Assembly (NCBI GenBank): GCA_030704615.1
Contig: CM060732.1
Span: 41,478,001 to 41,542,000 of the forward strand
Reading direction: 5' to 3'
Length of the DNA: 64,000 nucleotides
DNA from: Takakia lepidozioides
Lineage: Eukaryota > Plantae > Bryophyta
Positions 1-64,000 of this stretch are shown piece by piece. Both the position numbers and the translations under genes were made by a program. Within the stretch, counting starts at the first letter, position 1; each line of letters begins with the position of its first letter. Below the pieces are notes generated by a model. It did not search any database. It had not been told where the DNA came from and saw only the letters and a list, made by a program, of their open reading frames with translations.

Positions 1-1332
1 TCGCAGGCATAGGGGAGACTCCAACCAATCTCCAGGAGTTGATTGATTGCGCGAAGAGATACTTTGATCTTTGGGGGCTAGAGGCTAATGTCAGCAAATG
101 TGCAGTGGTAGCATTCAACGACAGAGGAGAGGGGAGAAGTGATCTTAAGTGGCAGTGGGGTAGTCAAGAGATCCCGGTCCTCCCTTCCTACACTTACCTG
201 GGCGTTGAGTTCTCCTCCAATTGTAATTGGGATGCACATATCCGGAAAGTTGTTCAAACTGGCAAGGGCAAAGCTCTGGGGCTCACTAAATTTTTCCACT
301 GCAGAGGGGTCAACTCTGAGGTTAAGAAAACCATGCTTTGTCGCGTTATTAGACCTGCCTTGGAGTACGGATCTGCTATATGGGTTGATAACTCCAACCA
401 GGCTAAGTCTCTAGAATCCATTCGGTGCTTAAGGAGTGTATGTCAGCATGCTCCAAAACAGCCAATGTGGCTGTTCGGGGTGAGTTTGGCATTCCGTCCT
501 TAAGCTCCCAATGAGATGAATTCAAGGTCAGATGGTGGGGTCAGCTGCAACATATGCCCAACACCAGATATCCTAAGTTAATCGACTCTATATCTTGGAA
601 ACAGGACCGCCCTGTCAAACAGGCTAAGTCCTGGCAGAAGAGAGTAGAAGAGATCGTCAAGGACCTGGACCTGGATCCGCAAGTCTTGACCCTGCTGGAT
701 AAATCTGACTTAGAGGCTGTAGTGTCCTCAGCCATGTCTGTTGCCATGAGATCGTCTGATGAAAATGAAGTTAGGCAGAAAACTTACCTGAACTTGTTTC
801 CAGTCTGTGACATGGGGGAGGACATCTTGGATGACCTCAAGGGTCTACCCACTCTCGGCACTAGACTGAAATTTAAACTCAGGGCAGGAAGCCTACCTTT
901 GAACAGCAAACAGAAGCAGAGAGGAAAGGGAGAGTGCAATTGCCCGTTGTGTGGGCAATCTGAAGACAGTATTCATTTTCTGATACACTCTCTGGGGTTC
1001 TCTCACCAAAGAGACGCTCTCTTCAAATCTATTAAGGGTATTGTGCCTGTACCCCTGTTTACCAACTTTGAAAGTCTCGAGGCTGAGCCAAAAAAGCCCA
1101 GGCCCTCCTGAGGCCTAGTTTTTGGGCAAATCACACACAGCAGATTGATGCTTGTGTGAAGGGATTTCTAGAGGATATCTGGAAAACCCGGATTAATTCT
1201 ATATATGGAGGTAAGTCTTACTACCAACGTCAGCCCCTGACAGAGGTAGGTTCTGTCCCTTTTGTTCCCGCTCAAACTGGGCACGGGGTCAATGGCCACA
1301 AGGCTACGGCAAACGTCTTATGAGTACAATCT
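1..1332 (+). mobile_element. Non-LTR retrotransposon (LINE family A), 3' part of ORF2 (RT C-terminus plus CCHC-like motif), disrupted
   Basis: ORF 39-503 has RT thumb motifs (ANVSKC, YTYLGVEF, IRPALEYGSAIW). ORF 554-1111 has KLRAGSLPL..CPLC..EDSIHF. The 3' end TTATGAGTACAATCT is shared with copies at 19366-20180 and 40143-40311. Confidence 0.9.
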
Positions 1333-1339
1333 CTCTGGA

Positions 1340-1775
1340 GATTGTCATTGCCCGATGTGCGGGCAGCCTGAAGACAATATTAAGCACTGACGATGGAATG
1401 ACATAATGATTCCACGCCTTTTCCTAGATCATCAAAGCTATGGCCAAACCCCCTGCTCTATCGCAAAACACAACTCCGTGTCGAGAATTATCCATTTTCT
1501 GATACTTTGTCCAGGTTATTCTCACCAACTTTGAAAATCTTAAGGCAGAGCCTAAAGCCCTGGCCCGGATGGGGTCTAACACACCGCAGATTGATGCCTG
1601 TGTGAAGGGCTGTCTAGAGGATATCTGGAAAGCCCAAACTAATTATTTATACGAAGGTAAGTCCCACTACCACAGTGAGCCCCTCACAAATATATGGCTG
1701 TGCCCTCTTGTTCCTCCCAAACTGGGCATGAGGTCTATGGCCAGGCTACGGCAAACCTCTTATGAGTACATTCTC
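1340..1775 (+). mobile_element. Older degenerate 3' fragment of LINE family A
   Basis: Similar to 940-1330 (CAGATTGATGC..GTGAAGGG..CTAGAGGATATCTGGAAA; ends GGCTACGGCAAACCTCTTATGAGTACA). Confidence 0.75.
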
Positions 1776-3018
1776 TTTTCCTCTCTCTCCGTCTCTCTGG
1801 CATTAAACTCTTCTTTCTTTCTCGCTCGAATAATTCCCTTGCATGAACCAGTAAAAGTATAGGCACTTTGAAAATCAACCTAGACATGTGAGCTGTAGAG
1901 CACAATTAGGATTTCTGAGGTTCTGAGAGTTTGCCCCGCATAATCATACAGCAGAGGACTGGATCATTTTAGCATCATGATGTGGAGAAGTTGGGGATTT
2001 GACACCAATGAAATCTAAGCAGGAGTTTGAACAGATGGGTTGCTGAGGTTATTACATTCTTGGCCTGTGTACAGGTACGATGTTCGTGAGAGATTCAAAG
2101 GCATATTCACTGCCGTCGCCCTTAAGTTCTTTCATTGAACTTCTTTCTGGTAGTCGAGGAACGGGACCTTCATGAACTGGACATGTACACTGTTGGGATG
2201 TAAAACCATTTACCATCCCTCATGATCTGTTTTACATCTGGACACCTTGTACTACAATGCACTATGCGCTCGAGTAAGCAGCCCCACTTGCTGGGTATTG
2301 GTGCCTTGCCTACATAACCAGGATGATCCTTGGTTCAATCTTGTCCATTGACCACCCCAGGGGCTTTGTGTTGAGTGGTAGGTTCTGTAAATTAACTGGA
2401 CGTCAAACACTTTTATGCACCTTTTTGCAATGTAGCTTGTAGCTTTGTAATGTACCTCAAGTTACATTGAGATATTTGGGACAGCTTGTGAGAGAGAGTC
2501 CTGCCGACTTCACAAAGCCCCCACCTTTTTCTAAAACATCCAAGTTTGTACTCTGCTGTAATAGTTCTAGTATTGCAGCAGCTAGTGAAAGTTCTTCGCT
2601 ATTACTGTTCACTACCTATCATGGGAGTAGAAGTATGATGGCGCTGTTGCATTTTGTGCTTTGCACTTGCCTTACTAAATTATACAGCATGAAGATGCTT
2701 CAATAGAAGGGTTCATCACCATGATTCAGAAGTCAAATAGAATGTTTCCTGAACATAGTGTTGTGCATGGCTCATCAAACATATCCTGCCATAATCCAAC
2801 TGTCCTTCGAAAACTGTTTGTAAAAGGGAACCTTTACTTTGGGCACTCTTTGACATGACACAATATGGAAAAACCTGTGTTTCCTATCATATGTATTCTC
2901 AGACAGTGACATCACTGTCTAGTGCCAGTTAGCTGCATGGCCGTTTGCTTGACTAGACAAATAATGTGCAAGCACTTTCCCGCAAGGTCTAGGATGATAT
3001 CTATCTATGCGAATGCAT

Positions 3019-5194
3019 TCACTCACATTCCCATATTGCAATCCCTCCAATTGTTTCATTGTTATGCAAGGGCTCTGGATGTGCTAACTCGGCTCCCTGC
3101 TTAATAAATTGCGGGATCTTGCCATCCAACTGAGGTTCAGATATTTGAATGTTTGAACTTCTATGCTGTAGGTTTTTTGCTTGAGCAGAATCCTTGAGGT
3201 CTGAAGTTCCTGATTGCGCACCATCAACCCCTTGATTCTTCTCATCACACTCCCTGGCTGCCATCTTCAGCTCTGCTTCAGTAACCTGTGCCCTCACTTC
3301 TGCATCAATGGGGAGTCCAGCCTGCAGCATTTCATAGTAGACGTCCAATGCCTTATTGAAGTGTGCATAGCGCACATATGCTGCCACCAGCACACCATAT
3401 GTTGCTACATCAGGTGTGTTCCCTGTGCGCCGCATATCTTGTAAAACTCCCTCTACTGCTGGCAGCATGCCTGCTTGTGCATAGAGGTCCAGCAGGAATC
3501 TGTAAATGGTGGGTGTTGGGGGACATTGACTTCGCTGCATACGCTGGTACAGCTGTGTGGCATGAGCAATGCGGCGGGTGCAATGGTACATGTCCATCAA
3601 ACCCTCATACGCTCCTGCTTTCTGCTTCCAGTCTTTATTCATCATCTGCTCAAACAACCTCTCACACTCCACATGTTGCCCTGCTTGCAAGTACACCTTG
3701 AACATGGTGTAAAAGGTATTGGGCTCAATAGGGCATGAGGATTTCTTCATCTCCTTGAAAACGGTAATGGCTTGCTCCAAGTGCTTAGCTCCCCACAGGG
3801 CACTAATCAGTATGTCATAGCAGAAGGTATTGATGGGAACCTTGGCCTCATGCATCATATGCTTCACAGCTAGTGCCTGGTCACACATGCCTGCACATGC
3901 ATACATGTGCAATAGTGTCCAGAAAAGCACAAGATCAGGCTCACATCCATCTTGTTGAAGGTCACTGAAAGCCAATGTGGCACGGTCCACCATGCCTGCC
4001 TTGGCAAAGGCATGAATGAGACTGTTGTATGCCTTTGCATCTGGCAAGATGCCTGCCTCCTTCATCTCCTTGAAGGTGGCTGCTGCAGCTTCAGCATCAC
4101 CTTTCTTTCCATGAATGTCAAGGAGGATGCTGTATGCCACATGGTTGGGCTTAAGCCCTACTTGCTGCATGTCATCAAAGAGATGCTGTGCATGAGCAAG
4201 GTCACCATCGCGCCGGCACACAGCTAACACAATGCAGAAGGACACAACATCAGGTGTCACATCACAATCTTGCATGTCCTGGAAGGTGGCAAAGGCCTGT
4301 GCATGCAGGCCAGCCTTACCGTATGCTTGCATCATGGTGTTATACGCCACCAAATCTGGTCGCGATCCATTCTCCTTCATTTTTTGGAACCACTTTTCAC
4401 TGACTGCCACTTTGCCATGATCACTAGCTGTTTTAATAATCCTCACAAACAGTTTTGTGTCTAGCACCATATTGTGGGCAAGCATATCATTAACCACCAT
4501 CTCCAGCTTTGTCCATTTGCCGGTGTCTACAAGGTTGCGTACAACAGCCAGAAAGAAGAAGGCATCGGGCCTGTACTGGGCTCGCTGCTTCATCCATGTA
4601 TAGAAACTATAAGCCACACGCTTATCAGGCATCAATTTGACAACCACCGTGGCATCCCGTACAGACAGTTGGTGTGCAAGTGGAATGAGCTTGGCCTGCA
4701 TGTCGTCATTCTTGCCCAGCTGCTTCAGCACCTGGATCACCTGCCATGTCACACCGAGCATGCTTCAGCAGTCTAATCTAATTACTTACAGCTTGCATTT
4801 CAGAGCCTACTAACCAGGCCTTGGTGCCAAGAGAATGGTATGATATCCAACAGAAGGCACCACTAGCAGCCAAATGTACTGTTTGGTTTACCTGCTTCAC
4901 GCAACTCAGCTCTGCTATCGCCTGCTCCTTCACCTGCTGCTGGTGACCTATGCCATCATCAGTCTCTACTGCCTCCTCTTCCCGCCCTGCAGTAAAGTGT
5001 AAGTGGGCAGGGGTGTGATCAACCACCTGCCAATTCCTTCTGTTGATTCGTATCCCCCAACCAACTTCAGTCACTGTCCAGCAAGGGCCAGAGATACTAT
5101 GGCTCAGAGAAGTGGATAAATGCTGGGTTGGTGATGGCGCCCTCTTGGCAGAAAGAGCAATAGCTAATCTCCAGAGGGCATAAATACGTGCCAT
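3019..5194 (-). CDS. P-type PPR protein with more than 10 tandem 35-aa repeats; N-terminus (4778-5194) apparently separated from the repeat ORF (3019-4761) by a stop and a frameshift
   Basis: Canonical P motifs (PDLVAYNTMMQAYGKAG, PNHVAYSILLDIHGKKG, PDAKAYNSLIHAFAKAG). The upstream ORF begins with a targeting-peptide-like stretch (MARIYALWRLAIALSAKR). Confidence 0.85.
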
Positions 5195-6117
5195 TCACTG
5201 CCACCCTCTTTGATTCACTGCAATGCAGCTAACGTCAGCAAGGCACCTTCACACACTACAATATCCATGCCCTCACCTCAGAATGCCCGCATGGCACTAC
5301 AGTCTCGGTGGAACTGAGAGTTCAGGCCAATTGTGTACTCCATCCGCCTGGAGACCCTCTCCCACGCCGTCATTTGCCTTCAAGTAGTACGTTCTCACAT
5401 CTTGACACACATGAAAAGGTCCACATTTTGATCTCAGACATTGTGGAAGGGAGAGCTGCGTGTGAGAAGAAAGAGAAACTATTAGAAGCACCACAGGGTT
5501 TTGCTTGCCCTCCCATACCTACAAGGCATGAGGTGACGGTTATCAGAAATTTTGAAGTTGCTGTGTCAAAAACAACAAGGTGCGAGGTGGATAACACCTG
5601 TGGGCAACGGAGAGTCGGTAGCGCCATAATACACATGGTCGGCTCGCATACACTTCTTCCATTTTGTCTCCCCGAATCCAGTACGCGACTATCTCCTCTT
5701 CCATATCCCCTGCAAATCACATGCTAACTGTAAACACCACAACATATTCTATAGAGCGATAGAGATTAGACCTTATATGGTCCAGTTGTTCTATCGACAT
5801 AGAACTCTATCATCTGTAGGCTTATCACCTATCGAAAGATATAACCTATTGCCTGATAGAGCAAAATATGGGCTGCGCGATTCATCATCTTTCTGATCAA
5901 GTTGGTGTGGCGCTGCTGCAGTTGTGATGATGTAGTCTACCTTGCCTCATTTTCGGGCCCCACCCGTGTTTCTATGGGAAGGGGGACTCGTGCATTGAGC
6001 AAAATTCTGGAAAATGAAACTTAGAAGTAGAGAAGAGAGAGACAAACTGACTACTTACGTCTGTCATAACAACAAGCATCTACTCAAGCATTGCAAGAAA
6101 GTCGCTCTAGAATTTTC

Positions 6118-8678
6118 AGACTTTGCAGGGAGTGCAGTGCTCAACATGGTGCAGCTGCCAATGTCTGTGTGATGCGTTCTCAAAGAAAGATCTGCTACAG
6201 TATTGGGTATGCTCCACTTCCCCCTCTGGCATGAAGAATCTGAACACCACAGAAGCTGTCCAACCTTGTGCATTCATGCTGTTACCTGCGAAAAGGTGGG
6301 GACAGAATCTTGCATTGATCTTTGGGATGTTCATGATGCAGGGCAGTGGGGTTGCAAGTATGGAGGCAGACCCAGTTGTTTCTTGGGCATCCCAGTGGGG
6401 GCGCATGTGTGGGTCTTGGCACGTCCGCTGTTTTGAACGGAGTGAGAGAAACTAGAGCGAGGGAATGGAGCAAGAACAGGACGAACAGTTGGGGTACTGG
6501 TGGGAATATGGCTTCAGTGTGCGGCGAGGGACGCTTGAAGGAGGCGGTGCAGCTTTTGGATGTGATGGAGCAACGAGGCTTTTGGGCATATTCCGAGACC
6601 TGCGCTCGTCTCTTGCAGGGGTATGCAAAGACGAAGGCCCTCGCAGATGTGAAGGGGGTCCATGCCCACATCATCAAAAGTGGATTTGAGTCAAACATGT
6701 TCCTTGCAAACACCCTTGTCAGCATGTATTGCAAGTGCGGAAGCATTGGGGATGCGCGCCGAGTGTTTGACAAAATGCCTCAACGAAATGCGATTTCTTG
6801 GACTGCGATGATTGGAGGATTAGCTAAGCAAGGGCAGGGAGAAGCTGCATTTGAACTCTTTCGGCAAATGGAAAGAGAGGGCGTGAAGGCAGACAGGGTT
6901 ACTTTCATGAGCATTCTGAATGCATGTGCTGGGCCAGTAGATCTAGAACATGGCAAGCGGCTCCATGCGGGCATTATTACAGCTGGATTTGAGTCAGATG
7001 TGAGAGTGGGGAATGCCCTTGTCAGCATGTATTGCAAGTGCGGGAGTATGGCGGATGCGCGGCAAATGTTTGATAGGATGCCTAAGCGAGATGTGATCTC
7101 GTGGAATGCGATGATTGCAGGATGCGCTCAGCAGGGCCATGATGAGGAAGCCTTTGGACTCTTTGGGCAAATGCAAAGAGGCGGCGTGACGGCAGACAGA
7201 GTGACTTTCTTGAGCATTCTGAGCGCATGTTCGAGCCCAATGGCCCTGGAATCCGGCAGGCATCTCCATGTGTCTATCATGAAAGCTGGACTGGAGTCTG
7301 ATGTTGGAGTGGGGAATGCCCTCATCAGTATGTATTGCAAATGCGGTAGTGTGGTGGATGGCCGCCGGGTGTTTGACAGTCTGCGCGAACGAGATGTGGT
7401 CTCATGGACGGCGATGATTGCTGGATACTCTCAGCATGGTGATTGTGAGAAGTCTTTTGAACTCTTTCGGCAAATGCAAAGTGCTGGCGTGAAGCCCAAC
7501 GAGGTCGCTTTCATGAGCATCCTGAACGCATGCGCCAGTCTAGCAGCCCTAGAAGAGGGCAAGTGGATCCATGACCTCATCGTCAGATCAGGATTGGAGT
7601 CAGATGTTCGAGTTTCTAATGCTCTTGTCGACATGTATGCCAAGTGCGGGAGTGTGGGTGATGCACGACAAGTATTTGACAAAATTCCTCAACGGGACGT
7701 GGTCTCATGGAATACCATGGTTGTGGGATATGCCCAGAACGGGATTGGTAAGGAGGCCCTCCAACTCTTTGAACAAATGTTACACGAAGGAGTGAAGCCA
7801 GACTCTGTCACATTTGTTGGTGTTCTCTCTGCATGCAACAGTATGGGCCTGGTGGACAAAGGCCATAGTTACTTCCTCTCCATGAGTCATGATCATGGCA
7901 TCCCACCAACAGGAATGCACTATGGCTGCATGGTCGGCCTTCTTGGTCGATCAGGGCAATTACATGAGGCAGAGGACTTCATCAGCAAAATGCCGGTGGA
8001 GCCAAATGCTTCAGTGTGGGGGCCATTGCTTGGTGCATGCAGAATCTATGGTAATGTGGAGGTAGCAGAACGGGCTGCAGAACATATACTCAAATTCAAA
8101 CCACAAGATGCCGGAGTGTATGTGCTGCTTTCAAATGTCTATGGTGCGGCTGGCAGGTGGGATGATATAGCAAAGGTGAGAAAGGCCATGAAGGACAGGG
8201 GTGTGAAGAAGGAGCCAGGGCGTAGCTGGATCGAAGTCAAGAATAGGGTACATACGTTCGGTGTAGAAGATAGATCGCACCCGCAGACCGAGGAGATATA
8301 TGCTGCGTTGGAAAGATTGGATAGACAAATTAAGGAAGTGGGATATGTTCCTGATACACGCTTTGTGTTACATGATGTGGATCAGAAGATGAAGGAACAG
8401 GCTCTTGGCTATCATAGTGAAAAGCTGGCCATTGCGTTTGGGCTCATCAGCACGCCCCCTGGGACACCTATCCGCATAATTAAAAATCTCAGGGTATGTG
8501 GGGATTGCCACACTGCCAGCAAATTTATCTCCACAATTGTTGGGCGTGAGATCATAGCAAGGGATGCCAACCGCTTTCATCATTTCAAGAATGGGGTGTG
8601 TTCTTGTGGGGATTATTGGTGATGACAACTCCACACGCGCCAACACGATCTTCCATTTATGGAGTCTTAAGCGAATGT
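6118..8678 (+). repeat. Left arm of a 2561-bp near-perfect inverted repeat
   Basis: Position x pairs with 20161-x. The ORF track is mirrored (6346-8622 vs 11539-13815, and the shadow ORFs). Boundaries are AGACTTTGCAGGG and GCGAATGT. Confidence 0.97.
6346..8622 (+). CDS. PLS-E1-E2-DYW PPR protein (organellar C-to-U RNA editing factor, DYW:PG type), copy 1
   Basis: 14 motifs L-S-(P-L-S)x3-P2-L2-S2, then E1/E2, PG box PGRSWIE, HSEKLA and CGDCH zinc ligands, terminal DYW. The start is uncertain: the track start is GTG and the first in-frame ATG is at 6508. Confidence 0.96.
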   Translation: MGLQVWRQTQLFLGHPSGGACVGLGTSAVLNGVRETRAREWSKNRTNSWGTGGNMASVCGEGRLKEAVQLLDVMEQRGFWAYSETCARLLQGYAKTKALADVKGVHAHIIKSGFESNMFLANTLVSMYCKCGSIGDARRVFDKMPQRNAISWTAMIGGLAKQGQGEAAFELFRQMEREGVKADRVTFMSILNACAGPVDLEHGKRLHAGIITAGFESDVRVGNALVSMYCKCGSMADARQMFDRMPKRDVISWNAMIAGCAQQGHDEEAFGLFGQMQRGGVTADRVTFLSILSACSSPMALESGRHLHVSIMKAGLESDVGVGNALISMYCKCGSVVDGRRVFDSLRERDVVSWTAMIAGYSQHGDCEKSFELFRQMQSAGVKPNEVAFMSILNACASLAALEEGKWIHDLIVRSGLESDVRVSNALVDMYAKCGSVGDARQVFDKIPQRDVVSWNTMVVGYAQNGIGKEALQLFEQMLHEGVKPDSVTFVGVLSACNSMGLVDKGHSYFLSMSHDHGIPPTGMHYGCMVGLLGRSGQLHEAEDFISKMPVEPNASVWGPLLGACRIYGNVEVAERAAEHILKFKPQDAGVYVLLSNVYGAAGRWDDIAKVRKAMKDRGVKKEPGRSWIEVKNRVHTFGVEDRSHPQTEEIYAALERLDRQIKEVGYVPDTRFVLHDVDQKMKEQALGYHSEKLAIAFGLISTPPGTPIRIIKNLRVCGDCHTASKFISTIVGREIIARDANRFHHFKNGVCSCGDYW

Positions 8679-10290
8679 ACCAATCCACTAGCTTTGCAAC
8701 AGGGCAAACGCCTCCATGCAGACATTATCGAAGCCGGACTAGAGTCAGATATCGGAGTGGGAAATGCCATTATTACTATGTATTGCAAATGTGGTGAGTG
8801 TGCTGGATGCGCGGAGAGTGTTTGACAAAATGCCCAAGCGAGATGTGATCTCATGGAATGCAATGATCACGGGATTCGCCCAGCAAAGGCACAGTGAAGA
8901 GGCCTTTGAACTATTTAGGCCAATGCAACGTCGAGATGTAAGCACAGACAAGGTCACTTTCATAAGCATCCTGAATGCATGTGCCAGTCCAGGTGACCTG
9001 GAAGAGGGCAATCGGCTCCATGCGGCTGTGAGCAAAGCTGGATTGGAGTCGGATGTCCAAGTGGGGACTGCCCTAGTCAGAATGTATTGCAAGTGCGGAA
9101 ATGTGTCTGATGCGCGCAGAGTGTTCGACAAAATGCCTACGCGAGACCTTATCTCATGGAATGCCATGATCGCAGGATTAGCGCAGCAACGACATTGTGA
9201 GGAAAATGCAACAAGAAGGCCTCAAGGCAGGCAAGCTCACATTCCTAAGCATCCTCAATGCATGTGATGGCCCACTAGCTCTGGAACAGGGTAAATGGCT
9301 GCATGCTGGTATCATCAAAGCTGGATTGGAGTCAGATGTGCAGGTGGGCAATGCCCTCGTGACCATGTATTGCAAATGCGGGAGTTTAATGGCGCGTGCT
9401 GTGTTTGACAGAATGCCCAAGCGAAATGATATATCATGGAATGCTCTAATTGCAGGAGTAGCTCAGCAAGGGCATGGTGAAGAGGCAGTTGAACTCTTTT
9501 GGCAAATGCAAAGAGAAGGCATTCACCCTAATGAGGTCACTTTCATTAGTATCCTCAATGCATCCTCCAGCTTGGCAGCTCTAGAAGTGGGCAAGGAAGC
9601 TCATGCCCTCATCAGCAACTCTGGATTTGAGTCAGATGTCCGAGTGTGTAATGCCCTCATTGACATGTATGCCAAGTGTGGGAGTCTAGGAGGTGCTCGG
9701 AGAGCCTTTGACACAATGCCTCAAAGAGATGTGATCACTTGGAATTCAATGATAGTAGCATATGCTCGGCATGGGCTAGGTAAAGGGGCCCTCCACCTCT
9801 TTGAAGAGATGTTGTGGGAAGGGTGTAAGCCAGACAATGTCACGTCGTCAGTGTTCTTTCTGCATGCAGCCATATGGCCCTCGTGGAGGAAGGTAATCAC
9901 TACTTCCTCTCCATGAGAATAGATCATGGCATCACACCCATAGGTAAGCACTATGGCTGCATGGTTGATGTTCTAGGCCGTGCAGGCCACTTGGCTGATG
10001 CTGAGGACTTGATCAACAAAATGCCATTTGAGCCAGATGCTTCTGTCTGGGGGGCCTTGCTTGGCGCTTGCAAAATCCATGGCAACGTGGAGGTAGCAGA
10101 ACGTGCTGCAGAATGTATCCTCAAGATGGAACCTGAAATGCTGCAGTGTATGTGCTGCTTTCAAACATCTATGCTGCAGCTGGCCGGTGGGATGATATAA
10201 CAATGGTGAGGAAGGCAATGAACGATAGAGGTGTACAGAGTGACCTAGGGCACAATTGGATTGACGTCCAGAACAGGGTACATCTCATTC
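8679..10290 (+). pseudogene. PLS-E PPR pseudogene, 5'-truncated, about four frameshifts, ending in a decayed PG box with no DYW core
   Basis: Successive ORF pieces 8598-8825, 8764-9267, 9197-9916, 9874-10200 and 10146-10418 carry P/L/S/E motifs in shifting frames. Ends at LGHNWIDVQNRVH. Confidence 0.9.
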
Positions 10291-11482
10291 CAGTGCAGGT
10301 AACCTGTCACTCCCCAGCACCATTTAGAAGGAGGATGACAGGGAGACAAACTCACAAAATGTCCTTGGAGAACGGCGATCAGCAAGGAAATGTCAAGGCA
10401 GATACAGAAAACAGATGACATACTAGACCAGAGTGAACTTAGATACTGCATCATACCCTAGAGCATAGAGCATGTGCACAGCACACATTTAATCTGGGAG
10501 AAATTAGACAGCAGCACTGCTGGCACAGAACCCTTGCCAGACAGTTTCTGTAGCTAGTTTGTTTACCGACAATATTGGGTCCCAAGTAGTTACTTTCCTT
10601 TAGGCACCTGCTAAAGCCACATTTCTGTGAGGAAGTGCTATAACCATTTAGAGTTTGAATGTGTTGAAGGCACAGATTGTGCCACATACATCTAGTAGAT
10701 GAGATGAAGGTGTTTAGACAGATAAACATCAAATCACCATAGCAGAACATTCAATGACTTGTACTCACAGCCACAAAGATTCAGCCATCCGCAGTCACAA
10801 GATCATGGCACCAAGCAGACATCATACCATACATGATAAACCACTGAGTTGAAAACTTGAGACTTACATCAGGTTTTCCGAAAATAGCGAATGACAGAGC
10901 CCAGATCAAGTAACCAGCACATGATGAAGACTAAACCAAAGAGGAAATTGGGAAGTCAAAAGAGCACCTTCAACAATGTGCACAGTAGCAGATGGGCAGA
11001 TCAGACTGCGTTTTACTGAGATACGCACATGGGCACCATCCATTAAAGCGGTGCCCTTTGTTTTTTGCATCCGTGTGGCATACACTGCCTCAAGAGAGAT
11101 CCTCTGAACCCCAAGGAACTGCAATAAGACTGGTCACAATCTCAGAAAAACATCATTAATATGAAAGATACTCATTAATGTAGGATACTGTTGCAACTGA
11201 AAGCACCGAATGGAGAAGGTTGGAGAAGGGTTCATACCACTCAATGATGCCTTGACTTCAGCTCATTTATTTTCACCAATGACCTCTGCCAAAACCCTGC
11301 AAGCAACAGTTGTGGCCAGTTTACCAAACTGTGAATAGGACAATGCCCAACGCACAATCTGCAAGATTCATGGTTGCCTGTCACAAATGGGCATCAGATC
11401 AACGAGAAATATATGAGAGGTATAACCTCCTTGAATCTTGTGGCCATTAGACTCACCCTGAACAAGACCGACAGCTTGCCAG

Positions 11483-14043
11483 ACATTCGCTTAAGACTCC
11501 ATACACGGAAGATCGTGTTGGTGCGTGTGGAGTTGTCATCACCAATAATCCCCACAAGAACACACCCCATTCTTGAAATGATGAAAGCGGTTGGCATCCC
11601 TTGCTATGATCTCACACCCAACAATTGTGGAGATAAATTTGCTGGTAGTGTGGCAATCCCCACATACCCTGAGATTTTTAATTATGCAGATAGGTGTCCC
11701 AGGGGGCGTGCTGATGAGCCCAAACACAATGGCCAGCTTTTCACTATGATAGCCAAGAGCCTGTTCCTTCATCTTCTGATCCACATCATGTAACACAAAG
11801 CGTGTATTGGGAACATATCCCACTTCCTTAATTTGTCTATCCAATCTTTCCAACACAGCATATATCTCCTCGGTCTGCGGGTGCGATCTATCTTCTACAC
11901 CGAACGTATGTACCCTATTCTTGACTTCGATCCAGCTACGCCCTGGCTCCTTCTTCACACCCCTGTCCTTCATGGCCTTTCTCACCTTTGCTATATCATC
12001 CCACCTGCCAGCCGCACCATAGACATTTGAAAGCAGCACATACACTCCGGCATCTTGTGGTTTGAATTTGAGTATATGTTCTGCAGCCCGTTCTGCTACC
12101 TCCACATTACCATAGATTCTGCATGCACCAAGCAATGGCCCCCACACTGAAGCATTTGGCTCCACCGGCATTTTGCTGATGAAGTCCTCTGCCTCATGTA
12201 ATTGCCCTGATCGACCAAGAAGGCCGACCATGCAGCCATAGTGCATTCCTGTTGGTGGGATGCCATGATCATGACTCATGGAGAGGAAGTAACTATGGCC
12301 TTTGTCCACCAGGCCCATACTGTTGCATGCAGAGAGAACACCAACAAATGTGACAGAGTCTGGCTTCACTCCTTCGTGTAACATTTGTTCAAAGAGTTGG
12401 AGGGCCTCCTTACCAATCCCGTTCTGGGCATATCCCACAACCATGGTATTCCATGAGACCACGTCCCGTTGAGGAATTTTGTCAAATACTTGTCGTGCAT
12501 CACCCACACTCCCGCACTTGGCATACATGTCGACAAGAGCATTAGAAACTCGAACATCTGACTCCAATCCTGATCTGACGATGAGGTCATGGATCCACTT
12601 GCCCTCTTCTAGGGCTGCTAGACTGGCGCATGCGTTCAGGATGCTCATGAAAGCGACCTCGTTGGGCTTCACGCCAGCACTTTGCATTTGCCGAAAGAGT
12701 TCAAAAGACTTCTCACAATCACCATGCTGAGAGTATCCAGCAATCATCGCCGTCCATGAGACCACATCTCGTTCGCGCAGACTGTCAAACACCCGGCGGC
12801 CATCCACCACACTACCGCATTTGCAATACATACTGATGAGGGCATTCCCCACTCCAACATCAGACTCCAGTCCAGCTTTCATGATAGACACATGGAGATG
12901 CCTGCCGGATTCCAGGGCCATTGGGCTCGAACATGCGCTCAGAATGCTCAAGAAAGTCACTCTGTCTGCCGTCACGCCGCCTCTTTGCATTTGCCCAAAG
13001 AGTCCAAAGGCTTCCTCATCATGGCCCTGCTGAGCGCATCCTGCAATCATCGCATTCCACGAGATCACATCTCGCTTAGGCATCCTATCAAACATTTGCC
13101 GCGCATCCGCCATACTCCCGCACTTGCAATACATGCTGACAAGGGCATTCCCCACTCTCACGTCTGACTCAAATCCAGCTGTAATAATGCCCGCATGGAG
13201 CCGCTTGCCATGTTCTAGATCTACTGGCCCAGCACATGCATTCAGAATGCTCATGAAAGTAACCCTGTCTGCCTTCACGCCCTCTCTTTCCATTTGCCGA
13301 AAGAGTTCAAATGCAGCTTCTCCCTGCCCTTGCTTAGCTAATCCTCCAATCATCGCAGTCCAAGAAATCGCATTTCGTTGAGGCATTTTGTCAAACACTC
13401 GGCGCGCATCCCCAATGCTTCCGCACTTGCAATACATGCTGACAAGGGTGTTTGCAAGGAACATGTTTGACTCAAATCCACTTTTGATGATGTGGGCATG
13501 GACCCCCTTCACATCTGCGAGGGCCTTCGTCTTTGCATACCCCTGCAAGAGACGAGCGCAGGTCTCGGAATATGCCCAAAAGCCTCGTTGCTCCATCACA
13601 TCCAAAAGCTGCACCGCCTCCTTCAAGCGTCCCTCGCCGCACACTGAAGCCATATTCCCACCAGTACCCCAACTGTTCGTCCTGTTCTTGCTCCATTCCC
13701 TCGCTCTAGTTTCTCTCACTCCGTTCAAAACAGCGGACGTGCCAAGACCCACACATGCGCCCCCACTGGGATGCCCAAGAAACAACTGGGTCTGCCTCCA
13801 TACTTGCAACCCCACTGCCCTGCATCATGAACATCCCAAAGATCAATGCAAGATTCTGTCCCCACCTTTTCGCAGGTAACAGCATGAATGCACAAGGTTG
13901 GACAGCTTCTGTGGTGTTCAGATTCTTCATGCCAGAGGGGGAAGTGGAGCATACCCAATACTGTAGCAGATCTTTCTTTGAGAACGCATCACACAGACAT
14001 TGGCAGCTGCACCATGTTGAGCACTGCACTCCCTGCAAAGTCT
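11483..14043 (-). repeat. Right arm of the 2561-bp inverted repeat
   Basis: Reverse complement of 6118-8678 with about 11 substitutions seen. Confidence 0.97.
11539..13815 (-). CDS. PLS-E1-E2-DYW PPR protein, copy 2 (6 aa differences from copy 1, all in the DYW domain)
   Basis: 758-aa ORF identical to 6346-8622 except A>V, D>N, A>V, R>C, A>T, R>C after the PG box. HSE and CxxC are retained. Confidence 0.95.
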   Translation of the reverse strand: MGLQVWRQTQLFLGHPSGGACVGLGTSAVLNGVRETRAREWSKNRTNSWGTGGNMASVCGEGRLKEAVQLLDVMEQRGFWAYSETCARLLQGYAKTKALADVKGVHAHIIKSGFESNMFLANTLVSMYCKCGSIGDARRVFDKMPQRNAISWTAMIGGLAKQGQGEAAFELFRQMEREGVKADRVTFMSILNACAGPVDLEHGKRLHAGIITAGFESDVRVGNALVSMYCKCGSMADARQMFDRMPKRDVISWNAMIAGCAQQGHDEEAFGLFGQMQRGGVTADRVTFLSILSACSSPMALESGRHLHVSIMKAGLESDVGVGNALISMYCKCGSVVDGRRVFDSLRERDVVSWTAMIAGYSQHGDCEKSFELFRQMQSAGVKPNEVAFMSILNACASLAALEEGKWIHDLIVRSGLESDVRVSNALVDMYAKCGSVGDARQVFDKIPQRDVVSWNTMVVGYAQNGIGKEALQLFEQMLHEGVKPDSVTFVGVLSACNSMGLVDKGHSYFLSMSHDHGIPPTGMHYGCMVGLLGRSGQLHEAEDFISKMPVEPNASVWGPLLGACRIYGNVEVAERAAEHILKFKPQDAGVYVLLSNVYGAAGRWDDIAKVRKAMKDRGVKKEPGRSWIEVKNRVHTFGVEDRSHPQTEEIYAVLERLDRQIKEVGYVPNTRFVLHDVDQKMKEQALGYHSEKLAIVFGLISTPPGTPICIIKNLRVCGDCHTTSKFISTIVGCEIIARDANRFHHFKNGVCSCGDYW

Positions 14044-15067
14044 CTGAGAATGATGATGCACATCTACATTACAGCGCATCTCGATCGTAACCTGCCAACA
14101 GCCTCTGTTGGGACCTCAATTCGCGTGAGTCTTGCATACGGGCAGGGTTTCTTTCCCACATTTACGGTCACAGACTGTGCAAATGGCCGCACGTACAGTA
14201 CTGAATTACGAGTTCTGCTGTTTTCGGGAGATTTCTGGAGTGCAAAGTGATAGGAGGGACCTCTCTCAAGCTACAGTATGTATGACTGTCCATCTGTGGG
14301 TGGTGCGAATGCTGATTCTTGCAGGGTCAGGTCTGGTGATTTCCGATAAGCCGTAGTGGATGTTGAAGGTGCTCTGCAATTTGGGTGGGTTGCTTCTTAG
14401 TGGGTGTTGTTTACACATTTGGTTACAATCTCATGGTGAGACGGCAAAGCGCCGGAGGCTCGCAAACAGTGAGATGGTTTCCAGCTTGGTGGTACGTACA
14501 TTCATTCGCATCATGTCCTTTTCATGTCGGGACGATGATAGGATGGCAGAATTTCAGCTGAAGGGAGTTGTGGGAATCGGTGGTTTTGGAGATGTAGTAA
14601 TGGGATGGCGGGAGCAGAAGGATAGGGCTCTACACTGTACAGATTCCTATTTTTTGTTTGTATATCATTTTGTCTCTGAAGTGATCTGTTTTTGAGTTTG
14701 AACTGCTGTTTCCCGTTTGCGACTAGAGCGATGTATGTTGCAGGTCACTTTCTTCCTGTCACCTGAGATGGAGGTTGGTAATTTAAAGAAGATGCATCAC
14801 ACTCGAGATCATGAGCTCCTGCCTTTACCGTTGTAATTGACCTCCCTCGGTGGTGGAGTGCGATGGGCTTCCAAAGGCAATTGTGGAGTCTTCGGTATGG
14901 TGAATTTTGATCCCTCTTCTTTGCTCCATTGTTCTGGACAACGTCAATGAAAGTAGCATTGAGGATACTACGGGTACGAATAACATGAGTGAATCATTCG
15001 TACAGCAGTTCTTGACTGTCGCTCCAAATGGCCATGCAGAGTAGTAGGGTTTCGATTCTGGAAAGAA

Positions 15068-16879
15068 ATGGAGTCAGTTGTTCTGGATCATAGTGGCAGC
15101 AAGGTTTTTGCTCTTGGCACGGCCACGATCACCACTACTTCTAATGGAGAGGGAGGAGAGCAACAAAAGGGAGTGGGAAGTGGCGAGGAGTCTTATGGTT
15201 CCAGCAGGGAGTTGAGCACACTCTGTCGGGAGGGACGATTGAAGGAGGCGGTGAAATTTTTGGACACTATGGATCAAGGAGACATTCGAGCATACTCTGA
15301 CGCCTATGCTTCTATCTTGCAGGGTTGTGCTAAGATGAAAGCTTTGGAAGATGGAAAGCAGGTCCATGCCCACATCATTAGGAGTGGATATGGCTCAGAC
15401 TTTTCTCTTGGAAACACACTTGTTAGCATGTATTCCAAGTGCGGAAGTATTTTGGATGCACGGCAAGTGTTTGACAATATGTCTGAACGAAATGTGATAT
15501 CGTGGACAGCAATGATTTCTGGATATGCTCAGGAAGGGTATGGCAAGGAGGCATTTGAACTTTTTAAGGAGATGCAACGAGCAGGGGTAAACCCTGACAA
15601 GGTTACCTTCATCAGCATCCTCAATGCATGTACAGTCCCTGCAGCTCTTCAACAGGGAAAGCAGGTTCATGCTCAGATTATCAATGCTGGGTTTGAGTCA
15701 GATGTGCATCTAGGGAATGCCATTGTCACCATGTATGCTAGGTGTGGGGATGTTACGAGTGCGCAGCAAGTGTTTGACAAGATGCCCGAACGAGATGTGG
15801 TTTCGTGGACTACCCTTGTTAACATGTATTGCAAGTGCGGGAACCTGGTGAATGCACGCCAAGTGTTTGATGAAATGCCAAAACGAGACGTGGTCTCGTG
15901 GACTGCAATGATTGCTGGATATGCTCAGCAAGGGCACAGTGAGATGGCATTCCAACTTTTTCGGCAAATGCAACAAGAAGGTGTGAGGCCTGACAAGGTC
16001 ACTTTTCTTAGCATCCTCAATGCATGTGCTAGCCCAGGAGCTCTGCAACAGGGCAAGCAGGTCCACGGCCACATCATCAACGCTAGATTTGAGTCAGACG
16101 TTCGGCTAGGAAATGCCCTTGTCAGCATGTATGCCAAATGCGGCAGTGTAGATAGTGCACGTCGGGTGTTTGACAAAATGTTTAAACGAGATGTGGTCTC
16201 ATGGACTGCTCTTGTTGACATGTATTGCAAGTGCGGGAGTGTGAAGGATGCGCGACAAGTGTTTGACCAAATGCCCAAACGAGATGTGGTGTCATGGAAT
16301 GCTATGATTTCAGGTTATGCTCAGCGGGGTCATGGTGAAGAGGTTTTTGAACTTGTTCAGCAAATGCATGGAGAAGGATTGAAACCCGATAGTGTAACCT
16401 TCATTGGCATCCTCAATGCATGTTCAAGCCAAGCAGCCCTTGAAGAGGGAAAGCGAGTTCATGGCCGGATCATTGAATCTGGATTTGAATCAGATGTCTC
16501 TGTGGGAAATGCCCTTGTTGACATGTATTCAAAGTGCAGGAGTGTAGTCGATGCAAGGCAAGTCTTCGATAGAATTCCTAAGCGAGATGTGGTGTCCTGG
16601 AATGCAATGATTACAGGATACACCCAGAATGGATATGGCACAGAGGCTCTCCAACTCTTCAAACAGATGCAATGGGAAGATGTTAAGCCAGACAATATCA
16701 CATTCATTGGTGTTCTCACCGCATGCAGCCAGTTGGGCCTGGTGGATGAGGCCCGTCAATACTTCCGGTCTATGAGTCAAGACCATGGGATTACGCCAAC
16801 ATGGAAGCACCATGGCTACATGGCACAACTAGTTGGCCCTTCAGGTTGCTTGGAGGAGGTTGACACATTGTTGACCTGA
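15068..16879 (+). CDS. PLS-type PPR protein lacking E and DYW domains
   Basis: Intact 603-aa ORF of P/L/S motifs including doubled S (SS) motifs. Ends in a degenerate S2 (ITPTWKHHGYMAQLVGPSGCLEEV). Confidence 0.92.
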   Translation: MESVVLDHSGSKVFALGTATITTTSNGEGGEQQKGVGSGEESYGSSRELSTLCREGRLKEAVKFLDTMDQGDIRAYSDAYASILQGCAKMKALEDGKQVHAHIIRSGYGSDFSLGNTLVSMYSKCGSILDARQVFDNMSERNVISWTAMISGYAQEGYGKEAFELFKEMQRAGVNPDKVTFISILNACTVPAALQQGKQVHAQIINAGFESDVHLGNAIVTMYARCGDVTSAQQVFDKMPERDVVSWTTLVNMYCKCGNLVNARQVFDEMPKRDVVSWTAMIAGYAQQGHSEMAFQLFRQMQQEGVRPDKVTFLSILNACASPGALQQGKQVHGHIINARFESDVRLGNALVSMYAKCGSVDSARRVFDKMFKRDVVSWTALVDMYCKCGSVKDARQVFDQMPKRDVVSWNAMISGYAQRGHGEEVFELVQQMHGEGLKPDSVTFIGILNACSSQAALEEGKRVHGRIIESGFESDVSVGNALVDMYSKCRSVVDARQVFDRIPKRDVVSWNAMITGYTQNGYGTEALQLFKQMQWEDVKPDNITFIGVLTACSQLGLVDEARQYFRSMSQDHGITPTWKHHGYMAQLVGPSGCLEEVDTLLT

Positions 16880-17760
16880 GTATGTGTAGGTAAAATAGGT
16901 TGGATATTGTGAGCTGAACTGTGTGGCATTGCCAAGCTGCATACTTAACAGCTACACAGGCTGACCACATCTGTAGGACTAGCAACAAACCAAGCTGAAG
17001 TGTCCTAAACTGCATGAGAGGTATAATGAAATTTAGAGCGTGCCTTTTTAAGCAGGATTCAAAATCTTGAGAGCATCAATGATGATACTTCGAATTGGTT
17101 GAAGTGGTGTGGAGTAGGACTGCTGGATTGTCACAGGCTCCCCTTGACAGTCAACTAGTTTGAACTTTGTAACAGGTATCCTCTTCCATAATCTGCCTTC
17201 CAAATCCAGAAACATTTTGGAAATGTCGAAAACAGAGATGTCTTTGCAAACTAAAACTTCCAAGTTCCTTGGATCATGAAGGTCTTTGAAGACTCAATCT
17301 ACTACTGAAGATTGAAGTGGGCTGCAAAGGTGTCTGCAGGAAAAGAACCATGTTGAAGAAATCTGCTATGGTCCAGTTCAGATTGTTCATCACGTAATTA
17401 TCAGTGTCACCCACTCTCCTGAACAATCTAGCCATTTCAGTCCATTAGTAGGCTCAAATGCCGCCTCAATCCAACCTTATTTTCCTAAAGAGTTTGTCCA
17501 GTTGCACTGTAGTATTTGAAGGTAAGCAGGCAAACTCCTAGAAGATAAGTAGAATTAGTTTAGCGAGCACCCGAGGCACTGAGAGACTCCCGAAAGAATC
17601 AAAGGTACAATTCATGCCTGCCTCATTACAGGGAGTTTTCCAATCCCAAGCCACATTTTTGCAGTTTCTGTATGTACAGGTCCCAAAGAACGTCGCGTAG
17701 ATTCAGGCTGCAAAGTGTCCAAGGGTTTCCTTCGTCTTACAATTCTTCCAACCTCTTCTC

Positions 17761-20700
17761 ATGAATGCACTGGTACTGCAGGCACCACCTAGTAAGTTCC
17801 TCAACCCTCTCTCAAAATGTCATGTCCGCTTGCCTGCAGAGAGAATTCTGTCAGTTCCTGTTGCCAGCAATGCCTTCTCTCTCTCCGTCTCTCTGTCTTC
17901 TTCAGCTTTCGCTGGAGTGAACATTCCCGCCCGTTGTAGCATTATAAGCTCCAGTACCCACTTAATATCAAATTCGTCGACAAGCCCATCTGTCAGATCT
18001 TTGAAACTTTCAGATTTTTGCAGCTCCATCCTCTTCATAAACTCTCGTACGATTCCTGTCAGTGAACCAAGCTTCCTCAATGATATTTCGAGTCATTCTT
18101 CACGGAAAGGGTCGCACAATAACATCGGTCTCGTCGGGGAGCCGCTTGCTCCAAAGACAACGCGTCAATACTCTGAAAGACTCACTCTGTTTCAACCATC
18201 ATTTCTCTCCAGGAAACTCACCTGGCTAAACCCTATTCGGTGTTCTCACCATAACAACCCCTCTCTCTCATCAATGGCTGCCATGCCTTCAGTTTCTACA
18301 ATAAATGAGCTACCTTCAGCAGCTGCGACGGCGACAACACAGGACGCTTCCACGGGTGGTTCTCAAACAGAAGTGCTGGTGCAGTACATAGTAGTACGAA
18401 AGGATTTGATGGACACAATGAAATGGCCACTGGGGAGCGTGATTTCTCAAGGCTGTCATGCTGCCGTTGCAGCAATTTGGCTGCACAAGGAGGATCCAGA
18501 TACTGCCCAGTACTGTGGGCTTGAGAATCTAGACAACATGCACAAGGTTTGTGATTTATTCTTTTCCTTTTGCTGCTACTCTTGGTTTGTCTGGACACCA
18601 AGCATGCATTCAATCAGAGCCTCTTATATCTGATACTCTTCCTGACATTCTCTTCTTCTTTGTGAAGGTGATAATCTGGTATACATGGTTTCTGAATGGT
18701 GTAACTGGATGATGGGATATTGTAATACCACAGCTATTACCAGCTGGGCTATACCATGTTGATAACTGTTGATTTTTCCGAGGTGTTGAGATTTTGACCC
18801 AATATTTAGAACCGACTGGTATCACTCTTAAAATGTTGAAAATCCAAATACTTAGATTTGGCGGGTACGTTATACAGGGCATAATTGTGAGTATAGGCCC
18901 TCAATATAAGAGATGCAAGAATCTTTATGGTTCTTTCAGCACTTGTTCATTCTTTCTGTCTCTCTCTCTTGTATGGACCCTTGGCGCCTCCTGTGGCCTC
19001 TTTTCTCTTGTTCCGTTTTCACTTCCAAGGAACCGCCAGTCAGAACAGATTGCATGAACTAAAAACCCTAGGCAACCAAGTGCCAACAAGAGCAGCCCAA
19101 TACGGCTGTTTCAGCACACGTATTAAACCTGTGCAACCAAGACAAGTAAGCCTTTGAGCCAAGTTAGCATGTCAACCGATCTGCTAAACAAATCCACACA
19201 GCAGTCATTTTGGGGAGGGGTATTGCACCCAACACTACTTGTACATAGAATATGCCAAGGAGATGTGCGGTTAGAAGCGTGTGGGTAATTTTGAACCACA
19301 GTGATTTTCTGTCAGCATCTACCAAATGGACAAAAACGTTTTTTGGCCAACACATGGCGTTGCTCAGATTGTACTCATAAGACGTTGTTTGCCGTAGCCT
19401 TGTGGCCATTGACCCCACGCCCAGTTTGAGCGGGAACAAAAGGGACAGAACCTACCTCTGTCAGGGGCTGACGTTGGTAGTAAGACTTACCTCCATATAA
19501 AGAATTAATCCGGGTTTTCCAGATATCCTCTAGAAATCCCTTCACACAAGCATCAATCTGCTGTGTGTGATTTGCCCAAAAACTAGGCCTCAGGAGGGCC
19601 TGGGCTTTTGGCTCAGCCTCGAGACTTTCAAAGTTGGTAAACAGGGGTACAGGCACAATTCCCGTAATAGATTTGAAGAGAGCGTCTCTTTGGTGAGAGA
19701 ACCCCGGACAGTGTATCAGAAAATGAATACTGTCTTCAGATTGCCCACACAACGGGCAATTGCACTCTCCCTTTCCTCTCTGCTTCTGTTTGCTGTTCAA
19801 AGGTAGGCTTCCAGCCCTGAGTTTAAATTTCAGTCTAGTGCCGAGAGTGGGTAGACCCTTGAGGTCATCCAAGATGTCCTCCCCCATGTCACAGACTGGA
19901 AACAAGTTCAGGGAAGTTTTCTGCCTAACTTCATTTTCATCAGACAATCTCATGGCAACAGACATGGCTGAGGACACTACAGCCTCTAAGTCAGATTTAT
20001 CCAGCAGGGTCAAGACTTGCGGATCCAGGTCCAGGTCCTTGAGGATCTCTTCTACTCTCTTCTGCCAGGACTCGGCCTGTTTGACAGGGCGGTCCTGTTT
20101 CCAAGATATAGAGTCGATTAATTTAGGATATCTGGTGTTGGGCATATGTTGCAGCTGACCCCACCATCTGACCTTGAATTGCTCAGAGAGCAACATGTTC
20201 CAGTAACTCTTTTGTCCAGAGAAGGAGCCAAGGCCTCCCAGTCTTTCAAGCAGCTTTACTTGCCCTGCCTCATTGCTAAGTCCCATGGAATGATATGGTA
20301 GCATAACACAGGCTGTCTAATAATATCAGATAAACTTCTGGGTGAACCGTCTTTACCCCAAGCATGGCCCACATATCTGAACCAATTTCTTCTTACTTAG
20401 CCTTGTGTTGCCCGTCTAAAGGAGGGAAGCCAAGCCAGTGACCTTGAGCAGAGAGCAATGAGGGTGCACCTTCTGCCTTGAAACTTGCCACTAAGGAAAG
20501 TTGGGTCCTGAGGTATGACGTTTGAATTTGGCAAGCAAGAATAGCCTGAACCTGAGGGTCCACAATGCTGAGACGTCCTTCAAATGTCATTATGTGACCA
20601 CATCGTAAGCCACCTGGGTATAAACTATCTTGCTGAGCTGTCTTGTTTGGGGGACCATGCGATGGTCTGATTGTGGAGCAGAGAGTGGCATGTAATTGCT

Positions 20701-21035
20701 TGTCACCCTTATTTGTCACACTATATCACATGGGCCTCAATCCCCGTGAACTTTATGAAATTACTTTCTTTCTTCTCTTCTCTCACTCCTTTCTATGGTC
20801 AGAACACTTGTAGTCAGCCGCTTCAAATGTATTGAAAATCTGTGGTGTGCAGGTTACTTTGGAAGTGAAGGGAGAGACCCAACTTCGGAACTTGGCGCAG
20901 AAATTGGAGAACGATGGGGTGGCCTACAAGTTGTGGATTGAGCAACCTGAAAACATCCCAACATGCCTGGCCACCAAACCCTACCGCAAGAGTGTAGTGG
21001 CTTCCTTCTTCAAAAGCCTCAAACTCTGCAAATAG
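17761..21035 (+). CDS. Peptidyl-tRNA hydrolase II (PTH2/PTRHD1-like) family protein; exons 17761 (or ATG 18273)-18546 and 20853-21035
   Basis: Motifs VQYIVVRKDL..KWPLGSVISQGCHAAVAA..LDNMHK|VTLEVKGE..KLWIEQPENIPTCLATKPY. GT at 18547 and AG at 20851-20852 join the exons in phase 0. Confidence 0.9.
19366..20180 (-). mobile_element. 5'-truncated LINE family A insertion in the PTH2 intron, with target-site duplication
   Basis: Nearly identical to 519-1332 with an open reading frame. TTGCTCAGA occurs at both ends (19360-19368 and 20179-20187). Confidence 0.92.
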
Positions 21036-21554
21036 ATTCTTGAAAACAATATGTTTCTTTAATTGAGGGTATGTGGGTGCAACATCCCACACTTGCAACT
21101 TCACTGTGTGCTTCTGAGTGCCTGCTACAGGAGTGGTGGAGCTGTGATAGTACCCTGTGCCATACCATGAAGATCATTCCATGTCCTCCACAGACCTCCC
21201 GCATGTCACTTCTGGGAAGACCATTTTGATCATGGTCATTGCATCGAGCCTGAAGCACTCAGGGGTCTTAGTTGCTGGCAGCTCTAGGATGTTCTCCAAA
21301 CCATTCTTCAAAGAACTGGAAATTTTTCACCAATTCTCTGGACCAGCTAAATCCCTTTTGTAAAGTTCCAGGATTCATATGTGGATGTCTGGGTGCATCT
21401 AAAAGCTTGGTGAATTCATCAATCTCGGAACACACCTTTTCACAGTCTGGAAAACTGTCTCTGTCAATTGTAAGTAGATCCACTTTCCAAGTAAGATCGG
21501 AGGGTTGGAGCCTTCCTTTCAGCATCTCTACCGTATTTCTACTACCCTAAGTAT

Positions 21555-22000
21555 GTGACGACGACGGACGTCGTCGTCCGTCGAGCTGACGTAGCACCGT
21601 CAGGCAAGAACAGACGTCGCAGTACCGTCGACGGCTCGCGTGCCACAAGTGGCCGTTAACGGTTGGGTGCCTTTCCGGTAACCCGGAGATATTTAGTGTT
21701 CGTCTGACGCGAACCGCCAGGTGCCGGGCGATCCATCACCGGCTGTTCCGGTCGAGGATAAAGCGGCCTTGTTATAGCCTGACAGTAACCGACAAGCAAC
21801 TGCCACCCTTTCACCTACCCCTGCGGTCCGGCCAGTGTGGTCCCGGGGTCAAACCCGGACACACATAATTGGCATGGATGAGAATGCTGACGAGGGGAAC
21901 AGATAAGAGATTTTTCGTACCTCAGCGACACGTGGGTCAATCGAATCCACCGTGGACGTGGCACGCGTAATGCGATGACGAATTAGGGTTTGCTGCTCAG
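21555..22000 (+). promoter_or_regulatory. CpG-rich putative promoter of the remorin gene
   Basis: Sharp local CpG enrichment, several ACGT cores (TGACGT, GACGTGGC) and a (GAA)n tract downstream. Lies upstream of the remorin ATG. Confidence 0.45.
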
Positions 22001-22727
22001 ATATTTGGAGACGAAGAAGAAGAAGAAGAAGGTGGTTGAGATTATTTAACGACTGGACACCCACAGGTGCCAGTAGTATCATTCTCCGTCTCAGATGCTG
22101 GAGGCTGTGTTAGTATATATTCTAGTTGGACTTGCCGTCCAGTCCTTGCTATCTTGCTGAATTGTGCTTCTTTCGCGATTGAGGATTTGTGTGTACCACT
22201 CTCTCTCTATCTCACACTCGCGACCTCCTCTGTCGCAATTGCTGCTCAGGCGACTTCGAGGACTTGTGGCCAAGAGTTGTCCTCTTTGTTACCTCTCTGC
22301 CGTAGAGATTGTTCCACCACCCCCCGTGAGGTGGAGCCTTCGGTTGTTCGAGCTTCTGTGTGGCATTGCCACTGAATTCACCAGCACAGAAAAATCTGTG
22401 ACTTTTTCCTCAGTCAAGATATTACCAATATCGTTTCTAAGCTTCGATGCTCTGCTTCCTTCCGTTTTGATCGAGCTACCTAACTCCCAACACCAGACCA
22501 ATCCTAGCAAATTAGACTATCTATTTCGGCTAAGTCTCTTGGAGAACCCAAGTTCTAGGCGATTATACCAGACAGTAGTTGTGTCGTAGTAACATAATAC
22601 TGCTTCAACTCCAATTTCTCCGAAATTTGGCACTCTGTTGATCTTACCCTTGAGTACTCACGAGCTTACCGTCTCTTAAACTATTCTGAAGGTGTAATTG
22701 TGCTGGAACCTCTCTGCTGCGTAAGGG

Positions 22728-25700
22728 ATGTCAGTGCGGAAGAGTGCAACACAATGCTCGGGGATAGTCCCCGACAGCGGATACATTCCTGCCACCTCAC
22801 TCCAGAGCCGGCGGACCAAGCCCTCTAATCGGTGGTTGGGAAATCGTGTACGGTTTCAAGATGATATCGACAGCAGCGACAGAAAAAACAGCACTCCGCA
22901 GCCCATACCTCAGAATAGCTTCTCCAATGACGCCGTGAAGGCCTGGTTGGATTCAAGCCCCACTTCTGTTCTGGACCAAGGCAGCGAACTGGAATTTCAG
23001 TCGACTAGTGTCTCTCCCTATTCATCTCCTCCCCGTTCTGGACCCATCAATTCCAATTATGGACATGACCATGCAGCTTCAAGTACTCGCCCATCTGCCA
23101 CGACGAGGGTAGTTTACCATTCTTCCTTGTTATCCTGCTATCGTTAGCTCATGCATTTCCAATGTGTATTCCAACTGGGATCTCTTCTGACGCATGTGCA
23201 TTTATCTGTTGAGTTCGCTTGTCCTTGTGTTCGTATTCTAGCATTCCATACCTTAAGCTTCCTATAGCAAGTTGAGGTAGTATGACTTATCCACAAGACT
23301 GGTGATACTCACCACATCCGCGTCTCACTTAAGCTATCATTGTTTGTGGAGTGACCTGTAGGCAGGTTTAGCATTTTGCTGTGCCAATCCACCATTGCCA
23401 ATAGTTCTGTCTTTGTTAGAATAACGAACTGAGTAGGCTCTACACTCCACTATGGATTCCATGTCTTGGGCAGTTGGGGGTTGGGGATGGCGAGGCCATG
23501 GTATGAGGTAGTGGTTGGTCTCTACTGATCGGAACTCAAATGTCTGCTTAGCAGGGCAGAGTTATATCTCCACCACGGTTTCCAGTAGCAGACATAAATA
23601 ATGAGCAGCCACCCAATATTGAGCGGTATGGCCCCCTCCCATCTAGAGATGTTCAGATCAAAGCTCGCAGAGACAGACACCTCCAGGATGCTAATGAAGG
23701 CTCACAATCTCCAGCAAGCGACTTCAGTCTGAGTGTTGAGTGGAATGCAATGTTGGCTGCTGCCGCCGCCAGTGCTACCCAGGATGTTAGCGACAATGAA
23801 ACTATCATGAACAGTGAGAATGCAAGAGTCTGCGGGACACCCCTCACATCTGATCGTCCACAAGTCTTTTTGAAGCCTCCTCGAACTATGGAAAACTATC
23901 AAGACACAAACTTTCCAAGCATGGAGAGGGACCCAATGCATGCAGCTCCCAGAAGAGAGTTTTCTCTAAGAGGACAATCTATGCCAACACCTCAATTTCA
24001 AGAGCAAGCAACTAACATGGAAAGACGTGCAGCAGCTGTAGAAGTGAAAGACATCCTCATGGACAATGGAAGAGTTGGTAGTCGGAAGCAAGCACACAAC
24101 CACACAGGTCTTCTGTCTGAAGTAGAATCAAATACCAGAGGTGCAGGACCTGGCTCGGGGGTAGCAGCAGCACTTGACAGAAGACGGACTTATCCTGCTG
24201 GTTTCAATGGTAGGTTCACTGCAGATGCCTCTTGTGTAATGGAAGGTTTAGCTTTAGCTTCTTGTAAGCTATATTGCATTTGATATCTGGCTATGTACTT
24301 TATGCTTACTTTGGTCAGCTTTGGAAGGTTTCTCTACAACATTGAGATGATCGCTGTCAAGTTGCAATGTTGACTTCTGTAGTTTTGGGCACATTTGCAT
24401 TTCTTCAGACACATGTGAAATTCTCGGTACAGTTTGATGGGCTCTCTTTGCAATGTGGATGTCATTCAGTCATTTGCTGTTTAGCATGAGAACCTGAGAT
24501 TTGAAAGTGACGGTCAATGCCATGGTTGGGTCAGCCTTTGATGGTGGTGTACAAGATCTTTTCCACTATGACTTGGGAGAGCTCTCATGATGTGACTCAT
24601 GCCAAAACTGCAGATGAAAATGCACCTGTTGGATATTGTAATGGACAGATCTCTACTGCAGCAAGGGAACCAATGGTAGCCTCCGCTCATGCAATTATGG
24701 TTGCAAACAAGAGCTTACGATATGGGAGCTTTCAACAAGAGCATACATCTGCCTCTGGAAGTCTCAAGCAAAATGTAAACTATGAAAATGTGGGTTCCTC
24801 TCGCAGCTCGCCAAATACAAGCTCTTTGGAGAAGGGGGTAGAAACTAACCCCATGGCGCTGGCTCTTCAGACTGCGAAACAACAAAAAGTGGCTTCAAAA
24901 GCTGCAGCATGGGAAGAGGCTGAAAACTCCAAATTGAGCAATCGGTATGCTCTTTGCCCGACCTCCTTTCTCTTTCTTCACTTTATACTAACCCTTCTTT
25001 ATATGCAAAATTTACAAGTAATGAAGTGGGCCAGATTGTGCCAAATTTTTACTTTTGGTTAGAACCAGTAAACGAGAATGTATTATCCCTTCCTCAACAG
25101 TTTGTGCCCACCTCGATTGAGGAGTATCCATCCAGGGAAGTGGGCCTCAACTTGCCCTGACTAACTCTATGGAGTTTTTCTCCCCTTCATCAAGACTTTC
25201 ACATGGTATGTACATATAGATCACTTGCTTACAGTACATATGCTTCAAAGCCTGTTTTCACGGAGGACCTTCTGTCTCAGTCCATCGGATTATGTCTGAT
25301 CTGGTCGTATCTGCATGCTGTACAGTTACATCTTTGCAAATTGCCAACCTTTTACAGTCATGTAGCCCTGTCTCATGGTGTAGAAAAAATGCGGAATGTG
25401 CAGCTACAAGCGTGAAGAGTTGAAGATTTTATCATGGGAAGATCACCAGCGTGCCAAAGCCAGCATCTCCATGAAGAGAGCTGAGGTCTGTAGATTCTAC
25501 CCACCTCTTACCAGAATTGACAGGTTTAACTTATTTGCATTTAGAGTAACAGTGTAGTGTAGAGTTAAAGAGTCATACTAAGGGGACATTACATCCTCTA
25601 ACTGGAGATGTCATTCTTCCCTAATTACTCCCTTGGGAACATGAAATGGTCCTTTTTGAGACATTGGCATTTGTGGTCAACTCTTAACTACATACCTGCA

Positions 25701-26254
25701 GTCTGTAACCGTCCTCTTCCTGTAAACAACTTTTTATTAATCTAATACATGGGATCTGTGGAATGTAGTTGTGCGAATACATATTACCTGTTGGGAGATA
25801 GTGACATTGGTACTGATGCCCAAACAGAATCTATGGGGTCAGTAGCTCAGTTGGGTAATAACAGTAGCTCAGTCTCCATGACCAAGACATTTTCCTTAAC
25901 AGTGATGGCATTGTGCTTAGTTGGAAGTCAATGGGTAAATCCTGCCCATGATGGATTACGTCATTGTTTTGCAAGATGGGTGAAAAGTATCTTAGGTTGC
26001 AAATGTTTTTACAAGGTGGGTGTTTTGTTGATACCTCACACTACCAGTCAATTCTATTGCAGATGAAGTTGGAGGGAAAAAGAGCCCGAGCCATGGAAAA
26101 GATGCAAAACGAAATTGCAATTGCACACAAAAAAGCTGAGGAAAAAAAAGCTATAGCTGAAGCTAAGCGAGCAGAGAAAGCAGCAAAGGCTGCTGCTGAG
26201 GCTGAGCGAATTCGAGCTAGTGGTAAAGTCCCTCACGGCTGTTTCCCGTTCTGA
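22728..26254 (+). CDS. Remorin family protein; exons 22728-23108, 23555-24209, 24614-24944, 25404-25485, 26063-26254
   Basis: The Remorin_C coiled coil is reconstructed across GT-AG introns with compatible phases (AAAWEEAE..R|YKREELKILSWEDHQRAKA..E|MKLEGKRARAMEKMQNEIA). C-terminal anchor with Cys (GCFPF); long disordered N-terminus. Confidence 0.9.
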
Positions 26255-27440
26255 AGAAATGGATCTTGCCCTTTCCCGGAGTCTATTGAAAGTAGCATCC
26301 ACCATAATGCTACCCGTGCTGGAGTATCAGGATTTGTACAATAATATACTGCTATCTGTTGTCGCTTTCAATGATGATCCCAGCAAATTCCAATTCAAAC
26401 CTATTCCAACTGTTGCCTTGGAAACTGCCCAAGTATCCAATTGACAACTCCGGCGGTGTTTCATTCGACACGGGATGTGTATACGTGCACAGTGTAAGCA
26501 GCAATTTTGGTGCCTGTAAATTTCGAATGTGTCAGGGCGATGGTAAATTAAAAGTACTCTTGGGAGTACATGCCCATTGCCATGGACAAAAGTAGCATAT
26601 TAACATAGAAATTGATGTGTTGGTTGACTGTAGATTGTCCGACCCAGTCTCCATAAACGGAAAGGCATGTGTATATGTGCTCACTACTATTCAGAAGTAC
26701 ATCAATAGAGAATTTTTTTGTAGGTCGCGATCAGTACCTCAGTTCTGAGAAACTATCCAGATACTGTATACTTCTTAATGTGGTCTTCTCTCCAGTGTCT
26801 GGCGAAAAAAGAGGTACTCCTTGTTGCTGGATCATGTGTCGCAATTGGGTGAAGGCGCATCCAGAGTTTTGTAATGTAGGGAGGAATTACTCCCATATTG
26901 CGGCCAGTAGACAAGTTAGAACTAAGCAAACTTCCAAGTGTTCTAGAAATGTACAGTGACAGTTGTTTATGATCAAAGTGACATTTGGAAGATTCTGATT
27001 TTCGCGAGCTGTTTATTTGTGGTGGGGAATATGGGTCAAAGACAGTTTGTTGTGTGCTAGAGCATCCCGCTAGAGCATCCCACAGAGCTCTTCTAATGAG
27101 GAAATCTGAAGTTGAATGTGGCATTTGCATGTAATGAGGCTAAAGGGAATTGTAGACCTCCATATGTAAAAGCAATATGCTTGAGGAGTTCTTGGTAGAT
27201 ACAATAATATCCAAGTCTACAGGTATTGCTAAAGGGCGTCTAGTTGAAAGTTTAGTATGCTTGCATATACTTCTAGTTGAGTGCCTGTTGTTCTTGCCTA
27301 TGCTGCAGCAAAGGGAAGTGGTGTCTAGACCATATATATCATGAGGAACCTCTACTATTGCATTAGGGATACTTTTGGAGCATGAAGAATATTCTATCAA
27401 TGGTCAAAGGACAATGCAGATGATAAATTTTTGTAGCCTC

Positions 27441-27588
27441 AACCCCCTTTCATTTATGGGCCATGAGGCTACAGGACGATCAAAGCCCAGACACACCGTC
27501 ACGAACAATGCCACACACGGGGCAGGGCAGCGGGTTTGCCGAACCACCAGGGCGGTACACCGTGCACTTACCAGCTGAGCTACCAGCC
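27441..27588 (-). mobile_element. tRNA-derived SINE
   Basis: Minus-strand head GGCTGGTAGCTCAGCTGGTAAGTGCAC (Pol III A box) plus a GGTTCG..CCC B-box-like motif. Related copy at 58417-58567. Confidence 0.7.
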
Positions 27589-27589
27589 T

Positions 27590-27910
27590 ATAGTTGTTTC
27601 CAGGCCGGTTTCCCATTCGTTTCCTAAGTATCAAGCTAAAACCTTGGCAGTCTCTTCCTGGTCGTGGGAAATTCCAGAGGCAACCTAAGAAGGTCATGTA
27701 ACCAGGTTTGAAGAGCCATGGAATGAGGGTGTCGTTGTCTGGTGCAGTCATGTGCACTCCCAAAAATCAACTAGCTTTCTTGTGATGAAATTGGAGTTAG
27801 TCACAAACAATCCTTACTATCCATGAGAGGCTGGATGCTGCAAAAGGTCCACATGAGATGGTACAAAAACTTCCATCGATTGGAGAAGTGTTCTTTGTTA
27901 CAGGAAAAGG
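27590..27910 (+). pseudogene. Degenerate partial duplicate of the lipase gene 5' region
   Basis: 27590-27714 matches 37073-37196, and 27715-27910 matches 37872-38084. Confidence 0.85.
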
Positions 27911-28564
27911 ACATCTCTTGGAGTCGTTAATTCTGCCCCAAAATTTACGTTCTTTGAGGCAGCTGGAGAGAAATAAGGGCAATGGCTTCTCTGTCTCCTC
28001 AAGGGAAAGGAAACAAATCCATCTTTGTCGCGCCCATTGGTGCTGTTGTGACTGCTGCCGCTCTCTGGCTGTGAATTTTAGGCTTGACATCCATGTTTCC
28101 TGGTGGGAAAAAATCGTGGACCCCTTTTCTTTAAAGAAGTGCTTGGGGCTAGGCACGCAACACCCTCTGAGATTTTGGATGCTGAATCTGCCTGCGCCAG
28201 ACCCTTCAAACTCGAGACCACATTTTCACCTCACAACCTTGTTGACAAGGTTGCAATCTCCATTTGCTCTGTGACCCACTGGTCTGGTCCAGCCAGTTTG
28301 ATTCAACCTAAATCATTGTGCAAAACAGACTTGACCTGTTCTCTACTGTAATTCTATATTTCCGGATGTCATCGTGGACCTGTTTCCCTTTTGAAGCACA
28401 ACAGGAACAGGCTCACTGAAGTAACTACACATCAGAGGTACTTGGAAGTTGGAAGTCAGTGACGCCGTTGCATGGCAGCTTGCTCATCCTCAGCGGTGGA
28501 CCGGCAGATGGATAAGCGCAAATTGCAATGTGCTGAACACCTTTGTGCTGCTTGTGCTGGACAA

Positions 28565-28840
28565 TGCAGGCTGGAAATAGAGACTGAGAACATTTTGTGG
28601 GCTGTCCTCTAGGAGCTACTACAAAATCTAAAGCTATTTGGAGACATCCAACCCTAACAGAGGTTTCCCCATGACAAGGATCAGAGTTGCCTTGCGGCAT
28701 CTCTACATGAGGCTCCCCGCCTTAGAGAATCGAAGTAGGGGTTTTCAAGTTGAGGTGGCTGGTTGTGGGGGGGCCCACTTTCCTAGTTTCTGCATTTCTT
28801 TGTCCCATAAGCTCTTTTGAGCTTCCTGTGGATGTTTGAC
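28565..28840 (+). mobile_element. Degenerate 3' fragment of LINE family B
   Basis: Resembles 44180-44450 (GAAATAGAGACTGAGAACA.., GGATCAGA..TGC, CCCATAAGCTCTTTTGAGCTT tail). Confidence 0.65.
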
Positions 28841-29699
28841 TGTGTAAGTTGTCACATCTGTGTCCAGCTATACGGCTCAAGCGACAATTGATGCAGGAAT
28901 GAACCTGATGCTTGGAATTTCTGGACAGAGCTCCCGTATATCCTCTCTCAATCCAGTTCCTTTTCAGTTGTTGTTGGCTGTTTGTTTGCTTGTTTATATT
29001 GCCTGGTCTGAGAAGCTTCTAACGCTGCGACACTGTGACCCTCCTTGGCTCTTGGGGTGAATCTGTGCATCAGATTTGAGAGTTTGATAAACATCTTTTA
29101 TGGAAATTTGTGAGAGATTGAAGTTGATCAATGAAGCAAAGAAGTTTTCGCGAAACTTGTAATTTTTCACCCCTAGAGAGCTCTACTATCTTGGAGCATG
29201 CAGACATTCTTATTGTTAATAACTAAACAAAGCTCACACCAGAACGTAGTCCTTCATTGCAAGCAGAGAGAGACAAAAACACAAAGAGATTCGCACATGC
29301 CTCGCTGCAAAAGATAGATACTCAGCAGGACATTAAAACCCTCATAAGGCCATATGCTAAGGGCCCAGGGGCCTGGCACTGCCTGTCTACACATATTTTT
29401 ATTCTGAAAACAAATCAATATATTTTCATTGACTCTTAGACATCGAACTTGAATTCATTAAATTAAACTTCAGGCTCCACTATCGGTAGGATAGCTTCAC
29501 CAGTAGTCTTCGCCTCTCCAGGAGGGTTCGTCATCTGGTTTGCCATAGCTCTAAGCCCCTACGAGCTTAACCCCAAGATGCTTAGCTAGATAGGTTCCCA
29601 GTAGCAGCTAATGGACCTCTGTCCCTTCTCTGCAGCTTCTGTAACCTCCTGGGAGTGTAACGGGTCCAGGCTTTTTACAACAAGCGTAAGTGTATCCCT

Positions 29700-30260
29700 C
29701 TCTGCCACTATCTCCTGGGGGGGTGGCGGCAAGACCCGTCGTGCTGCCTCGGCGGGTACGCAGCTACGGCCTCATGAAGGTGTGGTTGATGCGGACTCCC
29801 ATTTCCAGCATTTGTTTTTTTGTATCCACGGAAGCTAAGTAGATAAAACAGAATTTTTTTTCAGGGCCTGAGTTGTACACGTTCACGATTTCGAACTCGT
29901 CACTGTGGTAGTACGTTTCCATGATGAAGTGCATTGTGAGCTTGTAACTTCAAGTAAAGAGAGAGGTAGTCCGGGGATGCCAGCAGGTCAACGGCCTTTT
30001 CAATTTTACCTTGCAGCTTGATCCCGGAAGCCATCTCCATAACAAAGGCCCTGTTGCCCTTGAGCAGTGCAATCCCGTCAGTGGCCGGGTTTAGCAGCTC
30101 GACCTTGAGTAATCCTAACCACAATTTGTTGGCATGCTTGGTGTATGCTGTGATTGGGGAGTGCAAAACAATCCCCAAGGGGATGTTCATATCTGCGAAC
30201 CTTTTCTTTGCACAGTACAGGGCCTGTTCCTTGGGCATGTCTGTATCCTTAACCCTATTT
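29700..30260 (-). mobile_element. Relic of an unidentified repeated ORF, probably retroelement ORF1/gag-like
   Basis: ORF 29900-30238 is homologous to 53289-53531 (ELLNPATDGIALLKGN.AFVMEMASG). Confidence 0.55.
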
Positions 30261-30699
30261 TAACTAATTCTGGACTTTTGGCTTAAATCCGGACCAAACT
30301 TAATATATATTTGAATTAAAATTAATTCAAATGTTAATAATATCTTGGACAGTAATGTGTGATTGAACTTTGTGAAATTACAAGTGATGTCATACTTGCT
30401 ACATATTGTAACATATAAGATGTCCATTTGACATTGAAGTGCTTGTGAAGTTGTAGTACTGAACAATTCATTGAACGTCCACTGGGAAGTCAAATGATGT
30501 AATATTACATTATGTAATCACGATAAACAAATGTGTCGAATCGAACATGGGGTAGATTCATAGTACTCTACCATACTTGATATAAGTTGATAGTAATTTT
30601 GATTGAATCTTCATGTTGACAAGCACAATATTCATAGACAATGTCATTGGAATGATGTTTTGGGTGTGAGAAGGGCAGTAAAATATTAAAATAACTTGA

Positions 30700-31505
30700 A
30701 ACATTATGAAGATGACCTACTAGGGTAGTAAAATAAGGTTTGGGGTGTAACTAGATATATTAAGTGCAATAAGGTCCAAGTTTGTGGTGACTCGGAGAAG
30801 GGTTTAGGGTTTTAAAGGGTTTAGGATAGAAAGAGATAAACAAATATGGACGACTCACCTCTGTAGAATATAAAAATGTAAGGGGAATTTGATATCCATG
30901 TAATCATTCTATCATACGTTATCCAACAAAATTAAAGAAAACATTAAAAGAGAATGATACAAATTTTATAAGAGGTAACATGGTAGTACAATAAGGTTTG
31001 GAGTTTAAGTAGGATACTACACTAAGGTTTTTGGTATATGGTAAAAGTAATGGTTTAGGGTGCTAAGGGTCACGCTTAAGCTTGGGGTAAGGATTAAGGC
31101 CAAGGTAAAGGAAAGGGTAAGGACCTAGGATTTGGATTTAGGGTAGTTCAAAAGGACAAACAAATATGGAAGACTCACACATGGTAGTACAATAACTTGG
31201 TTTGGAGTGTAAGTAGGGTAGTACACTAACTTGGTTTTTGGTATATGGTAAGAGTAACGGTTTAAGGTAGTAAGTGTCAGGCTTAAGCTTAGGATAAGGA
31301 TTGAAGGCCAGGGTAAGGGTTTAGGGTTTGGATTTATGGTAGTACTTTTGGTATATGGTAAGAGTAATGGTTTAGGGTACTAAGTGTCCGGCTTAAGCCT
31401 ATGGAAGGATTAAGGGAAGGGTAAAACGAAGGGTAAAACGAAGGGTAAGGATTTAGAGGTGATGGTAAAGGTATAAATGAACAAACAAATATGGAAGACT
31501 CGTAC
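30700..31505 (+). repeat. Degenerate ~320-bp repeats containing telomere-like TTTAGGG/TAAGGG motifs
   Basis: CAAATATGGA(A/C)GACTC at 30841, 31161 and 31486; GGGTTTAGGGTTT at about 30800 and 31317. Confidence 0.75.
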
Positions 31506-31539
31506 TCACTAGAATTTGGTGTGTATAATTATGGTATAG

Positions 31540-32390
31540 GGGTTTTTTGACATGGCATACTGGCCTTGTGTGGCCCATTTAGACATCAAAAAACTACTAG
31601 AAAAGGGGGCACAAACAGTGTGCATTGACGCACATTGTTTGGTGCTTCCAACCATGGGGTTTTTTGACATGGCATACTGGCCCTGTGTGGCCCATTTAGA
31701 CATCAATAAACAAGCATAAAGAGGAGCACAAACAGTGTGCTTTGAAGCACATGTTTGGTGCTTCCAATTAGGGGTTTTTTGACATGGCATACTGGCCCTG
31801 TGTGGCCCATTTGGACATCAAAAAACAGGCTGAGAGAGGGGCACAGACAGTGTGCATTGCCGCACACTCTTTGGTGTTTCCAACCACGGGTGTTTTGAAC
31901 ATGGTACACTGGCCCTGTGTGGCACATTTAGACATCAAACATGGCCCATTTTTAAATCAAAAAACAGGCTGAGAGGGGTGCACAAACGGTGTGCGTTGAC
32001 GCACACTGTTTGGTGCTTCCAACTTTGGGTGTTTTCAACTCGGCACACTGGCCCTGTGTGGCCCATTTAAACATCATAAAACAGCTGGAAAAGGGGGGCA
32101 CAAACAGTGTGCGTTGACGCACACTGTTTGGTGTTTCCAACAACAGGTGTTTTGAACTTAGCACACTGGCCCTGTGTGGCACATTTAGACATAAAAAACA
32201 ATCAGAAAGGGCGCACAAACAGTGTGCGTTAACGCACACTGTTTGTTTCTTCCAATTAGGGATATTTTGAACATGGCATACTTGCCCTGTGTGGCCCATT
32301 TTGAAATCAGAAAACAGGCACAGAGGGGGGCACAAAATAGTGGGGATTGCCGACACTATTTGGTGCTTTCAACTGCGGGTGTTTCACTTG
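31540..32390 (+). repeat. Tandem satellite, ~115-120-bp unit, about 7 copies
   Basis: Recurring core GGCA(T/C)ACTGGCCCTGTGTGGCCCATTT..GGGGCACAAACAGTGTGC..TGTTTGGTG.TTCCAA. Confidence 0.92.
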
Positions 32391-33632
32391 AAGCCCGGGC
32401 TACAGAATCTTTGTCCCAGGCTTTGAAATGTTATCTCGGGCCAAGAATCTCAGTCCGGGGCTAGGGAATATTGTCCCGGGCTTTGGCATGCCCGCTGTTC
32501 TGGCCTTTTGGGGCTTCCGTAGTTATGAGGTGACCGGACATAGGCACTATAACGGTCATAGGCATGTTTATCCTTAGGGAAAAGACAAAGAGAAAGGCCA
32601 AGGGCAGCATGAAGAGCATATTCTATGAATGCTCAAAGAACAATGCAGATGATGAATAGTTTTGACAGACTGTGGCTGCCAAAGGATCATAGAAAGGCAC
32701 AGACGGTACCTTTGAGAAGTTTTTTTTGGGAGTAAAACCTTGGTCTACTGGTCTGAGTTTGGCGTACTTCCATCCTTGGTTTCCCAAGAAGAGGAAGGCT
32801 GTGTGTAAAGCGTCCATAGTCCATAACGTACAGGAGCTGAGAATCTGCAAGTTGAGAGAGCAACATACAGTGGAAGTAAATGTGACCTCTGCAGGCAGGC
32901 AATGTTCGTTTGTGATTACATATGATTAAGGTAGTTATACCCAAATGTGAGCGTTTAAGCAGATATGCCCATACAATTGGTGCAGTAAGGGGAAAAATTA
33001 TATGACTAGATTAGCAATTGAACAAACAGCTTGTGGTATGAATTGCATGAATTTTGGACGAAGTGGCTAATTGATATATATTATCAAAGTGGCAGGGCAC
33101 AAAAATGCTATGCCTGAGCTATAGAGGGTACCATAACTCACTGAAATATTATCTAATATGAAGCCTACATGTGACCTGATATGCACGAGATGTGCACTTG
33201 AAATGGCCCCTACACATCAACTACTACACCCAATAACTCACCCAACAGCTCGGCCCACAAGAGCAAAAGGTATCCTATGGTGCAGTAGCGAAATAAAGGA
33301 GATCGGATGCATGAACTCCAGTAAGCCCTTGGGAAATCGTGAATGTGTGCCAAATGGTCAATCCTGCATGTAAAGTGGACCCCACTCTCCTAGATTTGGA
33401 TTCTTATTTAAGCACGTAGTGATCCAAAGTGTGCCAAACTGCGTGCTTTTCCAGCCTGAAACCTCACCTCTCGCTGCACTAATTTGGACCATCCAAGTGT
33501 CACAGGCCACGCTATTGTTCTCCCGCCACCACCTTGATTCCTCCCGCCATCTCTGTCGCCTCCCAGCAACTCCTTCCCACCATGGCCCGCCATGACAGCA
33601 ACTCACTCTACAACAGGTGGTCCCGAACCTGG

Positions 33633-36001
33633 TTAATGCGCCCATGGCACTCCTACGACCTGCAGATGACTTGTGTCTTCCCCTCGGGCCTTTGCCCGAC
33701 GTTTAGCAATAGCAATTTTTTGATTGTGTTTACAGATTGGTGGAGCCCACCCGCACAATGGGGCGATCCATGCATGCTTGGGGGTAGGGTTGTTTGCTTT
33801 GATTGCTGCATGCAGACGTTCTCCTGCCTCGCTGCAGGCTCGTGCCGACCACTTGGCGTCAAAGGCCCTCCTGGCCAGTCGCTCTTGTGTTCGGGCCTTC
33901 TTAAGAGCATCTTTCTCGATCTTCTCGGCTGCCCGCTTTGCTTTACCTTGCAGGGTCTCATCTTTTTTCTGCTCACGAGCTTGGGTTGCTTCTTCTTTTA
34001 GTCTCACTTTTTGCTCTAGTGCTTCCAAGTATACATCAGATGTCATTATAATTGACTTGATGTAGTCTATAATAGGTTCATCTCCTGATGCTCTTACCCT
34101 TCGATTGACTGCAGGAGCCTCTGGGAGCGTCAAGAATCGGGAGATTGATGAAGGGACCTCTGGTTGGCTAAGAACCATCTCCCAGTCTGCGTCATCATCA
34201 AGCTGCACTAAGGACTCCTGGCTACTGCGAAAGTGTGACTGGTTGTCATCGCCCCTTTCCTGGTCATTGCGCCCATCCTCATCTGGCTCTTCGACCACCA
34301 CAAAGTAGTGGTGGTGATTCTTTTGTATGCTGGGCACATGGTTGCCCAACACCTCTTCCACATGAAGGGCAGAAAGTACGTCTTCTACCTCCCCCTCAGG
34401 TGTATCCTCGTCCATTGATTCTGGCCTGATCTCCTCGGCATGCAGGTCTGGTGTCCCCGGCCCTGAGAAACATTCTATCGGCCCCATCTTTCCTGCCATG
34501 GCTTCTGGATTCAGAGGCCAGATCCCAGAGGTCTTGAATCCCTTGGCAATGTTGGTAGGGGTTAGTCCTTTTTTCAATGCAAGGGAGACCCATTGGGCCA
34601 TATCTTCTTTCAACGCTCCTCTTCTTTTATGTGCCATGGTCCAAACATCTCTATATTTCCTGAAGGCAGTCTTAAAGGGCTTGAACACTGCCACATCAAG
34701 GGGCTGGAGTGCATGGGATGTGTGGGAAGGAAGTGTAATGACATCAAGTCCTACTGATCTTGCTTGCTTGACAACGTCTAGGGTGACGTGTGAGTTGTGA
34801 CCATCCAGAATTAGCAAAATGCCTGTTTGTGACGGTAATGTCATTGCCCATTGCCTTTGCTGATTCCAAAAAATATGATATCCACTTGTGAAACAATATT
34901 GCAGTCATCCATGCTTTTCTTTGCATTGCCATTGTTGCTCCAGATTCACATTTGTGAATGTAATTGCGACGAAATCTTTTCCCTTTGAATATGTAGAAGT
35001 TTGGGATGTAACTTCCTGCAGCATTCATGCAGGTGAGGACGCTCAGCCATTCCCTTTGATCTGGTGTTATAGAATGAACAGATCTGGATCCGGTCTTGGC
35101 CAACAGAACAACACCTCCGTTTCGCCCAGCTCCCCGGACTCGTCACAATTCCATATCCTTGTTGGCCCATAGTTGTGCTTCTCATACATCAGTTTCAGAT
35201 TAGCATAGAACGTCTTTACGTTCTCTGGACATAGTCCCTTGGCCCTCCCAGTTTCTAGTCCTTGAGCTACTCTCAATGAAAGATGTGGATGTCGTGACCT
35301 GAACCATCTCACCCACCCCCAGCCCGGGATTCAGGTGGGCCAAGCCCAAGATCAAGTTGAATTTCAGGTGGACCAAGGCCAACGTCAACCAAATCTGTAG
35401 TACAGCTAGACCAGACAACAACATTGCCAGAGACAAATACTGAAGGACCTGCCGACATTAACACTCTTCGATCTAATGGACCTGCTACGCGTGGGGGCCG
35501 CCCAAGGAGAGGGAGGAGGCCTCTCAAGAATGGAAACTGGACTGATGAACAGTTGCGAGGTGTCATGGCTGCCGTTGACCGTGGAGACAACATCAGATCC
35601 GCAGCAAGGATGTTTTGAAGTGCCTGCAACAAGTCTGAGAAACCACGTTTATGGCGTTACTACCAGTAGGAAGAGAGGCAACAAAGGGACATTAAACGCC
35701 AAGGAAGAAGCTGAACTAGTCCAGTATATTGAAAAAATGCAAGATATCGGGCATCCCTTGACACTAACTCAACTACGTCTGAAGGTGGCTGAAGTTACGC
35801 AAGAGAGAGTCACACCTTTCACAAATGGGAATCCTCTCCCTGGCCCCACTGGAAATTTTCAAGGCCATCATCCTCACTTTGACCTCCATCATTTGCATGT
35901 TTATACCTTTCATTGTATCCATCATCTGAGTCACTTGTGAGTGGTTGGCTACTGATCTGCGTTCCAACGCTATCATCAGCTACCTCGGTATCTGGCAACA
36001 A
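33633..36001 (-). mobile_element. pogo/Fot1-like (Tc1/mariner superfamily, DDE_1/CENP-B type) transposase pseudogene with an inverted N-terminal segment
   Basis: Minus strand carries IWNCDESG, KAWMT, LILDGHNSH and LPSHTSHALQPLDVAVFKPFK. The HTH part (NWTDEQL..IRSAARMF..VPATSLRNH, PLTLTQLRLKVAE) is on the plus strand at 35520-35830. Confidence 0.9.
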
Positions 36002-36071
36002 TCGAAAGCTTGGCTAGGCCTGAAATTCAAGTCCATCGCTGTTGCACACTCCTCACTCATGACTATACACT

Positions 36072-36298
36072 TAGTAATAAACTAGATTAATTGAAGTGTA
36101 AACTAAGCCAATCTTCAAACTATGCTCCCTGCACATGAATTAGTAATAATGTACTGGATTAACTGAAGTGTAAACTAATGGGATTCCAATCTCCAAACTA
36201 TGTTCCCTGCACATCAATCAATAGTAATGGACTGGATTAACTGAAGTGTAAATCAATGCTGAGCCAATCTCCAAACTATGCTCCCTGCACATGAATGA
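36072..36298 (+). repeat. Three tandem ~70-80-bp repeats upstream of the transposase
   Basis: GATTAA.TGAAGTGTAAA..CCAATCT.CAAACTATG.TCCCTGCACAT x3. Confidence 0.85.
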
Positions 36299-36891
36299 GA
36301 ACTTGTAGTTGCGAAGTTGTGTGCAATAGTCGTAATGAAGTTATACATGCAGGCAGAGTGAATGGAACCCTGTGAATTTGAAATTGAGCAGCCGCCAAGG
36401 CATTTTAAAAAAACAAATCAGAGCATATCTGATCAATCCTAAACCCCATGCAGAGTTAATTAGAATAACAACGTGCATACATTAGCACTCAGCTTTATTA
36501 ATACGCCTCCATTTGGCAAATACGCTGGTCACAATATTCAGTACGTTTTTGTTCACCTAACAAAGCACCATGGGGCCCACAATGCCCGTGAAGGAACCTA
36601 AATCAGCCCGTTGGCAGTAAGGCCGCCATTCAAGGGCAGGCAAAACCACTTTACACCCCAAAAATAGGGGTCCATTTTGAGACCTGCTCATATTTGGGTG
36701 TTTCTACCTTAGCGATGATTTGAAGGTGGTGGAAGAAGTAGTCAGAAGTCAGCCCCGTGGAGTGTTGCTAGTGGTGGGGGGCTCTTTACTTGCGTGCACG
36801 CCTACCAGGCTCGTATCCCACACCCCTCGGAGTGCCATGGCGAGTCTGGATTCAGGTTTATGACAACTCCTGCACACATCTGACAGAATTC

Positions 36892-39800
36892 ATGGCTTGC
36901 ATGCTGCAGCCGTGCGGAGCAAGCGTGAAATGCGAGTCCCATTCCTTATTCTCCAGTACACCATGGCCTCTGCCTTCAAATACGCAAATTAAGGCTCACC
37001 TTAGGCAGACGAATACCGCATTCTTTCTCAAGACTAGCATTAACAAGGGAAGAAGTCTAAGGAGAAATTCAATCGTTGTATCCAGGCTGGTGTCCCATTC
37101 GTTTTCTCGAAGTATCAAGCTAAAACCTTGGCAGTCTCTTCCCGGTCTTGGGAAATTCCAGAGGCAACGTAAGAAGATCATAACCAGGTTTGAAGAAGGC
37201 CAAGAAGAATTGAGCAATGGAGCAGACCAGTGTGATAAAATGGAAAATGACGAACGTCCTCCCTTTGACCTCGACCTGGCTGTTCTTCTCGCTGGTTTTG
37301 CGTTTGAGTCATACAACACTCCTCCGGTAGGTCTCAGCCCTCAGATCTTCAGATTACCCTGTTCCGAAAGCATTTGAATCACGAGATCTTGCTAATGTCT
37401 CTTACGATCCTCATAGACTCGAGCAATTTGTGGGTTTCCGGAGCTAATTTCTTCAATTGATGTATTTGGAAATTTCTGCGGTGTCATAATATTACCATCT
37501 CGAACGCTCCCATCGTGTACTCAGGGGTGTAGATGCCGAAAATCTGAGTAGGTCTCGATTTCAGGAGTATACAATATCTCAAAGCTAGGTTAGATTGAAA
37601 TAGGTTTGAGAGATTCCAAATACTGATTGTTTCAGCATAGCTGCATGGCGGTGGTAGCCTGACGAAAGGAAATGCCGGTGCAATGTTGCTAGAATGTCTC
37701 TGTAACCTTTCGAGGAGGCAGTACTGAAATCACAAGTTAACCAAATCTCAGCTTCAATGATCCAAAAACGAATTGTTTGCATTTTTCCTGATCAGTAGAG
37801 AAGGATCAGTAGAGTATATTCAAGATTCTTCTTCGATAGTTTCGCATAGTTTTGTTTGTAGTGAATTTTGTGCCATGGAATGAGGGCGTCATTTGTCTGG
37901 TGCAGTCATGTGCACTCCCAGATTTGAGAAATCCAACTAGCTTTCTTTGTGATGATATTGGAGTTAGTCACAACAATCCTTTCCATCCATGAGAGGGCTG
38001 GATGATAGGCCTTTTTGCAGGTCCACATCAGATGCTACAAAAACTTTCATTGATTGGATAAGTGTTCTTTGTTATAGGAAAAGGTGGGAGTGCATGAAAA
38101 GGATGCAGGTGACGGCGAAACGACGTATTTGACCAAGTGAGATCATCACTCCTTCCTCTTACTTGGGGCTGCATTGTGCAAAGTGTAGGGAGGCAAGAAG
38201 TCAGTGGGAAAGTTTAGAGAGAAATGACGACAACTGATGTCTGTGTAAATAAGAGCCTCTTCCCCTTGTGGCTACTGCCCCTGTCAGGGGTAAGGAGAGG
38301 AGGAAAGACAGACTGGGAGAGGGCGCACCCAGACTGGGGGGAGCTGGCAGGGGCAGGGACTGAGTGGGGTTGGGAGAGGGCGGAATCAGTAGCAAACTTG
38401 ATGACTGATGAATGCTTTCTTTGACTGGAGATCTTGTGCAAGGAGGTCAAAATCAGTTACGTAGTGCAGTACAGATTGCATGACTTGTAGATTACTCTCA
38501 ATTGCCCTGATGCAGGGATTTTGTACGAGAGATCTATGATGGACAGCTGTTTGTCAAGCTGAAGAAGGGTGTGCATTTTCCTGGACTGGATCTTTGGGCA
38601 AGTGAACAGATCTCTTCACCAGAAACTTTTTATCCACTCTAATATGTCTGCTAATATCAATGTGCCCCACAGATATTGGTCTACATTCATGTTGAGAACT
38701 TCAATGGCAATGAGTGCTTGATTCCTGGTTGTCCTTGGAGGGGATGTTAATCTCTTTCTTGACTGTGCACAGGGAACAAGTGATCCATATATAGTGCTAC
38801 GCATTGGAGCTTGTGAGGCGCAGAGCCATACCATATGGGCGTAAGTGGCTTGCGACCCAAGCCTGCTGTTTACTCTCTTGATATGGGACAAATTGCGTCC
38901 TCCAGATTCTGTGGGGGGTATTTCATCTTACCCAAGTGGACTTTTCTCTCTTAGTGCAAGTCATCGCAGTCGGTTCTCTTCCACTGCCAGGACTGTTCTT
39001 ATGGGAAGTTATTCCAAACCGAGATGTAAGTAAAACTTGAGGGGAACACATTGTACCCACAAAGCCTGCTGAGCAATTTGGATCCTCCCCTCAGACAACC
39101 TTCTCTAAAAGTATCTCAATCTGGGTGATGGAAAGGCACAACGCTCCAGATCAGACTTCATAGAAGAGGATCTTTGTCTGTTTTGGTCCTTCCGATCTTG
39201 CAGTGATTTATGCCTGGTCCATGTTGGAATAGGCTGACTATATGGTTGTCTCAACTTCAGAACAAAGGACCCTGTCTGGAATGAGGATTTTAAGCTCAAT
39301 GTGAAGTACCCCGCCACTCAATTTCTCCAGGTTCGACCATGTTGGTTGACATTTGGTGGGGGGTTGATGATGAGGCTAGATGATGACTTCAAGTAATGTT
39401 TGGTTGATTCTGCAGGCTTAAGTAAGCACTTCCTAATCAGCCCGTGCCTAAGGCCATAAGACAGTCAGTTAGTGGGATTTGGTTTGGTTGATATTACAAG
39501 GTTATACTGTACATATCCCATGTCAAACTTAGAGACCACAGAACTGATTGGTGGCAATAGTTTCTAAGTTATAATATTGTGATAGACAAGGAGCATATAA
39601 TTTTTATTTTGGGCTCTTCACCATGCTTGTGTATTTTAGAAGAGACAGACAAGAGTTCCTGGTTATTGTTTCGTGGTCTGAAGGTAATTGGGGGCACCGC
39701 TTTGTTCTCTTGCCTTATTTATTCCCTCTTGAGTTCCTTTTTTGCTTATCGCATGAATGGAAGACAAGGTTATCTTCTGAGAGCTAAGCTCCTGACAGGT

Positions 39801-42800
39801 GGCTGCTTGGGATGCAAACATTCTTACTTCCCATCGTCGCTTGGGAAACTCAAGCCTAACTCTGGAGAGTTTTTCTGATGGTGAGGGGCTTGACTTTACT
39901 TACATCTCAATTCTTCTCCCAGTGTGTGAGAATGTTCTCTATTTCTCTTTTCTGTGGGGAGGTACTGAGAAGTACGAATGATGGGTATGTGTGAGGAAGA
40001 ACAGAACTTGCATAACAGCCGATGGAGAAGTACTTCATAACAAGCAAAAGTACTAGACGTAGGGGAGGTGGCCTACCTGTTGCAATAATCTATGCCAGCG
40101 ATCCAGGGAGAGAAACTTAATCGAAATGAAATGGTACTGTAAAGATTGTACTCATAAGACGTTGTTTGCCGTAGCCTTGTGGCCATTGACCCCGCGCCCA
40201 GTTTGAGCGGGAACAAAAGGGACAGAACCTACCTCTGTCAGGGGCTGACGTTGGTAGTAAGACTTACCTCCATATATAGAATTAATCCGGGTTTTCCCGA
40301 TATCCTCTAGAGAAAGAAAAAAAAAAGAAGGCATTGCAAGAAAGAAAAGTAGACAAAATTTATAATATCCACTGAAAAAGATAGAGATGGTTGTGTATCT
40401 GTGTCTGCCTACATGTGCATGTTAGATAGCAATGGATCTCTTCTTCACAAGTGCCACAAATACCTTTTGACAGGAAGGAAGCATGAGGTGGAACTAGAAC
40501 TGGAAGGCATGGGTGGGGGAGGGATTGTTCAACTCGAGGTAATCTGATATCTGATGGTCCCATGGATCTTTGGGCATCCTTTGGAGTCATTGATGTGGTC
40601 TTTACCGTTGTTGTAGTTTGTACCTTGCAAAACATCCTCTGGTGGAATGGTATAAGATGTTTTCCTTCTTTCCTTCCTTCCTTCCGTCCTTCCTTTCCTT
40701 TCTAAAGAATACCAATGTTGGCTGAGGCCTTGAGCTTTGACAACCAGTAGTGCTGGGCAGCTTACCTTAATTAGGCACTTTCTCTCCATGTGATGTTTGG
40801 TCTAATTTGGTGTGGGTTTTCTTTTTTGCTTGGGGCCCTCTGTGGATGTTACTGTGAGATCAGGGGCAGATACCACTGTCTCTTTAGATACTCTCCCCGT
40901 CTTTGGCAGTTGCCATCAGCTTTCAGAATCAGAGGTGCTTTGCATCTCACCCATGCATGAGTCACTTCATCTCCAATGGGCCCTCTAGGCTCCCTGTGCA
41001 TGTAAGGTATTTAATTTTGTGGTTATCTCTCTCCTTCTCGTATGGTCTAGTGGGCCAAAGTCCATTTGTGTCTGTGGCTGTCAGGTTCAATACAGAAGCT
41101 TCTCCGAGCTGGACTCAGAGCAAGTCTGGTGGCATCTGCCATTTCTTACAGAGCTTTTCCAGGTCAAAGGTCTGAAGGGGGCCTTTAAGACAGTATTTGG
41201 CACAGAAGGTATCAGGGCAGGTGATTTTGTAAGGTCTGCTCTGGGTTCTATACAATTCTTAGATCAAGAAAAGGCGAGTACAGCACCAACAAATTCAGCA
41301 GACTCCCAGGATAGGGTGGAAAAACCTCAGGACAGGAACTCGAGCTTTCTCCCAGGACAGACCTTCCAAGGAGGGGTGAAGCCTGCTACAGGACAATCTG
41401 CCTTTGAAGAAAGAGGTAGCAATATTAGAAATATCTTGGGAAATATCCAAAGTGACCAGAAAGCAGAACTTGAAGTTAGGGAAAGTGATGGTCAAAACAG
41501 CAGGTCAATTTCACTAAGTGAAGCAACTACAAAATCCTCAGAGGGGTTTGGCATAGAAAGAGCTAAGCCAAAGAACACCAATGGGGGACCTGTTCAAGAG
41601 GGAGAGGGAGACAAGGAGGGCGACTACATTAGTAGTGTGATCAAGGCTGTTAGCCTGGTTTTGGGGTCTTTGGGCGTGGATACTGCTGACGTCCCCTCCA
41701 TAGATTGGGCTATATGGCAGACGAATCAGGAAGCAACTAAGAAGCTGGGTTATGAGTCCCAGAATAGGGCTGAGGCAGAGTACATTGAGAGTGGGCTAGC
41801 ACTACGAAATGAACAAGACGAGTCCACATCCACTCGGGATCCCCTTGAAGTTAGTGCTCCTTCCAAATTTTCACTTGCTGGTTTGGCAGGATATTCATGC
41901 ATGGGCTCAGATGAAAGTATTTGCAATAAAATGAATGTGAATTTTGTCTTCTCTATAACTGGAACTTGTGATAACTATGAGGTTCTCTTGTTGGAATGTA
42001 CGATTACTTGAGCTTACGGGTAAAGCACCTCCCATGGCACATTGATCAAACACAGTCTTGAAGACTTCAGTTCTCTTTTTGAGTTGCAGGTTCAGTGTCT
42101 GAAAGATTTACATGATTGTAGTAGACAGTGGTCTGTAATCATATAAACTAGTCCCCCGCTTATGTGGTTTTTCGTATTGAAATGGGCTTCTATCTTTCTG
42201 CAGACATTCTAAAGTACCATTCTTCCCCCCCATCCCGTCCCCTTCCAGTTGCAGGATTGTATAGGCAGGGTCTATGACTGTTGGAGTTTATAAGAATATT
42301 TCTTGTGTATGTGGGTCTTCCTCTCTTTTGTACCTTGGTCCCTTTGTGCCTCCTTGGATGTAGATTATTTATTGTTCATTTCTTGCTCTTGGATGTAGTT
42401 TTTGGGCTGCTTGTGGAGGTTCCCTCTCTCTTTCTTGTTTCATGTTAACATATTGTGTCTGTAGGTCTTGGGCCCCTCAACAGAGGACTTGAAGCAAGCA
42501 TCTCAAAACTTGTTGAAGTACACGGAGGAGTTTTTGGGCTCATTGGCAATGGTGGCCACAGCCTTTGCAAGATCTCAAAAAGCAGAGGGTGCAGAGGGTT
42601 CGGTTAAAACTGGCATTCCTAAGGATCTTGCAACACCAGAAGAACCGAACAAGAAGACAAACAGTAAAGATAAGGTTTTGGAAGCGTTGGAAAGAGAGGG
42701 CAGTGATGATCAGGAGAGAGACGTAACCCGACAGATGTTTCAGACTGCCGAGAGTGCAGTTGAAGCTTGGGCTGTGCTGGCAACTTCCCTGGGGGGTCAA

Positions 42801-45800
42801 AGTTTTGTGAAATCAGAGTTTGAGAAGATCTGCTTTATCAATAACAAAAGAACTGATACACAGGTGTGTCATATCATTGCCAATGTTTACAAGTAGCAGT
42901 CAATAAGTTCTTCTGTGTACGTTATAAAGTTTCTTGGGCTGCTTGTGGAAGGCCCCTCTCTCTTTCCTTAGACGTTATAAATTATCATTTCATTACCTTT
43001 AACTCAAGACAATCCCTTGAGCAATAGTTGCTTTTGGGGTGCTTGTGGAGGGCCCCCTCTCTTTCTTGTTTCTTTCTTTCTCTTGTCCCATAAGCTCTTT
43101 GAGCTTTCTGCGGATGTTGTAAAGTACCATTTCATTTCTTTCTTTCTGTCCTCACAACTTCTACCAGACTCAAAGCAGCAGGCTCAAGGGGTGGTTTTAT
43201 GCCATTCATTAAACGACATGGCCTCTCTGCAGCACTCCTACTGCCTGAAAATCCAGAACGTCTGGAAATCATTTCCAAGCACAGCAGGAACAAGACTCAG
43301 TAGGCAACAGCTGAGGGAACTCGAAGTGGACCTGGAAATCAGTGGCTCTCACAATGAAGTTCCAGTTTACTGCGAGACACCTTCCTCGCACTGCTCAAAG
43401 ACAGAATTTTACAGCCGAATTACTTGTTAGCACCTCCCTCCCTCTCTTCTCCGGACATTGGACGACTCAGGGTGATCCACAGAGCCTGAGGATTGACACT
43501 GGCCAATGGGATAAGCTGCAGTGCAACGAACACCTTTGTCCTACTTATGCTTGCTAGCAATTGAGAGTGAAGAAAATTTCTTCTTTCTCTGGTTTTCTGT
43601 TTCCTCTCACATGTTTTCTTTCCATTTTGTCCCATAAGCTCTATGAGCTTTCCGCGGGACGTTATAAAGCACCATTTCACTTCATTTCTGTACTTTATAC
43701 TAAGAAATCCAAGGCTGCTACGTTTTGCCTATTTAGATAGAGAATCTCTCAAAGTTGAATTTTAGTTTCCTGGTTGTGGCTGCTGTTGGGAGCTCCACTT
43801 TACACTCCCATCTTACTTTCAATGTTCCTTTGTCTGGTAAACTCTTGGAGCTTCATGTGGAGGATATAGAACATCTTTCTTGTTTTTCTTTCTTTCTCTT
43901 TCTTTCTTCCTTTTCTTTCTTTTTTGGAACTACATGTCAAGAGAACTTGGAAGCTACCCAATCTCATGACAAAGCTCCACTTCTATCGAGAGACATTCTT
44001 GGTGCTCCGAGATGATAGAATCTTAAGGCCCAATTACCTTTCGGCATCTTTATCTCCTTCCCTCCTGAGGGCATTGGAGCGGTTCAGGGTGGGTTCCCAC
44101 AACCTACGGTTAGAGACTGGCAGATGGGAAAACCTGCAACGGGAGGACCGCCTATGTCCAGCTTGCACAGGGCGCAGCCGGGAAATTGAAACTGAAGAAC
44201 ACTTCTTCTTCTATTGCCCTCTATACTACGAGATCTGTGGGAGATTCCACTGTTTATTCCGTGGAACCCAATCTCTCACTGAAGTCTTCCACTATGAGGA
44301 TCAGAAATGCTTGGCAGCTTACCTGCACGAGGCCTTCACCCTTAGACAATCACTCGAACAATAGTTCTTATTCTTGGCTTTGGTTTTGTTTCCTTTCTCA
44401 TGTTTTCTTCCATTTTGTCCCATATGCACTATGAGCTTTCTGTGGACGTTATAAAGCACCATTTCATTTCATTTCTCTTAGCTCTTTGAGCTTTCCGCGG
44501 ACGGTATAAAGTACCATTTCGTTTCATTTCATTTCATTCCTCTAGCTATCTCTCGCTACAGCTAGCAGAGTTTAACTTTACAATCTTTGATCCCACCATC
44601 ACTACTCTCTTTGACCAGGTTTGTATCTGGCGGGATGTGGGGCGCCGCAGATTGGTGGTTGCCTTCCGGGGAACAGAACAGGTCCAAGCTCTTCCTTCTA
44701 CTGTGTTTTTTATCTTATTGAATGTGGTGCTGCCATGGAGTGCCATTTTAATAGGCTTTAGATTGCTTTGTTTGCTTGCTTGGTTGATTATGAATTGGCC
44801 TTTTTCTTTTATGAAGCAGAAGGTTGGCCAGGACTTAAGATGACTATCAGATGTCATTTTCCGTGTCATCTTTGCCCACAGTCTGTCAGATTAGGATTAG
44901 GCATATTGTTCCTAGAACTCTGGGCCGATGACCGATGATGGGGAGGTCTGAGAACACCAGTGCTCAATAGACCTAATCTGCCATTTTGGAAGGGTACATT
45001 CACACATCCAGGGACACTTGATCCTTTCAAAGTGGCACGTGCCCAGACATTGTGACGTATGGTAGACCCTTGAAACAACGTGAAGGTGGATTTTGTGCAG
45101 ACAAAGTGGAAGGACTTGTCAACAGATCTGAACGTCATACCTGTGGGGTATGAGAACGTGTCTGCACCCTGTTGGATGGGTGGTATAGCCGTGTACTAAA
45201 GGAGATACTTCACTTTTCTTGCATGTTGTATATATTTTGTTGTGTTCAGAAGTTGTGGCTGTGTGATGTTGGTGTCCTCATTCTCAGTCTGCCAGATAGC
45301 GCCCAAGTCAGTGACCTTGTTTATAGACTGGTCCTCTGGCTCTTCTTTCCTCTCTATGCTCCTAAAGTGGAAGAAAGTGATCCTTCAATATTTGAGTTGC
45401 AAATCATCCAACCGTAAGGATTCTTTGGATGTCATTGGGTGACAGATTCAATCCAGAGCGGGTGGCCAGCAACTTCAAGGAGGAAGTCATGGTATGGTTT
45501 TTGTGCAAAGCCCTTCATAGTTTGTTTGCAAACCTCTCCCAGGCGAGGGAGACTGGTTGCTTGTAGAGTTTCTGTGATTTCTATGCGATTTGGTTTCTTT
45601 CAGTTATTGACCACTGTTGGTCTGTCTCTCTCTGTCACACACATCTTGCTCTTCTTCCTCAGCTGTGATCTAACTGTCTTGTAACTTAGATTCCAATTGA
45701 CAGGGTCTTCCATCAGTGGACCTTGCTGCTGGCCGCATTCCTACTTGGTATAATCTGGTACCTGCAGTAACTTCAATGGTAGTTCTCCATATGCAGGTGC

Positions 45801-48336
45801 ACAGCGGTTTTGTGACTGCGTATGATTCTGTTAAACAGCGACTACTAAGTCTTCTGCAAGCCTCCATGGTAGTCAGGTATATCTAGCAACTGTTCCAGCC
45901 TATTTCACTTCACAGTGAGTAATCCAGAGTGCTTAACTACTGAAATTCATGGGATTTTAGTTCGCGCATTTTAACTCTGGTGGATGATCTGTGACCAAAG
46001 AAAGATTGAGAGATTCTGTTGGACCCGAAGGGCTAATTGAGTGGTCAACCATCTGTAGGTTTGTTGGGTGTGATAAAACCTGGACTCTCCTATTTGTTAA
46101 GTTGCATTCCCTTTCCGTCTATTGCAGGGAGAATGACGATGCTGAAGTCTCAAGCTGGCACGTGTATCTAACAGGTCATAGCCTGGGTGGTGCTTTGGCT
46201 ACATTGTTTGCCCTGGAGCTTTCCTCCAGTAAGCTTGTCAAGTAAGAAATACTGCAATTTCCACACAACTGTGGGTCTGTCTCTGCTCTTGCTTGCTACA
46301 GTTACTAGAAGGGCAGAAAAAAAAAGGGCATGCTCATTGTCTCATCTTGTTTGAGATCAGGTAGAGTGAAGGTCAATCTTGAAATGCACATTGTGGGCAG
46401 TGGAAAATGGTTGATGTTCATCTCATAAGGCTGTGTGTATGGATCAGGACTGGCCTAACGAAGTTGACGATGTATAATTTTGGCTCACCACGAGTTGGGA
46501 ATAAGCTGTTTGCAGACATGTATAACCAGGTAGTGTGAACTCTGCCTTTTCCATGCTGTTACACTACCGGGAACGAACTCGTCAATATTCTCATTTGGTG
46601 CTTGAAACCTTGGGAAAATTTTCTGTCTGAAGGCACCTATGCTTTATGCTCATGTTTAAAATATAACGTGAAGTAATAACATTCTTTAGCTATCTTACTG
46701 TGACTGAGCAGGTTGGTCGAATATTTTGACTGGTGCGAGTTAGACAATGGGTTCAAGTTAGGGTTTTGTGATTGCAATTGATTTACGTTGTATCAAACCC
46801 TTTTGTTTGGATTGAAGATTTCTGTTTATGGTTTTGACCTCATTATTCTAGCTGTGCCTTACCCTGGGGTGCTCCAGAAGTTAACTACAGACATGGTGGG
46901 CTGCAGAAAGTCAAGGACAGCTGGCGAGTTGTAAATCATCGTGATATAATTCCAACTGTGCCAAGACTAATGGGCTACTGTCATGTGGCACAACCCATCT
47001 ATCTTGTGGCAGGAGCATCGAATGATCCCTTTGTATGCTCTGTCACTGCGGATGTTATAAAAAAAATCTTCCGTAAAATTCTTCCTCTAGTTCGTGCCCT
47101 CACAACATCTGTGAGACTCAAAGCAGAACATCCGGCAGGGCTGGAAATTCCTTCCAAACATGACTGCAAGACGCTCATTAGACAGGAGCTGATAATCTTC
47201 ATGTTCAGCAGACCTGGAAACAAAACTGCACTTCTACCATGACAGCAATCTTAAATCCCAATTTCTTGTCTGAAGCTCTATCGCCAGCCCTTTGGGAAGG
47301 TTCAGGGTGGGGTCATACAGCCCACAGATAGAGACTGGTAGATGAGAAAACCTGGAATGTGCTGACCACTTGTGCCCTTCTTGTGCTAGAGATGGGGGAC
47401 GGGAGATTGAGGCTGAAGAATTTATTCCTTTCACTGTTCTCTCTACTATGAGATGCTATTTTCTACTCCGGGACAGCCATTCCCTCGCTGAGTCTTTCAC
47501 AATGAGAACCAAGAAATGCTTGTGTAGCATATCTACACAAGGCTCTCCGCATTAGAGAATCTCTTGACTTTGAATAGTTGTTATTGGGCTGCTTGTTTCT
47601 TGTGTCCTGCTTTCTTCTGTCACGTACTCTTTTGGGCTTTTCTTTTTTCTTCCTCTCGTCTGTTTCCTGTCACAGTTGTGCTTTAGACGAGCTGGATTCT
47701 TATTTGCTCTCCTTTGTGGGCCCTCCATGCAGGATCTCTTACAAGATGGATACCATGGGGATATTATTGGTGAAATTACGCCTGATTTGGTATTTGAAGA
47801 GTTTGTGAGTATACCCATCACAGTTCAGTGCTTGGTTTGATGGTTGAAATTCATGACGTCGCTACCTTCACTGCAAATATGAACATTCCGTTTGTGCGTT
47901 GCCTCTACAGATGAGAGGAGAAAGGCAACTTCTTGAAAGGCTTCTGCAAACAGAGATAGCTATGGTGCGTGCTATTCGTGATGGAAGTGCTCTTATGCAA
48001 CATATGGAAGACTTCTACTACATTGCTTTGTTGGAGGTAGGTCATTATCTCACCCTTATCTGAAATTGTCAATGTGATTCATGATTGCAATGGTCTAGAA
48101 AGAAGCACAGTTCCTTCTTCATTCCTATCTCTTCACCTCTCCAAATTGGTGCCATCGGGGCTTTTGAGACTTTGGCAGAAGTGAGCACAAGAAGCCCTGA
48201 TTATAAAGGTTATGTCAAGCTCCAGCTAGTATTATTGTTTCTCTTCTTGGTTCAACTTGTACGTGTAATCCTAAGGCAGTGCACTTCACTGTTGTTGCAG
48301 CGGGTGGAGCACAGAGTGTCAAGGTGGCAGAAATGA
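36892..48336 (+). CDS. HIL1: C2-domain + class-3 lipase (At4g13550/HIL1-like). Exons approx. 36892-37326, 38078-38136, 38516-38597, 38773-38840, 39261-39330, 39799-39880, 40474-40538, 41085-41849, 42465-42863, 44619-44681, 45101-45147, 45446-45491, 45797-45876, 46128-46241, 46448-46529, 46907-47032, 47733-47804, 47911-48036, 48301-48336
   Basis: Motifs FDLDLAVLLAGFAFESY; C2 (GTSDPY, PVWNEDF, VAAWDAN); lipase LVVAFRGTEQ, VHSGF, TGHSLGGALA, YNFGSPRVGN, WRVVNHRDIIP, QHMEDFYY. Splice phases are consistent. The symbol is based on remembered similarity, not a search. Confidence 0.88.
40143..40311 (-). mobile_element. Short 3' fragment of LINE family A in a lipase intron
   Basis: Near-identical to 19366-19534. 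Confidence 0.9.
42905..44540 (+). mobile_element. Stack of LINE family B 3' ends in lipase intron 9; best-preserved copy ~43935-44475
   Basis: ORF 43924-44364 has RFRVGSHNLRLETGRW..RLCPAC..ETEEHFFFYCPLY (LINE ORF2 C-terminal zinc motif). Tails GAGCTTTC.GCGGACGTTATAAAG.ACC(ATTTC)n are repeated. Confidence 0.85.
47240..47620 (+). mobile_element. Degenerate LINE family B fragment in a lipase intron
   Basis: GGTTCAGGGTGGG..AGAGACTGG.AGATG.GAAAACCTG matches 44080-44140. Confidence 0.75.
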
Positions 48337-49309
48337 ACTTGAATCTAGATCTTTTTCTTTGTCAAAGTTTGTGGCAAATTCTGCATTTTTAACAGGTTTC
48401 TTCAAAGCTCCATTATAAACTTGGACAATTTGTATTTTACCGATGAACAGATTAGCTCCATTAGAAAGATTTCATGTACCTTAAAATGGCTTTCTTAATC
48501 TTCAATTAGTCTCATTTGCTTGTCAAGATCATTATGTATGAGACTTAATACACACAAACTTGATTGTCAAGCTGTGTACGCCCTTGGGGGAACTGATCCA
48601 GTTGAGCTTCATGACTTGGAACCTTGATATTACGTCACAGAACTAACCACTTTCAGCCTTCTGTCATTTGAGCTAAGAGTGTGCTCTGACAAATGTAGAT
48701 TTGCCATTCTCCTCATTTGTGCCAAGGTGCTTGGATTTTGGATTGTACTGAAATCTCTGTCTTTGTTGGTGAGAAGAGAGCATGCCTTGATTGGAAGTGA
48801 GACTATCTTGCTTGCTGTAATTGAGAGTGTCACCTCTATTGGGTCATGATGTCAATGAGGACAAGGCCCAGACCACTCTCAAGAGCATGTTGCAAATCAA
48901 CGTTTTGTAAACTCTCTTTCTTTCTTTGCAAGCACTAGACTTCGACTTTCTCTCCTCCTTATTTTCTGTGGTGAAAACCATAGCATAGGTGTCGACCTCC
49001 ATAGGTGCATCATCTTCAATTGTAGCTGAAACCATCTGCAACATGATTTTTGGGTCTTCAAATTGTTGAAGGCACATACTTTACACCACATAATTTGTAT
49101 CTGAGCAGAACATATTACGGCTTTTGTCTAATTGGCAAAACGGCATGTCTTTTTGTCTAATTGGCACAAAGTTAGGTAAGGCATAATCCTCGTCCCCTTT
49201 CCTTGGGCGGTGTCGCCGCGTTATGGCAAGGCTACTTGGAAAGAGGTTAGATTTTTCTATCGTGCACCTCACTTTGGTAACTTCCCATTTAAGTCATAGA
49301 TACTCGCTT

Positions 49310-49981
49310 TGATGCGCGCGCCTAACTCCCAAACTAGCCGCCGGGCCAGCTCGGAGCTTTGGCTGCACATCGGGACATAACGGTCTCCCCTTGCTCTTTA
49401 GAGACCCTTATACACTTTGGGCCTAGTGGAAATTCCCTTTGGTTGTTGGCAGTCCGGAACAGCTCCCCACGCCTTGGTCGCTTTCTGGTTCGCACATTTA
49501 CTCACTAGCTTTTGATTACCAACGAGCTTGCACCGTTCTCGGGGTTACTACTCCCTATATGTACTTCTGTAGGTGTCCGCGGGGGTTCTACAAACAGCCA
49601 AGTCCAAATCTGGCGCACCACCATCTCGACCCTTGACTCCTTGTGATGAGTCGCGGTGAGCCTTGGCCCACCCACCACGGCCCCAATGGACCGTGGGGAG
49701 TCTTGGGACTCCCCACGACTCCCACTACAAGGCCTCAACCTCATGGTGAGTCCTATGTCACCCCCACTACGACTCCCTAAGCTACCACCACCCCTCGTGG
49801 AGCCCCCCAACCGCCAGACGGTTTGCGGGGCTCCACCTAATGAACGCCTCCGCCTCCTTTAAGTGCCTTTGGCATTCAAGGGTGCTTCAGCCCCCTTTCC
49901 TATTCGCTGCCGCTGACCCCACCACAGGGGCAACCCCTCTTGTGTCTTGACCCCCCGCCCTCAAGGCAAAGGGTCGCGACA
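49310..49981 (-). mobile_element. Solo-LTR-like element (~670 bp)
   Basis: GC-rich block bounded by TG...CA (minus strand starts TGTCGCGACCC, ends GCGCGCATCA). No matching TSD was seen. Confidence 0.5.
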
Positions 49982-50499
49982 TTTTCTCTCACTAAAAAGT
50001 AAAATGTAGAAGTGGTGCCGAAGCATGTGTAAGATGAATACGAAACACTTACAAGGAATAATTACGTTTACTACGAGTTGCATTGCATTAATTCCTCGAT
50101 AGAACCATATTCTTCTAAGTTCAAGCAGAACATTTTTAAGAGATTTGTCAGGCGGCTATGGGACAGGTGGATATGACCAAAGCGAATTCAAGGAAACAAG
50201 GGCTACTGACCATCAGTGGAGATCCTTTGTTGATGATGCTGTGAATTTGAAAGGTGTAAAACATTGTTGAGCCAAGTGTAGGATAGTGGTGAAAGAGAGA
50301 TGAGCGAGAGACAGAGACAGAGGGGTGGGCCATGACAACAGTGGCGCGCCCTACGTGGGCGTCTGCAAAGGGGCATGGGGATGCATATGTCTAGTCTATC
50401 TCAGAAGTTTTCATCTCATACCACTCATGAGTTCAGGTGAATTTCTTCATGTGTTTTATTTTTATTTATTTAAAAAAAGAAAACACCTGGGAGTGCCAG

Positions 50500-50690
50500 C
50501 TCACAAATCAGGCCCCTTAATAGTGAGAGGAGAAAATACCTCTTTCACAATAATCGCGCCATGAAGGCTGAGAAATGGGACACCGCCTAGGGAAGGGGAA
50601 GAAGAGTAATATACCACACCCGTCAAGTAGCAGGAACCCCAAAATCATCTGGGTGGCACTCAGTGCACTTAACCAACTGAGTTACTGACT
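50500..50690 (-). mobile_element. SINE-like element with a tRNA-like head; related pieces near 49180-49220 and 51140-51190
   Basis: Minus-strand AGTCAGTAACTCAGTTGGTTAAGTGCAC (A box). CTCACAAATCAGGCCCCTT..GAGGAGAAAATA is repeated at 50500 and 51140. Confidence 0.5.
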
Positions 50691-51639
50691 GTTGGTCCTG
50701 TGCTTACTTCAAGCTATACTAGGGCTTCACGTTGCTCCGCACTACTAGCGACGAATACTGAGAACTACGTTCAATTTTCACAAAAAGGGGTGGGTCATCC
50801 CCATGGTGGTACATACATAGATCCCATGTTTCGTTGTTTTTCAGAAGAAGAACGGCGGAGTGTCGCCGAAGCTATTATATTATTTTTACTTTTCAAAGAA
50901 AAGAGAGCCAAAATCCTCTTGGTCCCTCCTCTTCGACATCCCCAGAGTTCGACAAGTCTGATATCAATTGGAAGCACATAAAGATTGCCACTAAGATTAA
51001 GCTGCATTACCATAGGTAGACACTAGACACCTAAGACTTAAAATTAAATTAAAATTAATTAATTTTATTTATTATAAATATTTAAATAAATAATTTTAAA
51101 TAAATAATTTTTTTTAAAAAAAAAACAAAAAAACAACTTCTCACAAATCAGGCCCCTTTCATTATAGTGAGGAGAAAATAACCTCTTTGATAAAGTTAAG
51201 GGGAAATTTTCCTTGTCAATGTCCAATGAATTACAGAGCCTACTGCTCAACACAACCCATCGAGGGGCCAATGGACGGTTTGAGGGCACATGTTGAAGGA
51301 TTGAACCCAGGATCACTACCCGAGCACAAGGCTCATGGGCCAGAAAATAACATTGGTAGGTATGCTGCCTGACAAAAGGCCAGTCTTGCCAGTCTTGAGA
51401 ATTGGAATTTGGAACGTTCAAGCAGTTCCTTTCAGTCAGAGCCATTTTATATTGCACCACTGGTTGAGGGGATCCCTTTTCAAGCTCATACCACGATGCA
51501 AGTTGACAGGCTGACTGGACATTACCTTCCTTGTGAAGGCAATGCAAGGAGATGCACCCATTAATCAAATGTAGTTTGATCACCAGCAACAGATGGTGTT
51601 AGTGTTTGTATTTAGTTTCAAAAAACTGGTGCCTTGCAA

Positions 51640-51910
51640 CCTAGTTCCATCTGTTGATATCAATTGAACCAACAAACAACAATTGTTCGGCCAACAATCT
51701 TTGAGATGAATTTGGTGGAGGTGTGGTAGTCTCCAAACACTCGAAGATTCTTTGATGAGTCCTGTTGATCAACCCAAAACCAATTAATGGCCAGCTTCTC
51801 ACTGTGGTGGCAAAGAGAAAATTCCTTTCCTCCACATCATGTAATACAAAGCGCATGTGAGGCACATACCCCGCCTCTTCATCTGCCCAGACAATTTTCT
51901 CAGCTCAGCA
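51640..51910 (-). pseudogene. Isolated, decayed DYW-domain fragment
   Basis: Across frameshifts it reads GYVPHMRFVLHDVEE..CHHSEKLA..FGLI..KNLRVFGDYHTSTKFISKIVGR. Both Zn cysteines are lost. Confidence 0.85.
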
Positions 51911-51916
51911 TGGATT

Positions 51917-52200
51917 CACTAAAGGAAAAACGCGGAATAACCACTGGCCCTTTAACCACTATTGTCTTTTTCTACTCTATAAACCACTAGTAACCACTTG
52001 CCAGAGGTTAATCCCAATGAAATGCCACGGTGGCATCACAGACAGTGGTTGGAAGTGGTTTCAACCTCAGTAGTCCACATGTAGTATTTTGTTTTTATTT
52101 ATTATTATTTATTTGATAATACATTTTAATTAATATATATATAATATTCCACGTGGACGAGTGCAGTGGTACATTGTGAGTGGTTGCTGTCATCTCCAGC
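51917..52200 (+). mobile_element. CACTA-like terminal segment
   Basis: Begins CACTAAAGGAAAAACGCGGAATAACCAC with AACCACT/AGTGGTT subterminal repeats; near copy at 54543. Confidence 0.6.
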
Positions 52201-52399
52201 CGAGACCTATGGCTATGTCGAGCCTTAATCCTTTGCACCAATATTCCCAACAAAAGCAGGAGCACTTACAATGCAACCCCGGAAAGCACCAGAGCTTAAT
52301 AACTTGATCAAGAACGCTTACAACCCTTCATGCGTGCTGATTTTTCAAGGTGGCAGCAACAGATCCGCTATCACTGATTGTGTAAGCCTTAACATGGAA

Positions 52400-54050
52400 T
52401 TGGCATAGGCTGCCCTCAAGTTCTAGATTGTTAACATAGGCCGAGCAGGTCGTGTAGTGAGCTGGGCCCCTTCTGTCTTCAAGGGACCGGCAGTTTCAGA
52501 TGACACCACATTAATGCCTAAATTGTCATCCTTCCCTGCTCCCTTTTATCTGACCCCTCCACGGTCAGATTCTTCAAGCCGCATCAGATTCCAGCTTACA
52601 AGCCTTTCAATTGATGTTCAAAGTGCCACAGCTACACTTGCTTGGTTATTGGGCAGAACTGATGTCGATAATGCAGGAAGGGAAATTTCTGGATCAGACC
52701 AGTGCATTGATCATTTCCCAAGACCACGTATGCTGCTTCTTCCGTTGGTTTTACCAAGATTGTACAATCTATGGCACCGTCAATTCATGCAGCCGCAATG
52801 TTTGAAACATGCACCATCTTGGCCGAGACTGGTTTGATCTGCCAACAAAACACATATGCAGCCCAGGGTAGAGTACATCCAAATCAAACAAGGGTCTTTC
52901 CTGCCAGCGCTTTACCTTCGGTGGAACAACCCATCTCACAAAGAATTCATACCAGTTCCCAACGTATATGGAGCGACCCTGGAAATTAGATTCTCGCACG
53001 GTACATTTGAGAGCAGTTGTTAACCCAACTGGTTGGCTTCCTTGGTCAGGTACCTTTGCATTCAAGACCCTTTTCTATGCAGAGTATCAAGCAGGGGGTC
53101 TCATGTGGTCTCATGCAATCAGGTATGAAGACATAGCCGCCCACGCACATGCGAGACCAGCGATTAGGCCTGGAATCAGGCTCAAATGCTTCGGATTCCT
53201 GCAGTAAAAGCACCTAGCAGCCACCATTCACACCAGCAGAAGCTCATGCAGACAGGTATGAAGACATAGCCGCCCCCTGGGAACTGTCTTGTACAATCCA
53301 ATCACGGCATTCACAAAACATAGAAACAAGATGTGGTATGGGATCCTCAAAATCGAACTGCTACACCCTGCGACTGATGGCATCGCGCTCTTGAAAGGCA
53401 ACATGGCGTTTGTCATGGAGATGGCCTCCGGGACCCCGGTGCAAGGAAAAGTAGAGAAAGCATACGACCTCCTCGCCACTACCGACTACCTCTCCCTGTA
53501 CATGACAAGCGAGTCTCCAATGGTGCAATAAGCCTCCATCCCTTGTCATTGATCGATTGGTCAAGTTCGGCCCGCACATCCACAGTCTGAACGGACCTGC
53601 TCCACCTCGCCAACTTCTACAATCACGCCAATGTGGTTCTCGCTAAGCTTCCCCCTCCCAACAGCTCGGCCACTCATCCCTTAGTGCTGGGAGATGCAAG
53701 CATGATACCGGAAGCAACGACGGGTGGATACAACCCACTTGCCCTGCTGGAATTAAACCACGCTGATCCCCTCGTCTGGGAATCACGAGCTTTGCAGCAA
53801 AACCATCCGCCGCGGCCACACTGATCCTCCTACCACCACAGCAGCCTGGTTTTGACACCAAGGACCCCACCGCAACAGGATTACCTGCAGCGCACACTCC
53901 AAAATGAGAATGTGTAGGGTACCCCTGTGAACGCTTCCACCAACCTCAAACAAACGGGCATCCCCAGCAACACTTCAAATGGTTTCCGTCTTCCTGTTCT
54001 GCTCCACTCGGCACACATAGCCAGTCTAACTGCAGGCTCCCCGTGACCAA
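52400..54050 (+). mobile_element. Long decayed ORF of an unidentified repeat family (paralog of 29700-30260)
   Basis: Protein-like pieces 52968-53207 and 53289-53531, the latter homologous to ORF 29900-30238. Confidence 0.5.
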
Positions 54051-54542
54051 GCTATATTCTAATAGTGCTTAAAAACAAAAACATCATATCTAGCTTAGCA
54101 CTAGAAAACTAGATAGGCTCATCTCTCTCGAGTGATAGATAACTAAAAACACACTGTTGACACAAGAAACATGAAAACCAACACCATCACTCATCACTCT
54201 TTAAAATAGAAGTCGAGCCAGGGGCACCCCAAGCTATGGGGACTCCACCCCACAACAACCTATTCTCCCTACATAAGCACACTCAAATTCTAAAGCGTGA
54301 AGGAGCTCAGTCGTGCAGGCTCAACTCGAAAGAGATAAGCCGCACGACTGACGCTCTCGTGAAGATAAGACGGTTCAGGTGTCAAACTAAACTTGACACC
54401 TGACTTAACACTTGAACTAAATCCAAGTGTTAAAAACAAATAACTAGCTTTATTCTAGTTAGTTTCACACTGTGTTTATTTAACTTGACATTGGTGACAG
54501 GGTGCACACCTTGTTGTAGATGACTCCCAGAATTAAGAAAAT

Positions 54543-55350
54543 CACTAGAGGAAAAATGCGGAATAACCACTCTGGCAACCACTCATTTTGAGTGGGAAAA
54601 GACACCCAACCACTCTGGCCCCAGAGTGGTATAGAACCAATGGATCTTGACTCAGCAGTGGTTAAAGACATGACGTGTCAGTGGTTACGATCACTTGCCT
54701 CCGAGTCCAGCTGTTCGCTTACGTGTCACAGTGGTAAACTAACCACTTCAGAACATAGACCACTTCCACCGTATGCGACGTGGACGGAACAACTCCGTCG
54801 ATCATACTTAGCAACGGACGGACACGTGTCCGTATCCATATGGACACGTGGCCGAATCCAGTTAGACGATTATGGGCTCCATTATCTGGACACGTGGCGA
54901 TATTGCAAATGAGCACATGCCCTATTTTAGGGATGTGCTGAAAAATGCAATGACTTCCCAAACAACTCTGTGAGTGAGACTTAAATGACTCTAATAGTCA
55001 TGATTCGAGAATAAACAATGTATATTATCACTGAATGTGTGGTTCTAATAGTATTGATGTGTGCTAAAACCACTTACTGAGTGGTTCTACCAGTATCAAT
55101 GTAGTGGTTAGGTTGTGTGCTAAAACCATTGACGAAGTGGTTCTACCAATACTGATGTAGTGATTAGGTTGTGTGCTAAAACCACTGACGAAGTCATCCA
55201 GTGTGTCCCACCAAGTAGGAACCATGTTTTTGAATTATTACTACCAAAGTGGTATATAAGTGATTGGGGCTACAACTGGAGGAGTACAACCACTCTTGCA
55301 TACTGTCACAGTCTTACATATACCACTGACAGAGTGGTGTGTAAGTGATT
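54543..55350 (+). mobile_element. CACTA-like non-autonomous terminal region
   Basis: Begins CACTAGAGGAAAAATGCGGAATAACCAC. Many AACCACT/AGTGGTT motifs and tandem GTGTGCTAAAACCA..AGTGGTTCTACCA units. Confidence 0.6.
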
Positions 55351-55984
55351 CATACATTCCCAATAATTCTCCTATAATTCCCATACATTCGAAGTCAATC
55401 TGCAAATCCAAATACTCTTGAAGATTCACCATTCAAAAAACAGAATAGAATCCAAGACACTAAGTGTTGGAACAGAGTCAACAAAATCCAACCATGATAA
55501 AGGGTGACATACTATATCTACACTACGTCTCCGCAGGCATGCTAAAAGCCATGAACTACTTTCTGCCTTTTGGTCAGTGATAGACATCTACCCATGCAGG
55601 TTTCTTGTAGCTATTGATCCATAGGGAATCATAGGTAACCTTATGCTTGAAATCCGGCCCTCTTGGATGAATCTGGACCCACACTCCATCCCTGCTCCTT
55701 CAGCTATCCATGCCTCTGCACAAACCATGCATACATCCTTGACTTGCTGCTAGCAGCTGACAATGACAGCCTACATCTGTTCTAGGAAACAACCAACTCA
55801 ACTTATCACTCTAGTTCCTATGCTCAATTGCATGTACTACTCTTTGTCTCTCTATAATCCAACAGGCATTCACCTTCTTGCCTCGATCATCCCACCATTG
55901 ACTGGGGTCAGAAAAGTATTCATTCCACAACTTCTCATTATCTCTGTTACCTATTTCTGGATACTTTCTATTGTCACATTGGCA

Positions 55985-56560
55985 GTATCATGCAACCATG
56001 CACCTCCAATGCCCTTTTCCAGGGCTGCCAGGCTTGCACACGCACTGCAAACACACACATGATGTGGTCAAACTTCACCCCTTCCCCCATCATTTGCTTT
56101 CAGGTCTCCAAAGCCCCATCCAGCACCCATGCTCTGCACACCTTGCAAGCATCACATTCCACAACACCACATCTCATTCAGCCATAGTGTTGAACACTCC
56201 CTTGGCATCCTCAATGCTACCATATTTGGCATACATGGCCACCAAAGCAGTGTTCAGGATGACATCTAGAACAATTGCAGATTTGATCATGTCACCAGGG
56301 ATCTCTTTGCCCTTTTCCAGGGCTGCCAGACACACTGCAAACACACACAAACCTTATGTCGGCGGGCTTCACCCCTTCCCCCATCATTTGCTCATAGGTT
56401 GGAGAGCCTCCATCCCGCACCCTTGCTGTGCATACCCCGCAAGCATCGCACTCCACGACACCACATCTCGTTCAGCCATAGTGTTGAACACTCCCTTGGC
56501 ATCCTCGATGCACCCACATTTGGCATACATGTCCACCAGGGCATGGGCAGGGTTCAGAAT
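55985..56560 (-). pseudogene. PLS PPR pseudogene fragment (two near-duplicate S-P-L units)
   Basis: ALVDMYAKCGCIEDAKGVFNTMAERDVVSWSAMLAGYAQQG; 56010-56250 resembles 56310-56540. Confidence 0.8.
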
Positions 56561-56619
56561 GACATCTGGTAATCTGACAAACATTCTCCTTTTAGAATTG
56601 TTCCAACAAATGCCCCAAC

Positions 56620-56771
56620 TTAGAGGCTGTAGTGTCCAAAGCCATGTCCGTTTCCAGAAAATTGTCTGATGAAAATAAAGCTAGGCAGAAAACTTACCTG
56701 GACTTGTTTCCAGTCTGTGACATGGGAGAGGACATCATGGATGACCTCAAGGGTCTACCCACTCTCGGCAC
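56620..56771 (+). mobile_element. Internal fragment of LINE family A
   Basis: Matches 710-861. Confidence 0.85.
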
Positions 56772-57739
56772 CACTTCAAGTGGACTAGGTTGGTCTCTGC
56801 TACTCCCACGTTGTTTGCTAGGATGCATCTGCAGCAACTTCCACTAGGTCAGTGGTAGCAGATGCAAAATCATCAATCTAAATCTCATACCCAACTCAAC
56901 AAATGTCAAATTACAGTTTCTTGTGTTTACACATCCACTGCATTCTGGTGTATTTGTCAAAGATGGGTTGATTGACTGCACAGTGGGATCGTGTTTTCTG
57001 TTTTATGATGGAGTAGAGGGGCTCATGAAACTGGATGGTTGCTGGCCTACTAGATGGTTGCTGGCCCAACTGCTGTGAGTCCCCAATAACCTGGGGTAGG
57101 CCAAATAGAGCCAGCCAAGGTTCCTTGGCAACAGAGCTAAAAGGGTATTGCTGCACACATGCCTGGCAAGTGAGATACCAGTAGAAACACAGATTGTCTT
57201 GCTGACAAACCCTAGACACAGTTGACATCTGCACATGGTGGACATTGGTGTGCGATGGCTACCCCTCCATAAGAAGTAAACAGCCTAAGCTTTCTTAGGG
57301 AAAATGGAATCGCTCTCCACTCCAGTAAACATTCTATAAGAAAGACTTAACAAGAGCAACTTGTGAAAGCGTCCAGACCTGCAGATGTGCTAACAGCATC
57401 ACGAGTAGAGCATAGGAGCCAATTCCACCATGATAGACCTGAAGAATACAAATAGATTCATTAACAAATCAGATGACCAGCCAATGCTAGGAACTAAGAT
57501 CCACAGGGACATGACATAACACATCCAAAATGGCAGGTATACATATTTCAAGAGGTCCTCCCCTTCAATTGAAAACTCCAGCATACGCTATACATAATGA
57601 GGTATGGAAGGATCGACATTCCCATACCATCTGATTGAGAAATTTTAGGGTTATTCCACATTCGCAATCCCCACTCCCCGGTGCATACAGGCTGCTTAAG
57701 GTTTCTTGCAAAGTCGATGTTCACGAAATCTGCAGGATG

Positions 57740-58070
57740 GACAAACTTCTTCACATCCTACATTAAGAAAAAGCCACACCTTGCGATTGCGATTGTCCCA
57801 CCATCGTGAAGGATCTGTAAAAAACTCATGCGAGCTATGCTCCGTGCTGCAAATTCAGGGCCGAGTCTGATGAGAGGGCAAAATAGGCTGAAATAGGTCG
57901 AAGAAGAAGGTGCCCTCACCACATTGTCGTCGACCTTGTGTCATGACCCATGGAGGATTTGACAGACCATGAACCCAAACGGACCTCTTGTGTGTGCTGC
58001 TTGTGTCTGTAGTCAGGTAATGTCGGATTGTCCATGAGAACCACCACGGTGCAGCTGAGCGAGCGAGCAG
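57740..58070 (+). repeat. Unidentified repeat (blocks X and Y), with inverted copies at 62913-63105 and 63587-63669
   Basis: GCTGCAAATTCAGGGCCGA..GGCTGAAATAGGTCGAAGAAGAAGGTGCCCTCACCACATTGTC and GGACCTCTTGTGTGTGC..GAGAACCACCACGGTGCAGCTGAGC are both found reverse-complemented downstream. Confidence 0.85.
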
Positions 58071-58416
58071 AGATTGAAACGCGATTTGCTAAGACCAACC
58101 TGCACGATGACTTAGTGTGCGCAGCAGCGATAGGGCTTAGTGGGGCTTAGTGGGGCTTAGTGCATGAGGGGAAAAAAAAACAACGCGAGGAGTTTGAACC
58201 CGCGACCCTGCGACACGCAGGAAGAGCCCGTACCAGTACGTTACATGCACACATTTGAAATTTCCCCCCAAAAGTATGCATATATTGTACATACGTGATG
58301 GGCAACTTTTTAAGTTTTTTAACCTTTTTACAAACCCTATAAGCAACTTTTTGTTTATTTTTATTTTTATTTTAAATTTCAAGGAAACCTCATGCCCTTG
58401 AGGTGGGGGAAAAATT

Positions 58417-58567
58417 AACCCCCTTTCATTTATGGGCCATGAGACCTACAGGAGGATCAACGCCCAGACATACCATCGTCACAAACAATCCCACACATGG
58501 GGTAATGCAGCGGGTTTGAACCCTGAACCACTAGGGCAACACACTCTGCACTTATTAGCCGATGTGC
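58417..58567 (-). mobile_element. tRNA-derived SINE, second copy
   Basis: Aligns with 27441-27580; minus-strand B box GGTTCAAACCC. Confidence 0.7.
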
Positions 58568-58671
58568 TTTTTTTAAATCTTTTGCACTTTGATTTTTTTT
58601 TAAATTCATTTTAGTGGTTACAAGTGAGCACATAGATGTATTCCATGAAGATAAACAAAACTGTTCATCCG

Positions 58672-58806
58672 GTGTCTTCACGGTGGATGTATCCCATGGA
58701 GCGTTACATGAAAGATCTTAAGGGATACGTTAGGAATTACGCAAAGCCAAAAGGGAGTACGGCTGCAGGGTATGATCTTGATGAGACCATGGGTTATTAC
58801 ACGTAG
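58672..58806 (+). mobile_element. CACTA (En/Spm) transposase fragment, DUF4218-like
   Basis: Translates RWMYPMERYMKDLKGYVRNYAKPKGSTAAGY; absent from the ORF track. Confidence 0.85.
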
Positions 58807-59660
58807 AGTAGCAAGTGGTTTCAACCACTTCCCATCACTGAGTTCGGTGGGAGCTAGGAGGTAAGAAGCTGCAAGATGGACTGGAGGCGAAGGATCGAAG
58901 CTCGGGAGTCGGCATAGCTACGGATCTCGACTGGAGGAGAGCAGGTCACTGGGAACCAAGAGTCGTTGTGGTGCATTTGTAAACACAATTGAAATCCTGG
59001 GAAATATAGGTCACGCTGCCAGGGAGTCTGTGGTGAGAACTACATGAACACGTTTGGAACCTGTTAAGATAATGTGGGAACAGCGTTTAATGGCGAGAAC
59101 GTTTTGGTGTTAAAAAATAAAAAATAAATAATAATAACCTTTTTGATCTAATTTCAATGATTTAGAGCCTAATTGGTCATATCTTTGTTAAATGGACTCT
59201 GTTTGACTCAGTTTTTGGGGGGATAGATGCAGAAAGGGGAAATCTACCTATCTAGTAGAGGTTTTAGTTTTTAGGATTCTGCTAAAAATCTATGGAATTT
59301 TTTGAGTGTGAGTGTGCTATGAAAGATCCACAATTCTGTTTCTAGAACCTGTTGTGGTCTACATGAGAGATAAATCTGGGGATGTACTCCTTGTATGGCT
59401 GGGGGAAATGAGGACGTAATTGAAGGGCAGGTCTCTTCTCTTAGCCTGTGCACCCAAGGGGACAAGATTTATGTTTCTCAAGGAACTCAGACTGATTTGA
59501 GTGGAGAATAGTTGGATGAGTTGATTGCATACTGGGAGTCAGACATTAGTAGTAGACAACAAACTGCTGTAGTTGGCGTTGAGGGCCTCAATATTGCTTT
59601 GGACAGTCAAACTCTGTTGGAGCCAGCAGTTGTGTAGCTGTAGGTAAAATACCAAAGTGG

Positions 59661-60143
59661 GTGAAAGCTAGGCTTGGAACACAGCCAAAGACAGCCCCGG
59701 GGACCAAGGTGTTCAGCCACAAGGCCGTGGTGTACTGGAGCAGAGGAGCAGGAGCTACACAAGTTTGTGCAATCAGACATGGTTGCAGTCGGACACGCTC
59801 TGCACAAGGCAACCACGAGCGGGGGTTCATTAGCAATGACAAGTTTGTTCTGCTTGAAGGAGATGAAGTCATTCGCAATGAGGACACCCGCAACCGTCTC
59901 AAAGCTTTCGAGTTGAGAGACTGTCAGACCCTACCTTTATTTTCTTTAGTGTTCAGTGAGCAGGAGATAGGGGAGTATTGCTTTGTCTCTACCTGGCAAA
60001 AAGAGGAGGAGGGTTGGTTAGAGCAAGCTACTGTAGCTTGGGACAAGGTTAGTGGCAGGTTTCTGGACATAGATATACCTCTTACACCTTACCATCATGC
60101 AAAGCGAGGCACTTTGAGAGAAGTCTGGCAGTTGATAGCATAG
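59661..60143 (+). CDS. Hypothetical ORF upstream of gag, probably part of the retroelement
   Basis: 160-codon protein-like open frame on the same strand, ~500 bp before gag; no recognised domain. Confidence 0.35.
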   Translation: MKARLGTQPKTAPGTKVFSHKAVVYWSRGAGATQVCAIRHGCSRTRSAQGNHERGFISNDKFVLLEGDEVIRNEDTRNRLKAFELRDCQTLPLFSLVFSEQEIGEYCFVSTWQKEEEGWLEQATVAWDKVSGRFLDIDIPLTPYHHAKRGTLREVWQLIA

Positions 60144-60658
60144 ATCAGGATTAGATCTTGCTTGGTCGGGCTTCTATTCTTCCCCTCCCTCTCTTTACTA
60201 TTTTCATTACTTTGTACTTGTAGTTGCCAAAGCCTCTCTTGGTGGAGGCCAGTCAGTCCGGGGTTTTGGGCTGGGATATTCTGCAGGATCAGCATTGCAA
60301 ATGGATTTTGGTGTGGGAGTGTTGATGTTTTGATTTCTTGTGTTTGGATCCCCCCCAACACCTGCATGCTTGACTGTGCGCCATGTTGGTTTTGTGTGGG
60401 CGCTTGGTTTCATAGGGATTAGGCCGGATTTGATCACCGGTCAATCCTAGAGTATGCTGTCGGTGGTGAGGCTGGAGTGATGACCAGCAAGACCACCAGT
60501 GTTTCTTCTATGGTGAGACTGGGTTGATGACCAGCCAACCATAGGAGTTGGTGGATGCAGGTGCAGGTGCCCTGAGCCACTGGGATATGACCCTTAAACT
60601 GCAACAGGTGCCCACCTGTGTCACTATTAGAATTAGTACTAGAGCCTTATAGTATCAC

Positions 60659-62460
60659 GTGGGGGAGGTGCACATTGTGAGTGTCATCACGGAGTTACCC
60701 AAAGGTTTTGAGGGGAGTACGACTACAGGCAGTAACAGTGAGAGTGGGTTTACAAGACGAGGTATTCGGTTCAGACCACCTTCACCTCCACCCTCAACTA
60801 CTGCAGAGTCTGACACAGACTCGGAGGCTTCATCAACAAATGTGCAGTTTCATTCGCCATTGTTGTGGGACGACATGGAGGAGATGTATGGAGCTACCAA
60901 GGGGCCTCGTAGGTACTCGGGAGCTGTGGGCACAATTGAGTTGGATGACTTTATCTAGGAGTTCGACAACTGGTGTGATTTGCAGCAGATGCGCAATCCA
61001 CAGCTGTTCACCCCATTCATGGCGTGGAAGGGACTGTTCCAGCATTTGGAAGGCCCGCCTATGGACGATTACCACGAGTTCAGGCGAGGACATGAAGCAA
61101 AGATTGAGGAGTGGAGGATGTATTGGTCACCTGACTACGTCTCCATTACTCGAGGCACGACGCGACCAGTAGCTGCATCAGCACCAATATCTCCCACTGC
61201 CAGCACTAGTAGTGGAACAAGTAGTGCCGGTACTTCTGCAGGTGGTACCAGTTCAAAAGGTGCTACTACTCCTCCTACCACGACTACAACACATGTGTCT
61301 AGATTCAACCCGGTGGTGGAGTTCTTCCAGGAGTTGCGGAGGAACTACCAAGGTGTACGGACAGAGAAGCTGCGAAGTTTGCAAGACGTCCAACGCAAAC
61401 CCAGTGAGAGCCTGCGAGAGGCGTACACTCGTATGAGGCGCTTGATAAGTGTGACCCAAGGGGTACTGAAGCTCAAGCAATCCAGTTCTGGTATGGAATT
61501 TTGGACAAGGAGCTCAGGAGAAGGGTGCGGGATGCAACCCTGTTACAAGCAGCCCAACCCACATTAGCAGATGTGTTTCTACTGGCTGAGCGGATTGAGC
61601 TCACCATGGTGGAGGAGCGAGTTGTTACCATTGGATTTGGCAAGGACATGCTTGCACGAGGTGCAGTTGCCAGCCAACAGGTACAAGGGACTGCCCAACA
61701 GCGTGGTCAGGGGGGCAAGGTTGCCCAACCCAAATTCCATGGAGCTTACAGGGGACCTCAGGTACAGAGGCCAGTAGCTTCTTTTGCAGACCAACAGCAA
61801 CCAGGGGTGGTATGTTGGACATGTGGAGGACCCCATGTCAAGAAAGATTGCCCAGAGAGTGGCAAAAGGTCGGCACAAGCACGGCCTGCACAGTTGCAGT
61901 GTGGGCATTGTGGCAAGTATGGGCATGGAGATGCCCAGTGTTATGACTTGCATCCTGAGTTGCGCCCAGGCCAGTTCCAAGGGAACAATGGTGGCCGGGG
62001 GCAAGGTAGACCAGCCCAGAGAGGACGAGGTGGCCGGGCACGAGGTGCAGGCCAAGGGCAAGCTCAACATGGCCAAGGACGCGGAGGTCAGGGTGTTGAC
62101 CAAGGCATGGCCAACCGGCTTCAGCAGCTAGAGCAGAGGCTCGTTGCCATGGCTACAGCTCAGGTGGTACCGGCTCCCAAGCAGGATGGTCCACCTCCTG
62201 CTCCTGAGGGAGGAGATATGGGAGGCATGGGATTCATGTGCGGAGCAGCACTACCACTAGAGCAGGTGGAGTCTGCTGCAGTCGTGACTCGAGGAGCAGC
62301 ACGAGTTCCTGAGCCACGAGGTGCAGAGGTGGAATTGGATCCACAGCGTGGGGAGGCAAGCCGTCAGGCGAGGCTTCCTCAATCATTCACATTGGCGGAG
62401 ACAGTGTCGACGCCATCCATGGCACCTAGTTCTCGCCCTGGGGGGTGCACTCCTCATTAA
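60659..62460 (+). mobile_element. LTR-retrotransposon gag pseudogene (Ty3/gypsy-like), truncated before pol
   Basis: Capsid-like QRKPSESLREAYTRMRRL and two zinc knuckles (CWTCGGPHVKKDC, CGHCGKYGHGDAQC). Stop at 60956-60958 and a frameshift near 61460. Confidence 0.85.
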
Positions 62461-62654
62461 ATGTACCAGCCACGTGCGTGCACAGGAGGGGGTATTTTAA
62501 ACCCCCCATGTACAACATTATACATACAGAGGGGGGTTTAAAACACCTTAAATATAATTTTACAGGAGGGGGTTGTTGTATTTCAAGGGGTAGTGTAGTG
62601 GTAAGAAAGACGTTTTGGCCGCGATGCACCGCGGGATCAAATCGCGGGATCATC

Positions 62655-62832
62655 TCTTTGTTTGATTTTGTTTTTGTTTTTGTTTTTTTCTCTCCGCGAT
62701 CTTTCTCCCCTTCCCTCCCGCCGCTTTCTCTTTTCCCTCTCCTCCTCTCATCTCCTCTCCACTCCTCTCCCACGTTCGCCTTCCCTTCCACGGGCTTTCT
62801 CTTCTCCCTCCTCTCCTCTCCCCTCCTCTCCA
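62655..62832 (+). repeat. Polypyrimidine (CT-rich) low-complexity tract
   Basis: (TTTTTG)n followed by CTCCTCTC-type repeats. Confidence 0.85.
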
Positions 62833-63669
62833 CAGGGCATGGTATTCTTCCTGATGTTTACAAGGTTTAGGGGAGAGTTTAGGGAAGCGATCCTTTTGGG
62901 TTGATGGGAGGGCAAATCCTCCATGGGTCATGACACAAGGTCAAGGACAATGTGGTGAGGGCACCTTCTTCTTCGACCTATTTCAGCCTGTCTTGCCCTC
63001 TCAACAGAGTCGGCCCTGAATTTGCAGCACTGAGCAGACCTGGCATGAGGGACAACTGCAATTGCAAGGTGTGGCGTTTTCTTAAGGTACGATGTGAAGA
63101 TTTTTTTCTGTCTGGAATGTTGATGGAGAACCGAATCTTGGTTGTGTAAAACTCATCAGGGTTACAGCTCATGCGGGACGGACACAGAGAGGAAGCCTCT
63201 TTCACAAACTCCTGAGAGATGAAGGCTCCAGGTGAAAGCTCTCCCAACAATCGTGCACACTGAGCATTGACAGACTCTTTGGGCATGCATGCAGGTGCAA
63301 CCCTAGGCCGATGGGGTAATTGCAGGGCCCAGTTCACAACTGAAAGATTTCGATATGATGAATGAGGGGCTGGATTTTTATCAAAACTGATTAAGCGGTG
63401 CATTAAGGGCCAGCCAAGGTGCAAGCATTCCTCTGCAGATCCTGGGGCAGAGTCTGCCGAATCATCTCCTGGCAAATTGTCTAAAGACCTGCTTTTGCGG
63501 GCTCTTGCCTCCTGTTAGTACCTGATTTGGTATTCTTCCAGATGTTTACAAGGTTCTTGGGAGAGTCAGCTTGTTCTAAGCAGGCCGTGCTCAGCTGCAC
63601 CGTGGTGGTTCTCACTGACCAATCCGTCGTTACCTGACTACAGACAAGTATGCACACACAAGAGGTCCT

Positions 63670-63830
63670 CTTTTGATCTCAGTCCAAACCAGGAAGTGGT
63701 CAGAGGTACCAATATCAGTTTTGTCGATCAACACATTGGCACACTGGGGGAACAAATTTTTGTCCATTATGATATAGTCCACAATGGAACGTTTAGGGTT
63801 TGGGATTTCTGACGAGTCCATTGCACTTGG
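63670..63830 (-). mobile_element. LINE apurinic-like endonuclease fragment
   Basis: SIVDYII...IGTSDHFLVWTEI, the conserved C-terminal APE motifs. Confidence 0.85.
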
Positions 63831-64000
63831 TCACCTACAGTTGAAGTCCTTGCCCTTGGTTGTCTTCCTAGAGCGCGCCCCATTGAATCACCAATGTGTA
63901 AGACCGCTCTCCAGCCAGTCAAGGGACAAACTTCTTTGAGATTGAATTGATGTGGGACTCTATTAGAAGCACTTTTGGTCATTGCAACCTTCAACGTACA

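What the first reader, a model, noticed from the sequence alone, without database searches (positions are those of the whole stretch)
8306..8657. Divergence between the twin genes is confined to the deaminase domain and 3' end and is almost all CpG/CHG decay
Seen: 10 differences in ~350 bp (8306, 8352, 8353, 8435, 8473, 8515, 8545, 8639, 8655, 8657) versus one spotted (6999, synonymous) in the other ~2.2 kb. Nine of the 11 are transitions at CpG (CCTGAT vs CCCAAT implies ancestral CCCGAT mutated on each side), one is at CHG and one is a transversion. All six amino-acid changes move copy 2 away from the DYW consensus. Inference: methylation-driven mutation targeted to the DYW region and/or gene conversion homogenising the PPR array. 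The result is a pair with identical RNA specificity but possibly unequal catalytic activity, such as a competitor or tuner of editing.
Basis: partly seen in the sequence, partly recalled or inferred. Interest (0 to 1): 0.8.

Follow-up and report, generated by a model that had tools for sequence, protein, structure and literature searches.

The report
Twin RNA-editing genes, differences at one end
Two mirror-image copies of a plant organelle RNA-editing gene are identical except for a 373-base stretch at their tail ends, where one copy has lost methylation-prone CG sites and conserved enzyme residues; this looks like ordinary duplicate-gene evolution, not a new mechanism.

Summary
The arms 6118-8678 (+) and 11483-14043 (-) align without gaps and differ at precisely the 11 listed positions. 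Ten of these lie in the last 373 bp. Nine are CpG transitions, one is a CHG transition and one is a transversion.

The clustering is far beyond chance and is not explained by CpG density: 1 of 80 CpG dinucleotides was hit in the first 2.19 kb, against 7 of 13 in the last 373 bp (p = 1.4e-6).

Both genes are intact PLS-E-DYW editing factors with identical PPR arrays. Copy 2 carries six replacements. Five of them abandon strongly conserved DYW residues; the sixth is at a variable column. Copy 1's own changes are all silent.

The block starts about 100 nt inside the DYW domain and runs into the 3' UTR, so it follows position in the repeat, not the domain.

Best reading (about 0.5): a real, young tail-to-tail duplication with two age strata. 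Arm-to-arm gene conversion recently reset the outer 2.19 kb. The loop-side 373 bp escaped and shows ordinary methyl-CpG decay, with relaxed constraint on the daughter copy 2.

A local CG-methylation hot spot is not excluded (about 0.2). Hairpin-driven, all-context methylation fits poorly. Interest is moderate to low.

The parts
6118..8678 (+). Arm 1 of the inverted duplication (copy 1, inferred parental locus)
   Evidence: 2561-nt ungapped match to arm 2 with 11 differences. Its last 21 nt continue in frame into the downstream PPR pseudogene only on this side.
11483..14043 (-). Arm 2 of the inverted duplication (copy 2, inferred daughter copy)
   Evidence: No target-site duplication or terminal inverted repeats at its ends. 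Contig depth over the arms is about twice that over the spacer in an independent DNA sample.
6346..8622 (+). Copy 1 open reading frame: PLS-PPR array, E motifs and a DYW deaminase ending in GDYW
   Evidence: Pfam hits to PPR families, E_motif, Eplus_motif and DYW_deaminase (148.8 bits). HSE and CGDCH motifs are intact. The first in-frame ATG is at 6508, but homology to Ginkgo N-termini runs back to 6346, so the true 5' end is unresolved.
11539..13815 (-). Copy 2 open reading frame: same length, with six replacements between codons 654 and 734
   Evidence: (DYW_deaminase 143.3 bits).
8306..8678 (+). Divergent block in copy 1: rear of the DYW domain plus 56 nt after the stop codon. Holds 10 of the 11 differences.
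11483..11855 (-). The same block in copy 2. Carries 7 of the 9 CpG-loss or CHG-loss states found in the block, including all six replacements.
6999..6999 (+). The only difference outside the block (T in copy 1, C in copy 2; synonymous; at a CpG)
   Evidence: Both letters are also present in DNA sample S1 and in run X5.
8679..11482 (.). 2804-nt spacer between the arms
   Evidence: Contig depth is about single-copy in S1. No contigs of the probable RNA run X5 lie on 10200-11399.
8658..10418 (+). Frame-shifted, 5'-truncated PPR-E pseudogene without a DYW domain. It starts inside the last 21 nt of arm 1.
   Evidence: ORF pieces in three frames. About 75% DNA identity to the twin gene.

Best explanation
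This is a real, evolutionarily young tail-to-tail inverted duplication of one intact PLS-E-DYW organelle RNA-editing gene in a seed-free plant. The differences are ordinary deamination transitions at CG-methylated cytosines.

The differences sit only in the loop-side 373 bp because the arms have two ages. Arm-to-arm gene conversion, or an equivalent re-copying, recently reset the outer 2.19 kb. The inner 373 bp escaped and keeps an older divergence.

Copy 1 sits in the original context and stays under purifying selection; all its changes are silent. Copy 2 is the daughter. Its deaminase end evolves without constraint and has lost five conserved residues, while the zinc and catalytic ligands remain.

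Shown: the structure, the pattern, its significance, the consensus polarity and the asymmetry between copies.

Inferred: conversion as the cause of the step, methylation as the cause of the CpG bias, and reduced activity of copy 2.
For: 1. The step is sharp and independent of CpG density: 1/80 against 7/13 CpG dinucleotides hit, with 7 untouched CpGs in the 85 nt before 8306.

2. Both non-CpG differences also lie in the block (2/347 against 0/2028 sites, p = 0.021). The likelihood ratio is 6-37 for 'older stratum' over 'CpG-only hot spot'.

3. Selection cannot explain the clean 2.19 kb. About a quarter of possible CpG transitions are synonymous, yet only one is seen among 80 CpGs.

4. CpG observed/expected is 0.58 in the clean part and 0.57 in the block. 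The ancestral value for the block is higher (13 CpGs rather than 11), so there is no long-term local hot spot.

5. A neighbouring 817-bp inverted pair (519-1332 against 19366-20180) has comparable divergence. It shows 6 CpG transitions against 8 other changes, and its per-site CpG rate is about 17 times the non-CpG rate. CpG hypermutability is therefore general in this region.

6. The duplication is real in independent data. Arm contigs have about twice the depth of spacer contigs in runs X1 and X2. The T/C pair at 6999 and the CA allele at 8352/8353 are present in sample S1. The TG and CG alleles are present in X5.

7. Polarity and relaxed constraint. Copy 1 has the consensus residue at D670, A697, R710, A724 and R734 (71-97% of 225-232 homologues, and the consensus PPR-DYW protein of PDB entry 9kfx). 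Copy 1 has 0 nonsynonymous and 2 synonymous changes; copy 2 has 6 nonsynonymous and 0 synonymous (Fisher p = 0.036).

8. The shared 3' flank ends inside a PPR motif that continues only on copy 1's side.
Against: - The block is richer in CpG changes than a simple older stratum predicts. The ratio of CpG to other changes is 9:2 against 6:8 in the control pair (p = 0.10). The per-site CpG/non-CpG rate ratio is about 55 against about 17.
- One of the two non-CpG differences is at CHG. The other is 2 nt from a CpG change and may belong to the same event.
- There is no raised divergence at the outer arm edge.
- The sample S1 contig 8151-8451 reads C at 8306, CA at 8352/8353 and C at 8435 at roughly two-copy depth. 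That could mean some of copy 2's changes are very recent, but bubble-popping in the contigs can mimic it.
- No orthologue closer than 57% (whole protein) or 78% (DYW end) was found, so there is no tree-based test of conversion.
Confidence: 0.5

Rival explanations
1. Local CG-methylation hot spot. The whole duplication is uniformly young. The last roughly 370 bp of the arms are CG-methylated while the rest is not, for example through 3'-end methylation from convergent transcription or proximity to the centre of the repeat. Deamination then hits only that stretch.
For: More than half of the block's CpG dinucleotides are hit, while only 2 of 347 other sites differ. That is a more CpG-biased spectrum than in the control repeat. 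Three alleles (CG, TG, CA) exist at one CpG within the species. The S1 contig lacks copy 2's T at 8306 and 8435, as expected if those changes are recent.
Against: Both non-CpG differences also lie in the block (p = 0.021). CpG observed/expected is not lower in the block. The change is CG-only (CHG 1/20, CHH 0/127). In the known tail-to-tail PAI1-PAI4 case, methylation covers the whole shared sequence and includes non-CG sites (PMC3203196). The probable RNA run X5 has no contigs on 10200-11399, so no fold-back transcript is seen. No methylation data were available.
Confidence: 0.2
2. Assembly or polishing artefact. Some or all of the differences are consensus errors at methylated CpGs or mis-polishing between near-identical copies.
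For: The differences are nearly all at CpG. Copy 2's T at 8306 and 8435, and the states at 8473-8545, were not independently seen in the contigs shown. The assembly differs from S1 at several spacer positions.
Against: There is no indel between the arms in 2561 nt, which is unlike error-prone consensus. Both letters at 6999, the CA and TG alleles at 8352/8353 and copy 1's states at 8639/8655/8657 are confirmed in other samples. Arm-to-spacer depth is about 2:1. Errors would not be expected to stop sharply at 8306.
Confidence: 0.05
3. Adaptive divergence. Copy 2's six replacements were favoured by selection for an altered deaminase, such as a regulator or competitor with the same RNA address.
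For: Copy 2 has six nonsynonymous and no synonymous changes. Its reading frame and catalytic ligands are intact, and its PPR array is unchanged.
Against: 12 of the 16 possible CpG transitions in this stretch are nonsynonymous, so 6 out of 6 has P = 0.18 under no selection. All six replacements sit at mutable CpG or CHG sites. Five replace residues conserved in 71-97% of homologues with rare ones. The equivalents of R710 and D670 matter for solubility and for the active conformation in OTP86 (PMC7611903).
Confidence: 0.05

Closest known systems
Arm-to-arm gene conversion in inverted repeats and palindromes (sex-chromosome palindromes, plastid inverted repeats, inverted plant gene pairs); general knowledge, not checked in a paper here
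   Same: Two inverted copies kept almost identical over kilobases. A sharp border separates an identical tract from a more diverged one.
   Different: Conversion is inferred here from the pattern alone. Only the inner edge is diverged, and no tree or population test was possible.
PAI1-PAI4 tail-to-tail inverted gene duplication of Arabidopsis Ws (PMC3203196 and works cited there)
   Same: A tail-to-tail inverted duplication of a whole endogenous gene. That arrangement can trigger cytosine methylation through read-through fold-back RNA.
   Different: PAI methylation covers all the shared sequence and includes non-CG sites. Here the mutational trace is CG-only and limited to 15% of the repeat. 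There is a 2.8-kb spacer, and no transcript across it was seen.
PLS-E-DYW RNA-editing factors (PPR56/PPR65 of Physcomitrium, OTP86; consensus PPR-DYW structure 9kfx, PMC13324415; OTP86 DYW structure, PMC7611903)
   Same: Same architecture. Copy 1 matches the designed consensus DYW at five of the six variable columns. The HSE and CxDCH motifs and the C-terminal zinc ligands are present in both copies.
   Different: Copy 2 carries D670N, A697V, R710C, A724T and R734C. The OTP86 equivalent of R710 (R912) gave a poorly soluble, weakly active Ala mutant. The equivalent of D670 (D872) hydrogen-bonds to R895 in the active state. No target site or activity is known for either copy.
Methyl-CpG decay and asymmetric relaxation of young gene duplicates (general knowledge)
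   Same: The differences are dominated by CpG transitions. The daughter copy accumulates replacements while the parent accumulates only silent changes.
   Different: The decay is restricted to one end of an otherwise identical pair.

Membership tests
PLS-class PPR-DYW RNA-editing factor | Array of P, L and S pentatricopeptide motifs | tested here: met
   Pfam PPR, PPR_1, PPR_2 and PPR_3 hits, E-values 1e-35 to 1e-85, in both copies. 303-nt triplet periodicity.
PLS-class PPR-DYW RNA-editing factor | E motifs followed by a DYW deaminase domain with HxE and CxxC zinc/catalytic motifs and a terminal DYW | tested here: met
   E_motif, Eplus_motif and DYW_deaminase hits. HSE, CGDCH, CSC and GDYW are present in both copies. 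The DYW end aligns full length to 9kfx, with matching letters at about 80% of positions.
PLS-class PPR-DYW RNA-editing factor | Organelle targeting peptide and a complete 5' end | tested here: inconclusive
   There is no in-frame ATG before codon 55, yet homology to Ginkgo N-termini reaches codon 2. A candidate ATG at 6231, with a GT at 6296 and an AG at 6341, would join in frame, but the implied intron is only 46 nt. The joined model was not searched.
PLS-class PPR-DYW RNA-editing factor | C-to-U editing of a defined organelle site | not testable with these tools
   No organelle transcript data or assay was available.
Gene conversion between duplicate arms | Tract of near-identity with a sharp border against a more diverged tract, not explained by mutability or selection | tested here: met
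   1/80 against 7/13 CpG dinucleotides hit. 0/2028 against 2/347 non-CpG sites differ. 7 untouched CpGs lie just before the border.
Gene conversion between duplicate arms | Copies within a genome more alike than orthologues between lineages, or alleles shared between copies in a population | tested here: inconclusive
   No close orthologue was found. Contigs of other samples show the same alleles at 6999 and 8352/8353 and a mosaic contig, but contigs cannot phase variants to copies.
Inverted-repeat-triggered (PAI-like, small-RNA-directed) methylation | Tail-to-tail inverted repeat of a transcribed gene | tested here: met
   Probable RNA contigs cover copy 1.
Inverted-repeat-triggered (PAI-like, small-RNA-directed) methylation | Read-through transcript across the centre giving fold-back RNA | tested here: not met
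   Run X5 (probably RNA) has depth 0 on 10200-11399. This is one sample, contigs only, and therefore weak evidence.
Inverted-repeat-triggered (PAI-like, small-RNA-directed) methylation | Methylation in all cytosine contexts, coextensive with the shared sequence | tested here: not met
   Tested only through the mutational trace. The changes are CG 8/26, CHG 1/20 and CHH 0/127, and only in the last 373 of 2561 nt. Methylation itself was not measured.
Repeat-induced point mutation (fungal RIP-like) | C-to-T transitions spread over the whole duplicated length in both copies | tested here: not met
   Ten of the 11 differences lie in 15% of the repeat. The organism is a plant.

The most novel reading that the evidence does not exclude
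The centre of a tail-to-tail gene palindrome acquires local CG methylation. This selectively erodes the catalytic domain of one twin while conversion keeps the RNA-reading array perfect. The result is a natural 'same address, weaker enzyme' partner that competes with or tunes the intact editing factor at its organelle target.
Probability: 0.1. Interest if true: 0.6.

Novelty: new member of a known kind. Interest (0 to 1): 0.3.

Why it matters
The pair is a clean natural example of mosaic evolution inside a duplicated editing-factor gene. The two proteins have identical RNA-reading arrays and differ only by six residues in and just before the deaminase domain.

It offers a ready-made comparison for bacterial or in-plant editing assays of conserved DYW residues: R734, R710, A724, A697 and D670. 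It is also a small test case for separating gene conversion from local methylation-driven mutation in a seed-free plant with hundreds of such genes.

It does not by itself reveal a new mechanism.

Tried and rejected
- Outgroup for polarity. Whole-protein and DYW-end searches found nothing closer than 57% and 78% identity. Polarity therefore rests on the CpG logic, the family consensus and one allele seen in run X5.
- Transposon capture of copy 2. There is no target-site duplication and there are no terminal inverted repeats. The spacer is at single-copy depth. The high-depth bins at 8400-8599 and 10000-10199 reflect conserved DYW and E motifs shared by paralogues, not a transposon.
- One large 20-kb palindrome. 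The outer pair 519-1332 / 19366-20180 has a different centre, and nothing between it and the twins is homologous. It served only as a control for the mutation spectrum.
- Patchwork conversion from other DYW paralogues. The differences are isolated single CpG changes, not clusters of paralogue-like changes.
- Purifying selection as the cause of the clean 2.19 kb. Rejected because synonymous CpG sites are clean as well.
- Positive selection on copy 2. Six out of six nonsynonymous has P = 0.18.
- Deciding from sample S1 whether its two copies are identical in 8151-8451. The contig depths (0.89 and 1.10 of two-copy depth) do not discriminate, and contigs can pop variant bubbles.
- Earlier notes of the scan. 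Searching for CpG or conversion patterns in other duplicates of this genome found nothing relevant.
Full report
**What is there**

The window holds a cluster of PPR genes. Two stretches, 6118-8678 on the plus strand and 11483-14043 on the minus strand, are inverted copies of each other. They are 2561 nt long, align without gaps, and are separated by a 2804-nt spacer. Homology ends abruptly at all four ends.

Each arm carries a 758-codon open frame: 6346-8622 (+) and 13815-11539 (-). Pfam finds PPR motifs, E and E+ motifs and a DYW deaminase domain in both. The genes are tail to tail.

Protein searches place the sequence in a seed-free or early-diverging land plant whose own proteins are not in the database. 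The best matches are 55-57% identical and come from Ginkgo, Cryptomeria, mosses and a clubmoss. Earlier notes of the scan call it a moss-type genome. I did not verify the species.

**The observation**

- Nine are transitions at a CpG retained in one copy. This includes 6999 and the double case at 8352/8353, where copy 1 reads TG and copy 2 reads CA.
- Position 8515 is a transition at CHG on the opposite strand.
- Position 8657 is a T/G transversion.

Ten of the eleven lie in 8306-8678. The chance of that is 4e-8 for the given stretch, and it did not occur once in 200,000 permutations for any stretch of that size.

CpG density does not explain it. Using the CpG-restoring ancestor, 80 CpG dinucleotides precede 8306 and one is hit. 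Thirteen follow and seven are hit (p = 1.4e-6). Seven untouched CpGs lie at 8221-8289, directly before the first hit.

Within the block, 8 of 26 CG cytosines changed, 1 of 20 CHG cytosines and 0 of 127 CHH cytosines.

**Where the block lies**

The block starts at codon 654. That is about 100 nt after the PG box that opens the DYW domain in the current definition, and 35 nt before the shorter Pfam domain. It runs through the stop codon: three differences lie in the 56 nt of shared 3' flank.

The block is therefore the loop-side end of the repeat, not the deaminase domain as such.

**Polarity and consequences for the proteins**

I aligned both copies with 240 homologues. Copy 1 holds the majority residue at five of the six variable columns:

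| Column | Copy 1 residue | Frequency among homologues | Copy 2 residue | Frequency among homologues |
|---|---|---|---|---|
| 670 | D | 71% | N | 16% |
| 697 | A | 87% | V | 3.6% |
| 710 | R | 81% | C | 2.2% |
| 724 | A | 87% | T | 0.4% |
| 734 | R | 97% | C | 0.4% |

The sixth column (654) is variable, and V is no rarer there than A. The designed consensus PPR-DYW protein of PDB entry 9kfx agrees with copy 1 at the same five columns.

The catalytic HSE motif, the CxDCH motif and the C-terminal zinc ligands are unchanged in both copies.

By alignment to OTP86, R710 corresponds to R912, whose alanine mutant was poorly soluble and weakly active. D670 corresponds to D872, which hydrogen-bonds to R895 in the active conformation (PMC7611903). 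None of the six positions is among the interface residues listed for the consensus structure (PMC13324415).

With this polarity, copy 2 carries six replacements and one change after the stop codon. Copy 1 carries two synonymous changes and one after the stop codon. In the coding sequence that is 0 nonsynonymous to 2 synonymous for copy 1, against 6 to 0 for copy 2 (p = 0.036).

Twelve of the sixteen possible CpG transitions in this stretch are nonsynonymous, so six out of six is unremarkable without selection (P = 0.18). Copy 2's deaminase end therefore looks unconstrained, not adapted.

**Which copy is the original**

The last 21 nt of the shared 3' flank encode the start of a PPR helix. On copy 1's side only, this continues into a frame-shifted, 5'-truncated PPR-E pseudogene at 8658-10418. 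Copy 1 is therefore in the older context, and copy 2 is the inserted daughter. No target-site duplication or terminal inverted repeats flank copy 2.

**Independent data**

Public runs labelled as the same organism were available only as contigs.

- In DNA sample S1 (runs X1, X2), contigs on the arms have about twice the depth of contigs on the spacer (57-63 against 22-35, and 89-105 against 43-57). The duplication therefore exists outside this assembly.
- Both letters at 6999 occur in S1 and in X5.
- At 8352/8353, S1 shows CA. X5 shows both TG and the inferred ancestral CG.
- X5 and X6 contigs cross the arm end at 8678 on copy 1's side. The X5 contig matches copy 1 exactly over 8626-8846, including 8639, 8655 and 8657. 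The X6 contig (8626-8835) differs at one undisplayed position.

These points argue against an assembly artefact, at least for those sites.

In the S1 contig 8151-8451, positions 8306 and 8435 read C, not copy 2's T. Its depth (0.89 and 1.10 of two-copy depth) does not show whether both S1 copies are identical there or whether variant bubbles were collapsed.

X5 is probably RNA. It has no contigs on the non-genic spacer 10200-11399 but covers the genes. It gives no sign of a transcript running from copy 1 through the spacer into copy 2.

**Mechanism**

Two explanations compete for the step at 8306. Either the arms have two ages, or they have two mutation rates.

Evidence for two ages (conversion or re-copying of the outer 2.19 kb):

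- Both non-CpG differences also fall in the block (2/347 against 0/2028, p = 0.021).
- Given the roughly 49-fold contrast at CpG sites, that placement is 6 to 37 times more likely under two ages than under a CpG-only hot spot. The range depends on whether the CHG change is counted as independent of methylation.
- CpG observed/expected is the same in both parts (0.58 and 0.57), and the ancestral value for the block is higher. The block was therefore not a long-standing decay hot spot.
- The neighbouring 817-bp inverted pair shows that CpG sites in this region mutate about 17 times faster per site than other sites anyway.

Evidence for two rates:

- The block's spectrum is more CpG-biased than the control's (9:2 against 6:8, p = 0.10).
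- One CpG has three alleles within the species.
- S1 may lack two of copy 2's changes.

The specific idea that the inverted repeat itself drives methylation through fold-back RNA, as at PAI1-PAI4, fits poorly. There, methylation covers the whole shared sequence and includes non-CG sites (PMC3203196). Here the trace is CG-only, confined to 15% of the repeat, and no bridging transcript is seen.

I put conversion plus ordinary CpG decay at about 0.5, a local CG-methylation hot spot at about 0.2, and artefact and adaptive divergence at about 0.05 each. The remainder is unassigned.

**Gene model**

There is no in-frame ATG before codon 55 (position 6508). Yet similarity to the N-terminal, pre-PPR part of Ginkgo proteins runs back to codon 2. 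A stop codon lies just upstream, so the true start is probably in a small upstream exon, as other notes report for this genome.

One candidate lies inside the arms: an ATG at 6231, a GT at 6296 and an AG at 6341, which join in frame. The implied intron is only 46 nt, so this is a lead, not a model.

Only 113 nt upstream of that ATG are duplicated, so copy 2 may lack the promoter.

**Comparison with what is known, and verdict**

Both genes are members of the PLS-E-DYW editing-factor family by every sequence feature tested. Targeting and activity are untested.

All three parts of the divergence pattern are known kinds of event: near-identity kept over kilobases between inverted copies, CpG-dominated differences, and asymmetric relaxation of the daughter copy. 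What stands out is how cleanly they combine here. The two proteins have the same RNA-reading array and differ only in and just before the deaminase domain, which makes a convenient natural experiment.

The competitor/tuner idea remains speculation. Interest is moderate to low.

Noticed in passing
window:8658-10418: A frame-shifted, 5'-truncated PPR-E pseudogene fills the left part of the spacer. It has pieces in three reading frames, lacks a DYW domain and is about 75% identical to the twin gene. It starts 36 nt after copy 1's stop codon.
   Followed up: partly
window:519-1332 and 19366-20180 (third partial copy at 40143-40311): A second inverted pair, 97.7% identical, with 14 mismatches (6 CpG transitions, 1 other transition, 7 transversions) and 2 indels. 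Its centre differs from that of the twins. The ORFs on it (554-1111 on the plus strand, 19375-20304 on the minus strand) have no Pfam match. I used it as the mutation-spectrum control.
   Followed up: partly
window:6341-7652, seen in run X5: The probable RNA run X5 carries a version of the gene's 5' part that differs from the window by 4.5% over 6341-6789, mostly by transversions, and by 1.4-1.9% over 7099-7652. It is identical or nearly so over 7965-8180, 8151-8434 and 8626-8846. DNA sample S1 lacks that version. This could be a mosaic allele, an ectopic conversion from a paralogue, or a paralogue private to that accession.
   Followed up: no
window:6231-6345: A candidate first exon lies inside the arms. 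An ATG at 6231, a GT at 6296 and an AG at 6341 would join in frame to the main ORF, but the implied intron is only 46 nt. An X5 contig starts at 6341. Similarity to Ginkgo N-termini reaches codon 2 of the ORF.
   Followed up: partly
window:3019-4761 (-) and 15068-16879 (+): Two further intact PPR ORFs flank the twins. One is a 580-aa P-type protein. The other is a 603-aa PLS-like protein with no E or DYW match.
   Followed up: partly
window:33633-34844 (-): A 403-aa ORF with a partial DDE_1 endonuclease (transposase) domain, E = 1.3e-12.
   Followed up: no
window:17761-18633 (+): A 290-aa ORF with a partial peptidyl-tRNA hydrolase PTH2 match, E = 1.7e-8.
   Followed up: no
window:9286, 9305, 10975 and other spacer positions: DNA sample S1, and X6 at 10975, differ from the assembly at several single-copy spacer positions, including small indels near 11389-11422. 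The public reads therefore come from a different genotype than the assembly, or the assembly has a few errors there.
   Followed up: no

Follow-up and report, generated by a model that had tools for sequence, protein, structure and literature searches.

The 64,000-nt stretch of Takakia lepidozioides DNA analysed here (hereafter the window) contains what we interpret, with a probability of about 0.7 on the sequence evidence, as a young segmental duplication, inverted and tail to tail, of a single PLS-E-DYW gene within a birth-and-death PPR cluster. In its main features the pair has the look of a routine, recent gene duplication. Its geometry also makes it a candidate for a familiar kind of hairpin locus, for which a functional role is at this stage a structural potential.

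A near-identical inverted gene pair

A repeat search of the window and direct comparison of the arms recovered two arms of 2561 nt apiece, separated by a spacer of 2804 nt, with their open reading frames convergent, tail to tail (Table 1). These arm and spacer lengths, and the 56 nt of post-stop sequence common to both copies (the stop of copy A ends at 8622 and the left arm at 8678), reproduce those of the sequence-only reading. The arms mismatch at 11 of 2561 positions (99.57% identity). All four arm borders are sharp and lead into unique sequence: direct arm comparison found no similarity past either arm end, and the flanks and spacer, compared with one another and with the whole window, retained no remnant homology. 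An outer, nearly concentric inverted pair (519-1332 and 19366-20180) was rejected as the edge of a larger palindrome, because it is a dispersed repeat of which further copies exist.

Table 1. Features of the inverted gene pair and its surroundings (positions in the window).
Feature	Position	Strand	Description
P-type PPR gene	3019..4761	-	580 aa; left neighbour, divergent from copy A
Left arm (copy A)	6118..8678	+	228 nt upstream of ORF, ORF, 56 nt post-stop
Copy A open frame	6346..8622	+	758 codons listed from GTG; PLS PPR array, E, E+, DYW deaminase
Divergence cluster	8306..8657	+	10 of 11 arm differences; partner positions 11504-11855
Post-stop piece common to both copies	8623..8678	+	Last 14 nt are the junction microhomology patch
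psiB, PPR pseudogene	8679..10310	+	First 1.6 kb of spacer; mid-motif start, ends in E+ motif
Non-PPR spacer part	10311..11482		Unique in window; 3' flank of A' on - strand
Right arm (copy A')	11483..14043	-	From repeat search and direct comparison
Copy A' open frame	11539..13815	-	758 codons; domain set as in A
Paralogue C	15068..16879	+	603-aa PLS PPR frame, head to head with A'

Each arm does contain an open frame of 758 codons, as had been claimed. The description of these frames as full holds for their being open; their length is mechanical, counted from a GTG, and the first in-frame ATG (6508) is codon 55, immediately 5' of the first PPR motif. Pfam identifies PPR arrays, E, E+ and DYW_deaminase in both copies. 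The PPR models give identical E-values for the two (PPR_2 5.9e-85, PPR 3.3e-73, PPR_1 1.8e-60), E_motif scores 4.5e-22 and Eplus 6.7e-06, and DYW_deaminase reaches 148.8 bits (3.9e-44) in A and 143.3 bits (2.1e-42) in A'. A triplet periodicity of 303 nt accompanies the PLS PPR array. Signature residues are present in both copies: PGRSW at 624, HSE at 690, CGDCH at 718 and the terminal DYW at 756-758. With a motif array followed by E, E+ and DYW regions bearing the PG box, HxE and CxDCH, the predicted proteins are PLS-class PPR proteins of the DYW subgroup. This subgroup comprises organellar C-to-U RNA-editing factors.

The main frame of copy A is closed upstream by a TGA at 6334-6336, and a presequence-like region that is conserved with paralogue C and three database relatives begins at 6337. 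It is possible that copy A has an upstream exon; one candidate spliced model of the 5' end joins a mini-exon at 6231-6295 to the main ORF. When 120 relatives were used, each by its N-terminal 200 aa, to search for upstream exons, no match fell beyond the known ORFs. The exact proteins (the 758-aa and ATG-start forms of A and A', and also C) are absent from a collection of 15 billion proteins. A word search with A gave no match above 57% identity, so that it provided no orthologous locus with which to polarise the duplication.

The pair lies in a small birth-and-death PPR cluster whose other members are psiB, a dead gene, and C, a truncated one. Paralogue C is 53% identical to A across A residues 1-547 and stops in the P2/L2 region, with no E/DYW part beyond. 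No DYW remnants were found downstream of either psiB or paralogue C.

Clustered CpG transitions between the arms

The 11 differences (left/right positions 6999/13162, 8306/11855, 8352/11809, 8353/11808, 8435/11726, 8473/11688, 8515/11646, 8545/11616, 8639/11522, 8655/11506 and 8657/11504) are far from evenly spread, as 10 of them fall in the final 375 nt of the arm (clustering P = 4e-8). Within this cluster are 8 CpG transitions, 1 CHG transition and 1 transversion; over the whole arm, CpG or CHG transitions account for 9/11 differences, and no CHH-type changes were seen. CpG sites changed at 7/13 in the cluster versus 1/80 in the first 2188 nt (Fisher 1.4e-6). The CpG observed/expected ratio is 0.44 in the window, 0.58 in the arms, which is the neighbourhood maximum, and 0.25 in the non-PPR spacer. 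Because the whole window is CpG-depleted, the bias toward CpG transitions is not specific to RdDM; it is the expectation for any duplicate in such surroundings.

The six amino-acid differences are all changes in A' (A654V, D670N, A697V, R710C, A724T and R734C), and at five of the six residues it is A that has retained the consensus of the family. The last five substitutions lie at near-invariant deaminase positions, where the residue of A is found in 76-91 of 95 relatives. That A' bears every amino-acid change, and at conserved deaminase positions, suggests that one twin is drifting toward loss.

The uneven divergence suggests that the duplication is older and that arm-to-arm gene conversion may have homogenised its first ~2.2 kb. 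This inference draws on just 11 differences. Alternatively, a local methylation hotspot beside the CpG-poor spacer could have concentrated CpG decay at the inner end of the right arm. A mutation cluster left by error-prone repair was rejected, since both strands are affected (4 C>T changes and 3 G>A), the changes are at CpG, and they sit mostly in the copy that probably served as template. The human Y-chromosome palindromes are large, and their arms are kept alike through arm-to-arm gene conversion. The Takakia pair resembles them in its near-identical inverted arms, sharp borders, unique spacer and uneven divergence along the arm; it differs in scale, kilobases against the tens to hundreds of kilobases of those palindromes, and in that conversion is deduced here from so few differences.

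The junction and the origin of the pair

The spacer opens with psiB, a feature absent from the sequence-only reading, which carries at least four frame changes, lacks a DYW domain and is truncated at both ends; its final ~430 nt are 78-81% identical to copy A. At the junction 8678|8679, the in-register PPR consensus is matched at 30/40 nucleotides just after the border and at 16/40 before it, and the final 14 nt of the arm match this consensus at 9/14 positions (P 0.003), the last 4 perfectly. The 3' end of the left copy is joined in register to a mid-PPR motif of psiB, with a 4-nt microhomology, ATGT. This fusion through microhomology argues that the left copy is probably the derived one and that its native 3' flank has been lost. 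A canonical AATAAA lies at 11266-11271, 268 nt past the stop of A'; none occurs in the 2.8 kb downstream of the stop of copy A, which contains several weak poly(A)-like hexamers. The sequence-only reading held that the left copy lacks the parental terminator. The junction-like 3' flank and the missing AATAAA agree with this; the assignment of the parental copy, on which the claim also turns, is not fully settled.

The anatomy of the arms, the mutation pattern and the junction can be read directly from the window, and from them we infer in which order events took place, that gene conversion occurred, and which copy is the parent. Under this model, A' and B, an older PPR gene or pseudogene, would at the start have stood tail to tail. 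Template switch or end joining, in a rearrangement mediated by microhomology, would then have copied A' in reverse, the 3' end of the new copy, 56 nt past its stop, being joined mid-motif to B at the ATGT, with loss of the 5' half of B. The arms would subsequently have diverged, mainly through methylated-CpG decay, and later gene conversion between them would have re-homogenised the outer ~2.2 kb, leaving the old divergence in the last ~375 nt.

The opposite polarity is a less likely alternative: the left copy would be the original, and the right copy would have been inserted, inverted, into an A-psiB-C tandem array. In its favour, the last 13 arm codons are weakly PPR-like in the psiB frame (P 8e-5, or 0.03 without the last 5 residues). 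An extension of psiB by at least 39 nt into the arm was rejected: the stretch is ~23% identical, whereas other psiB units keep the VTFxSILNAC helix near-perfectly. Homology of one flank to the region upstream of paralogue C would mark the parental copy, but the flanks beyond either arm show none (z 0.2 and -0.6); a similarity proposed by MAFFT fell short of significance. The native-looking 3' flank belongs to the copy with the damaged deaminase, contrary to the simple logic that a new copy decays.

A candidate hairpin locus

Could the duplicated pair also work as a hairpin-RNA locus? Read-through from the left copy, across psiB and the rest of the spacer into the antisense of A', would then yield a 2.5-kb duplex processed into 21-24-nt siRNAs, which would methylate or cleave both copies and PLS genes related to them. 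This proposal is compatible with the duplication history and adds a function to it; we consider it unlikely. Its structural part, the capacity of a read-through + strand transcript to form a hairpin, bore up well: a long, near-perfect inverted gene repeat, the structural hallmark of such loci, is present in the sequence, complementarity is near-perfect over 2561 nt, and the inner arm ends are predicted to cofold with 393 of 400 positions paired (-787 kcal/mol). A + strand transcript running from A across the 2.8-kb spacer would thereby have the potential to fold into a 2.5-kb hairpin. The absence of a canonical AATAAA within 2.8 kb past the left stop, set against one at +268 past the right stop, speaks indirectly for such read-through, as does the apparent loss of the native 3' flank at the junction. 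Methylation of the arms would fit the bias toward CpG transitions, and precedents of the same geometry (PAI1-PAI4, VIM4-VIM2, Lgc1 and GmIRCHS) yield siRNAs.

Several observations weigh on the other side. The left copy carried along only 228 nt of upstream sequence and may therefore be untranscribed, and read-through would have to pass the weak poly(A)-like hexamers of the 2.8-kb stretch. The high CpG ratio of the arms shows no trace of dense methylation over long periods, and CHH-type changes are missing from the arm differences. The capacity for targeting in trans is small. Paralogue C has 5 exact 21-mers out of 1792 matching an arm (123 with up to 2 mismatches), psiB has 1 exact 21-mer in common with the arms, and the P-type PPR gene shares none, even at 3 mismatches. 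Paralogue C is a possible target of arm-derived small RNAs, and the earlier suggestion that dsRNA from this locus regulates nearby PLS paralogues is left weak, with some exact matches in C and none in the P-type gene. We regard it as less probable still that the pair is transcribed through both arms and serves as a siRNA source dampening its own PLS-DYW genes and some paralogues via conserved motif 21-mers.

The closest precedent in geometry is the Arabidopsis PAI1-PAI4 tail-to-tail repeat (Ws, Cvi), which triggers methylation of all sequences sharing identity with it (PMC3203196; PMC13213937). Both loci consist of two near-identical endogenous gene copies, tail to tail; the 2.8-kb pseudogene-bearing spacer belongs to the Takakia repeat, and PAI transcription, siRNAs and methylation have been shown experimentally, whereas for the present locus they are hypothetical. 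In Arabidopsis Cvi, VIM4-VIM2 became siRNA-producing after a 2.8-kb deletion (PMC13213937), and there, as at rice Lgc1 (GluB4-GluB5; PMC10647759), read-through into the partner gives dsRNA and silencing of the gene family. In these loci, as may have happened here, rearrangement of oppositely oriented paralogues removed intervening or terminator sequence and permitted read-through, which in Takakia is only potential. They differ in having arisen by deletion between existing paralogues rather than by recent inverted duplication, and the arms here are far more alike (99.6%); VIM4-VIM2 is, in addition, head to head. The soybean I locus GmIRCHS is read through from an upstream promoter to give dsRNA against its gene family (PMC3406792). 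There, too, a member of a gene family forms an inverted repeat, perfect and tail to tail, but the arms are pseudogene pieces 78 bp apart with a captured foreign promoter. The Takakia arms, with 2.8 kb between them, both retain full open frames.

Inverted duplication of target genes has also been proposed as the origin of MIR161 and MIR163, and miR161 targets PPR genes (PMC1790633). The likeness lies in that proposed starting point, an inverted duplication of protein-coding sequence. MIR161 and MIR163 are short, drifted fold-backs that give discrete DCL1 products, unlike the 2.5-kb near-perfect duplex predicted here, which would be at most the very first stage of such a path. A proto-MIRNA proper, a short fold-back with a discrete miRNA/miRNA*, was rejected for the Takakia locus, whose 2.5-kb arms and 2.8-kb loop would place it at a precursor stage at most. 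Rfam finds no RNA families in the window.

Assembly and transposition

It is rather improbable that the pair is an assembly artefact, in which one gene, or two separate copies, were falsely joined as an inverted pair. Near-identical 2.5-kb repeats are difficult to place without reads longer than ~8 kb. The differences between the arms, however, are CpG-type transitions clustered at one end rather than the scattered indels of read errors, which argues that both copies are real sequences. Fold-back chimeras have little or no spacer, and here 2.8 kb of unique sequence intervenes; all four borders enter unique sequence, there are no gaps or runs of N anywhere in the window, and the inner junction shows an ordinary microhomology signature.

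A gene-carrying transposon with long terminal inverted repeats (Pack-type), or a retrocopy, is very improbable and was rejected as an origin: the borders 6117|6118 and 14043|14044 show no target-site duplication, the arm termini recur nowhere else in the window, the 56-nt 3' piece is not followed by a poly(A) tail, and 228 nt from upstream of the ORF belong to the arm.

Implications

Inverted duplication followed by decay, as we favour here, documents the turnover of a PPR-DYW cluster, through a probable microhomology-mediated inverted duplication, probable gene conversion, CpG-driven deaminase decay in one twin, and dead or truncated neighbours. Such a picture is helpful for annotation and would not surprise a specialist. 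If siRNAs were made from the pair, it would stand very early, while still coding for protein, on the path by which inverted duplication leads to hairpin and miRNA genes, in a bryophyte. The PPR targets of miR161 are P-class genes, and in eudicots miR161 and TAS2 control genes of this class. PLS-DYW editing factors are, to our knowledge, not a gene class known to be controlled by small RNAs; such control, if true, would be the first for DYW-type editing factors and a parallel to that of miR161/TAS2 on P-class PPR genes. The 11 differences between the arms provide built-in, copy-specific markers.

An inverted duplicate of a PPR-DYW gene

The twin PPR-DYW genes A (left copy) and A' (right copy) are a real, young inverted duplicate, set in a cluster with the dead PPR pseudogene psiB and the truncated paralogue C (table below). 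A repeat search of the window places two inverted arms of 2561 nt each 2804 nt apart, and base-by-base comparison finds 11 mismatches between them (99.57% identity) and an immediate drop to random similarity beyond all four arm ends. With A on the forward and A' on the reverse strand the genes are convergent, and as the stop of A ends 56 nt short of the arm end, exactly 56 nt 3' of the stop are common to both copies. The repeat search, the ORF listing and the base-by-base comparison thus agree in every number with the sequence-only reading of arm length, spacer length, ORF size and shared post-stop sequence.

Features of the window (open frames of A and A' from the ORF listing)
Feature	Position	Strand	Remarks
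P-type PPR gene	3019-4761	-	best matches are liverwort proteins, 42-44%
Left arm	6118-8678	+
A, open frame	6346-8622	+	758 codons
psiB, PPR pseudogene	8679-10310	+	starts mid-motif, changes frame at least four times, ends in E+ motif without DYW domain
Unique non-PPR sequence	10311-11482		observed/expected CpG 0.25
Right arm	11483-14043	-
A', open frame	11539-13815	-	758 codons
C, PPR paralogue	15068-16879	+	603-aa PLS-only frame ending in P2/L2 region; head to head with A'
Dispersed repeat, inverted pair	519-1332, 19366-20180		about 0.8 kb
Dispersed repeat, partial copies	40143-40311, 56618-56771
ORF in dispersed-repeat copy	19375-20304	-	309 aa
PTH2-like ORF	17761-18633	+	290 aa
Tandem array	31538-32384		unit of 117-118 nt, about 7 copies
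DDE_1-like ORF	33633-34844	-	403 aa
PPR-like fragment	56126-56548	-	about 140 aa

Junctions and polarity

The junction 8678|8679, where the 3' piece of A meets a PPR motif of psiB and stays in register with it, appears to bear the signature of a microhomology-mediated join formed when the copy was made. Against a consensus of nine same-register PPR units from the window, identity is 30/40 just 3' of the junction and 16/40 just 5' of it, yet the final 14 nt on the 5' side match at 9/14 positions (P 0.003), the last four (ATGT) perfectly. Such a join would make the left copy the derived one, its native 3' flank lost, a polarity to which we give a probability of about 70%. The opposite polarity would start from a tandem A-psiB-C array with the left copy as parent, into which the right copy was inserted in inverted orientation. 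A weak signal still speaks for it: the last 13 codons of the arm read weakly PPR-like (P 8e-5 overall), but P is 0.03 when the microhomology patch, five residues long, is excluded. It is unlikely that psiB truly runs on for 39 nt into the arm, since that helix is conserved almost without change in its other units. Neither outer flank showed homology to the region upstream of C. Flanks compared by eye may show a short imperfect match at the outer junction after a 2-nt slip, which is only suggestive.

Divergence of the twins

The differences between the arms are strongly grouped, with one at arm position 881 and the other ten within the last ~375 nt (window 8306-8657; chance probability 4e-8). 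CpG transitions account for eight, with one CHG transition and one transversion, and CpG sites have changed at 7/13 in the last 373 nt vs 1/80 before (Fisher 1.4e-6). CpG logic and family consensus mark seven of the changes as derived in A' and three as derived in A, and leave one without polarity. A' carries all six amino-acid changes, the three changes in A being silent; at the last five, the residue of A is present in 76-91 of 95 relatives and that of A' in 0-9. One twin is already gathering damaging changes.

These differences are most simply read as the product of an older duplication, with about 2.7% divergence in the last 373 nt; arm-to-arm gene conversion would later have homogenised the outer 2.2 kb, and most of the mutation between arms would stem from CpG decay. 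Because the whole window is CpG-depleted (observed/expected 0.44), such a CpG spectrum is normal for this genome and no sign of RNA-directed methylation. An alternative would be a local methylation hotspot that extends out of the CpG-poor spacer and reaches A' at its inner end. Error-prone repair synthesis is improbable, given that the changes lie on both strands, at CpG, and mostly in the probable template copy. The pair was probably made by microhomology-mediated rearrangement and then partly homogenised by gene conversion.

It is improbable that an assembly mis-join produced a false inverted pair: the arm differences are biologically typical substitutions grouped at one end, 2.8 kb of unique sequence lies between the arms, and unique sequence borders them on every side without gaps. 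Neither a fold-back chimera nor a collapsed or duplicated haplotype would give this picture. No N occurs anywhere in the 64-kb window. A transposon or retrocopy origin was rejected, as no target-site duplication, repeated terminus or poly(A) tail was found for the arms.

A candidate hairpin-RNA locus

The proposal that read-through from the left copy yields a hairpin silencing the gene's own family is borne out in its structural premise only: within one forward-strand transcript, the arms are predicted to pair over their inner 400 nt at 393/400 positions, at -787 kcal/mol vs -219 with a shuffled partner. The geometry of the pair is like that of inverted-repeat loci that make silencing RNAs, namely the tail-to-tail PAI1-PAI4 (PMC3203196), VIM4-VIM2 of Cvi, in which read-through is made possible by a 2.8-kb deletion (PMC13213937), rice Lgc1 (PMC10647759) and soybean GmIRCHS (PMC3406792). 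Young MIRNA loci, whose targets include PPR genes, are likewise accepted to arise by inverted gene duplication (PMC1790633). The idea is reasonable, and the pair ranks as a candidate for a well-known type of hairpin-RNA locus.

With no more than 228 nt of its own sequence upstream, the left copy may not be transcribed, and read-through would have to persist across the 2.8-kb spacer to reach the right arm. On the reverse strand, A' has the unique part of the spacer as its 3' flank, where a canonical AATAAA occurs 268 nt past the stop (11266-11271), whereas none lies 3' of the A stop in the whole 2.8 kb, where only weak poly(A)-like variants appear from +1393 onward, with ATTAAA at +2420; plant poly(A) signals being loose, this contrast is weak evidence. 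The family-wide silencing reach of the arms would be limited. C shares 5 exact 21-mers out of 1792 with them (123 with at most 2 mismatches), psiB shares one, and the P-type PPR gene none, even allowing 3 mismatches. The last ~430 nt of psiB are 78-81% identical to A (repeat families D9, D10).

Coding capacity and the 5' end

Domain searches recover a long PPR array, E and E+ motifs and a DYW deaminase domain in A and A' (DYW scores 148.8 and 143.3 bits, respectively), and both retain the PG box PGRSW (624), HSE (690), CGDCH (718) and a terminal DYW. They are predicted PLS-E-DYW proteins, the class that edits organellar RNA. The exact proteins are absent from the public protein collection; the closest database relatives of A, at most 57% identical, come from Ginkgo, Cryptomeria, Diphasiastrum, mosses and, in one protein, Calypogeia.

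The 758 codons are counted from a GTG, the frame being closed upstream by TGA (6334-6336). The stretch 6337-6507 has homologues in the presequence regions of C and three database relatives, which share the motif CR[AV]VG..W, and the earliest in-frame ATG of A is codon 55 (6508), directly before the first PPR motif. Where C opens with ATG, the aligned triplet of A is ACC. Three ATGs of A (6327, 6333 and 6336) are out of frame with its main ORF, and C is laid out likewise. The out-of-frame ATGs lie just 5' of the conserved presequence motif, within 6327-6345 for A and 15020-15070 for C; the two paralogues are 53% identical. This arrangement in both genes may point to a 5' exon or intron that has gone unrecognised, or to an unusual start. 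Searches with the N-termini of 120 relatives gave no match 5' of the main frame. One possibility within the arm is an in-frame model with a mini-exon at 6231-6295 and an interval at 6296-6341, which would make a very short intron (46 nt).

Neighbouring features

C reads as a truncated editing-factor relative; the 900 nt that follow it contain neither an E nor a DYW remnant. Far from the cluster, an isolated PPR-like fragment about 40% identical to the repeats of A is probably another pseudogene piece. The two members of the inverted dispersed-repeat pair (97.7% identical) happen to flank the PPR cluster as a whole; the family is probably an unclassified transposon, and the ORF in one copy has no Pfam match. 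A further ORF with a partial match to peptidyl-tRNA hydrolase PTH2 (E 1.7e-08) is probably one exon of a host gene. The DDE_1-like ORF matches the pogo/Tigger-type transposase domain DDE_1 over the domain's C-terminal part (E 1.3e-12) and is a transposon remnant. The tandem array has 77-86% matches between units and lies in a stretch of low GC and strong GC skew.
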